A stretch of DNA of 64,000 nucleotides, taken from positions 588,201 through 652,200 of the forward strand of contig NC_092679.1 in the NCBI RefSeq assembly GCF_964355755.1. Reading direction: 5' to 3'. The notes under the pieces were generated by a model. That model had not been told where the DNA came from. It saw only the letters and a program-made list of their open reading frames with translations, and searched no databases. A program made the translations under genes and the position numbers. Within the stretch, counting starts at the first letter, position 1. Each line of letters starts with the position of its first letter. This document shows, piece after piece, positions 1-64,000 of this stretch. Origin of the DNA: Antedon mediterranea. Taxonomy: Eukaryota; Animalia; Echinodermata.

Positions 1-523
1 ATGATCACTGCGCGTCATGACGTCACATTCTAGATTTGTTCATTCCTGTCTTGACTGAAACGGAAGAAACTAGGATGTGTCGAACGATACAAGTTATCTA
101 ATTGAAATAGTTTTAATAGAGATTAGTTTCAAAGTCTTTATACTGTTTTGTGTATACCTGAAGTTCATTATAACACTATTATTTTTATATACTGAATTTT
201 GGTATTACAATTACGTTTTACGATGTTTTATATGTTTTAAATCTAGGTGTGAGATTTCCAATTCACAAGGAAGCTAGATTGATCAGCGTAACAATTTTAC
301 TTGGATACGTGTCTAACTTGATTGAAACTCTCTCAGAGCGTCAGTGACAAATTTGACATGGAAATGGCATGACTTTTACGCGTCCGTCTAACTTTATTGA
401 AATTTTAGCGACAGTGACAATTTGACATGAAAAATGACTTGACATATAAAAACTTGATTTTTACGCGCGTTTCTAACTTGTTTGAAACTCTCTCAGAGTG
501 TCACCGATTGTATGCATGTTTTA

Positions 524-1265
524 GTAAGTTTGATGCATGGATGCTTGGTATGGTGCGTGGCAGACGCTTGGTGCATGGCAGTCGCTTGGTGCGGTGTGGC
601 GGACGCTTTGAAGTATACGCTTAGCGTTTTATGCTGCATGGCAGTAAGCATGTTGCATGGTAGTACGATTGGTGCATCATGGCAGACGTTTGGTGCATGG
701 GTAGTACGCGTGGTGCATGGTAGTACGCGTGGTGCATGACAATATGCGTGGTGCATGGCAGTACGCGTGGTGCAAGGCAGTACGCTTGGTGCATGGCAGT
801 ACGCGTGGTGCATGGTAGTATGCTTGGTGCATGGCAGTACGCGTGGTGCATGGTAGTATGCTTGGTGCATGGCAGTACGCGTGGTGCATGGTAGTATGCT
901 TGGTGCATGGCAGTACGCGTGGTGCATGGTAGTATGCTTGGTGCATGGCAGTACGCGTGGTGCATGGTAGTATGCTTGGTGCATGGCAGTACGCGTGGTG
1001 CATGGTAGTATGCTTGGTGCATGGCAGTACGCGTGGTGCATGGTAGTATGCTTGGTGCATGGCAGTACGCGTGGTGCATGGTATTATACTTGGTGCATGA
1101 CAGTACGCTTGGCCCATGGCAGTACGCTTGGCGCATGACAGTACGACGCGTCATATGTCGTCACGCGCTGTTTATAGCCGATGCATGCTGCTACGCCTGT
1201 CGCGTGGTACGCATGTCGTGTTGTACGCCTGTCGCGTGGTACGCCTGTCGTGTGGTACGCCTGTA
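524..1265. repeat. GC-rich minisatellite, 19-bp unit with 38-bp dimeric higher order (GTGGTGCATGGTAGTATGCTTGGTGCATGGCAGTACGC)
   Basis: Direct tandem periodicity with a homogeneous core (~790-1080) and degenerate edges. Explains the overlapping repetitive ORFs 482..1299. Confidence 0.92.
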
Positions 1266-2697
1266 GCTGCTGTGTGACGTGAACATCAAATAAAGTCACT
1301 GGCCGGAAGTGCTACTCATTATCAATGGCTGACCGGCTTTACACGTCCACTTGATTCTAATCAAGTACAGCAATTAACAAACAAGTGTTTCCAAACATTT
1401 ACGGTATTTCAACATTTATACGAAAATTATCGATAAGGTTATTAAGTGTGATGATAAATATTGTAGATAAATGTAATAAGAACTGTCGCGTATAAGTAAT
1501 GTCCACTGCCATGGTGAATTACATTTTATATAAATTTAATATACTGTAGTAAATACAAGTGTCTCGATCGGCCAGATATTTTTCTCATATTTAAAACACA
1601 AAACTCTCCGAACGCTGGGTGGTGGAAAACAGTGTGGGTACCTTCTGAACTACTATATAACAAATATCTCTACAGCATATCGGTATCGGTACCGTACCCG
1701 ATAACGTATTATTAGAACGTTTATGTATACACTTGAGAGAAACTGGAAAAAATGGAATAGGATAAAATCAAATATGATTCATTGTGTTCATGTTATAATA
1801 ATATATACCGGTACATCTTTCCAAGATGGTTTTAACTTCTCCTATCCTACAGTTATGACGTCAGAATTTAGCCGAAACTATGTCGCATTAATAACTCGCC
1901 GTTGATCGATACTTGTACGGCAGAACATTCAATTAACACTTTGTCAGCAGTCACAAGAATACTGTTTGATGACGTAACAGCAATTGTATCTTCAACAAAT
2001 ATTATTTTTTAAACGTAAGACCTTTTAAAACTTGGTATTTAATATTAAATTAGACTTTTTGCATTGTTTTTTTATTACATACAGTTTACATTAGGCCTAT
2101 TTTCAATCAATCAATGTTCCAATTTTATAGCGCCATTCTAACGATCATTGCGCTATAACATATGTAAATGCAAATTAGGATAAACTAACGACCAATCACA
2201 AAGCTTAAGCACAAAACATTTAAGAATCGAATAGGATTACAAATGATAGGCTCAAACTATATTAGACACTTGAGAAATGTAATTTGAACTTAAATAGTTA
2301 AGTATGCCGTTTATGAAAACAACAATGAAGAAACAAAATCCACCCAATTAATATTTCGACACATTATTTGGTTATCGTGTAATTGTAGTATGAATTTCTG
2401 TATTGTACTATTGTTTAGTTTTACGATACGTCAGAGTGTAATTTCATAGACACGCGCTGTTCTATATTTAATATCCATCTTTATACAAGCATTGTTACAC
2501 TATTAATGTTTGGTTACCATGGTAAATCAATAAATTTATTATTACATGATCGCATTTATAAACAAGAGACTAAATCAAACACAATTAAAAGGGGGTCAAT
2601 TGTCTAACGTTCTGTTAAAGACAAGATTTGTTGAATCACAGATTATTGGAGCGCAGCTTTGAATTGGCACTAAAACTGTTTCTATATTAAAACAGTA

Positions 2698-2858
2698 AGC
2701 GTGGTTCCCATGCACTATAGATGCAACGCAAAGACGTACGCGCAACGCAAGCGAGTTGACCAATGACAAGCCGCTGTTCGAATAATCCATTGATTGCGAT
2801 TGGTTAAATCACTTACGTTGCATTGCATCGCTATAGTTTCAGGTGCATTAAGACGCTC
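2698..2858. mobile_element. Degenerate copy of MITE family B (AGCGTGGTTCCCA terminus)
   Basis: Shares its terminus and the internal GCAACGCAAG.GAGTTGACCAATGACAAGC with the copies at 5584-5937 and 19061-19414. Confidence 0.7.
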
Positions 2859-5583
2859 TAAAAATAAAAACATATTTTGCTCAAACGAAAACCAAACAAT
2901 AATTTAGTAACAAAACATTATTAGAAGCGGATTTATTTTTTATCAGTTTTACGATTAATGATATAATGCTGCAAAGATTAAAGTTATTTACATAAAACGG
3001 ATTGTAATGATCTGATTTTTCGTTAATTTATTTGCACACATCAGAAGATATAAGATGATGCGAGTAGGAATCGAGAATAATATCTTAAAATGACATAATA
3101 CTTAGCCATCATACAAAGCATATGAACGTTTGGTAACATTACAGTTGCCAACCTATTTAGTGGACACCCAATCACAAGAAAACAGTGTAGATAGTTCTTG
3201 TTTACGATTGGTCCATTGCCATGCCCTATGTTACGTGTACAGTATGCGTCCTAGTGGGAATCAAGCTTTAGGAGCAGGCTGCAAGTATACATACATACAT
3301 ACATACATACATACAAATATACAAATGTTTAATTGAACCAACATTGAGGTCGAATTGGCAGATAGGTCAGCATCTTTTATGTACATGAACCCGTTACAAA
3401 ACACATAACACACAATTTCATAACAATTTCAGTGTACAATATATAGGTTTGCCATTGACTAATAAATGTGAACACAAAATGAAATTATTGTTTATTGAAG
3501 TTATGCAAGAGAACTGAAAATACAGCAATTGTGATTGACAAATATTACTATAAAGCGGGGTAAAATATTCAATAATGTATTGAATATTATACACCATACT
3601 ACTGGATAAATTACAGAATACGAACATCGCATACAGTTTACGGCAAGGATATGCACGTATATTGTGTACTATCGATTTTTATTAATTAAATATTTTGTAG
3701 AATTGACTGAAAGATTTTGGTATCCATTTCTTTATTTCAAATTAGATTGGATTTAATGATGAGATCTTTCCGTTGTTAATGAAGAATATCGTATAATAAT
3801 TTCCGACATAAACCAATTCGGGGTAGCGTGTACTGAGCTAGCTGGTGTATTGTAGTGTAGTGACCAGCACCTAAAGTATGTCGTGTTTCTCATTACGCAT
3901 GTAATTACAATTATATATATTTAATAAGTAATCATTGCAGTAGTTCATCTGTTCAACTAGGCCGCAACATCAAAGAATAAATTAGTAGTGAGATATTTAA
4001 TGTTTCCCAAAACATGAACAAAAAAAGTTATTAATTTTCGGCGTTTCGATGATGTTTATCTGTTCCAAGCATTATACGTATGAAACGCTATGTGTGCCAA
4101 AAATATTTATCTTTTTAACAATATTAAGTGAATCGCCGTCTTATAGTCGGATAGATATCACCGTAGTACATTAGGATGTCCTTATACAGTGATTCCCAGT
4201 CACTGTAATCAATTACATCACTGGTAGTCATAATACAAACGGTCTATCAAACAGTTTTGTATGTATGCATACCGCACGTCACTGAAAATGCGTTTCATAG
4301 GATTATAATATTACGTTAATTTCTAGTTCATTATGCGTGTGTGCTATTTACATACATTGACTTGACAAACTCCGCTCGGCTTGCTTTTAACATCATTTTT
4401 ATGGCTTATTTTATACTCTGACTTATACGTTACAATCCATTGAATAAGAAGTTACTCCCGAATAATCAATTTTAGATGTTTTTAAATAAAACGCACGCGA
4501 TGTAAATATAAATTCAGATTGTTGTGATATGGAGAACAACGCCAACGGCATTATTATTTATTCTACTGCGTAGAACCAGACCACTAACTATCTTTTAATG
4601 TAAAAATTACAACTGTTAATATGTATTGCAAGCTGCTGTCACTTTATTTCTTCTCTTTTCTTTGCTACTTATTGTTAATTTTTTTATTACTAAATTTGGA
4701 CAGCAATGTCTGATAGGCTAGCAACATAACGAAGAAATGAAGCGCGTATATTAGTGATCCATAAAATGATACATGGACGCGCTAGCGCTACCGTTGACAA
4801 GGCGATAGTTGATCACGTGTTATTAAATTATTAAATGTCAATTGTATCATTTATAACTAATTATCTAGCATTTATATTTAAAACAACATTACAATACATT
4901 TAAAAGTCATTCATTCTGAAACATGTTCAAACATTCGACTGAATGCAAGTTTAATTGATTATGTGTTACTCATTTGTTCACAACAGCATCATAAAATAAA
5001 TCAATCCTACACAACTTAAAAAAATGTTTTTAAAACATTAAATTCTATTCTATTTCATAACTCAATTATTCTGTTTAATCTACTAAAAAATCTTAAACCG
5101 CGCCAGCATACTCTACGTGCCTATCGAATAAAGTTATTCTGCGCATGTCATGCTGAGTATGCGCGCACAATTGCCTATGTTACTCGATACGCGCGACGCG
5201 GTGATGTTTCGTGAAAACGAAAATTTGAAATTGGGAGAATGAGATGGATATTAAAATTGGCTAATCATACCATCCACCGTATAATTATTTAAATCACATA
5301 AAACATTGTATGACCTATATGACCGTTAGTTCACACTACTCGAATAATAACGGCATAGATGATGTTATGTTTTTGCTTACGATACATATATAATGCCACA
5401 TCACAATCATATGACAAGTTGACATTGATGTGATGTAGGATGTAATCCCATAATGCATTGCTGCAAATCTCTCGCAAATCTCGATAATGCTAACTGTAAC
5501 ACTTTCAAAGATAACGCATAACAAACAGAAAATGGCAACTGAAATATGAAAGTGGGCCTATTATACGGATAGGAATGACCGTA

Positions 5584-5937
5584 AGTTTGGTTCCAATTAT
5601 GATTGGTTCCCACTAGCGACGCAACACAAGAACGTAACGCAACGTAAAGCGTGGTTCCCACTAGCGACGCAACGCAAGGACGTAACGCAACGCAAGTGAA
5701 TTGACCAATCACAAGCAATGGCTTATTCGCTTGTGATTGCTAACTGTCTATAACTTCGCTTGTCATTGGTTAAAACGCTTGCGTTGCGTTTACGTCCTTG
5801 CGTTACGTTCAAGTGGGAACCAAGCTTTAGTGAGTTGACCAACCACAAGCGATTAGATGGATTATTCGAACAGTGGCTTGTCATTGGTTAACTCGCTTGC
5901 GTTGCCCGTACGTACTTGCGTTGGTGGGAACCACGCT
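5584..5937. mobile_element. MITE family B: a full copy (5648-5826) nested inside a related copy
   Basis: TIRs AGC[G/T]TGGTTCCCACT...AGTGGGAACCA[A/C]GCT. The inner copy is flanked by TAA (5645-47) and TTA (5827-29). The outer halves rejoin into a family-like sequence. Confidence 0.85.
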
Positions 5938-6472
5938 TTAGGCCTAGGACGTACCACCCAATTTACTGTATCGAGAATCACAATTAGAGACAGTTGTCCT
6001 TGGTTAAAACTTACGTTTCGCGTACACACGCACGTCCTGCACTGGTTCCAGCTCCGGCCCGGTTCCGGAAAATAAAATCGCGTCTCAATGTTGTTTTCGC
6101 GACGTGACCCACGGCTCGCGTGGCCCGTATCGTGAAATTGAAAAATATGAACATTCATTAATTATATCTTGCTATGACCTCGTACACAAACTATGAAATT
6201 AAATAAGAGATTGTGATGACGCGGTTAGGTTTCATTATTGAGGTTTCATTTCTATCGAATTCGTTACATATTGCGTTATAGTGTTACATATTGCGTTACA
6301 TATTTCGTTACAAAGCAACATCTTTATCTATATATTACATTACGTGGTAACGAATATCGTATCACATGATTTATATAATAGTACTTATTATTGATAACCG
6401 AGTAACCCTAGAAATGATTGCATAGGCCTCCATTTTATCGAGATAAACGTAATAATGTATTACTATGAGTGT

Positions 6473-6780
6473 TAAGATCGAAACAGTACTGTCTGCAGAT
6501 TGGATATTATGCTCCTCTACTTTCTGCTATATACTATAGTATGTTGTTTTGTAGAGCACTCTTCAGTTCGAAACGGTTCATTTTGTTGTGAATACTATTA
6601 GCATTTTGCAAAGCACGCTCGTTGAGCTTGTGCACTCTTTGTGTTCATAATCAGTGTACCATGTCCCGCAGACCTGGCTCAGCCTATATATTGTGCTAGT
6701 TCTGCGGTACATTTCATTTCGAAACCTGAGTTGCACTGACGAGATCTAATAAGATCGAAACAGTACTGTCTGCAGATTGG
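6473..6780 (+). mobile_element. Penelope pLTR- or retrozyme-like monomer bounded by hammerhead repeats
   Basis: The 3' half of the hammerhead (TAAGATCGAAACAGTACTGTCTGCAGATTGG) is repeated at 6473-6503 and 6750-6780. The cleavage triplets are 277 nt apart. Confidence 0.65.
6732..6774 (+). ncRNA. Minimal type I hammerhead ribozyme motif
   Basis: TGCA-CTGACGA-GATCT(AATA)AGATC-GAAA-CAGTACTG-TC^-TGCA: stem I, conserved core, stem II, GAAA, palindromic stem III and a GUC cleavage triplet. Confidence 0.85.
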
Positions 6781-6817
6781 AGATATATATATATATATAT
6801 ATAATTATATATATATA

Positions 6818-7206
6818 AATCCAAAGGCAAATTACTGAAAAAAATGACAATGCTGTGGGTATCATCAGTGGCTGGATCTCAATGGAGATATGATACCAAA
6901 AAAAAGCGAAAAAGCTAAATCAAAACGATAAGTAAAACAGCCAGAAAAGTTAGCAGAGCTTTCGGGCAACACTAGCCCTTCATCAGTGCAAGTGAAGGAA
7001 TTTGAATAACGTCATAGTATAAGAATTGGCAAGTGCTGCCTGGGTGGACAGGAATAAAAGAAATACAACAAAAGGAGACAGGGTGGAGTCTGAATAAGAG
7101 TAGAAAACAACAAAAGGAGACAGGGTGGAGTCTGAATAAGAGTAGAAAACAAAGAAGGTAGCTTGGTAAAGATATAAACAATTTAGAATGAAACTAAAAA
7201 ACAGCT
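6818..7206 (-). mobile_element. Truncated Penelope-like element 3' fragment inserted in a (TA)n microsatellite
   Basis: Carries a minimal hammerhead. Bounded on both sides by (TA)n tracts (6783-6817, 7207-7230). Internal ~42-bp duplication at 7065-7150. Confidence 0.6.
6953..6989 (-). ncRNA. Minimal hammerhead ribozyme motif (Penelope-like)
   Basis: The minus strand reads GCA-CTGATGA-A-GGGC(TAGTGTT)GCCC-GAAA-GC-TC^-TGC. Confidence 0.8.
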
Positions 7207-7524
7207 TATATATATATATATATATATATACAATAAATAAAATTATCCAATCTATAAAATTACGTGTTCATTATAAAATCTTTCTCTAAGTGTTCCGATG
7301 CGTGGAAATGATCTTACACATTCCAAGGAGAAACATAGCTGTGGACATTGGACTTTCCCATGTGTTGGACCTAGAATCTGACTTTATACATTAGAAATAC
7401 GTCATCTTTGGACAGTTTTAAGCCACTTCTAACAAGTGTTTTTTTTTTCCTTTTTTGAAACAAAAGACATATCATATAAACATGAGAGAAGTCATTTTTA
7501 ACATACTATGTATGCATGGTATAA

Positions 7525-7686
7525 GGCTCTGTCTACAATATCAACCTAGTTTGACAAAAAAAAATGTGATGTGTCCAAATATGGTAGTGATATGCCCCAA
7601 TATGGTAGTGATATGAGATCCTCATGTCCATATATGGGCACATTACATTTTGTTTTCACATAAAGTTTGATAGTGTATATAGAGCT
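7525..7686. mobile_element. MITE family A (~165 bp; TIR AGCTCTGTCTACACTATCAAACT)
   Basis: Inverted termini, internal CCCAAATATGGTAGTGATATG repeats and TAA/TTA flanks. About 10 copies in the window. Confidence 0.88.
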
Positions 7687-8130
7687 TTACGCGTTGTATT
7701 CAGCAAGAAAGGAAGGCCAAATGCCTAAAATGGCCAAAATACATACACATGAATCTTATATACATTTATTGGGAAATGTAGTATTTTAATTACAAAGTAT
7801 TATTCTGGTGATTTTACTGATGAATATCGTAATCTTTGCAATCATGCACATCATTTCAGTTACCGTTAGCTTTTAAACACATTCTATTTCGAATTCTACC
7901 CGACCTATATATTCGCCATCCTCATATTTTGTTACTACAGGAAAAACAAAATGAAACAATGCTTAATTTGTTACGCAGAAAAGTTAGAAAATTCTTCAAA
8001 GTCAATTGCAAAACAACTTACTTAACTTGAATGACATAATGTAAGTGAATACTTACGAGTAAGCTTACATTTAAAATGTCCTATGGAAAGGCATCGATGG
8101 CAAAATATATTCTTATAGACCACATAAATT

Positions 8131-8543
8131 GAGTTGAAAGTGACAACGCCCAGAGTGTGCTAGTTGAAAGTGACAACGCCCGGAGTGCGCGAGTTGAAAA
8201 TGAAAACACCCGGGAGTGCGTGCGTGGAATATGACACCGCCCGGAGTGCGCGAATTGAAAGTGACAACGCCCAGAGTGTGCGAGTTAAAAGTGACAACGC
8301 CCTGAATCACGAGTGTGCGAGTGGAATGTGACAACGCCTGGAGTGCGCGAGTTGAATGTGACAACGCCCGGAGTGCGCGAGTGGAATGTGACAACGCCCG
8401 GAGTGCGCGAGGTGAAAGGTAACAATACCCGGAAGTGCGCGAGTGAAAGGTAACAACACCCGGGAGTGCGCGAGTAAAACGTGATAACGCCCGGAGTGCG
8501 CGAGTTGAACCTCATAACATCCGGAATCACGAGTGTGCGAGTC
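8131..8543. repeat. ~29-bp degenerate tandem repeat (GAGTTGAAAGTGACAACGCCCGGAGTGCGC-like)
   Basis: About 14 diverged tandem units. Confidence 0.88.
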
Positions 8544-8871
8544 GCAAACGATGAAAAAAAGACATGTATCTCAGGAACGGTTACACAAACCATCGAGCAA
8601 CATGCATTCTTTTTAATTACGAACAAATTGCCATGACTCTGCCTCCCTATTACAAATAACAAACTCTGAAATCTTGTAAGTAGACTAAACTATTAGTATT
8701 CGTAAATTAGAATAGCGTTTATGATTTGTTCGGGTACAATTTCAGCAATATCTTGCTATTCAACCTCATGCCACTTGCAATTACACATTTCTCTGACAAT
8801 AGTAAATTAAAAACGCTGGAAGCAAAATTGGAGTAGGCGAAGGTTTGGTTAGAATTTGACATTGATTCCTG

Positions 8872-9008
8872 CTAATGGTTCGTGTTCAGACGATGGCCTA
8901 TAATCAGACGACATTTCTAATGGTTCGTGTTCAGACGATGGCCTATAATCAGACGACATTTCTAATCGTTCGTGTTCAGACGATGGCCTATAATCAGACG
9001 ACATTTCT
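8872..9008. repeat. 45-bp tandem triplication
   Basis: CTAATGGTTCGTGTTCAGACGATGGCCTATAATCAGACGACATTT x3. Confidence 0.92.
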
Positions 9009-10799
9009 GTACATACAGGCGTGAATATTCAATTAATATTATTTCATCTACATAGCAATTAACAGAATAATTTAATGATGCTAATTATCCACTTGGTTAA
9101 TAATAGAATTGGTTATTTAACCCATAACAAAGTTCAAATGACTTTACAGTATCATACATCTCGTATTATCGTGTGTGCTGACGTGCGACGGCAAGAGGCC
9201 AAGTACCATAGCACCAAACTTAACCTGAATAATCTGTCGATCTATATGAAAAAAACCAAACGATCAGATTAGGATTCGAACCAAGCTGAAGTAAGCAATC
9301 AACCGAACAGCTGGCAGAAAAGCGACATAACGCTTTTGAAGAAGAGTCTTCCGAGTGTCAGGATAGACTATATAGTATCCCACATGGGACGACGATTGCT
9401 GCCAGCAGACACGATACCGCACTGTGTCTATTGTCGCTATACTTGATACCACTCGTGTATCGGGTGAAACTCTACGAACTTACGGCATAATTGTGAATAA
9501 CACAATTACTATACATTGGATGTTTATGAAAGATTATTTTTTATGCGCATAATTTGCGCATAACGGAATGACTATATCCAATGTTATAAATTGCAGCTCT
9601 ATATAATGTAAAACAGCAATTACCATCAACATTCGAATGAATTAGATTTATTTTGCATATAGACTGAGATTCGTTAATTTAATCGTGCGAATTGACAGCG
9701 TATAACGCTTCTGATGACGGATGCATATGTGCTTTGAATACGATTCACAACAATTTATTATTTAAACAAAGCTTATTCCATCAATACACAGGTTAGGCGA
9801 TACGTTAATTGAAAAGTAAGGTAATTTTGTTAAGCACCCAATTGTAGTGCTGTATCTCCACATATGGCAATATTTCGCCAGTATCATAGACACATTCCGT
9901 AATACAGTCTCCCACGTGTTTCATATGTGACGTCTGTAACCTGTGAGGTTATTAGGTTAAGGGGTCTGGAACTAACCACATGAAAATATATAACATAAAA
10001 ACTTTGTCTTTCTTAATCATACGACAATGATCTAGAACTAACAAATGTACACAAGATAGACACGTAATACGTATCGCGCAGTGAACAACCGTGCGTTCAC
10101 AAACTGTTATACATTCGGAATGATTGCTTGTCATGTTGTTATATATGGTCTTGTACAAATGTAATGTACTTTAATGTATAAAGTGGCCTGTGGTAAAATA
10201 AACTTCGTTTTCTGTCTTCAGCTAATGTGTTTTCATACGTGTTATGTTTATCTTATTTTGTCTATTGATATTTCGATTTATTTGAATTATTTTTCAAATG
10301 AAAAACGATGATAAATTGGTTGATTATTCATAGTGATGGTATGGCGACAAGATGTCGGTTTAGCAAGTACTTTGTAAGCCTACCACTACCGAACGAGTTG
10401 CACTGCAATTATGAAAAAACATTTGAATATTGATGCGTGGTATAACTAACTTCTGCAAAAAGATGGTTGGACGAACTACTCTTAGTACAAGTACTCAAGT
10501 ACGATATCAAACGAATATAAATGTATAAGCTTGGAAAAAATTTGCAAGGCCAATATAGATTATATTAAAGACATGACCAACATGCACATGCTAGTGAATA
10601 ATGGAACTCTTCCATAATAATCTTTAAACACAAGACTGACAGAATTAAGTCCATTTGTTAGATGAAAATGCCAACTAAGTGGAGCGAAAAACATTCCAAA
10701 TGTCGTCAACACATCCAAGTGAAACGCATTCTTAAAACATTTTTCACAGTCACTTCTTTGCTGTCACAGAACTTAACAACAAACTATTGCAAAGTCGTT

Positions 10800-11947
10800 A
10801 TAAATAGAAGTTGGAATTGTAAGTGTTTAAATGTATTCATTGAACCGTATAAACATACTTGGAATGTTTCTTTCAAACAGAAGTTTGGAATTGGAACTGT
10901 TTAAATGTATTCATTGAACTGCAGCAACTACTTGCAGAGTTTAAATTGGAACTGTTTTTCTTGAACTGTAACTTGGAAAGTTTCTTTTAAACAGAAGTTA
11001 GGAATTGAAACTTCTTTTTGTTTTAAAGTGTAACAACTTGGTAAGTTTCTTTTAAAACAGAAGTTTGCAATTGGAACTGGTTTTTGTTTTAAAGTGTAAC
11101 AACTTGGTAAGTTTCTTTTAAAACAGAAGTTTGCAATTGGAACTGGTTTTTGTTTTAAACTGTAACAACTTGGTAAGTTTCTTTTAAATAGAAGTTTGGA
11201 ATTGAAACTGCTTTTCCCTAAACTGTAACAACTTGGAAAGTTTCTTTTAAACAGAAGTTTGGAATTGAAACTGCTTTTCCCTAAACTGTAACAACTTGGT
11301 AAGTTTCTTTTGAATAGAAGTTTGGAATTGAAACTGCTTTTCCCTAAACTGTAACAACTTGGAAAGTTTCTTTTAAACAGAAGTTTGGAATTGAAACTGC
11401 TTTTCCCTAAACTGTATCAACTTGGTAAGTTTATTTTGAATATAAGTTTGGAATTGAAACTGCCTTTCCCTAAACTGTAACAACTTGGTAAGTTTATTTT
11501 AAACAGAAGTTTGGAATTGAAACTGCTTTTCCCTAAACTGTAACAACTTGGTAAGTTTATTTTAAACAGAAGTTTGGAATTGAAACTGCTTTTTCCTAAA
11601 CTGTAACAACTTTGAAAGTTTCTTTTAAAACCGAAGTTTGGAATTGGAACTGCTTTTTGTTTTAAACTGTAACAACTTGGTAAGTTTCTTTTGAATAAGT
11701 TGGAATTGTAACTGTTTTTCCTGAACTGTAGACACTTTCTGGAATTTCTTTGAAATAGAAGTTAAAATTGTAAATGTTATTCTTGAGAAACTATTTGGAA
11801 AATTTGTTTTTAAATAGAAGTTGGAATTGGATTTACTGAACTATAGACACTTTTTTTTCGGAATTTCTTTTAATTAGAACTTAAAATTGGAACTGTGAAA
11901 TGTAGAAACTATTTTGAAATTTTTTAAATAGAAGTTGGAATTGGAAC
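10800..11947. repeat. ~63-bp tandem repeat (AAACTGTAACAACTTGGTAAGTTTCTTTTAAACAGAAGTTTGGAATTGAAACTGCTTTTCCCT)
   Basis: Homogeneous core at ~11020-11700 with degenerate flanks. Confidence 0.9.
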
Positions 11948-13087
11948 GTCGCGTTAGTAGGCCTATCACATGTTTGTTCGCGTCAACCCATATAGATCAT
12001 TCACAATTGATACACTCATTTCATGTTGTATGATTGATGTATATCTGACAATCCTCTTTGTCAATAAAATATTCACAACTTATTTGTTATAATCTCGTGA
12101 GATGAGTAATTACGTGTTAAAGTTCAATGAAATTAAGATTTTAAAGCGTCATTGGTTTGTGTTTGAAACGCGTTTCCTTGATTCACAATCTTTGTTATAA
12201 ATAGGATAAACGAAAACAATTGCAATAGTTTATGACCATTGCTATTAGCAAGATGAGTCTAAATATGTATTCTTTTAAGTATATTTTGAATTAAAAGGTG
12301 AATGCATTTGTTTGATTTGCTTAGTAACATAAAACGCGTCGGTTACTACTTCCCTCTCTACTTAATGTTGATTAAATCGTGTCTAATGGTTGCTATGGGC
12401 TTCTCAAATATCAATTACACTACAACATTACTTAAACAGACGTGTCATACATCTTAATTTTAAAAGGCAAAAACAAACTATATCTACTCAAGGTTAAGGA
12501 TGTCTGATTTGACTACAAATCAGTTTATTATACTAAAGTAAGGTATGAAACGCCAAATTGGTCAAATTACTAGTAATCGAATTGTCTTATACAGATTTGG
12601 CACTTCATTAACAAGTAACACTCACGGCAGCAGCCTATATTAGTATGTATGTTCATTGTAGACCGACCAGCTTAAGCCTACATCAAAATGATAAATGTCT
12701 CGAATTATAAGCGACTAGATTAATTGTACACATGGGAATGTATATTTCATTACATAGATACTTTACTGATATGTCATTAATTCAATACCCTGGGAATATG
12801 AACGTCTCAAAAGGGCATCATGGGAATTTACAATTTCAACCAAAGAAAGAATATTCGTCTTTACATCGATACCCTGGGAATAATAGTCTTTACATCATGA
12901 TAGGTATATTTACACGTCATAGGTGCAATGGTCGTTTTATGGCTATCCCTGGGAATTTATGTAACTAAAAGATGACCTGAGAATGTATACGTCATTAAAT
13001 AAAATTAACATGGAAAATACATATTATACCTCTCTATATATACGCCAAAGTATACTGGTGATGTAACAAAATCAAAGTACACAGGAA

Positions 13088-13838
13088 CGAAATGGCAGTA
13101 CACTGGGGATATAACGGAATGACAGGACACTGGGGATATAACGGAATGACAGGACACTGGGGATATAACGAAATGACAGTACACTGGAGATATAACGGAA
13201 TGACAGGACACTGGGGATATAACGGAATGACAGGACACTGGGGATATAACGAAATGATAGTACACTGGGAATATAACGAAATGACAGTACACTGGGGATA
13301 TAACGGAATGACAATACATTGAGGATATAACGGAATGACAATACACTGGGGATATAACGGAATGAGAGTACACTGGGGATATAACGGAATGACAATACAT
13401 TGAGGATATAACAAAATGAGAGTACACTGGGGATATAACGAATTGACAGTACACTGGGAATATAACGAAATGACAGTACACTGGGGATATAACGGAATGA
13501 TAGTACACTTTCGGATATAATGAAATGACAGTACATTGGAGATATAACGAAATGACAGGACACTGGGGATGTAACAAAATGACAGTACACTGGGGATATA
13601 ACGAAATAACAGTACACTGGGGATATAACGAATTGATAGTACACTGGGGATATAATGAAATGACAGTACACTGGAGATATAACGAATTGACAGTAAAATG
13701 AGGATATAACGAAATGACAGTACACTGGGAATATAACAAAATTATTACAGTACACTGGAGATATAACAAAATTACACTACACTGGAGATATAACGAAATA
13801 ACAGTACACTGGGGATATAACGGCATTTCAGTACACTG
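13088..13838. repeat. 27-bp minisatellite (GGGGATATAACGGAATGACAGTACACT)
   Basis: About 27 units. The overlapping ORFs show 9-aa periodicity. Confidence 0.93.
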
Positions 13839-15170
13839 TCAGCTTGTTCCATAATTTGTAAATATTATAGGCCTACCTAATGGATACACTACACGCAAAG
13901 TAACAATTACAGATTAACTAAAAATAATTTCCTTTCTGGTTTAATATTAGTGGTCGATTATTCTATGAAAATAACATGCGTCTTATATAGACCCGAAACA
14001 TTAGAACGTCATGTGAACACTCTATATTGTATTTACACACAATGTATGTAGACCTATACATTGTACGGACTTCATTATGCTCACTTCTTTCCCTTAAACT
14101 GTTCTCTATAACAAAAATCAGTGAAAATTGATTGCCGTGTATCAATTGCGTTGTACTAGTCGTTAACATTAGCAATCCGGATTACCTGCGAAATGCCAAT
14201 ATTGTGGCTTAACTAAATTTTATTTAGCAATAGTATGTCAGAAAAAAGTCTATTAATTTAGAACACGTACGTCACGATAAATCAATATTGAAATTCATAT
14301 ACAAATTGTAATTAAATCTATTGTTCTCAACAATCAATAAAAATTGGTTTGTAAAGCAAAAAAAAAGCGAAGTAAAATTTGCATACCAATATACATGGAG
14401 TCAAATTTGCATATCAAAACACGTGAAGTAAAACGTGTATCAGTTTGAAATAGCCATTCATTTTGCAGGGTCTCAAATTTGCATATTTTGCACACGTGTA
14501 ATGAAATTTGTATATATATATAACACTGTTTGAATAAATTATGGAGGAATTAAGACTAAGTCTTTTATATCTGTTTTCATTGTGTAACTTTATCTGGTAA
14601 CTAATCAGAAAAACTAGGCCTATGTCCGCCGCCGCCGCGCGCGTACGTTTTTATATTTCTTTTATTTCACCGCTTGTTTTACTACATTTCGTACAGTAAA
14701 CACACACACACATAATATATATACAGTATATATATATATTATATGTTCATGTATCAATGAGAATAAGAAAGCAATTTGTAAGTAATAATTATAACCGGCT
14801 GAAAACAGCAAAGCAGAATAATAATGTAATTTTTGTTCTACTTTCTAATTCCTGAATGTACAATAATGAATAAAAAACAAACAAAAAATGAACATTTTGT
14901 AACAAAAAATAATAATAAAAATACCGATTCAAGACCCAGAAAGATACTGTAGTAGTAATCAGGGGAAAAATAAACAACCGTCAACCAGAAGAGTAAAAGA
15001 ATTCGGATTTCAACGGAGAAGAGAAGAGGAAATTAGATGGGCCATGCGAAATATATACTTATGAATTGTTTTTAGCTTATTAGAATACGATTATTTGTTA
15101 TTATAAAATATACTAGTTTTTGCATGAAAGTATAACATTACATTTATTTTGGGGCATTTTTGTGAATCAG

Positions 15171-15400
15171 TCCACCGGGGTCCCATACTCATCTAAATGA
15201 TGAACTGAGTTCTTAAAAGTGCACACAGGCAAACCGTATTTTGTACACTGGGCCTACGGATTTTCATCCGAGAAGACTTGTTCCACCACCACCAGAACTA
15301 CGTAGGAGCGAGTGAGCATCGAACCCATGCCGATATTGTTGGCTATTTAGGTACGGTAAACGACACCCTACCTTACTACTACATACTACCCACACGGCCA
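15171..15400 (-). mobile_element. tRNA-derived SINE with Deu-like core
   Basis: The minus strand has A-box-like TGGCCGTGTGG, B-box-like GGTTCGATGC and core GTGCACTTTTAAGAACTCAGT...GAGTATGGGACCCCGG. Homologous to 34161-34440. Confidence 0.7.
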
Positions 15401-17578
15401 TTTGATATTATACGCTGTGATGCAAAAGTACTCGCATTTGGCGTAAACGCTCCATATTTTACGTTTATCTCATTCTACAACATTCTTTTCAATCATTTAC
15501 CTATACATACATGTTATATTTATACTTTAGCATCAGAAAATAGCGTGCAGGCATTATTCCATTCCTTTACATTAATTTAGTTTAAACACATCATCATCAT
15601 CTTACATTACTGTGCAGAACCTGGTGTGAATCGCACAATAAACTACATTAAAACATACAAACAAAACATACAGAAGTATAAGCTGATTACCTGTATGCTG
15701 GATATCGTATACAGCAAAATGTTGTAGACTATATAATTCAGTCACTAAACCGTATTACAATTATTTCAGGAGTCCATGTGAGTGACGTTAGCAGTGATTT
15801 CGAGTAATAATATGAGTGCTCTTCAGTCTAACGATTAAGTACCACACTACGGGTAGAGGGCTTAATCATTGTGAGCAAACATTTTCCCATTAACAGTGTT
15901 AAATTAAGCAATGCTAAGCTGAATTTTATTATACGTTTCACACTAATAATAATCACCAAAATATCTCAATTGTATACTTCGATGTACTTAGCAGCAAGTG
16001 AACCGCGAATGCTCACTTTTGCAAACGATTCGAGTAATCACTTTCTGCTGACAATGTTGTATATTGCATTTAATTATTTTTAGTATTTTATAGCATTAAA
16101 TCGGTCCCGTGTTATTTATATGATTAAGACTTAAGTCACCACGTAGGATTTATAGCTTTCATCTCACTTCAAATCAGTACTATTGGGAATCGAAGCTTGA
16201 TTTCGGTTACTTTCGACCAACAACCTCAGAAAACACAATGAATTATGAAACTGTACACACGCGCTTAACCAGACAGATGCGCGTTAGACAGACGCGCTGC
16301 GTCACCAAATTTTACGAAGAAATCATTGCGTTATGTTTACGTACATAAAAGTCACGGTACGCATGTTTTAATTTCATAACGAATGAATACTAAAATTGTT
16401 TTCATAAATATAGGCCTACCGAATACAATGCCTTAACGTATTAGAAATAAATATTGTTACACTTACTATATTTTCTGTAGGTAACTGTCCATCACCAAAC
16501 ATTGTAATACGCTACAAGTGGCTATAGATCCGAGACGATGCACCGTTATTGGCCCGACCACAACTTATCATATGCTACGCGTAAACTGTTTTTATATACG
16601 TCGCACGCGACATTTTATACTCATTTTCTGGCCTAGTGCATTTATTCGATAGGGGTGTCAGGTAGTGATATTCATTTGATTCACTTGTACGACGGAAACT
16701 GAAGCACGTAGAGGAATTGGGTATGTGACGTATTGCAAGTGACATGATCCTGGCTGAGTAGTTAGAGGAGAATGATTATTTTTCTTCGTTACGATGACTA
16801 GTAAGGCACACAGTGTTTGATAACCGTGCAAAACGTGGAGAAGGCGGCGGTAAAACGCGTTACCGCAGAAACTTGGGCACAGAAATATTCCTATAACAAG
16901 GTGAATGTAGGCATTTCGCAAAGGGATGGGAAGAGTGTGTATGGGAAGGGGAGGGGGGGGGAAAGGGGTATTTATGTATGTACTTATGGATTTACAAAAC
17001 GAACATTTTTTTGTATAACAACGATGCAGTATTAGTGATATAATATACAAACCATTATGGGGGGGGGGGGATGATTTCTGACACCGTTATGGAGGGGGGG
17101 GGGGCGATGATTTCTGACACCGTTTGATATAATATTTGATATAATGATATCGCTTTATTCGGTCTTTATTAAATTCTAAAATCAATAATAAACCGAAAGT
17201 GATTATAATTCATGTTAATTCTCTAGTAGACGAGTCTCTTTGATAGGCCCCTCTAAACGAAAGTTATTCATTATAAACACACACAGATTAAATATAGAAT
17301 TAAACTTCAAAGATTAAGCGTATAACCAATTTAATTTTAAACTGCTAAATCAAAGCGTGTATGTGGTCGGTTACCGGCTGACCTAATTCTTAATCCATAA
17401 ATTCTATTGATCCGTCTTATCATTTCAACGGAACCGGACAATGGTCGCCGCCGGACAATGGTCGCCGGACAAGTGACAAGGAGGATGTGCAAACTGTTAT
17501 TTATTAATAATGTAAATACAGTAGTGAATTATTCCTACGCTCACGATTTGCAATTGTTTCTATCTGAACATCCGGTTG

Positions 17579-18245
17579 TTTGGTTCTCACTGGGACTGTA
17601 CACATAAAGCTTGGTTCACACTGCACTTGGACACATAAAGCTTGGTTCTCACTGGGACTGGACACATAAAGCTTGGTTCCCACTGCACTTGGACACATAA
17701 AGCTTGGTTCCCATCTGCACTTGGACACACAAAGCTTGGTTTCCACTGCGCCTGGACACATAAAGCTTGGTTCCCACTGCACTTGGACACACAAAGCTTG
17801 GTTCCCACTGCACTTGGACACATAAAGCTTGGTTCCCATCTGCACTTGAACACACAAAGCTTGGTTCCCACTGCGCCTGGACACATAAAGCTTGGTTCCC
17901 ACTGCACTTGGACACACAAAGCTTGGTTCCCACTGCGCCTGGACACATAAAGCTTGGTTCCCACTGCACTTGGACACATAAAGCTTGGTTCCCACTGCAC
18001 TTGGACAAACAAAGCTTGGTTCCCACTGCGCCTGGACAAAGAAAGCTTGGTTCCCACTGCACTTGGACACACAAAGCTTGGTTTCCACTGCACGTGGACA
18101 CACAAAGCTTGGTTCCCACTGCGCTTGGACACATAAAGCTTGGTTCCCACTGCGCCTGGACACATAATTAGCTTGGTCCCCACTGCACTTGGACACGTAA
18201 AGCTTGGTTCCCACTGCACTTGGACATAAAGCTTGGTTCCCACTG
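17579..18245. repeat. ~31-bp satellite whose unit contains the family B MITE TIR (AAAGCTTGGTTCCCACTGCACTTGGACACAT)
   Basis: About 21 units. The last unit continues into MITE-like sequence (...GTGATTGGTCAAATCGTTGCG). Confidence 0.9.
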
Positions 18246-19060
18246 CAGCGTAGTAACACGTAACAGATCATACGACCCATCGTGTCGTGATTGGTCAAAT
18301 CGTTGCGTCTAAAAAAAACTTATCTTGTGATTGGTCAGATTTATACATTTACGTTCCCACGTACGCGCGCACATAACCTGTTTTTTTACTTGAGTTGTAC
18401 TACTGTATCTGATACAATGATGATTTTAACGACACGATTGTGACATAATGAAAACTAGGATGGCTATAATTATTAATTATTTGAATTAAGTGATCATCAT
18501 TAATACATTTTGTCCTCCTTCATTGCATCCTACAATATCCTTGCTGTTTGTTTGTTCCACGGAGTATCCTAATTTCATCATAAATAATTAAGTTCCACAT
18601 TCTGTAGTTTATTTAGTCTACGTATCTTACTGAACCGGTAAATTTTAATAACATTTCACATCCCTTTAGCCCAGACGATGAAATTTGAGCCGTGGATGAT
18701 AATCAAGAATTTTCCGTAGTGAGTTAAAGCCAGCATGATTCGGTCGATTTGAAGCGATTCCGATGCTACTATATCAAGTACCTAAATTTGAATTTAATAC
18801 CTTAAACAACTGTAAAGCTACACATAGGGATATACATTATATATTATTACGAGATCTAGTTTGTATATGTAATCTAATAAGGTTTTAATGTATGCAGATA
18901 ACAAAATAAAAAATTGGAAATAAATATATTGGTTGTAGGGTAGAACTAACTCCTGATATTGTAAATGATGGGGTCGCTCACAATGAATATTATTGGAACC
19001 CCATCGAATATTGAATGAGAGAAATGTTGAAGTCCTGTACTTGAAGTAGTCGTACGCATG

Positions 19061-19414
19061 AAGCGTGGTTCCCACTAGCGACGCAACATAAGGACGTAAT
19101 GCAACGCAAGTGAATTGACCAATCACAAGCGATGGCTTATTCGCTTGTGATTGCTAAAGCTTGGTTCCCACTAGAACGTAACGCAAAGACGTAAACGCAA
19201 CGCAAGTTTTTTAACCAATGACAAGCGAAGTTATAGACAGTTAGCAATCACAAGCGAATAACATCGCTTGTGATTGGTCAATTCACTTACGTTGCGTTAC
19301 GTCCCTGCGTTGCGTCGCTAGTGGGAACTAACTGTCTATAACTTCGCTTGTCATTGGTTAAAACGCTTGCGTTGCGTTTACGTCCTTGCGTTACGTTCTA
19401 GTGGGAAACAAGCT
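19061..19414. mobile_element. MITE family B with an inverted copy of itself (19158-19328) inserted at its central TAA
   Basis: The outer halves match the intact copy at 5648-5826. The inner copy is reverse-oriented and flanked by TAA at 19155-57 and 19329-31. Confidence 0.88.
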
Positions 19415-19930
19415 TTATGGAGACCAGACTAGAAAGACTAACCAATTATGTCTACATACAGAGTTTGGCTTATAAATTACATCGCCTAAGGACAAGAACC
19501 AACATGATGATTATACAACGATTGTCCTTTTGTTGCTGCTTGTTATAGTAGTAATTACTAGTATTTGTCATTATCCTCTAGTCTACAAACAATGTTATTT
19601 TAGTACTCAATATAGATTGAAGATAAAATTGGTATACGACGCACAGTGCCTGTACTACTTAATATGTTATAATATAATATAATTGATCAAGTCTCTACGA
19701 TAGATTTATTGTATTATAATAAATGATGTTTTTACTGCAAAGCACGTCAGATGTTTGTTTGGTTTTATGAATAATATATTTAATTTGGAAGATAGTACTA
19801 CTAAAAAAACGTGTGTGTCTAATTCTCAAGGTTTAGTTTTCATTAATTATTATTCCGTCTTTATTTGTATCAGCGATGCTTCAATATGCTGTTATTTTTT
19901 GTGTGTGTTATTTTTCAATTCATTTTATAA

Positions 19931-20063
19931 AGCTGTCTACACTATCAAACTGTATGCGACAAAAAAAATGTGATGTGCCCAAATATGGACATGATGATGT
20001 CATAATGTATTTGGGAACATAACACTCTTTTTTGTCAAACTAGTTTATAGTGTAAACAGAGCT
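19931..20063. mobile_element. MITE family A copy (internally deleted)
   Basis: Both TIRs are present. Confidence 0.82.
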
Positions 20064-20461
20064 TTATAGTGCTGAAATTTGGTTAGTTCCCACTACGACA
20101 CAATACGCGCGCAACGAGTTAACCATCACAAGTTTGGATGATCCATCGCGTCGTTTTGGCCAAATTGTTTGCAGTGCGCTTACGTCATCGTTGTGCTGTG
20201 TGTCCAACGTACATAGCTTTAATCAGTCTATTGACTATAATGATGTAGTTCCGTATTTTATTGGGTCCTTTAATATTACCCGTTGTTTTTATTTAATATA
20301 GTACCATGATATGTTGACGATGTGTAGATACGTGTTTTTATTTTGTTCCTATAATGCGACCATATATTTTGTTAGGTTTTCATTTCATATTATTATTTTA
20401 TTACTATTATTATTCTATAATTCTATTGTAAACATTTTGTCATAAATTTCCATAAATCAAT

Positions 20462-20730
20462 ATTATATATATCATATATAACCTAGATACTATTGTTATA
20501 TATATCATATATAACCTAGATACTATTGTTATATATATCATATATAACCTAGATACTATTGTTATATATATCATATATAACCTAGATACTATTGTTATAT
20601 ATATCATATATAACCTAGATACTATTGTTATATATATCATATATAACCTAGATACTATTGTTATATATATCATATATAACCTAGATACTATTGTTATATA
20701 TATCATATATAACCTAGATACTATTGTTAT
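20462..20730. repeat. 33-bp AT-rich minisatellite (TATATATATCATATATAACCTAGATACTATTGT)
   Basis: 8 near-perfect units. Confidence 0.93.
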
Positions 20731-21293
20731 CTTACATATCAGTATTGTGGGCTTTCATCAGTAGGATCTCTAAAATTTTCTGCGCATACTTTATATAGTA
20801 CACGCCACCGGATAGACGCTCATAGGATTGGCACGGACATTATCAGAAAGACAGTTTATTTATACATATTACGTAAACATATTTGAATAAGTAATTTATC
20901 TATTATATGCCATATAACCGAATGAAAATCGAAAACTAAAAGTATATTTACGAACAACCATTAATCGCTCGCGCCAACACTGCGGTAAGGTCTCTTCACA
21001 TTGGTATTAATATCAAACGTTAGTCATTCGTCGTGAAGCTATTCTATGACTCTGTTCACATTAATAACAAACATCATTCAAAACAGAACTCTTCTGAGTA
21101 TTTGTCATTGCACGTTGTTCACATCAAACATTAGTTATTCTTCCTAAAGCCATTGTAACACCCTGTTCACATTCATTTCAAACATCAATCATGCAACTTA
21201 AGACATCTCTGTCAGAAATCAGAACAGAGATACATTTGTATAATAATGTTGATCGCAAATAGCTTGATTTCGCGAGGAACGTCATTGCACAAT

Positions 21294-21401
21294 GCATGAT
21301 GGGAAGAGTTTGGGAGCAAACGTGTCACGACGCGTACGTACAAACAATAAATCACGTACGTGCGCGTCGTGACGTTTGCTCCCAAATACTTCCCATTATG
21401 C
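21294..21401. repeat. Near-perfect inverted repeat (hairpin with ~47-bp arms)
   Basis: GCATGATGGGAAGAGTTTGGGAGCAAACG..TCACGACGCGTACGTAC pairs with GTACGTGCGCGTCGTGACGTTTGCTCCCAAATACTTCCCATTATGC. Confidence 0.8.
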
Positions 21402-21764
21402 GTCGCACACGCTATTTTTAAGAGAGCACTGAGTGAAATCGACAGAATGTACGGTAACGTTAAAACAGACAAAATGGACGCATGGATGAATCAATCAGAA
21501 GCGACAGATCCCACTCGTCGTGATTGGTCAATTTTCGGTGCAGTCACGTCCTTGTAAGCGTTAAAACGGACAAACATTTGTTTCAACGGACTTAGATGTT
21601 ACGCTTACTTTTACGTTGTTGAGGTAATGTATGTAATTACATTCATCTATTTCGTCTACGTTTCGTTCATTTTTTGACGCGCATTCAAATTAACTAATCG
21701 TTTTTCAATAGTTATACTTAAAATAACAGATTGTGCTGTCGTGGAAAATGGCAATAACAACATC

Positions 21765-21951
21765 CACATAACTACTACAGCGTGGCAATACCTATCGAAA
21801 TAAATACTTAGTTCACATAACTACTACAGCGTGGCAATACCTATCGAAATAAATACAACTACTACAGCGTGGCAATACCTATCGAAATAAATACTTAGTT
21901 CACATAACTACTACAGCGTGGCAATACCTATCGAAATAAATACTTAGTTCT
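21765..21951. repeat. ~49-bp tandem repeat x4
   Basis: CACATAACTACTACAGCGTGGCAATACCTATCGAAATAAATACTTAGTT repeated, with one unit truncated. Confidence 0.88.
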
Positions 21952-24111
21952 AAAGACGTGTTATTTTGTACACTGTAATAGTTTTGAGAGCGCCATCAAC
22001 CGTTCATTTAAAGTTGTGAAGTGTCGTTTAAAACTTTCGATTATGCATGGCGCAAAAAACAGGGCAACACTGTAAATTAAAAACAACGAAATTTGACCGT
22101 TCATTATTGTATATACAATTTAGGCGTGAATATACAGACTATACAGTGTTTCACACTTCGTATTAATTTGCAAACGAAATAAATAGTTTGGAGTTCTGTT
22201 TCATCCAATAAGTGTATCCAATAAAATGTATCGGTTGCAATTACTTTAAAATTATCATTAGAATTAATGCGATGATGCGTTATGACCATCACTGACCGTT
22301 CAATTGACCATATTGACCAGCGGATTTCAAAGCTAGTATGATTAAAGGTTCATATAAGTATTTCAATTACGTGAGGATTGTAAGGTTCAGCAACTGTCGG
22401 TTTACTGGCATTTCTTTAGAGTACTCCGGAAATAAAAACAATAATATAGAAAACAGTAAAAGTAATTATTTGACTTTTGAGTTATTATTTTAGTTAATAT
22501 CATTTTCTCGAAGTGAAAAAAAAACACAAAATGATTGATTTAAGTTTGAAGAATAAAAAAGAACCAAGAAAAAATAATAAATTATTTCTTATACTGTACG
22601 TCGATTAAAATGTTAGCCTTATAAAAACTTGTATAAATAATCATAGTTAAATAAAACAAATGTTAATATGATACTATTTAAAGCAAGCGGCGACTATGCA
22701 TTAGTCAATGCTAGCTAGTGATGACAATTGTCCATCACTTATGTAATACTGTATAGTCCATTGATCTTAAAATAAGATTAGTAATAATTGCATTCCGGGT
22801 ATTTAACAGATAAAACATGAATTTAGGCCCCTAGATGTCCGTCACTTCACATCACCACAGTGACTTACTACCGCCTAGCTCACTGTCGTCATTCAGCCGC
22901 TGATCATTTTAATTTAGCCGTCGGTGAGCCTACAACTAATGGATAAAAATGCACTACGTAGATTTAAACTAAGCACCCAGTATCGTACTAACATTTCATC
23001 AGTTAATCATAAGTCACTTAAAATGAACGAAAACCCACTGAGAATTATATCTCCAACGTGTACAAGAAAAGGCATCGTGCACGCAGCAGCTATGACGTCA
23101 TCGCTTTATCGTTTTCATTAATCGTCTTTGGTATGTGTTATGGATTCAACGATCTGACGTATGGTTTTATTTCAATTGGTTGGAATAAAATTGTTCTTTA
23201 TTACTTTAAAACCAATTTATACGGCGACCCGACGCTTATACGTAGCTATCAGGGAATTTCACTCTTCCCTGGTAGCTGTTGCGTCTCACGGTCATTCTAC
23301 ACAGAAGCATTGCTTCTGAGAGGGTGCGTAGAATTACTTTTCCATTCGCTAAGTTGACGCGTAGCACGCGTGCCAATAGCCCGTATAATCACCATGGAGA
23401 ACAATTTTCCTCCATGGTGGTATCAACATACGCCAGACGGTAATATATCAACTTTTTGACGCTATTTGTCTTATCATCTTGCAATGATTCGCAAGAAATA
23501 ATTAAGGCATTAACGTGGTTATTTTTAATTCCACTTTTTAAAATATGAAATGCTAATTGGTATAGTAAAAACCTCTCAAAGGCAATTTTTACATCATATT
23601 TTGGCCTATAAACACGTGATAAACAAAAAAACTGATGGCTTAATATTTAAAACTACATTACGCGTGAGTGAATATAATAAGGTAGAATAATTACATTTTT
23701 GTTTCCAATTTAGTTTAATTTTCATTAATTTATTATTCATTGTGTCGATCTTGGTGGAACGAGAATGCCATGTTGATACGCGTGTGAACACGTGTCACTT
23801 CTTAATTAAAGTATTGCAATGCAAATAACACTGACATTCAACTAGATATCCCTGGTAGGTGAAAACTATATTTCTGGGACCAAATTGAATAAAATTACTT
23901 TATAGGACTCCTCCTATGTGACACCGCTATTCAAGGGAGGAAATAGAACATGTTTTAACTAACAGACTACAGTTGCGTCTATTTTTGCCTTAATAGGGGT
24001 TCGATTGTACTTTAGGACCAACATATTATTTTAGAGTGATTATCTGAACTCAAATTAGAAATAGACAATAATCAAATTTTGTTTTAAAGAGAAGTACCTA
24101 ACCGCAGAAAA

Positions 24112-24270
24112 TACACACATCCCAAACTTTATGTGACAACAAAATGTGATGTGCCCATATAATAATGGACATGATGATGTCATATCACTACTATATTTGG
24201 GCATATCACTACTATATTTGAGCACAGCACACTTTTTTTGTCAAACTAGTTTCATAGTGTAGACAGAGCT
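24112..24270. mobile_element. MITE family A copy
   Basis: Right TIR ATAGTGTAGACAGAGCT plus TAA; internal motif conserved. Confidence 0.8.
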
Positions 24271-24417
24271 TAAGATGGCTATCACATCAAACATAACATT
24301 CGAAAGGATTACATTTACATGGATTTCGGACGAAATCAAACAAGAATAAATTATGAGTCTATTATGTTGCCACTTAACGGAGGTAAAATAAAATTAAATA
24401 GAGCAACATAAGTCAAT

Positions 24418-24583
24418 AGTGTTGCTGGACCTAGGCTCTGGAACCACCTACCCTTGAACATTAAACACACATCATTATTGAGTCACTTTAAGTCACTACT
24501 CAAAACTCACCTTTTCTGATTCTACAGCGCCATGAGAAATGAATGTTGGAATGGCGCTATATAAATCGAACGATTGATTGATT
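24418..24583 (+). mobile_element. 3' end of a CR1/L2-group non-LTR retrotransposon
   Basis: The frame from 24421 reads VAGPRLWNHLPLNIKHTSLLSHFKSLLKTHLF*, the typical LWNxLP...FKxxLK ORF2 C-terminus. It is followed by an AGCGCC/GGCGCT stem-loop and a (GATT)n tail. Confidence 0.8.
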
Positions 24584-27123
24584 TACAGTACGGTATTCAA
24601 TATAAAATGCCTACCAGCTTCATTCATTCATTCATTCAAATTTATTAGTAATATTATCATTATAAAGAGTACATTTAAATTTAAATTAATTCAATTTATA
24701 TATTTCGTGAAGCACTTTCGTGGCTCCAGAAATGTCTTGCTTATCACGTACAAATAAAAGTACTACTACTCCTCTTACTACTACTAAAAAAAAACAATTA
24801 CATAGGCCTATATAAAATATGATAATTGGGGGTGAAAGAGATATACTATCTTTAATCCTAACTCAAACTTCGGAACAGTGGGAGAATCCACATGCTTAGG
24901 ATAGAATAGAACTAAGGATTGCACCAGCAAACGACGCCTTATATTATATTAAGCCATGATTTGTTATAAAAGCCAGTGGGATTTGATGTAAGCTGGCCAA
25001 TAGTAGTAACATATCACACAATTGTCTGTATGCAATTCACCACTAATTAAACTAATCTACTACAAACACGCAATGCGATTAATACACATTGTTTATTAGG
25101 TGCATGTATAAATAAGTATCAACAGAAAAGGGAGATGCTAGAATATTTGTTATTCTCTCTCTCTCTCTCTCCCCTATATGAACAATAGGAACATAGGATG
25201 CTGTATCATGGAACTTCGTTAAATACACTGTTAGTCTTACATGTTACATTGTTTTTATCCTCAGAATATCTAGGCCTATACAAACATACGACGGTGTATC
25301 ATGGAATTTCGTTAATACAAGTCGCATGTGACATTGTTTCAACTATATAAATATTTTTAATTAAATTAAACTTGGTTACAGAAGAAGAAATTAAAACGCT
25401 TTCACGATAGAGCGCAGCAGCCTTTATGGAAACTCTTTATGATTGTAACATAGAAGGCACCCTCTGAAACTAATTGACGAAAGCACAGAATGATGATATT
25501 AACAGTACACCGTGGAATATACACGCCACTGAATTTTTGAAAAAAAGCATGGGATATCTTAATAATGGCAACATTTCAATATTACACAATATTTTGGATG
25601 GAAAACAAATAAAAAATTACAAACAAGATTGTTGTCTTCAAATGAATATTAAATATGATAGATTACAACAGGATATCATTCACAGTCTATTGGCAGTGTT
25701 TCAGAAATTGAACGCGCGCGTTAAAAAAAAGTTGCGAATATTAAACATTTAACAGTGAAAATAGACAAAAATGTTGTCGTTGTTTGTAGGTCATTAGGGG
25801 TCAAAATTAATAATTTACATTTTATCAATAGATATTTCCTTTAATGTATTATTCAATCGACCATTCGTCTAATATTACTCATCTGTGGCTGGTTCGAGAT
25901 TAACATGGTTGTAAAAATACTATAAATTTTTGTCTGAAACAAACGTGTTTAATTAACTTTAATCAATAATCAAGAACATATAAATATAGTTGTATTTTAT
26001 CTAAGTGTATACAATATTTAGAAATTATTATTACTAAAATTCACTGTACAATAATATCACAGCCAAACTAATCTTTTAGTCGTTTTTGGCACGGTATCAC
26101 GTCTATAGCCAATAAACTGCGGGGCTGTTTCATTATCAACCTACGGTAACATTTATTTAAAATATTTTATCAAACAGAATGCAAAAGCTGTTAAAAAAAG
26201 AAAACATTTAATAACGATTTTGTCGGTATAGGGAAGGTACGATAAACATATTAATCTCAACAGATCACTAAATTAGGTAGATACAACGTATTGATATATA
26301 GCAAGAACTGTAGACGAATATAACGACCTGTTCAAATGGTTATATGACGACGAAGGTTGAAATGAGCCGCAACATAAATATTTGGTTTAATTATGTGTGC
26401 GTGAGATTTAATGTTTACTCTTCGTAATAAGTTTTCGTTTATCGAATCTCGACCGGTACAGTATCGGTGGTTTTACTAACGTATTGCGATTTGCGTCAAA
26501 ATAATGACCAAAAAAAACGTGCAAAAGAGCATAAAATAACCATTTAAGCGGGAAACGTGCAAGCGCGCGTTAGACCTTAGTTCCCATGACGTAAAGCAAG
26601 GACGGACGTAAGCGCGCCGCAAGTAATTCTAAACTCTCTCATTTTGATTGGTCAACTCACTTCCGTTGTATCTACGTGATTGATGTGTCCAACTGGTCTC
26701 ACAGTTTTCACACACACCCTGACAAACGTTTTTTCACGACCATCAAAACCAGGACAACAAGATCGTTCCATTTGACTTCCAAACATCCAAATACCATCAT
26801 CAATACTCTTATTCATTAGTGGGCCTTTTCTAGATATGCGTTTATTTGACCCAAAGTTCTCGTAAAATTGCTGTTTATACAAACCGATGCGTGTAAGTGT
26901 GTGTTGTGAGTGTAATGACCACATATCTATCTAATGTGAAAATGGTGTATACATTATAATAAAGAATAACCAAGTCAAAAGTGGCAATGTCATTAAATAA
27001 AATCACATATAATAAATTAAATGAATGAAATAATAGTCGGATATTATCAAGGACAAAAAACAAAGTACACATTAAATTGTATTTTAATGTCGATAAATAT
27101 TGCTAGTCACGTGAGAAGGTCCA

Positions 27124-27398
27124 GTGGCGGTTGCAACACGAGGAGAAGTGGTGGCAACACAATGAGAGGCGGTGGGAACACGAGGCGAAGCGGTGGCAAC
27201 ACGAAGCGAAGCGGTGGCAACACGAAGTGAAGCGGTGGCAACACGAGGCGAAGCGGTGGCAACACGACGAATAAAGGCGGTGGCAACACGATGGAAGGCG
27301 GTGGCAACACGAGGCGAAGCGGTGGCAACACGAGGCGAAGCGGTGGCAACACGAGCAGAGGCGGTGGCAACACGAGCAGAGGCGGTGGCAACACGACG
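27124..27398. repeat. 21-bp GC-rich minisatellite (GCGGTGGCAACACGAGGCGAA)
   Basis: About 13 units; 7-aa periodic ORFs in several frames. Confidence 0.92.
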
Positions 27399-28960
27399 AG
27401 AAGTATAATACAACCGTTAAACTCTTATATTCACGACCGAATTGTTTTAGGTCCGAAAATTTACTTACTGCAGAATTCTAATTCTTACAATTTTTGAGTG
27501 GCTATGAAGAAGGCCCGACGGCTTAACATCCAAAATGAAGTATGATGCAAATCTAACGCAAAACAGGCTTAGCACATAAGATATTTTCAAGTGCCTATGA
27601 AGAAGGTCCGACGGCTTAACGTCCAAGATAGAGCACGTTGCAGATCTGAAGAAAAACAAGCTCTGAGCACATAGCAACAGCAGCAACATTTTTCCTCTAC
27701 TGGCTTTCGATACAGAACATTAGTATTCTGTAAACACTTCTTAAAATAAATTAAGAATATTAAACTAAATGAACCTATTAGATTAAAGGCAATTTAATTA
27801 ACAGTAAACAATATGCGTGTCATTAGGTTGACGGCATGACAACACACAATTAGCACCTTGTCCAAATTGACTACAGAAACCAACCAACGCTAACAGACGT
27901 TTGTCAAAAGTATGTCATTGAAAGAGTGAAACAATAAAAACATTCCGAAATATTAATTAAAAACAGTGCTGTTATGTTATAAAGGTGATTACAGTGATAT
28001 TATATAACAGATGACATTTTTAAATGGCAAAAAAAAAAAAAAAAGAAACGTAAAAAAGTTCGTGTGAGACTGACAATTGTTTTTTTTATTCCTTAATATG
28101 GGATAGAATTTAATTGCAAAATAAATATACTAATATATTTTATTGTAATGTACTTTACGACTTATATCTTACATTTTCACTTAACTTAACCAGGATAAAT
28201 TAAGTCATGCTGAATCAATATAATTATTTGTTATCATAAAGACGAGTTATTTTGAATTAATAAAAGCATAACGGGAAACCAAACCAAAGTGTTTTGTTTT
28301 TATTTCTTTTTCCTAAATTAATCTACTTATTTATTTACTTATCAAAAACAAAAGGAACAAAAACAACCAACAAAGACTATTAGAATGCAATTCTAAAAAT
28401 ATTTAAATTTAGTTATTTTTAGATTCCATTATCTACCAGTTAAAATTCACAAATTAGTTAGAATCCTCATGAACTATTAATAATTCTGTGTTTGTTCTAG
28501 ATTACTTTTACAGTTAACACTGTTGCATTAACCTAATTTGATATTTATTTAAATTCATTTTTAAAAACAGGTGAATGAAAACTGAATTAACTGCTTATAC
28601 AACTAGTTCTGTTAAGCGTCCAGATGGTTGTTATATCATACTGTACACAATTACCAGTTACAAATACTAGTTACCAATACCAATTACCAATACCAGTTAC
28701 CAGCAACAAGCTACCAGTTACTAGGTACCAGTTAAAATAAATGCCAGTGGTGCTTAGTATCTTCCATTTTAGGCAGAGATGTTTTAGTTTGTGATTGTTA
28801 GAAAATAGGAAGTGATAATACTATTAGTGTTAAAACTAAAACAGTGGTGCAGCTGGATGTTGCCATCTCTTAACTATGATTATCTTGGTTCAAATCCATG
28901 TGCTCAGCCCATGTTCTTGTACATGATACATTCATTTATGTTTTATACATTCACTTACAT

Positions 28961-29029
28961 TCATGTTGTTTCTTTTTTACCAATATCTTTCAAAGACAAC
29001 TTTCCGGATCCTCTTTGTAATGGTTGAGC
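28961..29029 (-). CDS. NDUFAF5: NDUFAF5 last coding exon (AQPLQRGSGKLSLKDIGKKETT*)
   Basis: tttttttttgcAG acceptor. Resembles the C-terminal AxPxxRGSxxxSxxDxG motif. In-frame TGA at 28961-28963. Confidence 0.88.
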   Translation of the reverse strand, partial: AQPLQRGSGKLSLKDIGKKETT

Positions 29030-31039
29030 CTGCAAAAAAAAATGAATGCGATGAATTGTAGTTTTACCAATACATTATTTATAATTACATTACATCACAT
29101 GTATAAACTTAATTAGACTTGCCCTAAGTCTATAGTTGTTGTACTATTGTATGTTTAGTCCAACAGCCAGCTTTTTAATTCTTTCCAGAAAACTCAAGTG
29201 TTATATGAAATATATAACCTTAATATAATTTCATTTGGATCTTAATATCATACTAATATTTAGTACTTTCGATCTATTAAAAAAAAGACAAAAAAAATTT
29301 CTTCTGAAATATAGCCTATAATGTATGATAAATATAATATAATATGTGTGCCTTAAAGGAAAGATTTTGATTTTGATAAAACATTTTTACCGTTGTTTTT
29401 AAACATAATATTGGTGTTATTTGACCTCTGTAAAACTACAGTGTAATATGAAATATTTATTATTTTATATTTGAATCTTATAAAGTAAATTATAATTTGC
29501 ACAGGATGTTGGCAGATCCTTGCGACTAAATCATCATTTAAATCGTTCTTAAAAGATGCTGCTTATTACAAATTGACTTAATTTCTATCACATACTTAAA
29601 CATTTGTACACTAATGCCTTGGTGTCTATTTTCACATTACACAGATTTCTGTGAGTACAGATTCTGCTGCACAGATCCTTTGATACTGAACACGGACGAT
29701 TTGGTTACAAACAACTTGCAGAATTACATAATATGTATATGGACGAAATAATGATTCTTGAAAAGACCTACTCAAATATTGAGACGTGAGAACTCAGCAT
29801 TTTGCAATTAATACAAAAATATTGATAAACGGATGAATTTAATAAGATGAATGATGTATATTTGAATATTAAATAAGACATAATACCATATTCAGCTCAT
29901 GTTATTAAGCATGAGACATAGTAAAATAAATACCATATTCAGCTCATAAGTATGTGGCATATAGTAAAACAATACAATATGCAGCTCATGTTATTAGGCA
30001 TGAAACTTATACAGTGTTTAGAAATCAATTCTGGACAATTAAGCACGATACCAACTCTATGATGAATCTAATCTACCGGTATTCATTAATATAAATAAAT
30101 AAATGTCCTACAGTATGTTTTACCTTTATCAATCCAGATAGCCTGTCATTACTATTGTTAACATTTGATGGCTATACCACTATTAGACAGGATTTTATTT
30201 TAACATTTTTGTTTAAATCCTGGTTGGAGGCAATTTTTTCCAGTTAAAGTTGATGGGGGGGGGGGGGGGGGTAAATCGGGATGGAGGTAAATCTTGATGG
30301 CAAAACTAGCTTCGATAAAAACATTGATAGTAAAAAAAGTACCACATATTCAGATTATGTAATGTACAGTATATGAATCAATCATCAATAGCAAAGGAAA
30401 GGCACTACTCTCTAAGACAATAATCCAGTTTAAACTTATTCTCTCTTTTTTAACTTATTATATAAATGTTATCTAAGTTCATTTTAACCAGTATTTTCAT
30501 TTAAAAAAACCTATGCGATAGCTTTAGTTTAATGATGTATTGAGATAGCTTAGTTTAATGATGTATGACTACATTCATTATGTTTGTTAACTTGCCTGAT
30601 AAATTATTTAATAATACTAATAAAAGCAGTATTATTTTATAGATGTAATTATATTTAAACTGTGGTTTACGAGTCTTGTAACGAATAAATTTATTTATAA
30701 ACATATTGCTATTGGATGACAATATCAACATTGTCCCACAAAGGGGACATTGTTGTTTTTCAAAAGGTCCAGCATAAAAGCTAACAACATACATGATTAT
30801 ATAATACATCGTTTCTTAAAAATAGTAAAAAATGTTAAAATTAAATAGTCTAAAATAATACTAAAATGTGAAAACCATACATTAAAAATATACAAAATTA
30901 TGATTAAAAATCCAAGTCAACAAAGATGTTCATAAAATTATATAATAAATAATGTTAACTGAAATCTTAGCATTTCTCAATAGATATTTAGTTTTGATTT
31001 TAGTTTTGTGTTAATTATTGTACAGTCAAGTAAACCAGT

Positions 31040-31170
31040 GGTTAACATATTGGCGCTACATAATATCGGTACAGGTTAACATATTGGCACTGCATAATAT
31101 CGGTACAGGTTAACATATTGGCGCTGCATAATATCGGTACAGGTTAACATATTGGCACTGCATAATATCG
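31040..31170. repeat. 34-bp tandem repeat x4
   Basis: GGTTAACATATTGGCRCTGCATAATATCGGTACA. Confidence 0.9.
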
Positions 31171-31192
31171 AATTAAATTTTAGAAAGAGTAG

Positions 31193-32199
31193 GGGGTAAC
31201 CTATGGAACGCCTCCTCTGCCTTCAGTTCACATTTATCATGCATTACACACCAATCGTCATGCAGTACACACCAATGGTCATGCAGTACACACCAATGGT
31301 CATGCAGTACACACCAATCGTCATGCAGTACACACCAAACGTCATGCAGTACACACCAATCGTCATGCAGTACACACCAATCGTCATGCAGTACACACCA
31401 AACGTCATGCAGTACACACCAATCGTCATGCAGTACACACCAATCGTCATGCAGTACACACCAATCGTCATGCAGTACACACCAATCGTCATGCAGTACA
31501 CACCAAACATCATGCAGTACACACCAATCGTCATGCAGTACACACCAAACGTCATGCACTACACACCAATCGTCATGCAGTACACACCAATCGTCATGCA
31601 GTACACACCAATCGTCATGCAGTACACACCAAACATCATGCAGTACACACCAAACGTCATGCAGTACACACCAATCGTCATGCAGTACACACCAATCGTC
31701 ATGCAGTACACACCAATCGTCATGCAGTACACACCAATCGTCATGCAGTCAAATATTGCATAATCTATACCGCCACCTATCGACAAAATCGAATATCAGG
31801 TGACGTTTATTAGACGGCTGTAAAACTAAGGCTATACAAATGTTATACTACAGCAACTCACGCTGTCTACTACTACACCGCACATGCTTTACGTCCTATA
31901 GATTCCAAGATTTCTTTAATAGTTTTTTCAAGCCATTTTAGTTATAAAGCACGTGCGGTGTAGTAGTAGACATCGAGTTGCTGTAGTATAATGTTTGAAT
32001 AGCCTTAGTTTTACAGCCGTCTAATAAACGTCACGTGATATTCGATTTTGTCGATAGGTGGCGGTATAAATTACGCAATATTTGACTGCATGACGATTGG
32101 TGTGTACTGCATGACGATTGGTGTGTACTGCATGACGATTGGTGTGTACTGCATGATAAATGTGAACTGAAGGCAGAGGAGGCGTTCCATAGTAACCCC
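31193..32199. mobile_element. Foldback-type element with long TIRs containing a 21-bp minisatellite
   Basis: 31193-31891 and 31944-32199 are reverse complements (GGGG..CTATGGAACGCCTCCTCTGCCTTCAGTTCACATTTATCATGCA...) separated by a ~52-bp spacer. The left arm has 24 repeat units and the right arm has 3. Confidence 0.88.
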
Positions 32200-32681
32200 A
32201 TTGTCTAAGACCATGACTAATAATTACGGAAACTACTATGTACGAAACAAGATTAAATTAAATTAAATTAATATGTACAAGACAGTTCAATAAACTCAAT
32301 ATATAAAAAAAATGAAAAATAGAAACATGAGGCCTTGGCCTGGTATAGATGATAGCACACAGCAGCAACAATTCATCTGGGTAAAATAATAATATGGACT
32401 GTTGTCTATATGACTTGATTGATAGAATTCATAACATGTATACATAGTAATTACATAAGATCAAGTATTTACTTCTATATCATTAAATATTAATAACTAT
32501 AAATGTACTCTAACACAACGTCGTCAGTAAAAATTACTTTATTGGTGCCGATTCACACTCATGGGATTAACAACAAAACAAATACAAACATATTCCATTG
32601 AAACTCAAGCTTGGAGAGGATAACATGCTTCTCCCAAATTTAACAACATCTTTTCAAATTGAGTTCACGACATGACTCTAA

Positions 32682-32819
32682 AGATGTCTACACTATAAAA
32701 TCTTATGTGACAAAAAAGTGTGATATGCCCAAATATGGTAGTGATGTGACATCATCATGTCCATATATGGGCACATCACATTTTATTGTCACATAAAGTT
32801 TGATAGTGTAAACAGAGCT
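32682..32819. mobile_element. MITE family A copy with TAA target-site duplication
   Basis: TAA at 32679-81 and 32820-22. Confidence 0.85.
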
Positions 32820-34022
32820 TAAGTGATTATTTAAAAATGATTCTACTAAAGTTTAATGTCAAGCCTATAGCCTCAAGCAGATGTGATGCTAAAGAGGTCT
32901 AACCATTTAGAACTAACTGGTCTAGCCTTATAATTCTGTTTTGCCCATTTTGTGGACAAACAAACCCCAAACTGTAAAACTGGCTACGGGCTCGATTGTA
33001 TCATTTGTAATCTAGTTGAATTAATTAATAAACGAAACAAAATAAAAAACAAATTATGACAAAAGCTTCTAGAAAAGCTTTTTAAAAGCTGAACAGACAG
33101 CAGACAGTAATGGTAGACAAACAGCAACCAAGAACCGGATGCAAATTAATACAGCATTCATTGAATGACTTGGCCTAGATTAATATATATTGTTTCTCCT
33201 TATGAATATTTTATAATTTTCTTAAGACTGATTGCATGTTTACAAATTAACATGTAATCCAAAATTAAATGTTGATTTGGAATGGCATCTAGTGTGGGGT
33301 GATTGCATAACAAAAAGAAAATGGCAGACATGTTTTTTAAATACTTTTAATTCTATATGCAATTTCATTAGTTTTAATTAGTGTAATAACCGTACCAAAA
33401 TTCACATTTCAATTAACATAAGAAATTGAATACCCTATTGTTATTTTAAAAAGATCTTTTAATATTTGCATTTTCATAATTAAATGTCAACTAACTTATG
33501 TCAATATAATAACAACTAAATTGGGATTTCATATTGAGTTGAATGCATATTAGAAATGGAAAAATATATGAATTGGCTCATTTTAAAAACAATTCAAACG
33601 TGTGACTCAGGTATACTAATACACCATATATGGTGGAGTAGCTCTAGGCTAATAATGCTAAATAATGATTTTATTAGAATAATGACAATTTCATGTTTTC
33701 TATTGTCTGTATAATGTATGCATTTCATCAGCCTTTGGCTGGCTCTCCTATGACTTAAATACATCTTAAATTATTATGATATTAATAAATAAATGTTTAA
33801 CTGTTGCTATGAATAGAGGTGAATTGCCTAAGCTTAGAGACCCGACAAATTCTCTATTTAAAAAAAACCTTATAAGCAGCAACATGGCTGGCAACAACTT
33901 TGCTCCTGAGCCGCTATAACTAATAACTGAATTTCAATTTTAGATTTAATATTAAACAGGTAATGATACTTTGTGAATACTATAAGATGGTATGATATAT
34001 ACCGTACTATGTCAATACTTAC

Positions 34023-34105
34023 TTGTGATTTGTCAGGCTTCCAACCAATCATAAAATAGAGTTCAAATGTAGCGGGAACTGTACCATCTTCATTTCCATA
34101 CATGT
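34023..34105 (-). CDS. NDUFAF5: NDUFAF5 coding exon (83 nt; (D)MYGNEDGTVPATFELYFMIGWKPDKSQ)
   Basis: Within ORF 33870..34124. cttttcttAG acceptor, GTAAGT donor. MYxNEDGxVPAT...MIGWK motif. Confidence 0.95.
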
Positions 34106-34160
34106 CTAAGAAAAGGAAAGTCACTAGTTTTAAACTCTGAAAAGTAATAACGGTATCAAA

Positions 34161-34440
34161 TGGCTGAGCGGTTTAGGCAGGGGCGTCGCAAATGAGACAC
34201 TCCTCAACAATTGATCTGGTGGTAGAACAAGTCTTCTAAACTGCATGACCAGTGTACACATCTTGCTCATGTGCACTTAAAGAACCCAGTGCATCCTTCA
34301 GAAGAGTATGGGGTCAATGCTCATGTGCACTTAAAGAACCCAGTGCATCCTTCAGAAGAGTATGGGGTCACCATGGTTTTATATTCCATCTCAGTCCATG
34401 TCATTCATGCTACAGTCGGTGTTGCACTGACGCTGCAATG
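34161..34440 (+). mobile_element. tRNA-derived SINE with Deu-like core and an internal 51-bp duplication
   Basis: A-box-like TGGCTGAGCGG. Core GTGCACTTAAAGAACCCAGTGCATCCTTCAGAAGAGTATGGGGTCA is present twice. Homologous to 15171-15400. Confidence 0.72.
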
Positions 34441-34447
34441 GGTCTGT

Positions 34448-35184
34448 AGATCCTAATCTTATCATAATGAAGATCCTAATCTTATCATAATGAAGATCCT
34501 AATCTTATCATAATGAAGATCCTAATCTTATCATAAATGAGATCCTAATCTTATCATAATCAAGATCCTAATCTTATCATAATCAAGATCCTAATCTTAT
34601 CATAATCAAGATTCTAATCTTATCATAATCAAGATCCTAATCTTATCATAATCAAGATCCTAATCTTATCATAATCAAGATCCTAATCTTATCATAATCA
34701 AGATTCTAATCTTATCATAATCAAGATCCTTCTCTTATCATAATCAAGATCCTAATCTTATCATAATCAAGATCCTAATCTTATCATAATCAAGATCCTA
34801 ATCTTATCATAATCAAGATCCTAATCTTATCATAATCAAGATCCTAATCTTATCATAATCAAGATCCTAATCTTATCATAATCAAGATTCTAATCTTATC
34901 ATAATCAAGATCCTTCTCTTATCATAATCAAGATCCTAATCTTATCATAATCAAGATCCTAATCTTACCATAATCAAGATCCTAATCTTATCATAATCAA
35001 GATCCTAATCTTATCATAATCAAGATCCTAATCTTATCATAATCAAGATCCTAATCTTATCATAATCAAGATTCTAATCTTATCATAATCAAGATCCTTC
35101 TCTTATCATAATCAAGATCCTAATCTTATCATAATCAAGATCCTAATCTTACCATAATCAAGATCCTAATCTTATCATAATCAA
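34448..35184. repeat. 23-bp minisatellite (GATCCTAATCTTATCATAATCAA)
   Basis: About 32 units with recurring variant units. Confidence 0.94.
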
Positions 35185-36175
35185 TGTATATGACTATATA
35201 ACACCCACTCCAATCCAGCTTAAGCAATATAAAACAACTACCTAGGGAACCTAATACAACCATTAGACAACATCACTAACAGGATCTACTCAAGGCCTTC
35301 TGGGATAGATATCCTCCACATGGAATCAGCCATTAATTAAACCAGACGTGTGGATTCACTCGAACCCAATCTAATCTTTAGGGCTCTACTGGTGAGATTG
35401 TGTGAATGTCAAACCATGCTAAGTTATTCTTAATGTGATTTTATGTGGGTTCTATAAATAAACTACTTTAGCCAAACAATACATGTGATTGATCAACTGA
35501 TGAAGAAGTATTCCACATGATGATATGTGACACTGTATTATAGAATTTGCCTATGAAACACTGGACATAATGGTATGAGGAGATACAATAGAGAGAATAA
35601 ACTTTGATATAATACTGGCATAACATGTGATATATGTGACACTCTTATTACAGAATTTGCCTATGACACAGGACATATCATGAGGAGATACAGTACAGAG
35701 AATCCGGTAAATCATGGACTAAATACTTCCTTCACATATAAAATACAGAATAAAATTACAATTTGTTATAACATAACATCAAATGATATAAACATTTGTA
35801 CATGAATTTGCACAATTAAAATGTTATATCCATAAGCAACAGAACCATAAAAACGACTAATATGCTGAATTTAGGTTAAAGATGTATATTTCATTTATGA
35901 TTATACAAAAATTGAAAGCAATGCAAATGATATGTCTTGAATTAGTTTTATTGCTATTATGATTTGTGCCACTGAATGGCCCAGGGCAGGATCTGTTGAA
36001 TATAAATAGCATCCTCTATCTTTGTCAAAAATGCTGTTTTATTTTTTAAGTATATTATCATGTACTTAAAATTGTTCCTAGCAGCAGTTTATTTGTTTCT
36101 AGTTAGTTTCAGAGAGCAAAATAAATGAGGATAGGTTCTTTTTCGAAGTGCATAGAAGCCAGATGTATACACCAG

Positions 36176-36350
36176 CAGCCATATTCACCAATCACACTTA
36201 AGTGAGATACTTCCCTTAAATATTAAGTATTTCACTTAACTTAATAAATATTTAAGTATATCCCTTAAATTGTATTCACTTAGATAAAAGATTTTTTAAT
36301 TTTAAAGGTAAGTATTCCCTTAGCTTAAGTGTGAATGGTGAATACGGCCA
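36176..36350. mobile_element. MITE with TIR GCC[G/A]TATTCACCA.TCACACTTAAG and CAG flanks
   Basis: Inverted ends at 36178-36201 and 36324-36349; CAG on both sides. Confidence 0.7.
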
Positions 36351-36450
36351 CAGTACTCCAATGACTTGAACCAGTGCCAATGTTATCTGGCTTGCAATGG
36401 CACCTTAATCACTCTACCACTTGATTCCCAAGTAAGAAACCAAGGTGTAC

Positions 36451-36592
36451 CTTTGTATATGGCTGCAGCTGCAGCTTGTGTGTCGCGGTGTAACAGTTTC
36501 CTAGACCATGATGCATTGTTCTCAGCCATACCTTTTAGATCTGACATGACCTCAAACATTGTGGGATAGTTCACTGTGATCTCATCAACATC
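36451..36592 (-). CDS. NDUFAF5: NDUFAF5 coding exon (142 nt; [47 protein letters not shown])
   Basis: Overlaps ORF 36383..36574. tttttaAG acceptor, GTACAC donor. Conserved DEIxVNYPxMFE...LHRDTxxAAAAxY. Confidence 0.93.
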
Positions 36593-36848
36593 CTTAAAAA
36601 TAAAAACCTTAAATTAATTAAACATTCATCTTTGCATAGCTTTTAGCTATATGGCATCAATTGACATTTGGGCATAGGAGGCATACACTGAATAAATAAG
36701 AGGGTACACACAAAGCAAAATGCTTTAAATGAAGTCCACAATAATAATAATTAATGGTTATGTACATTAATGATGGTGCCAGCATTCATTTGTACACAAC
36801 TAGTACAACTTGTACACAAAGCCATAAATATGTACAATTATAAATTAA

Positions 36849-37274
36849 ATGTTATACAGTATATATATATATACTATTCACAGAATGTTATACAGTATAT
36901 ATATATACTATTCACAGAATGTTATACAGTATATATACTATTCACAGAATGTTATACAGTATATATACTATTCACAGAATGTTATACAGTATATATACTA
37001 TTCACAGAATGTTATACAGTATATATACTATTCACAGAATGTTATACAGTATATATACTATTCACAGAATGTTATACAGTATATATATATACTATTCACA
37101 GAATGTTATACAGTATATATACTATTCACAGAATGTTATACAGTATATATATATACTATTCACAGAATGTTATACAGTATATATATATACTATTCACAGA
37201 ATGTTATACAGTATATATATATACTATTCACAGAATGTTATACAGTATATATATATACTATTCACAGAATGTTA
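36849..37274. repeat. 30-34-bp minisatellite (ATGTTATACAG(TA)nCTATTCACAGA)
   Basis: About 13 units with a variable internal TA count. Confidence 0.93.
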
Positions 37275-38240
37275 TTCTATAGTAGTTTTTACACGATACT
37301 TTTTAATCATTACATTTTTATACATTCTGAATGTTGTGCAGTTTTTTACTTGATGTTTTATTCTATTTTTCAATGTCGTTTGTATGTATTTTATATAAGT
37401 TTTTTCAATGCCTAGAGCTTTTTATCGTTTTTAATTTGTATCCAGTTTTTCTGTCTTATATCACAAGCAACATATTTTGTTTTTATACCTATATTTGAAA
37501 ACACAACAAATATAACTTGAACTTGATTTACCATAAATTTAAATACCACATTAGATTTATTCTCTATTGTACATACTATCTAATGATTGTTAACAATGTT
37601 TCTGTATCTTGGTGCAGGGAATGGGTTGATCTAGGCCCCAGTTGATAAATAATCTTGCATTACATCGCTTTTATCTCAATGGAAAGCTCTTAAATCCTTA
37701 TTAAATTTGATTATGCAGGCTTTGTATTTGGTGAAAAAACTAAAACAAATTGTAATAAATATTTATTTTCTTGATACATATAGTACATTTTCTGATGACA
37801 TTGAGAAATTAGAATAACTATGTAGACACTATTCTGTCATAATAAAACATTAATGTTTTAATTTATAAACATCTTTTGGTGTTAAATGTTAAAGATTGAT
37901 GAGTGCTAAAGCAAATGTCGTTATCAATAACATTTTAATGTAGTATTTTGGGTTAATTAATATTTAAATATTTATGGTCACAGTCTCAATTGATTTTAAA
38001 CATTTATATTTAAAGTTAACTGATATTTATAAATAAATATTTAAATATATTAGTAATAGTTCTATGTGTAATAAGTCTATGTTTAACATAGAAAACTTTT
38101 AACTTAATGTATTATATTTAGGATAATGACTCATATATTTATATGGATACCCAGATACAGATACTAGTATACATACTTTTTTATTTTTTTACATTTATTC
38201 ATTTGACATTTATCTTTTTGTTAACCTGCATTATAGTAAT

Positions 38241-38383
38241 GATCTGTCTACATTATCAAACTTTATGTGGCAAGAAATGTTATGTGCCCATATATGGACA
38301 TGATGATGTCATATCACTACTGTGTTTTGGCATATCACTACCATATTTGGGCACATGACTAGTTTGATAGTGTGGACAGAGCT
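38241..38383. mobile_element. MITE family A copy
   Basis: Both TIRs are recognisable. Confidence 0.8.
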
Positions 38384-39791
38384 TTACTATAAAGTTTTTT
38401 TTTAATTTATTTTATTTTAACAATATTTAATGAGGGGGGTCCATCCAGCCGACGCTGTTCAAGCGATCCTCAAAACAATACAATTTGTTTACAATATATT
38501 TTGCTTTTTTGACAATCTTCAAGAAACAAGATGTTTGTTATTGGATAATTTGTGTTTTCTGTGAAATAAATGAATTTGAAAGCAACATCAAAATGATGAA
38601 ATATACTCAACTGAAAACAGAAGTCAAAAGAGGGGGCTATACTAGTGCTAGATTTTTCATTTGAAGGAAATATTAAATTAAAATAAAAACCAATGTATTG
38701 TACCAACAAATTATTGGTATTTATTAGTAACATTTTTTTGTATAAAAAGGAATAAAAATGATTTATTATTGACCCTGAATGAACAATATCCCTTTAAATA
38801 CTAAAATTATTCAATCTTAAATATATTCTGGTTTTCTGTGTAAATTCATCAAGTCTTAATTTACAACATTGCAGACAAGAAATAAATTTTCATTAAAGTT
38901 TTATCATTTCAGATCTTAACAAAGATTCAATGAGGTTTTCGGGAAAGAACATAGAAAAGAAGACTCCCTTAAGTACGTACTCATCATTAAGTAAATCACT
39001 ATATTTTCATATAAATACAATTTGTATTAATAAAGGCCAAATCCACCACTGAATATTCATTAGCCAATTTCATTCAGTAAATTTCTAATAAATATGTTTT
39101 GTGTCGCGGTAGGACAAAGGTCCAACTGGCAAATCTTTTTCTGTGGTTCAGAACAAATATAGTTTTACAAAACACAAAATTTGTTTTTAAAATTGCTTTT
39201 AAAGACGTGTGAAGCGACCATTACAGTGCAAGTATAAAAGCAATTTATTATATTGATGAAAAACAGATTAAATGTCCAAAAGCTTAGAATAAATGTCAAT
39301 AAGTTTAAAGTGGTTTACACACAAATTTCCTATACAATTGTATATCTATACTAAATGCAAAAAAAAAAGCTTCAGAAATATAATATGTTTAAGACGCAAT
39401 CACAAATAAAATCAACCATGCATGTTGTGAATTTTTTGTTCATTTTATCAATGTTAAAAAGGGTAGTTTTATATCTTTCCTATTACTGTAATGTATATTT
39501 ATTTATCATTGGAATGAAATATATTCAGTAAAGACATTCCTGTTATATTAAATTAAGAAGAAAAATATAGGAAGATGTTAAAGATGATGAATCAATATCA
39601 GTGGGCTGCTGCTGATAATTCTGATAATGGTCGAGCTAATGATTAGATTTTATTAGATAAGATTAAATGAATTGATGGCAATGGCGATAGGTAGAGGGAA
39701 AGATTGATATCTATAAAGATTAATACTGTACACAGTTAAAATTAAGGTATTAAGTATTATATATATCTTTGAACTTGTGTTAATATTTAAA

Positions 39792-39998
39792 AGTGGTCCT
39801 TAAGTCAGTGTAAACGTTTTAGTAAGTATTGTATATCTTTGGTGTTACTGTTTCCAAGTGGTCTTTAAGTCAGTGTAAAAGTTTTAGTAAGTGTTGTATA
39901 TCTTTGGTGTTACTGTTTCCAAGTGGTCTTCAAGTCAGTGTAAAAGTTTTAGTAAGTGTCGTATATCTTTGGTGTTACTGTTTCCAAGTGGTCCTTAA
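39792..39998. repeat. 65-bp tandem triplication
   Basis: AAGTGGTCYTTAAGTCAGTGTAAA.GTTTTAGTAAGT..TGTATATCTTTGGTGTTACTGTTTCC x3. Confidence 0.88.
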
Positions 39999-40410
39999 GA
40001 GGGCAGACTAGAAGTAGAAAAGTAAATGGGTGCTATTTGTGCATTTAATGACTGTAAATAAATTATGTAAATTTCACAGAAATCATTTAATTTTAACTTT
40101 AAAATTTCTATGAAATTGTAAATAATTGTATTGAATTTTTATCATTACCGTAATAATATATCTTCAAGAAAATACAATTTAGAAAACGTGACCGAGTGTA
40201 ATTGAACACAATTTCCATATAGATCAAAAGGTTAAATTGTGTAGATGGAAGAATTCCATTTTTGAAATTAAATGTTTAAATCATTTTCTATTTTTACGAT
40301 TTACTGGCTAATATGCGCTTGCTTTAAACTTAAATTATTTATTAATTTATTAAAATAAAACCACTCTATATTTTAAATTAACAATAAACGTGAATGAAAT
40401 TTAAACGTAC

Positions 40411-40497
40411 TACAGTTAGCAGCGTGAATCCTGCACGGGTAAGGAGGCTTCCGAGGTCACGAAGATCAGTAAAAGGTGAAACATGAGGTGAAAATCC
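40411..40497 (-). CDS. NDUFAF5: NDUFAF5 coding exon (87 nt; [29 protein letters not shown])
   Basis: ttttttttcgcAG acceptor, GTACGT donor. GFSPHxSPF...DLGxLLxRAGF motif. Confidence 0.95.
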
Positions 40498-41319
40498 CTG
40501 CGAAAAAAAAGGATTTAAATGATGAGCATACATGATTGAAAAGAATAAATTTTGTGATCTTTAAAATAAAGTAATATAAATGGTACACAGTGCTTCAAGG
40601 GGATTTTATTTGATAAGCTGAGAATTTTGAGAATAAAAAAATAAGTTCTTATACTGTGAGCTGTCAGTGACATAATCACATCTTGAAAATGCCTTTCGCA
40701 AGCGTTAAATAAAGTTAAAATGCCTTCTGCAAGCGTTGAATAAACTCACAGTAGACAAATGTCCTAAAACTATCTTGCAGCAATTTAACCATAAACCTAC
40801 AGGTTTATCATTCATTACAGTATTATTATCTTAATAATGACATATCTATGCAAAATCTACCTAATCTTTATTGTAATCCTTTTAATGTATTTAAATTTTG
40901 TGCGCTTCAATTTTTAATCAATAAGTATTTGTCTGAATGTATGAAGTAAATAATATGTTATATTTGTGACATCTTGTACGATTCAGATGTTTGATTGATG
41001 TTGTTGCTAAGTAGAAGACTATCACCTTTAGAAACTCTTCTTTATTATACTTGCAAAATAAGGTAGTAAAGTAAGTAAATACTTAACAAAAGACATGAAT
41101 ACTTAGTTAAGTAAGCACATTTATTCATGCAAGTGGTTGGTACCATAGTTTGACTAAGATCCAAACATTGGTCTAAAGTATTGTAGCAGTGCTCATGCAA
41201 TGGTAGGTACCATAGTTTCACTTACAAACATAGTTTAAAGCTCAAATAAAGCATTACAGACCAATAATAATAATAATAATAATAGACCAATATTAGTAGT
41301 TTTAAGCTTTGATTTCTAA

Positions 41320-41445
41320 AGCTCTGTCTACACTATCAAACTATTTTGACCCAAAAAAGTGTGATGTGCCCAAACATGGTAGTGATATGACATCATCATG
41401 CCCATATATGGCCACATCACGTTATGTTGTCACATTTCGAAAACT
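41320..41445. mobile_element. MITE family A copy (right end degenerate)
   Basis: Perfect left TIR AGCTCTGTCTACACTATCAAACT. Confidence 0.8.
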
Positions 41446-42340
41446 TTCAAGTGACATCAAGCGAATGTCAAATGATGTCACATTGAAATGTGCTTCTCCT
41501 TAAAACTAATGTCATTCCATCTATATCAAGAACCACATATTCATAATGCAGCATTTTTAAAATATATCCACCATCCGTTCCACTACCCCTAGCCAAATTT
41601 GATAGATGAATGACACCTAGTGAATATATATAATTAACAATGTCACAGTAAAACGTGCCACCCATACAACTTGCTCCAAATAATGTCATCAATCGCATTA
41701 TTCATTAATAAATGAGCATTGTAAAATGTTTTCACCTTCAACTCCCCTAGCCCCAAGTCAAATTCATTGAGTAAAACCTTACGTCATATTAAAAAACGTG
41801 CCACCTCTCTACAACTTTCCCCAAATGATGTCACCATGCAATCACATTAGTTATAATAATGTAATTCAACATTGGCATTGAGTTCGATAAAGAGAGAAAG
41901 ACATAATGTTGATTGCACAGGACAAAATTAAATGGTAACTCAATTAAATTACTGTTACTAGTTATAATAGTTAGACCTTGAAGTTCAAATTACATGGATA
42001 ATGTACAAAAATGAGTTCACTTCTTAAAGACTAAGAACTGACTTGACTAGCACACATGCTTACAGGAATGTATTCAAAATAACAATAATGAAACAACAAT
42101 GGAATAAATAAGAAATAACAGACGAATAACAATAATTCTTGATGAAAAGGAAGAAGGCAGGATGCGGGACACGTGACATGACAAATCAACCAGGACATTA
42201 AACACCAACCGAGGAGCCAACAAATTATAATAAAAAAACACCAATAAAAAAAACCATTTCGAACCAATAAAGTTGACAATTTCTTTTGATTTCATTTACA
42301 TTATTTTGAATTTTAAAAAATGTAATGTGTTTATTTTTGT

Positions 42341-43935
42341 TATTAGTTATCCGCTTAGTAGCGGATAACTCCTTGTAATCGTCCTGTTTCATCATCTTTT
42401 TTTTTTTTTTTTTCTGTATTATACTTCTTTCCTTCTGTCATTTTTGTGCGTCGCGTTTCTCTAAAACGTGTAAACAGAACATATCGTAACTTTGTCAACA
42501 TATCGACATTTACGTGAACTTGTGCACCTCCTATTTTTGAATGACGTCAGAGTTGCGCAACGTGACTTACGCGCGATTTTATGAATTTCAATGATTGATC
42601 ATAGACTAAAAACGAAACATAATTTTGTTTTGACACTTTGTGAAAATTTAATTCACATCAAGCGCAAACTTCCTATGGATTAAAAATAGCATGTTTCACA
42701 AAAAGTTACGCGCGCACGCGCGTTTAAAATTTTAGAGTGCGAAAAATCAACTTCTAATCAACTTTCTATGCGTTTCATGTCATTTTGAGCATGTCAAAAA
42801 TTCCCACGCGCGCGAAACTTTTTACGCACGCGGTGCACACTTAGAGTTAAAAACATATTTTTTACGAGTGATTCATGTTTTTTCAGCCTTTTATAGTAAT
42901 GTTACCAACCTTTAAACAATTTCGACTTAAAATTACGTCATACGAGCACGTCGAATTAAATAATTTGCACGCGTTTCTGGTGAAAAAGTTCAAAAATTCG
43001 TCAAAATTATGCCTATTTTTAAACAGTCATAGATTCTAAACTACATGGAGAACTTTTTTTTAATTACATATTCTGGAAGTTGATGAGTTGTAGATATCGA
43101 ATCATGCATTAATATGGCTAACCGGACATTGTGACGTCATCGTATGGCCACGCGAATATAAAATATAGGATTTTTGTCTCTTTCGTCATAGCTCATCACA
43201 TTTAATAGAGCGCATCTTCACTTATTCGTAGTCGATTTTCACCCCGATTTTAATATATTCTAGGTCAATCAACTATGTTTGCATGAATTAAAAATTTCTT
43301 AATTTTTTTATCGTCATCATGCCTAAAAATTTCAATTACGTTGGTCATTAATTTCATCTTTCCAGTAAATTTTAATCTGTTATAGCTCGTACGAATAAAA
43401 TGTGATAATCAGGATTAAAACGTTTTCAGGAAGCTATTGTATTGTAGATACAAAATCATGTGAAAATTATGCCAATCGAATGTTGTGACGTCATCATATG
43501 GCCAGTTAAATACAAAAAGTCATATTTTCATCTTTTGCGTTATATTTCATTAGATTTAAAAGAGCGCGCATCAATATTTCACGTATTCAAATTTCTTCTA
43601 CACGTTAATATGTTGTTGCTGAGATAATTTCATTCTGAAATTTCTACTTTTGCATTTCATTTTGAAACCGTCAAGATGTTAAAAATTACAATAAAATACG
43701 GGTCCCGTAATTTCACCTATTTTACACTGTTTGTGATATGTATACAGATTGTACTGTGTATACTATGTATATGACACAAAATAACAGAATTCAGAAATAA
43801 CAACATATCATATTCTTCAGTTCAGGTCATAATGCCTTAATATTTTTCTGTGTGCAATATTCTAACGTATGACGTGCACGTGGCGTTTGTCGAGCGGATA
43901 ACTAACTCGTCAAAGTGACGAGTTTCATGTCTAGT
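42341..43935 (+). mobile_element. Non-autonomous Helentron-associated element (HINE/DINE-1-like)
   Basis: 5' hairpin AGTTATCCGCT-TAGT-AGCGGATAACT and a T-rich tract. Diverged internal ~354-bp repeat. 3' subterminal inverted repeat AGCGGATAACTAA (43893-43905), 3' stem-loop AACTCGTCA-AAG-TGACGAGTT, and a CTAGT end in T-rich context. Confidence 0.82.
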
Positions 43936-44834
43936 TGTAATTCTTTTCTCTTATCATAAAGTGCAATTCAGCTGAAAAATGATACTTTTTTCCTGCTGCT
44001 AAATTTTATGAATGTATTTTTATGTATATAATTGAATAATTGAATAAAATATACCAGTGATATATAAAATAATACTAAATATTACCAACAATCAAAACAT
44101 TAGGTCTTCCGGTGTATTTGTATCAATCAATCAAAAACCCAATTCAATTTATCTCGGTCAGAAGGAAGAAGCAATGTTATAAACAACACTGTAAACCAAT
44201 TTCTACTTCACTATTGAGGTTGTAAATCAAGACAGAGATAGAATTCTTTGATTTTGATTGTTGGGGACCTTTCTCGTTTCACCGGTCGTATTTCTGGTGA
44301 TGCAGTAATGGGATAGATAATTAGAAACTACAGGATTTATATTTGCCTACTATCAATCTTTTAACAAAGCTTCACAAAGGTTAATTAAACAAAGTCATCT
44401 TCAAAATTAACATTTTTATTAATCTATATGCACATTTTTTTAATTAAATATTAATATTTTCAAAAATTAACAAAACCAGTATATTTATAAATTGATATCA
44501 TGATCATCAATATCATAATTATCATCCCCATCCATACAAGTTTTTTCCTTCCTCTTATCAACCAAATTCCCTAATATGGACTTAAATACGAACTACTAAA
44601 ATCAGATTTATTCAGAGACTTCTTGCTATTTTCTATTCTATTCTATTTCTTCTAAGATAAAACTATTCATTTCAATAATTTAATAGTTAGTCAACATTTA
44701 TGGTTATAAATCTATTTGAATTCCTTTTTTTTGGTTCACTTTGTTATTTTGATATTTATATTTTAAATTAAAGAACAAATTAGTGGGAATGTGCAGTTTC
44801 CTTGATAATGGATTAGTGTTAATATCTGACTTGA

Positions 44835-44930
44835 TTTAGCTTATACCCACAGCATTGTTCAGTCATTTAGCTTATACCCACAGCATTGTTCAGTCATTTA
44901 GCTTATACCCACAGCATTGTTCAGTCATTT
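44835..44930. repeat. 31-bp tandem triplication
   Basis: TTTAGCTTATACCCACAGCATTGTTCAGTCA x3. Confidence 0.9.
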
Positions 44931-44986
44931 GCCTTTTGATTTATATTCATATTATGTATACATCCTGTTATCGGCTATAATATAAC

Positions 44987-45361
44987 AATCTGTATACTAA
45001 TCTGTATACTAGTTTGCATACTAATCTGTATACTAATCTACATACTAATCTGTATACTAATCTTTATATTAATCTGTATACTAATTTGCATACTAATCTG
45101 TATACTAATCTGTATAATACCAACCTACATACTAATTTGTATACTAATTTGCATACTAATCTGTATACTAAGTTGCATACTATTTTGTATTCTAATCTGT
45201 ATACTAATTAGCCTCTAATCTATATACTAATAATATAATATGCATATTAATCTGCATACTAATTTTCATACTAATCTGCATACTAATCTAATATACTAAT
45301 CTATATATTAATCTATATACTAATCTTTAAACCTATTTTCATACTAATCTGTATACTAATC
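44987..45361. repeat. 12-bp degenerate minisatellite (AATCTGTATACT)
   Basis: Tandem periodicity. Confidence 0.88.
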
Positions 45362-45691
45362 AACATAAAACAACTGTGAAATATAACAACATTTCAACAT
45401 CAGGAACATTATCTGTAAAAATAATTCCTGTCAAAGGTCACCACACAGTTGTTATTCTATCTGTTGCTTAATATTTTATATAAAGACAGTTATGATTTGA
45501 CAACGAAATAATGGTTTGATTTACGAGATATGCTTTCCTAGAAATTTAAATTTGGGTTAAACTCATCCAATACACAATATAATATGGAGGCATTTTAACA
45601 TACAGTAATGGTTCTATTAAAGATAGATTTCCTCCCAAAAACATGAAAAATGAAATTTAAATCAGATATTGATAGGCCAAATTGTTGTATT

Positions 45692-45866
45692 GTGATGATA
45701 TTGATGATGATGATATTGATGATGATATTGATAATCATGATGAAAATGATGCTAAAGATAAGGATGATAATAATGATAGGGCAATGTTAGTGATGATAAT
45801 AATGATAGGGCAATATTAGTGATGATAATAATGATAGGGCAATGTTAGTGATGATAATAATGATGA
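45692..45866. repeat. (GAT)-rich low-complexity tract with 29-bp repeats
   Basis: GATGATAATAATGATAGGGCAATRTTAGT x3, preceded by a GAT/GATATT tract. Confidence 0.8.
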
Positions 45867-47077
45867 AGTCTCCCTAAGTAGTATTAATTCTATTAAACAT
45901 TTTACTGTTCTGAATTTGAAGCCAGTACAAACGATAAAAATACCATCGTAAAGTATTTGTCATTTAGCTTCCAATTTCATTCATTTATTGCCGATTAACT
46001 AGGCTATATCTTGTCAGATTAATTTGACCTATTTTTACAACTTGTTTAATTAGATTCTTCTTCTTAATTGAACAAGTTTCCTTTCAACACACTTATTAAC
46101 GCAATATGATGACAGAAATTATTTATCACTGAAAATTTAACCAGTTTGGATCTCTTGGGAGGAATGAAGAGTTTTATTTTCTGAACTCGGTGAAGAAAAC
46201 AGATACTTATGGCCCTCTATGTCAATATTTGGAAGTTAAATTTCAATGGAAAGCAAGAAATTCTAATCCACACATCATTAATGTATATAAAATTAAAGTG
46301 AAAAGATGACCTGCCATGTGAAAGAAGCAACATCTGAAAGTGGACAGCAAATATTTAATGTGGAAGATGTAATACAAACTGATGTCCATCTACCGTAGTA
46401 CCTTTAGAACGCACGCCAGGTATAAATACATTATTATTTTTTGTAATAATATAAAATTAATCATTCTGTATTTCACCAAAAATTTACGATGTAGTTTTGA
46501 TTACTTATTGTATTTGTTTCTTCTAGGTACGTTTTTATACTCCTGGGTAAAAGTGAGTTTTCCATTTGTACAACTGTACTACATACAAAGGTTGTAGAAA
46601 ATCGTTTAAGCATCAACAGTATTAGGAGATATAGTGCTATCTAAGTAATTTATCCTACAGACGACAATGTTCTTAAAACACGTTTTTAACTCATAGGTTT
46701 CGCTATGTATATTAACTTAATTGTCCAACGAAATTAAACAAAATAAAATATATTGGTAGAGTTTATAAAGCAAGTTGAAGGCATGAATTCAGCACGTACT
46801 TAGCCACGAGTCGTCATTGAATTGGATACATATCATACATTTATATTAACTCAACACAAATTTCAGATTAAAGTTGTACATAACAATTTGAAAATTAATC
46901 AAGCATCTTGTAAATCCCATCATCATTAACTAAATATAACACTAAGCATGTTCAATCAAATTGTAACTAATAACTATAAAAGTTCTACTCTTCATAGTAA
47001 AGATGTCTGTGAGAAGACAAGCAGCAATGCTTTAATGCATACGAGATTCCTATAGAACCTTTATGGCAATTGGCTTA

Positions 47078-47371
47078 AGCTGCTTTCACATAGAAAAATA
47101 TCATGGAAAATGGGCTCAGTGGTGAAGCATTGGATTGTTCAACACATACAATTTGGATCCGTACCTGATTCGGACTCCATGCAATGGATCAAGAAGCCAT
47201 TTGTTTGATGAAATCTTACGATTTTTTTCTTTTGACAAATCAACAGTAAGCATGAATGACCTCGCTTCACAACGAATAACCGAATTTGTACTCGATGTGA
47301 AAGCGTGCTCAATGCTCGTGATATTTTCCTTAGGGCGCCGGACTGAATCCGGGCCCGATGTGAAAGAAGCT
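47078..47371. mobile_element. PIF/Harbinger-like MITE (~294 bp) with TTA TSD
   Basis: TIR AGCTGCTTTCACAT / ATGTGAAAGAAGCT; TTA at 47075-77 and 47372-74. Confidence 0.82.
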
Positions 47372-47653
47372 TTAGTTTAAATCATTAACTGTAAACCAAA
47401 TCTAATCTGTGGTCACACTGTATCCGGTTTAATTAATATTTAATCAAATTATAATTCGAAGTCTGCTTCTAACATTTGGTCATATGCTATACAAATAGTT
47501 GAATGTCCTACAATTATCCAAAACTGTTGGCTCATTTGATCAATGTATGCTAATTAGTAATAGGACATCCACTTGGATTAAGTTTTACTTATTAATTAGC
47601 CTGTTCAAAAAATATTTTTAATCTTTATTTTTTGGGGGTAAATACATCTTTAA

Positions 47654-47823
47654 AGCTCTGTACCCCTACACTACAGTATCAAACTAATTTGACAACAAAG
47701 TATGATGTGCCCAAATATGGTAGTGATATGCCCAAATATGATAGTGATATGACATAATCATGTCCATATATGGGCACATGACATTTTTTTTGTCACATAA
47801 AGTTTGTTTGTGCAGACAGAGCT
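47654..47823. mobile_element. MITE family A copy
   Basis: TIRs and internal repeats are conserved; TAA/TTA flanks. Confidence 0.83.
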
Positions 47824-50800
47824 TTAGTAATATTTTATGTTAGATGATAATTTGTGAAAGTCCATCCATATTGAGTCAGTGGAAAGTTTTGTAATGTGCT
47901 AGTCCATCGATTGGCAAGAAGATTGGTAATGAAGGGCAGATGTACTGTATGTATAAATATAAAATGTATCACTGGGCGGTATATAAAGATAAAGTTGACA
48001 CCACCTTGGTTTGATATCAAGAATTAGTCCAATCATTTTAGTTTAAAATATCGGTGACCACTATTATGATGATTGAAGAGGTCGCTGAGAAACGTCTACG
48101 TACACCTGCTATTTCTAATATTACCTGCAAATTTTTCATGTTACAAAGGTTTATTGAGAAACGTACATTAAGATTAATTACATATAAACAAATAGTACAA
48201 AATACAGGATGATCACTTATTGATTCGAACTGAGGAGGTTGTGGCGGTGGAGGCTAAATGAATTATAGCAATCAACGGAAATGAATTTATCTCATGAGTT
48301 GATGAAGTCAAAATAAGTGAATTTACTATGTCTTCGCAAACAAACCAGCTGCTGTAAAAAGAATCGTGCAAGAACACCTGCTGGAAGCGGAAAGGAGCAA
48401 TAAAGGAAGGGGAACGGTTTCGTTGTTGTCAAGGTTGTTTCCCAGGGTTACAGTTATAAGTGATATATAATGGTTCAGGCTCATACAACCACAATAATGA
48501 GTAAGATAATGGTTTGAAAGTATAAAATCGATCGTAAGTATTACATTAAAAACAAACAAAAAACATTTGAACAACGCTTTGAAATAATCAAAGTGTAACC
48601 AGTCGATAGGATTCTACTGTATGGAATTGTGGGTAGCAGACGACAGCATGGAATTGTGGGTAGCAGACGGCAGCATGAAGCCATGTTTCTGTCAAGGCAG
48701 GTGCAAATATAGGGTCTTAGCAACAACAAAGTATTGACATGACAACAAAAGATTTGAAATCATTACCTTACATAAATATTAAATGAGAAAGTCTACAAAT
48801 ATTCAGATGAAGGCACTTTTTAAAGATAAAAAAAGTAAAAAGGCCTCAAGAAAAAATGTCTCTTCTCAAATTCATCCAACAGGGTGGATAAACAATTTTT
48901 TTATAATTTATCGTGCTTATAAACTAAGTCTCATTTGAGGGTTAGGAAGTGGAGTTGAAAGAGTCGCTAGTTACAATCCTGGCACTAGGTCAGGATTGAA
49001 CCCTGGACCTTAGGATTGGAAGGCTACAGCTCCACTACAAAGATTTGTACTTTGCAGTTCAATATTCTGTTTATTTCATAGTTATTCCTTTGTTCTATTA
49101 CACAAAATTGCTTCTAATCACAATGTGTCATCAACATAGAAACATTGATTTTACGAGCAAGATAGACTTCTTTGGTCACATGATTAGACATAAACGGGAA
49201 ATTGTCAGCCAAGTTTAATGAAATCATTACTCTTAGAAGATGAGATAACTCATTATGTGGAAAGTCCATGCTAAGTCTGACAATGTCAAATAATCTATAC
49301 CACATAGTAAAAATGTGCTTTACAAATGTAGTATACAGATCATGTCATTTATAATATTTTGTGGTGTGTGTGATCATAGATTTATACAATAATTTGAACA
49401 GAGAAAGAGAATAAAAAAACATTCAACAATATAATCCCTCCCTCTACTGATGTTTGAAAATAGTCAAAACCTAATTTATGAATCCAGAAATTTAATTTAT
49501 AATAAATTTATTTTTTTTATCATAAAACCCTCCAAAAAAACCCATCCCTCTACCGATGTTTTGAGAGTAGTCGAATCGGACAACTGAAATTCGTGGAATC
49601 ACAAAAGAATTTTACCAAAGCAGACAACCAAATTGATAATAAAATTGATGTATTATCAGAGATTGTTCACTCTACATGATGTGAAATGCCATATTCTACT
49701 ATTAATACCATATTTTATTGTAACATTTGCTTTTGAAAATGTGTGAAAATTAAAGGTTACTTGAATACTCAAACACACAGTCATAGATAGGATAATGAAA
49801 TTCAAGACTGTCAATTTCTCAGCTAATATTTTGTTTCTTCTTTAAATTCTTCTGTTTTTTTTCTGTAGAATCGTTATCGTGGGAGATATCCTCCGCTCAC
49901 TCTTATTGACGTATCGACAACATTTATCAAGATTATAGGCAAATCTTAGATTATCTTAAGCGTATCAACTTAGCTCTACTTTTTCTACATATACCCATTA
50001 AACATAAGTATATAGAAAATGTTATATTCGTCCGAGGTCAATGACATTTTCTAAAATTATGTAACTAGTTTTATTAAAGATGTATTGTCCCCCAATGAAA
50101 CAATAAAATGAAGATAAATAAATTCAGATAGTTGTAAAGGTTATTCACTTCGTATAAAAAAAACAAACAAAAATCACTAAAAAGACAAAATAACAGTTAA
50201 ATTTAACCACAATCCCATTTTCCAACAGACAATTTGAAAACTTTTTATATTTTGCTTAATCACTGCTTTTATTATGTTAACACAACTGTTCTTCCTTCTA
50301 TTTTATTTTAATTGGTTAAATAGGACAAGAATTTACTATATTATTTTGATCAAATTGTAGTACTACTACAGAGGGAGCTATTCATTTTATTGGTATTACC
50401 TGTGAACATACAAATTATTCACAATGTTTGTAAATGTAATTATTATATTTTAATCATTATAGTAATTAATCACTTTATTACTAATTTAAATGGTAACATC
50501 ATATACATATTCAATTTATAAAGAAATATTAAAATAAATAGAGTTTTTATAATAATTATAAGATTAAGATTTGGCAAAGAATAAGTTTATAGATGTAGGC
50601 CAGCGATACTTACAAGTGATATCGTATCTGAATTTAACAATTAATTAGACGCAAAATTAGAGTAAAGACATTTAAAATGATGAAAGGAAGATAAGCTTAG
50701 AGAACGTGATCAAGAACGAGATGGCTTGATGTCGACGACGAGACAAGCAAAACTCATCTTTAAAACAGCAATAATGTCGGCAAAAATATCTCTGTCAATG

Positions 50801-51164
50801 TACAAAAACTAATCATGATTTCTTTGTACAAATAATGTTTAAATTCTGTTTTCTACGAATCGGATGATTGCTCTAAATTGTTATTTACCGGCAATAATTA
50901 CTAATAGATAAAAAAAAATAATAAAGATTTTGAATTAAATCAAATATATAGTTTTAGGAAACATGATATCGGTCAGCTCATAATGAAACGTCTCAAGAAA
51001 AGTCAAAGAATACTACTGAACTGGTGCATTATCTAAAGAGGTGGCAATGAATGCATTTAACAATCAATCTGTGTTAAATAGAAGCATAGAATAGGATATA
51101 AGCATAGAACAGGTTAACACTTGGTCATATTATGCAAGATCTTAGGTACCTATCAAAACCTGAG

Positions 51165-51215
51165 CTGCACCGACGAGATCTAATAAGATTGAAACAGAAC
51201 GCCTACTGTCTGCAG
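51165..51215 (+). ncRNA. Degenerate hammerhead copy of the 6732 family (core mutated)
   Basis: CTGCA-CCGACGA-GATCT(AATA)AGATT-GAAA-CAG(AACGCCTA)CTG-TC-TGCAG; the CUGA core is changed to CCGA. Confidence 0.6.
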
Positions 51216-51709
51216 ATTGCGTATATATTTTCGAAGAAAAACTGAATTTTACCAAACAATCTAAAATAGCAAGTAAACCAACATCACCACACAATTCTAG
51301 ATAACATCTAAAACATCGCTTCATTAAGAGATCCTGGAAAGAACTAGTTTTATGTGTTGACAAAAGAGAGCAGATTCTAGGAATATGTATCAAATTGATT
51401 GACAATTTAAGAATTATCACACTACACAAATCTTGTATAATGAGTAGAGTGCTTACACTAGCATTTGAAACTAATAAATATCAACGAGCGTTGTTAATTA
51501 CACTTGAATTTCATTATAATGTCAAACAATGTGCTGAAGAAAGCATGTTTAATAAACTGTTTGATAATTGTACATTAAGAAATAAAAAAATTAATTAAAA
51601 ATAAAAATATTCCATAATATAGTAAACAAGTATAACATTCATCCAATGGGACTTTCAAAACATAATGTATAATTATTAATTCTACAGATCAATCAATTCC
51701 TCAACTTAC

Positions 51710-51820
51710 CCCTTCTCTCTCTTGTTCAGCTAATTGTAATGAACATCTTAATTCAAAGAGTGTGTCGCCACCAAACATAACCCCAATAAAGGCACCATCC
51801 TTCTTTAAACAGTTGCAAAT
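51710..51820 (-). CDS. NDUFAF5: NDUFAF5 coding exon (111 nt; [37 protein letters not shown])
   Basis: ttctAG acceptor, GTAAGT donor. Highly conserved [33 protein letters not shown]. Confidence 0.95.
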
Positions 51821-52150
51821 CTAGAAGAATTCATAGTATTTAAAAGACCTCTTTGCCACTCATATATTATAATCTGTCTTTCTCATCCAAAACAGTTAGA
51901 AACTTGCCAATTACGGGATGGATAAAATATAATTAGAATAAGGTTAACTGTTTATCAGATTTATTAAGGTATCTAAACACATGGGTACGGTTCACTTCTT
52001 TACTGTAATTATATTGTTTGAAGGTTTGCATGGCGAAATCAATAATAAGGTTGCGGCACACCACGTATATTAGTTCTAAAAAAAACTGTTGAGTTTCTCA
52101 ATCTGTTAAAAGTTGTAAAGGAAGGCTATGTATGGTATGGGCAATGAACG

Positions 52151-52313
52151 TCAGACCATGGAGGAAAAAATAAAAGGAGATCTCTCAAGATCGTTTAATG
52201 TTTATAAACAATTGTAATCCAATTTTCCCCTATGCTACAAAGTTATGGTTTTCCGCTCCGGTGACTCCGATTTGTGCTCGCAAATTTATTTTTTCCTCCA
52301 TTACATGGTCAGA
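52151..52313. mobile_element. Small inverted-repeat element (MITE-like)
   Basis: GACCATGGAGGAAAAAATAAA / TTTATTTTTTCCTCCATTACATGGTC. Confidence 0.55.
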
Positions 52314-53422
52314 CTAAGTGGATAAAAAGAGTAGCTAGATGTTTATTGTACGTTTTTAATTACATTTGCCATAATATCATCTCTTGTGTGTAAACAATTA
52401 CAGATTCCTATGTTTTTTCAATACAATGTAATCTTCAAAGAGATGTACACTAATGGTTGTCCAGATCATTCACCTTCTTCTCACATCCCAAACAAACATC
52501 GCAAAACACAAAAAAAAACCAGATTTTCAAAATAGTATCTACTCTCTATTTTCCATTCTCTCATCAACATTGAACTGTATTTAAACCTCAAAACAACATT
52601 ACAATCTAATACGTTACTATTTTAATAAAAACATCAGGTACTTTGGATGTGAATACTTAAAGGATGGGGAAAAACAGCTATATTTTAGTACAGCTCCTCA
52701 AACAGCTTATTTCATTTCTCAAGATTAATTATGATCTCTCTAAAAATGGCACAGACAAAAATTGGACTGAATGATTTGAACACAGAAAACTGGTAATCAA
52801 GCATGTTACCACAAAGTTAAGCCACAACTAAATTACATTGTACAACTTGCTTATGTTAAATTATAGTAATCATGTAAAGGGTAGGGATAATAGAAAGCGT
52901 ACAGATTTTCTTGTTAGAGAGTATTTAACGCTTTTTGCAAATACTCAAATATTGCAAAAGGTGAAATTTTCTTTGATTACTAGTAGGCCTAATTACATAA
53001 ATTATTAATTTTTACTTGATGCCAATCAAAATTGCAGTTAATTTATCATCTAATTACTATTACTTTCTGATTGAATTACCCTACCTTTGTACTCTTGGCT
53101 TATGTGTAATTGGGTAAAACATCTTATTAACATAGGACACCTGTTCATATGCTAATTACGATAACCTGGTATATTAACATCATATGTTGATGGATGTTCA
53201 CATTCACTAATAATGCTCCTTAAACATTGCCAGCAAAACATACACCAGGCTTAAATAAACACTGGTCTTGTGTATAGTGCGCACATAGTCCTGGATGTGT
53301 ACTAAAGTGATTTGCCCAAATATGGTAGTGAATATGCTTTAAATATTGAAATAGTGAAATGATGTCGTCATGCCCATATATGTCACATAAAGTGTGATAG
53401 TGTGTAATAAGTAAGTACTTAC

Positions 53423-53462
53423 CTGATGGAGAGTTCCTGGTAGATTGTTGACCCAGTGCAAA
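53423..53462 (-). CDS. NDUFAF5: NDUFAF5 coding exon (40 nt; (S)LHWVNNLPGTLHQ)
   Basis: Polypyrimidine tract plus AG acceptor and GTAAGT donor. LHWVNxLP motif. Completes the phase-2 codon from the previous exon. Confidence 0.93.
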
Positions 53463-53825
53463 CTAAAAAAAAAAGAAATTCTTCAAAAGTTTTTCAAATT
53501 AAAATCTTCAAATAAATCAACCTTATCATAATCTACACAGAAGAATAATATGACTTATAACATATTTGAGTATTTATTCCATTTTGTCGTAATCTAAAAC
53601 CAGCCGCAATTAAATCTTATGACAGCATTCATATCTAAAATTAATTGTGCATACATTTCATAACATTAATTATAAAATTAAAAACAAATCAAATAGTAAT
53701 AAATTAATAATATTATAACAAGAAAAATTGTGAACAGTTACAGTTTATTTGTAATGGTTCTCATTATAGAAAGTTGATAAGAAACCAAAGGGTATGTGAG
53801 CACTACATTTTATTATGAAGCATCT

Positions 53826-53913
53826 GTTTTCTAATGGTCATGTCGCGTGTTTGTTCTAATGGTCATGTCCCGTGTTTGTTCTAATGGTCATGTTGCGTGT
53901 TTGTTCTAATGGT
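53826..53913. repeat. 25-bp tandem repeat x3.5
   Basis: TTCTAATGGTCATGTYGCGTGTTTG repeated. Confidence 0.85.
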
Positions 53914-54014
53914 GTTGGCGCGAGAGGTTGTAGGTTTGAGCCTCATTGGAGACGTTTTATCACATGATCAATTTATGGGACAATGTGAGCTATGCTAGGC
54001 GGAACACTGTGTTA

Positions 54015-54209
54015 ACGGTCTTTCACACCTGTTCCGGCACGGTTCTTTCCAACGTCAAAAAAATCTAATCGAACATGTGTTTCATTTTCACGACGCTCCA
54101 CGCGGCTATGCACCAATCGATATGCGCATGGCTGCATGAAAAACGAAACATTGACTTGATTTTTTGGCCGCAGGAATAGAACCGTGTCAGAACAAGTGTT
54201 AAAGACCCT
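54015..54209. mobile_element. PIF/Harbinger-like MITE (~195 bp) with TTA TSD
   Basis: Long imperfect TIRs GGTCTTTCACACCTGTTCCGGCACGGTTCT / AGAACCGTGTCAGAACAAGTGTTAAAGACC; TTA at 54012-14 and 54210-12. Confidence 0.8.
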
Positions 54210-55737
54210 TTACACACTAACTGTACACTTCATTTTTAAAGGTCCTCTTTATAAAAGGAAATGATGAGATAGGATGAATTAAAATCCATGAATGTAATTG
54301 ATAATAGTTTAGAAACAATTCCTAATAATAGATGCAATAAATCACCAAAAAATAAATGTAAACAAAGTAATAAATCCAGTAAAAAAGTAAGTAACCGAAT
54401 AATGAAGATCTTACAAACCAAAGGATAAAAACAATTGATCTAGTAAAGTGATTTGTTGTGTTTTAGATACAATACAAATCATTTAAAACATTTCTTGTTT
54501 TTTTTTGCCAGTGTAATAAAACTGAGCAAAGTAAAGTAAGTACTTAAATTCACATAAAGTAGTCTTTTATCTCAAATTACAATTTAAAGATTAAATATGC
54601 AAATTTTTTTTAAATCGCATTTTTGCTGTTTATCAAACTAATGGAACAAGTCTAGCAAATATCTTGTTTTGTTGACTGAAATTACAATTTAAAGCTTTAA
54701 AATAGCGAAGTTTCCTATAAAAAGTTTACTTATAATTGCTGGTATTTAGACTTCAATTAGAGTAATGGAAATGATGATAGATTGTTTAATTTCAAAATTC
54801 CTACAACAAACATTGTTTTGCAAAAAGGGATTCTGTATTCTATGATAATATTGATTTGCTAATTAGATAAAACTAATTATATTATTAATTAATTATTAGT
54901 TGGATTATCAACAAATTATGGATTAATACATTTTGTGCAATTATAATACTTAAATAATTTCTTCTAGGAAGACATATTTTTACTTTTTTTAAAAATAATG
55001 TTTCCATCCGCCCTTAGATTTTATCAATCTAAAAAAGTCTCTAAAACACATTTACTCGTAATTTAAATTTAAACTTATTTTACATGATCTACTAAATAAC
55101 ATTCACAATTCTCTCATTGTCCAAAAAAAGAATTTAGAATGTTTTGAATTAGAATGGCGACATCAGTAAATGTGTTACACATGTTTCAAATGCAATTGTT
55201 GCCCTTTTAAAAAATATTGCATTATGTTATTATAATCAAACAAAACATTGAATATCAAAATACTAATAGATTTGTTGTTGATGTCTATTTTTATAGCCTT
55301 TTAGAACATTTAAAAAATATAATTATTATCTAGAGAAATGAATTTCTGAAATTACCATCACGATGTATTACAATTAATGATGATTTATTGTTGGATGACA
55401 TCTATTGTTAAATGGCTGTTTCAGTCATTAGTGCATGTAAAAGTTTTAAATTTAAATTACTGGAACATGTTAGTCAAAGATATGACATTTGACATTTAAT
55501 CACACAAAATAATAACAAATGAGTATTGATGGAAAAGGCTAATTGTGATTACAATGAAAATGATGATAGATGCTTCTGTATCTATAATTTGGACTGTTAC
55601 ATAGGAAAATAATTTGATACAGGGTCACATATGTATCACATGTGAGGCCCTAAATGAAACCTTTGTGTGAATGTGTAAATGAATAATACTGGTATTGCAT
55701 GTGATAACACTTTAAGGAAATATAATATACCATTCTA

Positions 55738-57888
55738 GTCTAGTATATTACGATTGAGTTCGCTATTGGAGTTCCCCAGGTCTAGTATATTACGACTGAG
55801 TTTGCTATTGGAGTTCCCCAGTGTCTAGTATATTACGACTGAGTTCGCTATTGGAGTTCCCCAGGTCTAGTATATTACGACTGAGTTCGCTATTGGAGTT
55901 CCCCAGGTCTAGTATGTTACGACTGAGTTCGCTATTGGAGTTCCCCAGGTCTAGTTTATTTCGACTGAGTTTGCTATTGGAGTTCCCCAGGTCTAGTATA
56001 TTACGACTGAGTTCGCTATTGGAGTTCCCCAGTGTCTAGTATGTTACGACTGAGTTCGCTATTGGAGTTCCCCAGGTCTAGTTTATTTCGACTGAGTTCG
56101 CTATTGGAGTTCCCCAGTGTCTAGTATATTACGACTGAGTTCGCTATTGGAGTTCCCCAGTGTCTAGTATATTACGACCGAGTTCGCTATTGGAGTTCCC
56201 CAGGTCTAGTATGTTACGACTGAGTTTGCTATTGGAGTTCCCCAGGTCTAGTATGTTACGACTGAGTTTGCTATTGGAGTTCCCCAGGTCTAGTATGTTA
56301 CGACTGAGTTCGCTATTGGAGTTCCCCAGGTCTAGTATATTACGACTGAGTTCGCTATTGGAGTTCCCCAGTGTCTAGTATATTACGACTGAGTTCGCTA
56401 TTGGAGTTCCCCAGTGTCTAGTATGTTACGACTGAGTTTGCTATTGGAGTTCCCCAGGTCTAGTATATTACGACTGAGTTCGCTATTGGAGTTCCCCAGG
56501 TCTAGTATATTACGACTGAGTTCGCTATTGGAGTTCCCCAGTGTCTAGTATATTACGACTGAGTTCGCTATTGGAGTTCCCCAGTGTCTAGTATATTACG
56601 ACTGAGTTTGCTATTGGAGTTCCCCAGGTCTAGTATGTTACGACTGAGTTCGCTATTGGAGTTCCCCAGGTCTAGTATATTACGACTGAGTTCGCTATTG
56701 GAGTTCCCCAGGTCTAGTATATTACGACTGAGTTCGCTATTGGAGTTCCCCAGTGTCTAGTATATTACGACTGAGTTCGCTATTGGAGTTCCCCAGTGTC
56801 TAGTATATTACGACTGAGTTTGCTATTAGAGTTCCCCAGGTCTAGTATATTACGACTGAGTTCGCTATTGGAGTTCCCCAGGTCTAGTATATTACGACTG
56901 AGTTCGCTATTGGAGTTCCCCAGTGTCTAGTATATTACGACTGAGTTCGCTATTGGAGTTCCCCAGTGTCTAGTATATTACGACTGAGTTTGCTATTGGA
57001 GTTCCCCAGGTCTAGTATGTTACGACTGAGTTCGCTATTGGAGTTCCCCAGGTCTAGTATATTACGACTGAGTTCGCTATTGGAGTTCCCCAGGTCTAGT
57101 ATATTACGACTGAGTTCGCTATTGGAGTTCCCCAGGTCTAGTATATTACGACTGAGTTCGCTATTGGAGTTCCCCAGGTCTAGTATATTACGATTGAGTT
57201 CGATATTGGAGTTCCCCAGGTCTAGTATGTTACGACTGAGTTCGCTATTGGAGTTCCCCAGGTCTAGTATATTACGACTGAGTTTGCTATTGGGGTTCCC
57301 CAGGTCTAGTATATTACGACTGAGTTCGCTATTGGAGTTCCCCAGGTCTAGTATGTTACGACTGAGTTCGCTATTGGAGTTCCCCAGGTCTAGTATGTTA
57401 CGACTGAGTTCGCTATTGGAGTTCCCCAGGTCTAGTATGTTACGACTGAGTTCGCTATTGGAGTTCCCCAGGTCTAGTATATTACGACTGAGTTCGCTAT
57501 TGGAGTTCCCCAGTGTCTAGTATATTACGACTGAGTTCGCTATTGGAGTTCCCCAGTGTCTAGTATGTTACGACTGAGTTTGCTATTGGAGTTCCCCAGG
57601 TCTAGTATATTACGACTGAGTTCGCTATTGGAGTTCCCCAGGTCTAGTATATTACGACTGAGTTCGCTATTGGAGTTCCCCAGGTCTAGTATATTACGAC
57701 TGAGTTCGCTATTGGAGTTCCCCAGGTCTAGTATATTACGACTGAGTTCGCTATTGGAGTTCCCCAGGTCTAGTATATTACGATTGAGTTCGATATTGGA
57801 GTTCCCCAGGTCTAGTATGTTACGACTGAGTTCGCTATTGGAGTTCCCCAGGTCTAGTATATTACGACTGAGTTTGCTATTGGGGTTC
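55738..57888. repeat. 42/43-bp satellite, left part (GGTCTAGTATATTACGACTGAGTTCGCTATTGGAGTTCCCCA)
   Basis: About 50 units with higher-order variant patterns; 14-aa periodic ORFs. Confidence 0.95.
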
Positions 57889-60189
57889 CACATCCACGTC
57901 AAACAGCGAAAATGGGACATTAAGTGTTCCGAGAGCCGTTTTCATTGTTTAAGTTAGCCGGAGCCTTTTTCGATTGGCTATAAATAGAAAGTTACCGAGC
58001 ATTTCGAGCGACGCGAGTTCTGACTTCCGTGTTTTATAGGCTGTCTAAATTTCCCTTTTAACGGGTTTATATTAAATTATATTGTTGTTTGATTTATTTC
58101 TGTTTATAAAGAACATTTATATTAAACAAAAACCACAACAATAGCAATTTTAGTTGATTATGGATTAATTTATTCGAATTCTAAGATAAACGTCTAAGCC
58201 AAGTGTAAACGTAAACAAAGCGAGTCATACGGCGAAAACAAAAAAGTGAAAACTAACTAATTTGTTAAAATAGCTAACATTAATTTGCAATTTTTAAATG
58301 AAATTCTGAAAACGCTATAATATAGTCTTATATGCATTTTCAAAGATTTCCAAATATAAGCTTGGGGTTATTTTTCAAACAAATTCTATAAGGAGTTGAA
58401 GATAGTGTATTTTGAGCGAAAGTGCGGTGCGCGTAGGCCTAGGAAGACACGGCAGGGCTGGAATACTCGTTTCCTTAGGCGACGAGAACGACGGAAGATG
58501 CGCTCCATCACTGTGCTCTCAATTTTAGTTCTTGTTAAGTGGATGATGCAGAATCTTATAATATGGGCTTATAAATTTTAAAATAAAGTGCTCAACTTTC
58601 ATTTTTCTTAAAATTATGAAGATTAGTGTGAAGTGGGGACTGTCTGCATGCCTGAACAGCTGACTTGGTAAAATACTGAAAAATCAGTCAATTAGTTAGG
58701 CCTAGGCTAATTAATTAATGTACAGTATATAATGTCATATTTTTATGAATAGAGCTAAATCTACTAGTAGGCTTACTAGTAATCTCATAATAAATCTAAT
58801 AATGTCACCTGTCACTAACATATGATTGATTTAAGTATATGCTGAAAATGTTTACTTTTTATCGGAGCTAAAATGAAATTTCGCAGTTCCCTGCTTTTTA
58901 TTATAATAATGGAGCAATAAATGAAATACAAATACACACCAATTAACATTTTAACTTTTAATATTATCACAAATTTCACCTTAAAAATCAGACAAGTTTT
59001 CTACATCAACTTAGCTAACATTTGTACTAAGCCTAATCTTCAATAGATTTACTATTACTGTAGTAGGCCTATTACCATTATTTATTTGCCAATTTGAAAT
59101 GTACATTTAAACTTTATTAAACTACTGCACAACAACCAACTGCCACTTGAACCTTTAAATAAGTAAATTAGGATAAGTTAAAGTTTTTACAAAATAAATG
59201 TCTTTTTGGCAATACATCTATAGATATCCATAATTACAGTATTAATAGTGCTTTTTCAAATTATATGCCAGAAGTAAATTAATATGACTCATAAGAAATT
59301 GTTGTTGATTTAATGCTATTTGTATTGAAGTATGTAGAACAATCCTCTGTGGTCTGTAAAAAAACAACAACATTCAATTAATAATAATCATTATTTAATT
59401 ATATTTGTATATTTATTCTTATTTTCTTAGTTAGGCCTATAAACAACACGCGCCTGACAATCAACACGCGCCAATAATGCACGCACTACCCCACTATTAT
59501 AGGCTAAAGCCTGGCTCTCCTACTGTACTACTAGGCCTAGACTATATTGATTTATAAATAAAACAAAGAGGCTTTGTAGAGTTTTATGATTTAAAACAGC
59601 TTTCCTATATATTATATGTTTCCCTTATTAATTTACAAAACCACATTTCTTATCTTATGGCGTAAAAAATGATTTTAGCTACAACCATGTGTTCCATTTT
59701 CGATAGTGAAATACCCAAGAAGGCACATGTTTAAGCAGCCATTAAAAAAAAATAAAAAATAACCCCAACGAGATTTTTTTATTAACTACTATTGAAAAAT
59801 CAAATATTCAGAAACTATAAAACCCACCTTCTCAAAAAATTGCGTTGTTTTATTACAGCCTCAACAAATTAGACGAAATTTTAACATTCGAATAGCCTAA
59901 AATTGTTTAAAAAACATCGGTGTAATTCACCCTTGTTTCATAAAAATATAATGGGTTCGTCGATTAAAAAACAATATCACGTGGTTCGTAGATGCCTTGT
60001 CAAAGGTTTTCATGAATTATTCATTAGTAAATAAATCCAAAAGTTCCAATTGGCCAGTTTGCAAAAACCTAAGATTTACTTTTCAAAACAAAGTTGCTTC
60101 CGGGTAATTGTCAACGCTGTCTCGTGTGCAAAAACGATTCGCTGCCGATAGAGGGCTCACTACTTTTTGTCCCTGGTGAATTGAGTGTG
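57889..60189. mobile_element. 2301-bp non-autonomous DNA transposon with CAC...GTG termini and 4-bp TSD GTTC (Chapaev-like; RSS-like ends)
   Basis: GTTC at 57885-88 and 60190-93. Removing the element and one TSD exactly restores the satellite unit TATTGGGGTTCCCCAGG. No transposase ORF is visible. Confidence 0.88.
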
Positions 60190-60508
60190 GTTCCCCAGGT
60201 CTAGTATATTACGACTGAGTTCGCTATTGGAGTTCCCCAGGTCTAGTATGTTACGACTGAGTTCGCTATTGGAGTTCCCCAGGTCTAGTATGTTACGACT
60301 GAGTTCGCTATTGGAGTTCCCCAGGTCTAGTATGTTACGACTGAGTTCGCTATTGGAGTTCCCCAGGTCTAGTATATTACGACTGAGTTCGCTATTGGAG
60401 TTCCCCAGTGTCTAGTATATTACGACTGAGTTCGCTATTGGAGTTCCCCAGTGTCTAGTATATTACGACTGAGTTTGCTATTGGAGTTCCCCAGGTCTAG
60501 TATGTTAT
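60190..60508. repeat. 42/43-bp satellite, right part
   Basis: Resumes in register after the insertion. Confidence 0.95.
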
Positions 60509-60554
60509 CTTCTTGTTTGTATTGTTCATGTGAAATCCGGAATGCCTATATATT

Positions 60555-60650
60555 GACATGATGATGTCATATCACTACCATATTTTGGCATATCAAAACC
60601 ATCACATCACACTTTTTTTGTCAAACTAGTTTGATAGTGTAGACAGAGCT
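60555..60650. mobile_element. MITE family A, right half
   Basis: Ends AGTTTGATAGTGTAGACAGAGCT plus TTA. Confidence 0.8.
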
Positions 60651-60723
60651 TTAGTAGATTGATGCGATGTTATGCTCTTTCAACCAATCAATAGACAGAA
60701 CCGAAATATAATATAAAACATAC

Positions 60724-60830
60724 CTGAGATTACTAATAACAAGATCTAGTGAGTTTTGCTGAAATGGAATGAATTCCTCATCTGCTTGAACTTTAATCGT
60801 CTTCACATCTTCACAGATGAAACTTTGAGT
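60724..60830 (-). CDS. NDUFAF5: NDUFAF5 orthologue, internal coding exon (107 nt; TQSFICEDVKTIKVQADEEFIPFQQNSLDLVISNLS)
   Basis: Manual translation of the minus strand. Acceptor ttttattttgtAG, donor GTatgt. Matches the NDUFAF5 motif ADEEFLPFxxNxxDLVxSxLS. Phase joins the next exon in frame. Confidence 0.93.
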
Positions 60831-60847
60831 CTACAAAATAAAACGCA

Positions 60848-62334
60848 AAACTTAAGCCTTGTGTAACACTCTCAAACTTAAGCCTTGTGTAACACTCTCA
60901 AACTTAAGCCTTGTGTAACACTCTCAAACTTAAGCCTTGTGTAACACTCTCAAACTTAAGCCTTGTGTAACACTCTCAAACTTAAGCCTTGTGTAACACT
61001 CTCAAACTTAAGCCTTGTGTAACACTCTCAAACTTAAGCCTTGTGTAACACTCTCAAACTTAAGCCTTGTGTAACACTCTCAAACTTAAGCCTTGTGTAA
61101 CACTCTCAAACTTAAGCCTTGTGTAACACTCTCAAACTTAAGCCTTGTGTAACACTCTCTAACTTAAGCCTTGTGTAACACTCTCAAACTTAAGCCTTGT
61201 GTAACACTCTCAAACTTAAGCCTTGTGTAACACTCTCAAACTTAAGCCTTGTGTAACACTCTCAAACTTAAGCCTTGTGTAACACTCTCAAACTTAAGCC
61301 TTGTGTAACACTCTCTAACTTAAGCCTTGTGTAACACTCTCAAACTTAAGCCTTGTGTAACACTCTCAAACTTAAGCCTTGTGTAACACTCTCAAACTTA
61401 AGCCTTGTGTAACACTCTCAAACTTAAGCCTTGTGTAACACTCTCAAACTTAAGCCTTGTGTAACACTCTCAAACTTAAGCCTTGTGTAACACTCTCAAA
61501 CTTAAGCCTTGTGTAACACTCTCAAACTTAAGCCTTGTGTAACACTCTCAAACTTAAGCCTTGTGTAACACTCTCAAACTTAAGCCTTGTGTAACACTCT
61601 CAAACTTAAGCCTTGTGTAACACTCTCAAACTTAAGCCTTGTGTAACACTCTCAAACTTAAGCCTTGTGTAACACTCTCAAACTTAAGCCTTGTGTAACA
61701 CTCTCAAACTTAAGCCTTGTGTAACACTCTCAAACTTAAGCCTTGTGTAACACTCTCAAACTTAAGCCTTGTGTAACACTCTCAAACTTAAGCCTTGTGT
61801 AACACTCTCAAACTTAAGCCTTGTGTAACACTCTCAAACTTAAGCCTTGTGTAACACTCTCTAACTTAAGCCTTGTGTAACACTCTCAAACTTAAGCCTT
61901 GTGTAACACTCTCAAACTTAAGCCTTGTGTAACACTCTCTAACTTAAGCCTTGTGTAACACTCTCTAACTTAAGCCTTGTGTAACACTCTCAAACTTAAG
62001 CCTTGTGTAACACTCTCAAACTTAAGCCTTGTGTAACACTCTCAAACTTAAGCCTTGTGTAACACTCTCAAACTTAAGCCTTGTGTAACACTCTCTAACT
62101 TAAGCCTTGTGTAACACTCTCAAACTTAAGCCTTGTGTAACACTCTCTAACTTAAGCCTTGTGTAACACTCTCTAACTAAGCCTTGTGTAACACTCTCAA
62201 ACTTAAGCCTTGTGTAACACTCTCTAACTTAAGCCTTGTGTAACACTCTCTAACTTAAGCCTTGTGTAACACTCTCTAACTTAAGCCTTGTTTAACACTC
62301 TCAAACTTAAGCCTTGTGTAACACTCTCAAACTT
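60848..62334. repeat. 26-bp highly homogeneous satellite (AAACTTAAGCCTTGTGTAACACTCTC), ~57 copies
   Basis: Near-perfect tandem array. The unit equals TTA plus the left TIR of the adjoining MITE. Confidence 0.96.
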
Positions 62335-62442
62335 CATGTGACAAAATAAAATGTGATGTGCCCATATATGGACATGTTGATGTCATATCACTACCATAAT
62401 ACACTTTTTTTGTCAAACTAGTTTGATAGTGTAGACAGAGCT
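62310..62442. mobile_element. MITE family A copy whose left TIR is the last satellite unit
   Basis: TTA at 62307-09 and 62443-45; family A interior and right TIR. Confidence 0.87.
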
Positions 62443-64000
62443 TTAAGATGATGTCAAATAAATATCACTACTTAAATTTGCAAATAAGTATTTTTTTTAA
62501 AGTTGTAGACCAAGAACATACAGGGCCTGTTTCTATTGACCAAGAGAACATGGTTTATAAAAATGCAATCGCGGTCTTAAATTGACCTCACCTTAGAAGG
62601 TCAATGAATGCCGCGAGCATCCGACTCTACGAGTGGATAATGAAATAATTACATAATCAACCACGAACTATCACTAAATGAGAAACTGATTGTAGTTTCA
62701 GTAAAAATTAGGCTGCAACATGATTCTGGTTTCAATTTAATTTTCAAAAAGAAAAGATCAGAATAACGAGTCAAAAAATACAAACTTCCAAATATTGGAG
62801 TGTAAAAAAATGTGTTTTATAATTGATTTAAATTGCATAGGAGGCATAAATATTTAAAAAAGAAAAATGCATCAATCAAATCATTACTGACAGACCAGTA
62901 GACTAGCGAGAAAGAGCCATAGAAGCGGTCAGCACACATAACAATGTCTACAGCAGATGAATGCTGCAACAGATTATTTCTATTCAATTAATAACATGGT
63001 TTTAAAAGCTAACCTGCAAAATGCATTCCAATTTCAATTAATTTCATGATCTTCTATCTTGATTGATTGATTGATTTTAATGTTTACTACATCAAAATGT
63101 TACGGAGCTTAATTGGAATAGCTACAGATATTACCAAACAAAAATTCCTTGCAAATAAGATTTTGTTGTCAACTTTGACCTATAAATATTAGTGATGACA
63201 TAAAGAAAACAAGAGCAAGCAGATCAGAGTTGCAACCTTTGCCATCTTAAGAAAGAAAAGAAAAAGGATCAAGAATCCTGATCAAGTCTTTGACGTACAA
63301 CCTAAAAATAGTTTTTAAAAAGTGGTCCAGAATTGGATCCTGGTCTGGATTGACTCCAAAATGGAGTATTCAATGATGATGTGTTTTAAATGTAGTCAAG
63401 ATCTATCTTGTAGTTTAGTAAAATAATAAAAAGTGATCTAGATAGAATTGGGGTCCAGATTGCCTAAAAAAATGGAGTCTTCAGTGACCACATATTTATC
63501 TGTGGTTTAAATTTGATCCATCTTTTAGTTTTGACATTATCCTGCTAACAGACAAACAAACACACCCTAAGCGGAGGTATACTCCAGCCAAAAAAACTAT
63601 TTTTCTACTGTTATACATCTGAAAAAAATCTATTTATCTTTTGATTTAGAAATGATACAAGATTAAGGAGATTATTTAGGATAATTTAAAAAATTCAAAA
63701 AGGATTTGCATTGTGTACTCTGTAATCTAATCTGAATCATATCACCTACAAAATATTCATTTATTAATGAAATGAAATCGACTGGTTCTCAAATGACCAG
63801 GTAATTAAGAACGACTTTGCCTAAGGCTTCTACTTTTAAATTATTATCCACTATCAATATTAATGAAAACAAGATTGTTATTAGTTTTAAACTAATAAAT
63901 AGATAACAATGGTATCCTTTTACTAGTTTTATTAAAACGATGACCTAGATAACTTAAGTAACCTATATATATATTTATTATAAATAAATCTATTAATTGA

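What the first reader, a model, noticed from the sequence alone, without database searches (positions are those of the whole stretch)
6473..6780. Hammerhead-bounded 277-nt monomer (retrozyme / Penelope pLTR-like)
Seen: a complete minimal type I hammerhead at 6732-6774 (core CUGACGA...GAAA...GUC) and a direct repeat of its 3' half 277 nt upstream. Stem III is the palindrome CAGUACUG. Established: Penelope-like elements and metazoan non-LTR retrozymes carry tandem minimal hammerheads with palindromic stem III that cleave as dimers, and retrozymes yield small circular RNAs. Inference: this is a 5'-truncated insertion of a tandem, self-cleaving non-coding retroelement with a ~277-nt unit.
Basis: partly seen in the sequence, partly recalled or inferred. 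Interest (0 to 1): 0.72.

Follow-up and report, generated by a model that had tools for sequence, protein, structure and literature searches.

The report
Hammerhead mini-retroelement copy beside TA microsatellite
A 277-base non-coding repeat unit ending in a hammerhead self-cutting RNA motif sits here as 1.1 copies next to a TA microsatellite; it belongs to a multi-copy family and is likely a small passenger element copied by Penelope retrotransposon enzymes, a known kind of element.

Summary
A type I hammerhead lies at 6725-6781 (Rfam HH9, E 0.0006) and 35 bases of its 3' half recur 277 nt upstream (34 of 35 identical). By the published definition it is a canonical-type, not a minimal, hammerhead. 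Public-run contigs show a multi-copy family in three coded organisms: the hammerhead-to-body join recurs, depth climbs 5- to 100-fold towards the hammerhead (as 5' truncation would give), and copies stop 10-15 nt past the cut site in AT-rich DNA. A fourth organism shares only the hammerhead. No RT or GIY-YIG gene lies in the window. Best reading (0.7): a monomer-type copy of a non-autonomous, Penelope-mobilised non-LTR retrozyme-like family, copied slightly more than once round a circular or uncut tandem RNA. Cleavage, expression, circles, tandem arrays and the partner enzyme are untested. New here: a true minimal hammerhead of a far more abundant pLTR-like repeat lies tail-to-tail across the same TA tract; and folding favours a cross-fold in which the downstream enzyme half cuts the upstream half-site. 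The scan has found this kind of element before on other DNA (9 notes, at least 7 genomes). Known kind; interest modest.

The parts
6473..6507 (+). 5'-truncated second round of the unit: 3' half of the hammerhead (stem II 3' strand, GAAA, helix III palindrome, GUC ending C6493, stem I 3' strand); starts inside loop II
   Evidence: 35-nt direct repeat, 97%; the join to the unique left flank is in one X1 contig, 6200-6502, 1 difference; other contigs continue leftwards in hammerhead sequence
6494..6770 (+). Predicted 277-nt monomer, cut site to cut site; non-coding, strongly self-paired
   Evidence: Linear fold -83.5 kcal/mol, z -4.43, 0 of 200 shuffles; circular -76.5, z -3.26, 1 of 100 shuffles, reverse strand -61.4; longest stop-free stretch on the circle 42 aa (+) and 55 aa (-)
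6661..6712 (+). Long hairpin in the body of the unit
   Evidence: Self-inverted blastn hit and present in all predicted folds; no covariation support
6725..6781 (+). Complete type I hammerhead, canonical-type; predicted cut after C6770; element ends at about 6781-6783
   Evidence: 99-100% of depth in 7 of 7 multi-contig runs, and the one X5 contig there, read C at 6731, giving a C-G pair in stem I
6784..6817 (.). (TA)n tract, likely the insertion target of both elements
   Evidence: other copies of the family also end in (AT)n or AT-rich DNA (table 7)
6819..7206 (-). Separate, very high-copy pLTR-like repeat, 5'-truncated, with a minimal hammerhead (core 6986-6980, extra A before stem II, GAAA-GC-UC, predicted cut after C6956); tail-to-tail with the reported element
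   Evidence: summed contig depth at 6944-6974 is 822,416 against 41.8 on the unique flank in X1; flanked by (TA)n at 6784-6817 and 7207-7230; no linked ORF seen
51127..51228 (+). Decayed, 5'-truncated second copy (or sister subfamily): 3' 100 nt only, core U4 changed, 6-nt insert in helix III, same 3' end followed by TATATAT
   Evidence: blastn 77.6% over 107 columns, E 3e-19

Best explanation
This is one dispersed, 1.13-unit copy of a multi-copy, non-coding hammerhead repeat family that likely spreads as a passenger of Penelope-like retrotransposons. Shown: a 277-nt unit with one complete type I hammerhead at its 3' end, 35 nt of a second round in front, a TA tract behind, no coding capacity, and many relatives that share the 3' end and lose sequence progressively from the 5' side. 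Inferred mechanism: (1) a tandem or 1+ unit copy is transcribed; (2) the hammerheads cut after GUC, most readily in the dimer-type fold in which the palindromic helix III pairs between two units; (3) the self-paired monomer is likely closed to a circle by a host ligase, as shown for other animal retrozymes; (4) a Penelope-like RT/GIY-YIG enzyme likely nicks (TA)n DNA and primes on the AUAU 10-13 nt past the cut site; (5) copying usually stops early (many 3' stubs), and here ran once round and 35 nt beyond. The template must have had the cut-site junction intact (circle or uncut multimer), because a cut linear monomer would end at C6770.
For: Motif real and beyond chance. Family: the hammerhead-to-body join is covered by 10 contigs in X1, 5 in X6, 1 in X7, 1 in X8 (T6510C row), i.e. 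organisms A, B and C; single contigs span 6473-6615 (X8), 6535-6771 (X5), 6537-6749 (X6, X9), 6490-6620 (X2); one X2 contig shows the head-to-tail joint 6750 to 6474; the X8 contig continues leftwards in the hammerhead's 5' half. Polarity: depth at the hammerhead over depth at the unit's 5' part is 16, 82, 15, 5, 36 and 104 in X1, X7, X6, X8, X2, X9; Spearman rho 0.95 and 0.98 over 18 bins in X2 and X9. 3' ends: loose ends behind 6506-6510 in X2 (5+3+3 contigs), X9 (14+3), X15 (5+11), X5 (1), the X9 set starting with a pure (AT)n run; the copy at 51127-51228 ends the same way. Monomer fold z -4.4 and strand-asymmetric. Organism D keeps only the hammerhead 6725-6773, with another body upstream, so the motif outlasts the body. 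A minimal-hammerhead pLTR-like repeat in the same TA tract shows that Penelope-type elements use this target here. Published match: 170-400 nt units, type I HHR, PLEs as likely mobilisers (PMC7229834); monomer copies common and related to pLTRs (bioRxiv 10.64898/2026.07.22.740005); more-than-unit copying from circles proposed (PMC4209133); 5' truncation, partial tandems and (TA)n bias in PLEs (PMC8557442).
Against: Only one complete hammerhead here; only one contig among those listed shows the exact 277 joint, and short-read contigs cannot show arrays. Summed contig depth is not a copy number (tool's warning) and the gradient may partly come from sister families or an autonomous element sharing the 3' half: several contigs align only from 6581 on, with hundreds of unlike bases upstream (X1 records 3, 4; X2 records 10, 11), and one X5 contig has the hammerhead end with other sequence on both sides. 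The active folds lie 6 to 13 kcal/mol above the predicted minimum, in which the core pairs with the helix III palindrome. Variants in other copies give no covariation support for the body fold: of 5 majority variants 1 keeps, 1 gains, 1 breaks a pair and 2 are unpaired; of 11 minor ones 2 keep, 1 gains, 2 break, 6 are unpaired. No target-site duplication found. In the 2026 preprint 8 of 9 tested dimers did not cleave in vitro. No partner RT was found.
Confidence: 0.7

Rival explanations
1. The unit is the pLTR, or an internally deleted derivative, of an autonomous Penelope-like element. Most copies are ordinary 5'-truncated PLE ends, and the 1.13-unit form arose by RT template jumping on linear RNA, with no circular intermediate and no life cycle of its own.
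For: 5'-truncation gradient and partial tandem are standard PLE features (PMC8557442; PMC3846280); 35 nt equals the 30-40 bp PLE 'tail' in length; contigs that align only from 6581 on and contigs with another sequence after the hammerhead; hammerhead depth exceeds 5'-body depth by 5- to 100-fold.
Against: The hammerhead-to-body join recurs in three organisms and the whole unit is strongly self-paired; the motif is canonical-type, the class tied to retrozymes in PMC7229834, while PLE pLTRs mostly carry minimal motifs (PMC4209133); 6473 is not a shared boundary, so the 35 nt is not a fixed tail (loose ends); no ORF in the window. The two readings overlap, since retrozymes are proposed to derive from pLTRs.
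Confidence: 0.2
2. A one-off: a single gutted PLE, or a solo hammerhead end duplicated locally with host DNA, so the 277-nt spacing is an accident of this locus.
For: Earlier AI notes reached such verdicts at look-alike loci in other genomes; only one such unit in the window.
Against: The whole 6473-6773 stretch is high-depth, multi-contig sequence in organisms A, B and C while the left flank is single-contig; the join at 6507-6510 is shared.
Confidence: 0.04
3. A satellite or minisatellite amplified only as DNA (unequal crossover), carrying a hammerhead relic.
For: The window is rich in tandem repeats; retrozyme multimers are thought to expand this way.
Against: Depth is strongly polar, not flat, along the unit; copies end at one fixed place in AT-rich DNA; this copy and the one at 51127 are dispersed.
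Confidence: 0.05

Closest known systems
Non-LTR retrozymes of animals (Cervera and de la Pena 2020, PMC7229834; Li, Clavereau and Pollet 2026, bioRxiv 10.64898/2026.07.22.740005)
   Same: Type I hammerhead with 2-bp helix III and a tetraloop (as in HHR_Amex2 and invertebrate motifs), unit in the 170-400 nt range, non-coding, predicted self-paired, multi-copy, co-occurs with minimal-hammerhead pLTR-like repeats; dispersed 'monomer' copies are described.
   Different: This locus has 1.13 units and one complete motif, so it is not an 'active retrozyme' by the preprint's definition; tandem arrays, RNA and cleavage unshown; strong 5'-truncation gradient and fixed 3' end at (TA)n were not described in the sections I read; no TSD found.
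pLTRs of endonuclease-positive Penelope-like elements with hammerheads (Cervera and De la Pena 2014, PMC4209133; Craig et al. 2021, PMC8557442; Arkhipova et al. 2013, PMC3846280)
   Same: 5' truncation, partial tandem, 3' end a short way past the hammerhead, microsatellite target without clear TSD. The same helix III (CA-GUAC-UG) is listed for Saccoglossus kowalevskii motif 2 in the 2014 supplement, and min-HHRs for sea urchin and sea star.
   Different: No RT/GIY-YIG ORF between or near the repeats; the reported motif lacks the extra base before stem II. The neighbour at 6819-7206 (-) fits the min-HHR pLTR description instead.
Rfam Hammerhead_HH9 (RF02275, clan CL00010)
   Same: Best Rfam match, model positions 1-77 of 77, core and three stems aligned.
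   Different: 25.6 bits against a gathering score of 52; loop I differs; HH9 is, from recall, a solitary amniote intronic motif.

Membership tests
Non-LTR retrozyme | Type I hammerhead in the unit | tested here: met
Non-LTR retrozyme | Unit of about 170-400 nt, no protein coded | tested here: met
   277 nt; longest stop-free stretch on the circle 55 aa; no RT or endonuclease Pfam hit in 96 ORFs of the window
Non-LTR retrozyme | [quoted passage not shown] | tested here: not met
   One complete motif plus a 35-nt half; the locus fits only the 'monomer' class
Non-LTR retrozyme | Tandem arrangement somewhere in the family | tested here: inconclusive
   Head-to-tail join recurs, one contig with the 277 joint; contigs too short to show arrays; no genome held
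Non-LTR retrozyme | Multi-copy, dispersed family | tested here: met
Non-LTR retrozyme | Highly self-paired predicted circle | tested here: met
   z -4.4 linear, -3.3 circular; prediction only, no covariation
Non-LTR retrozyme | Expressed as linear and circular RNA | not testable with these tools
   No run on record as RNA was listed; contigs cannot show strand or circles
Non-LTR retrozyme | Self-cleavage in vitro | not testable with these tools
   Needs a bench assay
Non-LTR retrozyme | Target-site duplication longer than 4 bp, when present | tested here: inconclusive
   Longest shared word across the flanks is 6 nt, ending 27 nt left of the insert, about chance level; the feature is optional
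Minimal hammerhead (min-HHR) of metazoan PLEs | Unpaired base between core and stem II, helix III absent or vestigial, long helix II | tested here: not met
   Reported motif: no extra base, 2-bp helix III, 4-5 bp helix II. The neighbour at 6986-6956 (-) has the extra base and no helix III
Autonomous Penelope-like element | RT plus GIY-YIG ORF between pLTRs | tested here: not met
   0 of 96 scanned stop-to-stop frames of 62 aa or more hit such a family; 58 low-complexity frames of 154 were left out; only 243 nt lie between the repeats
Autonomous Penelope-like element | Same repeat linked to a PLE ORF elsewhere in the genome | not testable with these tools
   No genome held; 0 hits in the microbial and viral collections

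The most novel reading that the evidence does not exclude
Solo 1.1-unit copies of this family are not dead offspring: the 35-nt overhang keeps the whole substrate half of the ribozyme, so the single downstream enzyme half can first cut the upstream half-site in a cross-fold with an 8-bp helix III (predicted 4-5 kcal/mol better than the cis fold) and then its own site, releasing a full circle from one dispersed copy. The family would be primed on (TA)n through a TTGGAT end that it shares with the roughly 10,000-fold repeated minimal-hammerhead PLE next door, which would name its helper element.
Probability: 0.15. Interest if true: 0.55.

Novelty: new member of a known kind. Interest (0 to 1): 0.3.

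Why it matters
As a class it is known: hammerhead repeats of this size are widespread in animals, and this scan has met them in at least 7 other genomes. The value is as a test case. How retrozymes are copied into new sites is still a hypothesis; this family has a fixed 3' end 10-13 nt past the cut site, a 5'-truncation gradient and a (TA)n target, which is what target-primed copying of an intact-junction RNA by a PLE enzyme predicts. The 1.13-mer also gives a cheap experiment on whether 'monomer' copies can still release a circle. If the genome is a feather star, as earlier AI notes say, my seven literature searches showed no retrozyme described for crinoids, though min-HHRs are listed for other echinoderms and one supplement could not be read.

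Tried and rejected
No whole genome is held, so no genome-wide copy count, array search or ORF link. Exact probes found 0 matches: hammerhead probe in metagenome, viral and prokaryote genome collections; neighbour probe in metagenome and viral collections. No RNA holder listed; X7 is only a guessed RNA run and also covers the unique flank, so it says nothing on expression. No earlier scan note matched either element by sequence or 'hammerhead' in this genome. No tRNA gene; a B-box-like word at 6566 is short and has no A box, so a Pol III or SINE reading was dropped. TSD search negative. Other Rfam hits near the locus (pestivirus UTR, miRNA models) are AT-hairpin noise. The one Pfam hit in the window (CSTF2_hinge, 36386-36613, below cut-off) is unrelated. 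The idea that 6473-6507 is a fixed PLE 'tail' was rejected because other contigs run on leftwards in hammerhead sequence. The idea that this locus cannot release a monomer for lack of an upstream enzyme half was softened. Covariation of the body fold could not be shown. The supplement of PMC7229834 was too large to read, one of the PMC4209133 files was not searched, and the bioRxiv supplements were not seen; they may list echinoderm retrozymes.

Full report
Observation. The sequence shows the hammerhead as reported: CUGACGA at 6736-6742, a 5-bp stem II with an AAUA loop, GAAA at 6757-6760, a 2-bp helix III around GUAC, GUC ending at C6770, and stem I 6731-6735/6771-6775, extendable past one G.A mismatch by 4 pairs. 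The 35-nt repeat 6473-6507 / 6750-6784 is 97% identical at spacing 277. Rfam's best match is Hammerhead_HH9 over the whole model, 25.6 bits, E 0.0006 to 0.047 by search size, below the gathering score. A structural descriptor hits once in the window and in 1 of 100 shuffled windows. By PMC4209133 (parts 1-2 of 4 read) a short helix III with a palindromic loop is the canonical metazoan type I form; the minimal form has an extra base before stem II and no helix III. So the motif is real but not minimal. That paper's supplement lists the same helix III for a hemichordate motif (passages).

The unit. Cut site to cut site (6494-6770) is 277 nt, non-coding, and folds better than shuffles as a line (z -4.43, 0 of 200) and as a circle (z -3.26, 1 of 100; reverse strand 15 kcal/mol weaker). 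The hammerhead alone does not (z -0.99): in the minimum-energy folds the core's ACUG pairs with CAGU of the palindrome. Forcing the cis fold costs 9 to 13 kcal/mol. Helix III is +3.0 kcal/mol as a hairpin and -13.4 as a duplex between two copies, which fits the dimer model. On the read-through RNA 6460-6790 the cross-fold, where the downstream enzyme half pairs with the upstream half-site and would cut after C6493, scores -91.2, the cis fold -87.1 and the inactive minimum -97.1. These models leave out tertiary contacts and magnesium.

The family. A decayed 3' stub lies at 51127-51228 (77.6%, E 3e-19) with the same end followed by TATATAT. No genome is held, and the microbial and viral collections gave 0 matches. 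18 public runs hold the stretch, none on record as RNA; I laid 8 of them. All are contigs, whose summed depth is no copy number, so the ratios below are orders of magnitude. In X1 the unique left flank has depth 41.8, the hammerhead-to-body join 1,722, the lowest listed body position 540 and the hammerhead bin 30,318 (41, 13 and 725 times the flank); in X2, the same sample, the ratios are 97, 38 and about 3,500. The join is covered in organisms A, B and C (10, 5, 1 and 1 contigs with T6510C in X1, X6, X7, X8); single contigs span 6473-6615, 6490-6620, 6535-6771 and 6537-6749; one X2 contig has the 277-nt head-to-tail joint. Depth rises towards the hammerhead in all 6 multi-contig runs of A, B and C (5- to 104-fold; rho 0.95 and 0.98 in X2 and X9). 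Contigs stop matching at 6506-6510, the equivalent of 6783-6787, and continue in (AT)n or AT-rich DNA (table 7; 164 further rows were not shown). 99-100% of the depth reads C at 6731, a Watson-Crick pair in stem I, so this copy has drifted; the only core variant listed is G6741A at 0.4, 2.0 and 3.9% (some rows not shown). Organism D holds only 6725-6773 at very high depth with a different body. Against a single clean family: several contigs align only from 6581 on, and one X5 contig has the hammerhead end between unrelated sequences, so sister families or an autonomous element may add to the 3' depth. Variants give no covariation support for the body fold.

Surroundings. None of 96 scanned reading frames of 62 aa or more matches an RT or GIY-YIG family (58 low-complexity frames left out). 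Across the TA tract 6784-6817, on the minus strand, lies a second element, 7206 to 6819, itself flanked by (TA)n at 7207-7230. It carries a textbook minimal hammerhead (core 6986-6980, extra A, 4-bp stem II, GAAA-GC-UC, cut after C6956). The motif alone is weak (18 of 100 shuffles give a hit with the relaxed descriptor; Rfam missed it), but depth peaks on it at about 20,000 times the flank in X1, and the core pattern occurs 3 times in the window against 0.07 expected. I read it as a truncated PLE pLTR; no ORF is linked here. Both elements end in TTGG-A(T) before the AT tract; a shared TTGG at aligned ends has a chance of about 0.003, but I noticed it after the fact. No TSD was found.

Mechanism. 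The fixed 3' end 10-13 nt past the cut site means the template had an intact junction: a circle or an uncut multimer. The unit's own GGAUAU there offers a short match to a nicked (TA)n primer. Copying usually stops early, which gives the gradient, and here ran 1.13 rounds. This is the cycle proposed for non-LTR retrozymes in PMC7229834 (abstract, Results parts 1-2 of 3 and Discussion read) and for PLEs in PMC4209133; 5' truncation, partial tandems and microsatellite bias are PLE traits (PMC8557442, 12 of 24 passages; PMC3846280, 12 of 13 passages). The 2026 preprint (parts 1-3 of 5 read) ties retrozymes to pLTRs, finds dispersed monomers common, and saw cleavage in only 1 of 9 dimers. Transcription, cleavage, ligation and the enzyme are all inferred here.

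Membership and novelty. It works like a non-LTR retrozyme; this locus is a monomer-type copy and fails the two-complete-motif test; arrays in the family are unproven; it is not an autonomous PLE. Earlier AI notes describe the same kind of element in at least 7 other genomes (9 notes, 8 shown) and call this genome a feather star (not checked by me). Seven paper searches (listings only except as stated) showed no crinoid retrozyme, but one supplement was unreadable. Verdict: real, a new member of a known kind, interest 0.3.

Noticed in passing
window 6819-7206 (-): Very high-copy pLTR-like repeat with a minimal hammerhead, an internal 42-nt tandem duplication (7062-7145) and a pyrimidine-rich run ending in CAG near its 3' end that looks like a splice acceptor, as in the PLE 5' UTR intron.
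   Followed up: partly
window about 44840-44945 (+): The 3' tip of that neighbour repeat occurs as three tandem 31-nt copies followed by AT-rich DNA and a 14-nt tandem array.
   Followed up: partly
window 15826-15785 (-): Possible third, decayed hammerhead: CUGAAGA...GAAA with a 6-bp stem I candidate but a broken stem II. Weak.
   Followed up: partly
run X15 (organism D), laid on 6725-6773: The hammerhead alone, with a few changes, is at very high depth with a different upstream body: a related family in another organism.
   Followed up: no
window 5600-5950, 2697-2824, 19049-19417: A dispersed inverted-repeat element (MITE-like, GGTTCCCACT ends, CGCAA repeats), nested or repeated.
   Followed up: no
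window 7520-7690, 19924-20070, 24115-24277, 32675-32827, 38236-38386, 41313-41435, 47671-47826, 60543-60654, 62321-62450: A second dispersed, partly palindromic repeat of 120-170 nt with nine copies in the window; source of weak miRNA-model hits.
   Followed up: no
window 520-1145, 8090-8540, 10800-11950, 13050-13840, 17580-18250, 31190-32200, 36840-37350, 56950-57950: Many minisatellite arrays; 31678-32156 is a large near-perfect palindrome (89% over 483 nt).
   Followed up: no
window 36386-36613 (-): Weak Pfam CSTF2_hinge hit, E 0.0004, below cut-off; could be an exon or chance.
   Followed up: no

What the first reader, a model, noticed from the sequence alone, without database searches (positions are those of the whole stretch)
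57889..60189. Transposon with asymmetric V(D)J-RSS-like ends (12-nt and 21-nt spacers) and a 4-bp TSD
Seen in sequence: the element is precisely delimited because it interrupts a satellite and has a GTTC TSD. Its ends are not ordinary continuous TIRs. The right end read inward is CACACTC + 12 nt (AATTCACCAGGG) + ACAAAAAGT, a 7/9 match to the RSS nonamer ACAAAAACC at exactly 12-RSS spacing. The left end is CACATCC + 21 nt + ACATTAAGT. The only blocks shared between the ends are terminal CACA and GGGACAwwAAGT, offset by 9 nt (close to one helical turn), which recalls the 12/23 rule. Established: RAG/ProtoRAG and Transib use CAC termini with 5-bp TSDs. Chapaev (CMC) elements have CAC...GTG ends, 4-bp TSDs and an N-terminal region related to RAG1. 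Inference: this is a non-autonomous member of a Chapaev/RAG-related family using bipartite, spacer-asymmetric recognition signals. Its autonomous partner would be elsewhere in the genome.
Basis: partly seen in the sequence, partly recalled or inferred. Interest (0 to 1): 0.85.

Follow-up and report, generated by a model that had tools for sequence, protein, structure and literature searches.

The report
Gene-less transposon with unequal ends
This is a real, gene-less jumping-DNA copy from a many-copy family, likely moved by a Chapaev-type enzyme distantly related to the antibody-gene recombinase RAG1; its two ends carry a similar inner motif 9 bases out of step, but the likeness to the 12/23 antibody-recombination signals is only loose.

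Summary
The element is real: 2,301 bp (57889-60189), CAC...GTG ends, no coding remnant. An uninterrupted twin of the site lies 590 bp upstream (299/300 identical on each side). Contigs from other copies break at the same left base and, in one listed contig, the same right base. The 4-bp GTTC duplication therefore stands, for this one copy. It is a multi-copy family in two coded organisms.

At the left end, 20 of 21 listed pieces have no gap between tip and inner block. A 19%-diverged relative appears to keep positions 1-15 and 27-50 and vary 16-26 (inferred by subtraction). So the end looks bipartite, but with blocks of about 15 and 23 bp, not heptamer and nonamer.

The RSS reading is weak: left spacer 21 (outside 23±1), offset 9 not 11, left nonamer 5/9 without an essential A. 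The shared block alone has P 0.08-0.15. Right-end conservation and the transposase could not be tested; no genome is held.

Verdict: most likely a new non-autonomous Chapaev-type family with unequal ends. Asymmetric ends are already known in Transib and RAGL-A; I found no such report for Chapaev.

The parts
57889..60189 (+). Non-autonomous DNA transposon, 2,301 bp, 31% GC, CAC...GTG termini, no coding remnant found
   Evidence: boundaries from other copies
57885..57888 (+). Left copy of the 4-bp target-site duplication GTTC
60190..60193 (+). Right copy of the 4-bp target-site duplication GTTC
57889..57903 (+). Left tip, positions 1-15; 0-1 differences in a relative that is 19% diverged over 81 bp (inferred by subtraction)
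57904..57914 (+). Variable stretch of the left end, positions 16-26; 5 of 11 letters differ in the diverged relative, length unchanged
   Evidence: loose-end and piece tables
57914..57925 (+).
57920..57970 (+). Two imperfect subterminal direct repeats (57920-57942 and 57949-57970), the first overlapping the shared block; a weaker third copy near 57989
   Evidence: significance not tested
57973..57985 (+). CCAAT-box-like and TATA-like motifs; possible leftover promoter, which would mark this as the 5' end (inferred)
60162..60173 (-). Right copy of the shared block GGGACAAAAAGT (positions 17-28 from the right tip), holding the 7/9 nonamer match at spacer 12
   Evidence: conservation across copies not visible
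60183..60189 (-). Right terminal heptamer CACACTC (5/7 to the RSS heptamer)
55738..57888 (.). 42-bp satellite, left part; carries a 590-bp higher-order repeat
60190..60507 (.). 42-bp satellite, right part; continues the higher-order repeat in register
57290..57303 (+). Twin empty site: the same variant satellite unit, uninterrupted, 590 bp upstream
   Evidence: 299/300 identical left and 299/300 right after removing the element and one GTTC

Best explanation
This is a non-autonomous cut-and-paste DNA transposon, likely mobilised in trans by a Chapaev-type (CMCT clade) DDE transposase that likely reads each end at two places, the CAC tip and an inner GGACA-containing site lying 9 bp further in at the left end than at the right. 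Shown: boundaries, the 4-bp duplication at this site, many copies in two organisms, no coding remnant, and no gap between left tip and inner block in 20 of 21 listed pieces. Inferred from difference counts: the left tip (about 15 bp) and an inner run (about positions 27-49) are conserved while positions 16-26 drift. Inferred from known families: the catalytic core would cut at CAC and join the ends to target strands 4 bp apart, and a separate DNA-binding domain would hold the inner site, with extra subterminal repeats on the left. The result would be a left/right-asymmetric transpososome. This works like other unequal-ended transposons, but the ends are not 12/23 RSSs by the published definition.
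For: CAC...GTG plus a 3-4 bp TSD are the stated Chapaev hallmarks (PMC4079192 passages). TSD and twin empty site. Family of many copies with shared ends and variable, internally deleted interiors (tables 2, 5). In X6 the last 20 bp of the right end carry about 1,620 depth (my arithmetic from the 60170-60228 bin) against 1,661 at the left tip. Diverged relative (X3 record 11; same family as X1 record 7 and X8 record 27): 15 differences and no gap in 81 bp. Five fall in positions 16-26, 0-1 in 1-15, none is listed in 32-50, and 9-10 remain for 27-81. Chance of no change in a given 19 positions is 0.011; a conserved tip plus an inner run of 19 or more is 0.021. Organism B's main subfamily also shows no listed change in positions 31-54 (P 0.12 for 19 positions). 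One B locus matches only positions 1-37, ending exactly at the block's last base (X6 record 18, X8 record 25).
Against: No transposase was seen, so Chapaev rests on termini and one TSD. TSD length is labile in the Transib lineage (bioRxiv 10.64898/2026.08.26.747230 passages), and AcademX also makes 3-4 bp TSDs (PMC10045372 passage). The right block's conservation is untested. The shared block alone is not significant (P 0.08-0.15), nor is a gapped alignment of the two ends (P 0.15-0.23). The positional inference assumes the tool hides differences within about 30 letters of a piece's end (my reading). It rests on two non-independent subfamilies and was made after seeing the data; for the 11 block positions alone P is 0.089. 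Low-depth copies lose or cut the left block (joints 57909-57976 in X1 and 57921-58450 in X6). One old B copy has changes at positions 33-50, the diverged relative changes the block's first G, organism A's form of the B-like subfamily changes position 50, and record 17 has one gap of unknown place within positions 1-53.
Confidence: 0.5

Rival explanations
1. The offset block is partly a coincidence. The element has a short, degenerate, in-register TIR, and the conserved inner run at the left end is a left-specific binding site or promoter part with no functional counterpart at the right.
For: In-register match 8/12 and 13/25. Shared block P 0.08-0.15. The left conserved run extends about 12 bp beyond the shared block and overlaps left-only subterminal repeats next to CCAAT/TATA motifs. 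One-sided subterminal binding is known for the hAT element Hermes (PMC10368747 abstract). Published Chapaev3 termini are imperfect (PMC4079192 Fig. S6 text).
Against: The best shared block between the ends (10/12) falls inside the stretch that appears conserved at the left end, and one B locus stops matching exactly at its last base.
Confidence: 0.2
2. One reading: the ends are true heptamer-spacer-nonamer signals of a Transib or RAGL-A type element, paired by a 12/23-like rule, and this copy happens to have a 4-bp duplication.
For: The right end has CAC, spacer 12 and a 7/9 nonamer with both essential A's (P 0.006-0.05). Non-autonomous TransibN1-3_AG have 12/23-like ends (PMC1131882) and PflRAGL-A has a 10-bp asymmetry (PMC10462144). 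RAG transposition sometimes gives 4-bp TSDs, and Transib TSD length can vary.
Against: 4-bp TSD here, where protostome RAGL TSDs are reported as invariably 5 bp (PMC7204232) and canonical Transib TSDs as 5 bp. Heptamers match only 4/7 and 5/7. Left spacer is 21, offset 9, left nonamer 5/9 with T at position 5. The conserved left blocks are much longer than 7 and 9 bp. There is no AAA at positions 8-10 as in protostome RAGL TIRs (left ACG, right AAT).
Confidence: 0.15
3. The element belongs to another superfamily with 4-bp TSDs and unequal ends, such as AcademX, or to an unclassified group; the CAC tip is then not a RAG-clade mark.
For: AcademX makes 3-4 bp TSDs (PMC10045372 passage). No transposase is available to decide.
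Against: CAC...GTG is described as invariable for Chapaev, and CA..TG as typical of the CMCT clade. Academ termini could not be checked; the Kojima 2020 paper is not held.
Confidence: 0.12

Closest known systems
Chapaev DNA transposons (CMC / CMCT clade; Kapitonov and Jurka 2007 not read, known from PMC4079192, PMC4411706 and PMC12730594 passages)
   Same: CAC...GTG termini, TSD within 3-4 bp, non-autonomous derivatives, imperfect termini.
   Different: No transposase here to confirm membership. A shared inner block offset by 9 bp between the ends was not found described for Chapaev in my searches; Repbase entries could not be seen.
Transib5, Transib2_AG and TransibN1-3_AG (PMC1131882, passages and section 9)
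   Same: CAC tips, non-autonomous families, and an inner conserved block at different distances at the two ends.
   Different: Those have 5-bp TSDs, a CACAATG-type heptamer and RSS12/RSS23-like spacing; here the TSD is 4 bp, the heptamers are CACATCC and CACACTC, and the spacing is 12/21.
PflRAGL-A of Ptychodera flava (PMC10462144, passages and supplement search)
   Same: An extended conserved tip (heptamer plus about 9 bp), a length asymmetry near one helical turn (10 bp there, 9 here), and an inner nonamer-like block.
   Different: RAGL-A has 5-bp TSDs, a near-consensus heptamer, an A-rich TR2 shared by both ends and RAG1L/RAG2L genes; none is seen here.
V(D)J 12/23 recombination signal sequences
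   Same: CAC tip; the right end fits 12-RSS spacing with a 7/9 nonamer.
   Different: The left end fails 23±1 and nonamer position 5; the offset is 9, not 11; conserved blocks appear longer than 7 and 9 bp.
Hermes (hAT) asymmetric subterminal repeats (PMC10368747, abstract and outline only)
   Same: Left and right ends differ, and the left carries extra subterminal repeats.
   Different: Different superfamily and termini; hAT TSDs are 8 bp.

Membership tests
Chapaev (CMC/CMCT) | [quoted passage not shown] | tested here: met
   definition from PMC4079192
Chapaev (CMC/CMCT) | 3-4 bp TSD | tested here: met
   4 bp at the one site where both flanks are known
Chapaev (CMC/CMCT) | DDE transposase with C(2)C and H(3-4)H motifs and an N-terminal Chapa zinc finger | not testable with these tools
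   No ORF over 73 aa wholly inside the element; no Pfam hit of note in 12 of its frames; no genome held
Chapaev (CMC/CMCT) | Repbase rule for non-autonomous families: same TSD length and positions 1-11 align to a known family with at most 1 mismatch | not testable with these tools
   rule from PMC4455052; no Repbase or Dfam library available
Transib / RAGL non-autonomous elements | 5-bp TSD | tested here: not met
   4 bp once both boundaries are fixed by other copies; one site only, and exceptions are reported
Transib / RAGL non-autonomous elements | RSS-like heptamer (CACAATG or CACAGTG); in RAGL an A-rich TR2 at positions 8-10 | tested here: not met
   4/7 and 5/7 to CACAGTG; positions 8-10 are ACG and AAT (definition)
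Transib / RAGL non-autonomous elements | Transib or RAG1L transposase in an autonomous partner | not testable with these tools
   no genome; no transposase family among 146 window ORFs scanned
12/23 RSS pair | Heptamer positions 1-3 CAC at both ends | tested here: met
12/23 RSS pair | Nonamer positions 5 and 6 = AA | tested here: not met
   right met; left at spacer 21 has T at position 5 (definition). At spacer 22 the left has AA there but only 2/9 overall
12/23 RSS pair | Spacers of 12±1 and 23±1 | tested here: not met
   12 and 21, offset 9
12/23 RSS pair | Conserved heptamer and nonamer, spacer variable in sequence but fixed in length | tested here: inconclusive
   left end: fixed length and a variable middle, but conserved blocks of about 15 and 23 bp (inferred); right end not visible
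12/23 RSS pair | Cleavage needs one long and one short end | not testable with these tools
   needs the enzyme and an assay
AcademX | 3-4 bp TSD | tested here: met
AcademX | Characteristic termini and Academ transposase | not tested
   source paper not held; no transposase available

The most novel reading that the evidence does not exclude
Chapaev-type transposases pair one long and one short end, reading an inner site set about one helical turn apart by a domain equivalent to RAG1's nonamer-binding domain. The long/short rule behind 12/23 would then predate the split of Chapaev from Transib/RAG, and this recently inserted family would be a ready test substrate.
Probability: 0.2. Interest if true: 0.75.

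Novelty: new member of a known kind. Interest (0 to 1): 0.4.

Why it matters
The origin of RSS asymmetry is debated: a Transib seed (PMC8355894) or RAGL-A TIRs (PMC10462144). If Chapaev-type elements, a more distant branch of the same transposase clade (PMC4411706, PMC12730594), also use fixed long and short ends, the asymmetry is older than either proposal. This family looks recently active: the insertion postdates a near-identical satellite duplication, and organism B has a homogeneous subfamily. An intact transposase may therefore be found and assayed. On present evidence it is one more non-autonomous CAC-ended family with unequal ends, which many DNA transposons have.

Tried and rejected
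No genome is held, so copies could not be collected by BLAST. No second copy of the element in the window. Pattern scans for the ends found nothing in viral contigs, prokaryote genomes or, for the right end, metagenomes. The two metagenome hits for the left pattern (L001, L002) are chance matches in prokaryote-like coding DNA with no further similarity. No coding remnant: 12 of the 38 listed element frames were scanned with Pfam and gave one weak hit at E 0.06; the longest frame gave no Atlas hit. Of 187 non-repeat window ORFs of 52 aa or more, 146 were scanned and gave three hits below cut-off and no transposase. Rfam found nothing. 5- and 6-bp TSD readings were rejected because they need boundaries that other copies contradict. 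A solo-LTR reading was rejected: the ends are CA...TG, not TG...CA (LTR ends recalled). No RNA holder was listed. Papers not held: Panchin and Moroz 2008 on N-RAG-TP, Yuan and Wessler 2011, Bao 2009, Kojima 2020. PMC3630058 and PMC3014272 gave only Chapaev3 data.

Full report
Observation. The window holds a 2,301-bp, 31% GC insert at 57889-60189 between two parts of a 42-bp satellite. The block GGGACAwwAAGT starts at position 26 on the left and 17 on the right. The satellite has a 590-bp higher-order repeat, so an uninterrupted twin of the site exists at 57290. After removing the element and one GTTC, the flanks match it at 299 of 300 bases on each side, better than any of 12 other unit registers. 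The insertion is therefore later than that duplication, and probably recent (inference).

Boundaries and TSD. At this site alone six registers fit, with duplications of 4, 5 or 6 bp. No genome is held, so I used public runs. Five of 12 listed runs, from two studies of coded organism A, hold over half of the element's sampled words; three runs from one study of organism B hold 7-9%. On the left end (four runs, 78 contigs laid), 19 of the 27 listed pieces start exactly at 57889, 2 start at 57876 and 6 start inside. Seventeen listed contigs carry unrelated flanks directly before 57889; B's two runs share loci, so these are not all independent. On the right, one listed X6 contig has an unrelated flank behind 60189 (82 loose-end rows not shown). 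With these boundaries the ends are CAC...GTG and the duplication is 4 bp. Only this one copy has both flanks known.

Family. All 30 bins of the laid stretch are covered in X1, X3 and X6. In X6 both end regions carry depths of about 1,100-1,900 while much of the interior falls below 250, and many joints skip internal parts. This is the pattern of non-autonomous families that share ends. Depth is not a copy number. No ORF over 73 aa lies wholly inside, and Pfam, the Atlas and Rfam gave nothing useful. No transposase family was found among 146 window ORFs. The left end has CCAAT-like and TATA-like motifs at 57973-57985, perhaps the parent's promoter.

Is the end structure more than chance? From one copy, barely. 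A shared block as good as the observed 10/12 occurs in 7.7% of shuffles and 15% of random window pairs. A nonamer match of 7/9 or better occurs at P 0.006-0.009 for spacer 12, and P 0.04-0.05 if 12±1 or 23±1 is allowed. Gapped local alignments of the two ends are not significant (P 0.15-0.23). The ends also match in register at 8 of 12 and 13 of 25 positions, so the two named blocks are not all they share.

Comparison across copies, left end only. Of 21 listed pieces that run from the tip into the block, 20 have no gap before position 59; record 17 (depth 13) has one gap somewhere in positions 1-53. A diverged relative occurs in both organisms (X3 record 11, X1 record 7, X8 record 27). It matches positions 1-81 with 15 differences and no gap, then becomes unrelated just before the promoter-like motifs. 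Its loose-end letters place 5 differences in positions 16-26, subtraction leaves 0-1 in positions 1-15, and none is listed in 32-50. The remaining 9-10 probably lie beyond position 50. Organism B's main subfamily has 4 differences in positions 1-30 and none listed in 31-54. The chance of sparing a given 19 positions is 0.011 and 0.12 for the two; a conserved tip plus an inner run of 19 or more has P 0.021; the 11 block positions alone have P 0.089. These are after-the-fact tests, and they depend on my reading that the tool hides differences within about 30 letters of a piece's end (record 14 has 8 differences and only 2 are listed).

Results against. Low-depth copies delete or cut the block (joints 57909-57976 and 57921-58450). 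One older B copy has changes through positions 33-50. The diverged relative changes the block's first G, and A's form of the B-like subfamily changes position 50. The inner conserved run is about 23 bp and overlaps imperfect left-only repeats, so it is not a 9-bp nonamer. Letter-level conservation of the right end could not be seen; only its presence at similar depth in X6 could (about 1,620 against 1,661, my arithmetic).

Mechanism. Most likely (0.5) a Chapaev-type DDE transposase supplied in trans cuts at the CAC tips, makes a 4-bp staggered insertion, and holds an inner GGACA site that sits 9 bp deeper on the left. The boundaries, TSD, copy family and fixed left spacing are shown. The two-site reading is inferred from difference counts. 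The enzyme and any long/short pairing rule are untested. Rivals: a degenerate in-register TIR with a left-only inner site (0.2), true RSS-like ends of a Transib or RAGL-A element (0.15), or another superfamily such as AcademX (0.12).

Comparison with what is known. Chapaev hallmarks are CAC...GTG and 3-4 bp TSDs (PMC4079192 passages; supplement passages and part 2 of file 2); both are met, the transposase is untestable. Chapaev is placed with Transib and RAG1 in one clade (PMC4411706 and PMC12730594 passages). 12/23-like ends are already described for Transib5, Transib2_AG and the non-autonomous TransibN1-3_AG (PMC1131882 passages and section 9; PMC8355894 passages). A 10-bp asymmetry is described for PflRAGL-A (PMC10462144 passages and supplement search). 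Those have 5-bp TSDs (also PMC7204232 passages), though 4-bp RAG products and labile Transib TSDs are reported. By the published RSS definition the left end fails on spacer and on nonamer position 5. Unequal ends also occur outside this clade (Hermes, abstract and outline only; piggyBat, search listing only).

Novelty. I found no paper describing offset ends for Chapaev. Searches returned 0 papers; one search returned 4, one search listed 30 of 40 and one search listed 20 of 77, with no such title, and none of the 20 holds the word Chapaev. Repbase Reports and four key papers were not readable, so this is a limited claim. Earlier AI notes of this scan report long/short ends in Chapaev elements of other genomes; they are unchecked leads, not support, but they mean the idea is not unique to this locus. 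I file it as a new member of a known kind, interest 0.4. The bold reading, an ancient long/short pairing rule in Chapaev, gets probability 0.2 and interest 0.75.

Noticed in passing
window 57910-58404, runs X1, X3, X6: A minority subfamily in organism A (contig depth about 4,750-4,930 in X1) carries the same substitutions and indels as the dominant, homogeneous subfamily of organism B (for example 57910, 57947, 58209, 58232, 58342, 58404). Close kinship, introgression or horizontal transfer could each explain it.
   Followed up: no
window 57889-57969, X3 record 11, X1 record 7, X8 record 27: A second family shares only the first 81 bp of the left end (81% identical) and then becomes unrelated, just before the CCAAT/TATA motifs; a candidate sister family or link to the autonomous parent.
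   Followed up: partly
window 58449-59649: At ten listed interior sites all depth in both X1 and X3 differs from the window's letter, so this copy carries private changes although its insertion looks recent.
   Followed up: no
window 55738-60507: The 42-bp satellite has a 590-bp (14-unit) higher-order repeat with copies about 99.7% identical; run X6 shows almost no cover of the satellite flank.
   Followed up: partly
window 57973-57985: CCAAT-box-like and TATA-like motifs 85-97 bp inside the left end; possible promoter carried by every full copy.
   Followed up: no
window 58434, 58697, 59064, 59432, 59532: The palindrome TAGGCCTA occurs 5 times in the 2.3-kb element against 9 times in the other 61.7 kb.
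   Followed up: no
window near 24137(-), 32788, 38271(-), 47792, 53382: Another dispersed repeat family, about 60 bp or longer, with a shared GTCACATAAAGT core; a similar stretch seems to lie near 60560-60640 by eye.
   Followed up: no
window about 34023-34106, minus strand: A short frame that resembles, by recall only, the C-terminal part of the complex I assembly factor NDUFAF5; Pfam and PDB searches gave no hit.
   Followed up: partly
whole window: Very rich in unrelated minisatellites (62 Tandem Repeats Finder rows) at about 27-45% GC, which suggests a large, repeat-rich animal genome (inference).
   Followed up: no
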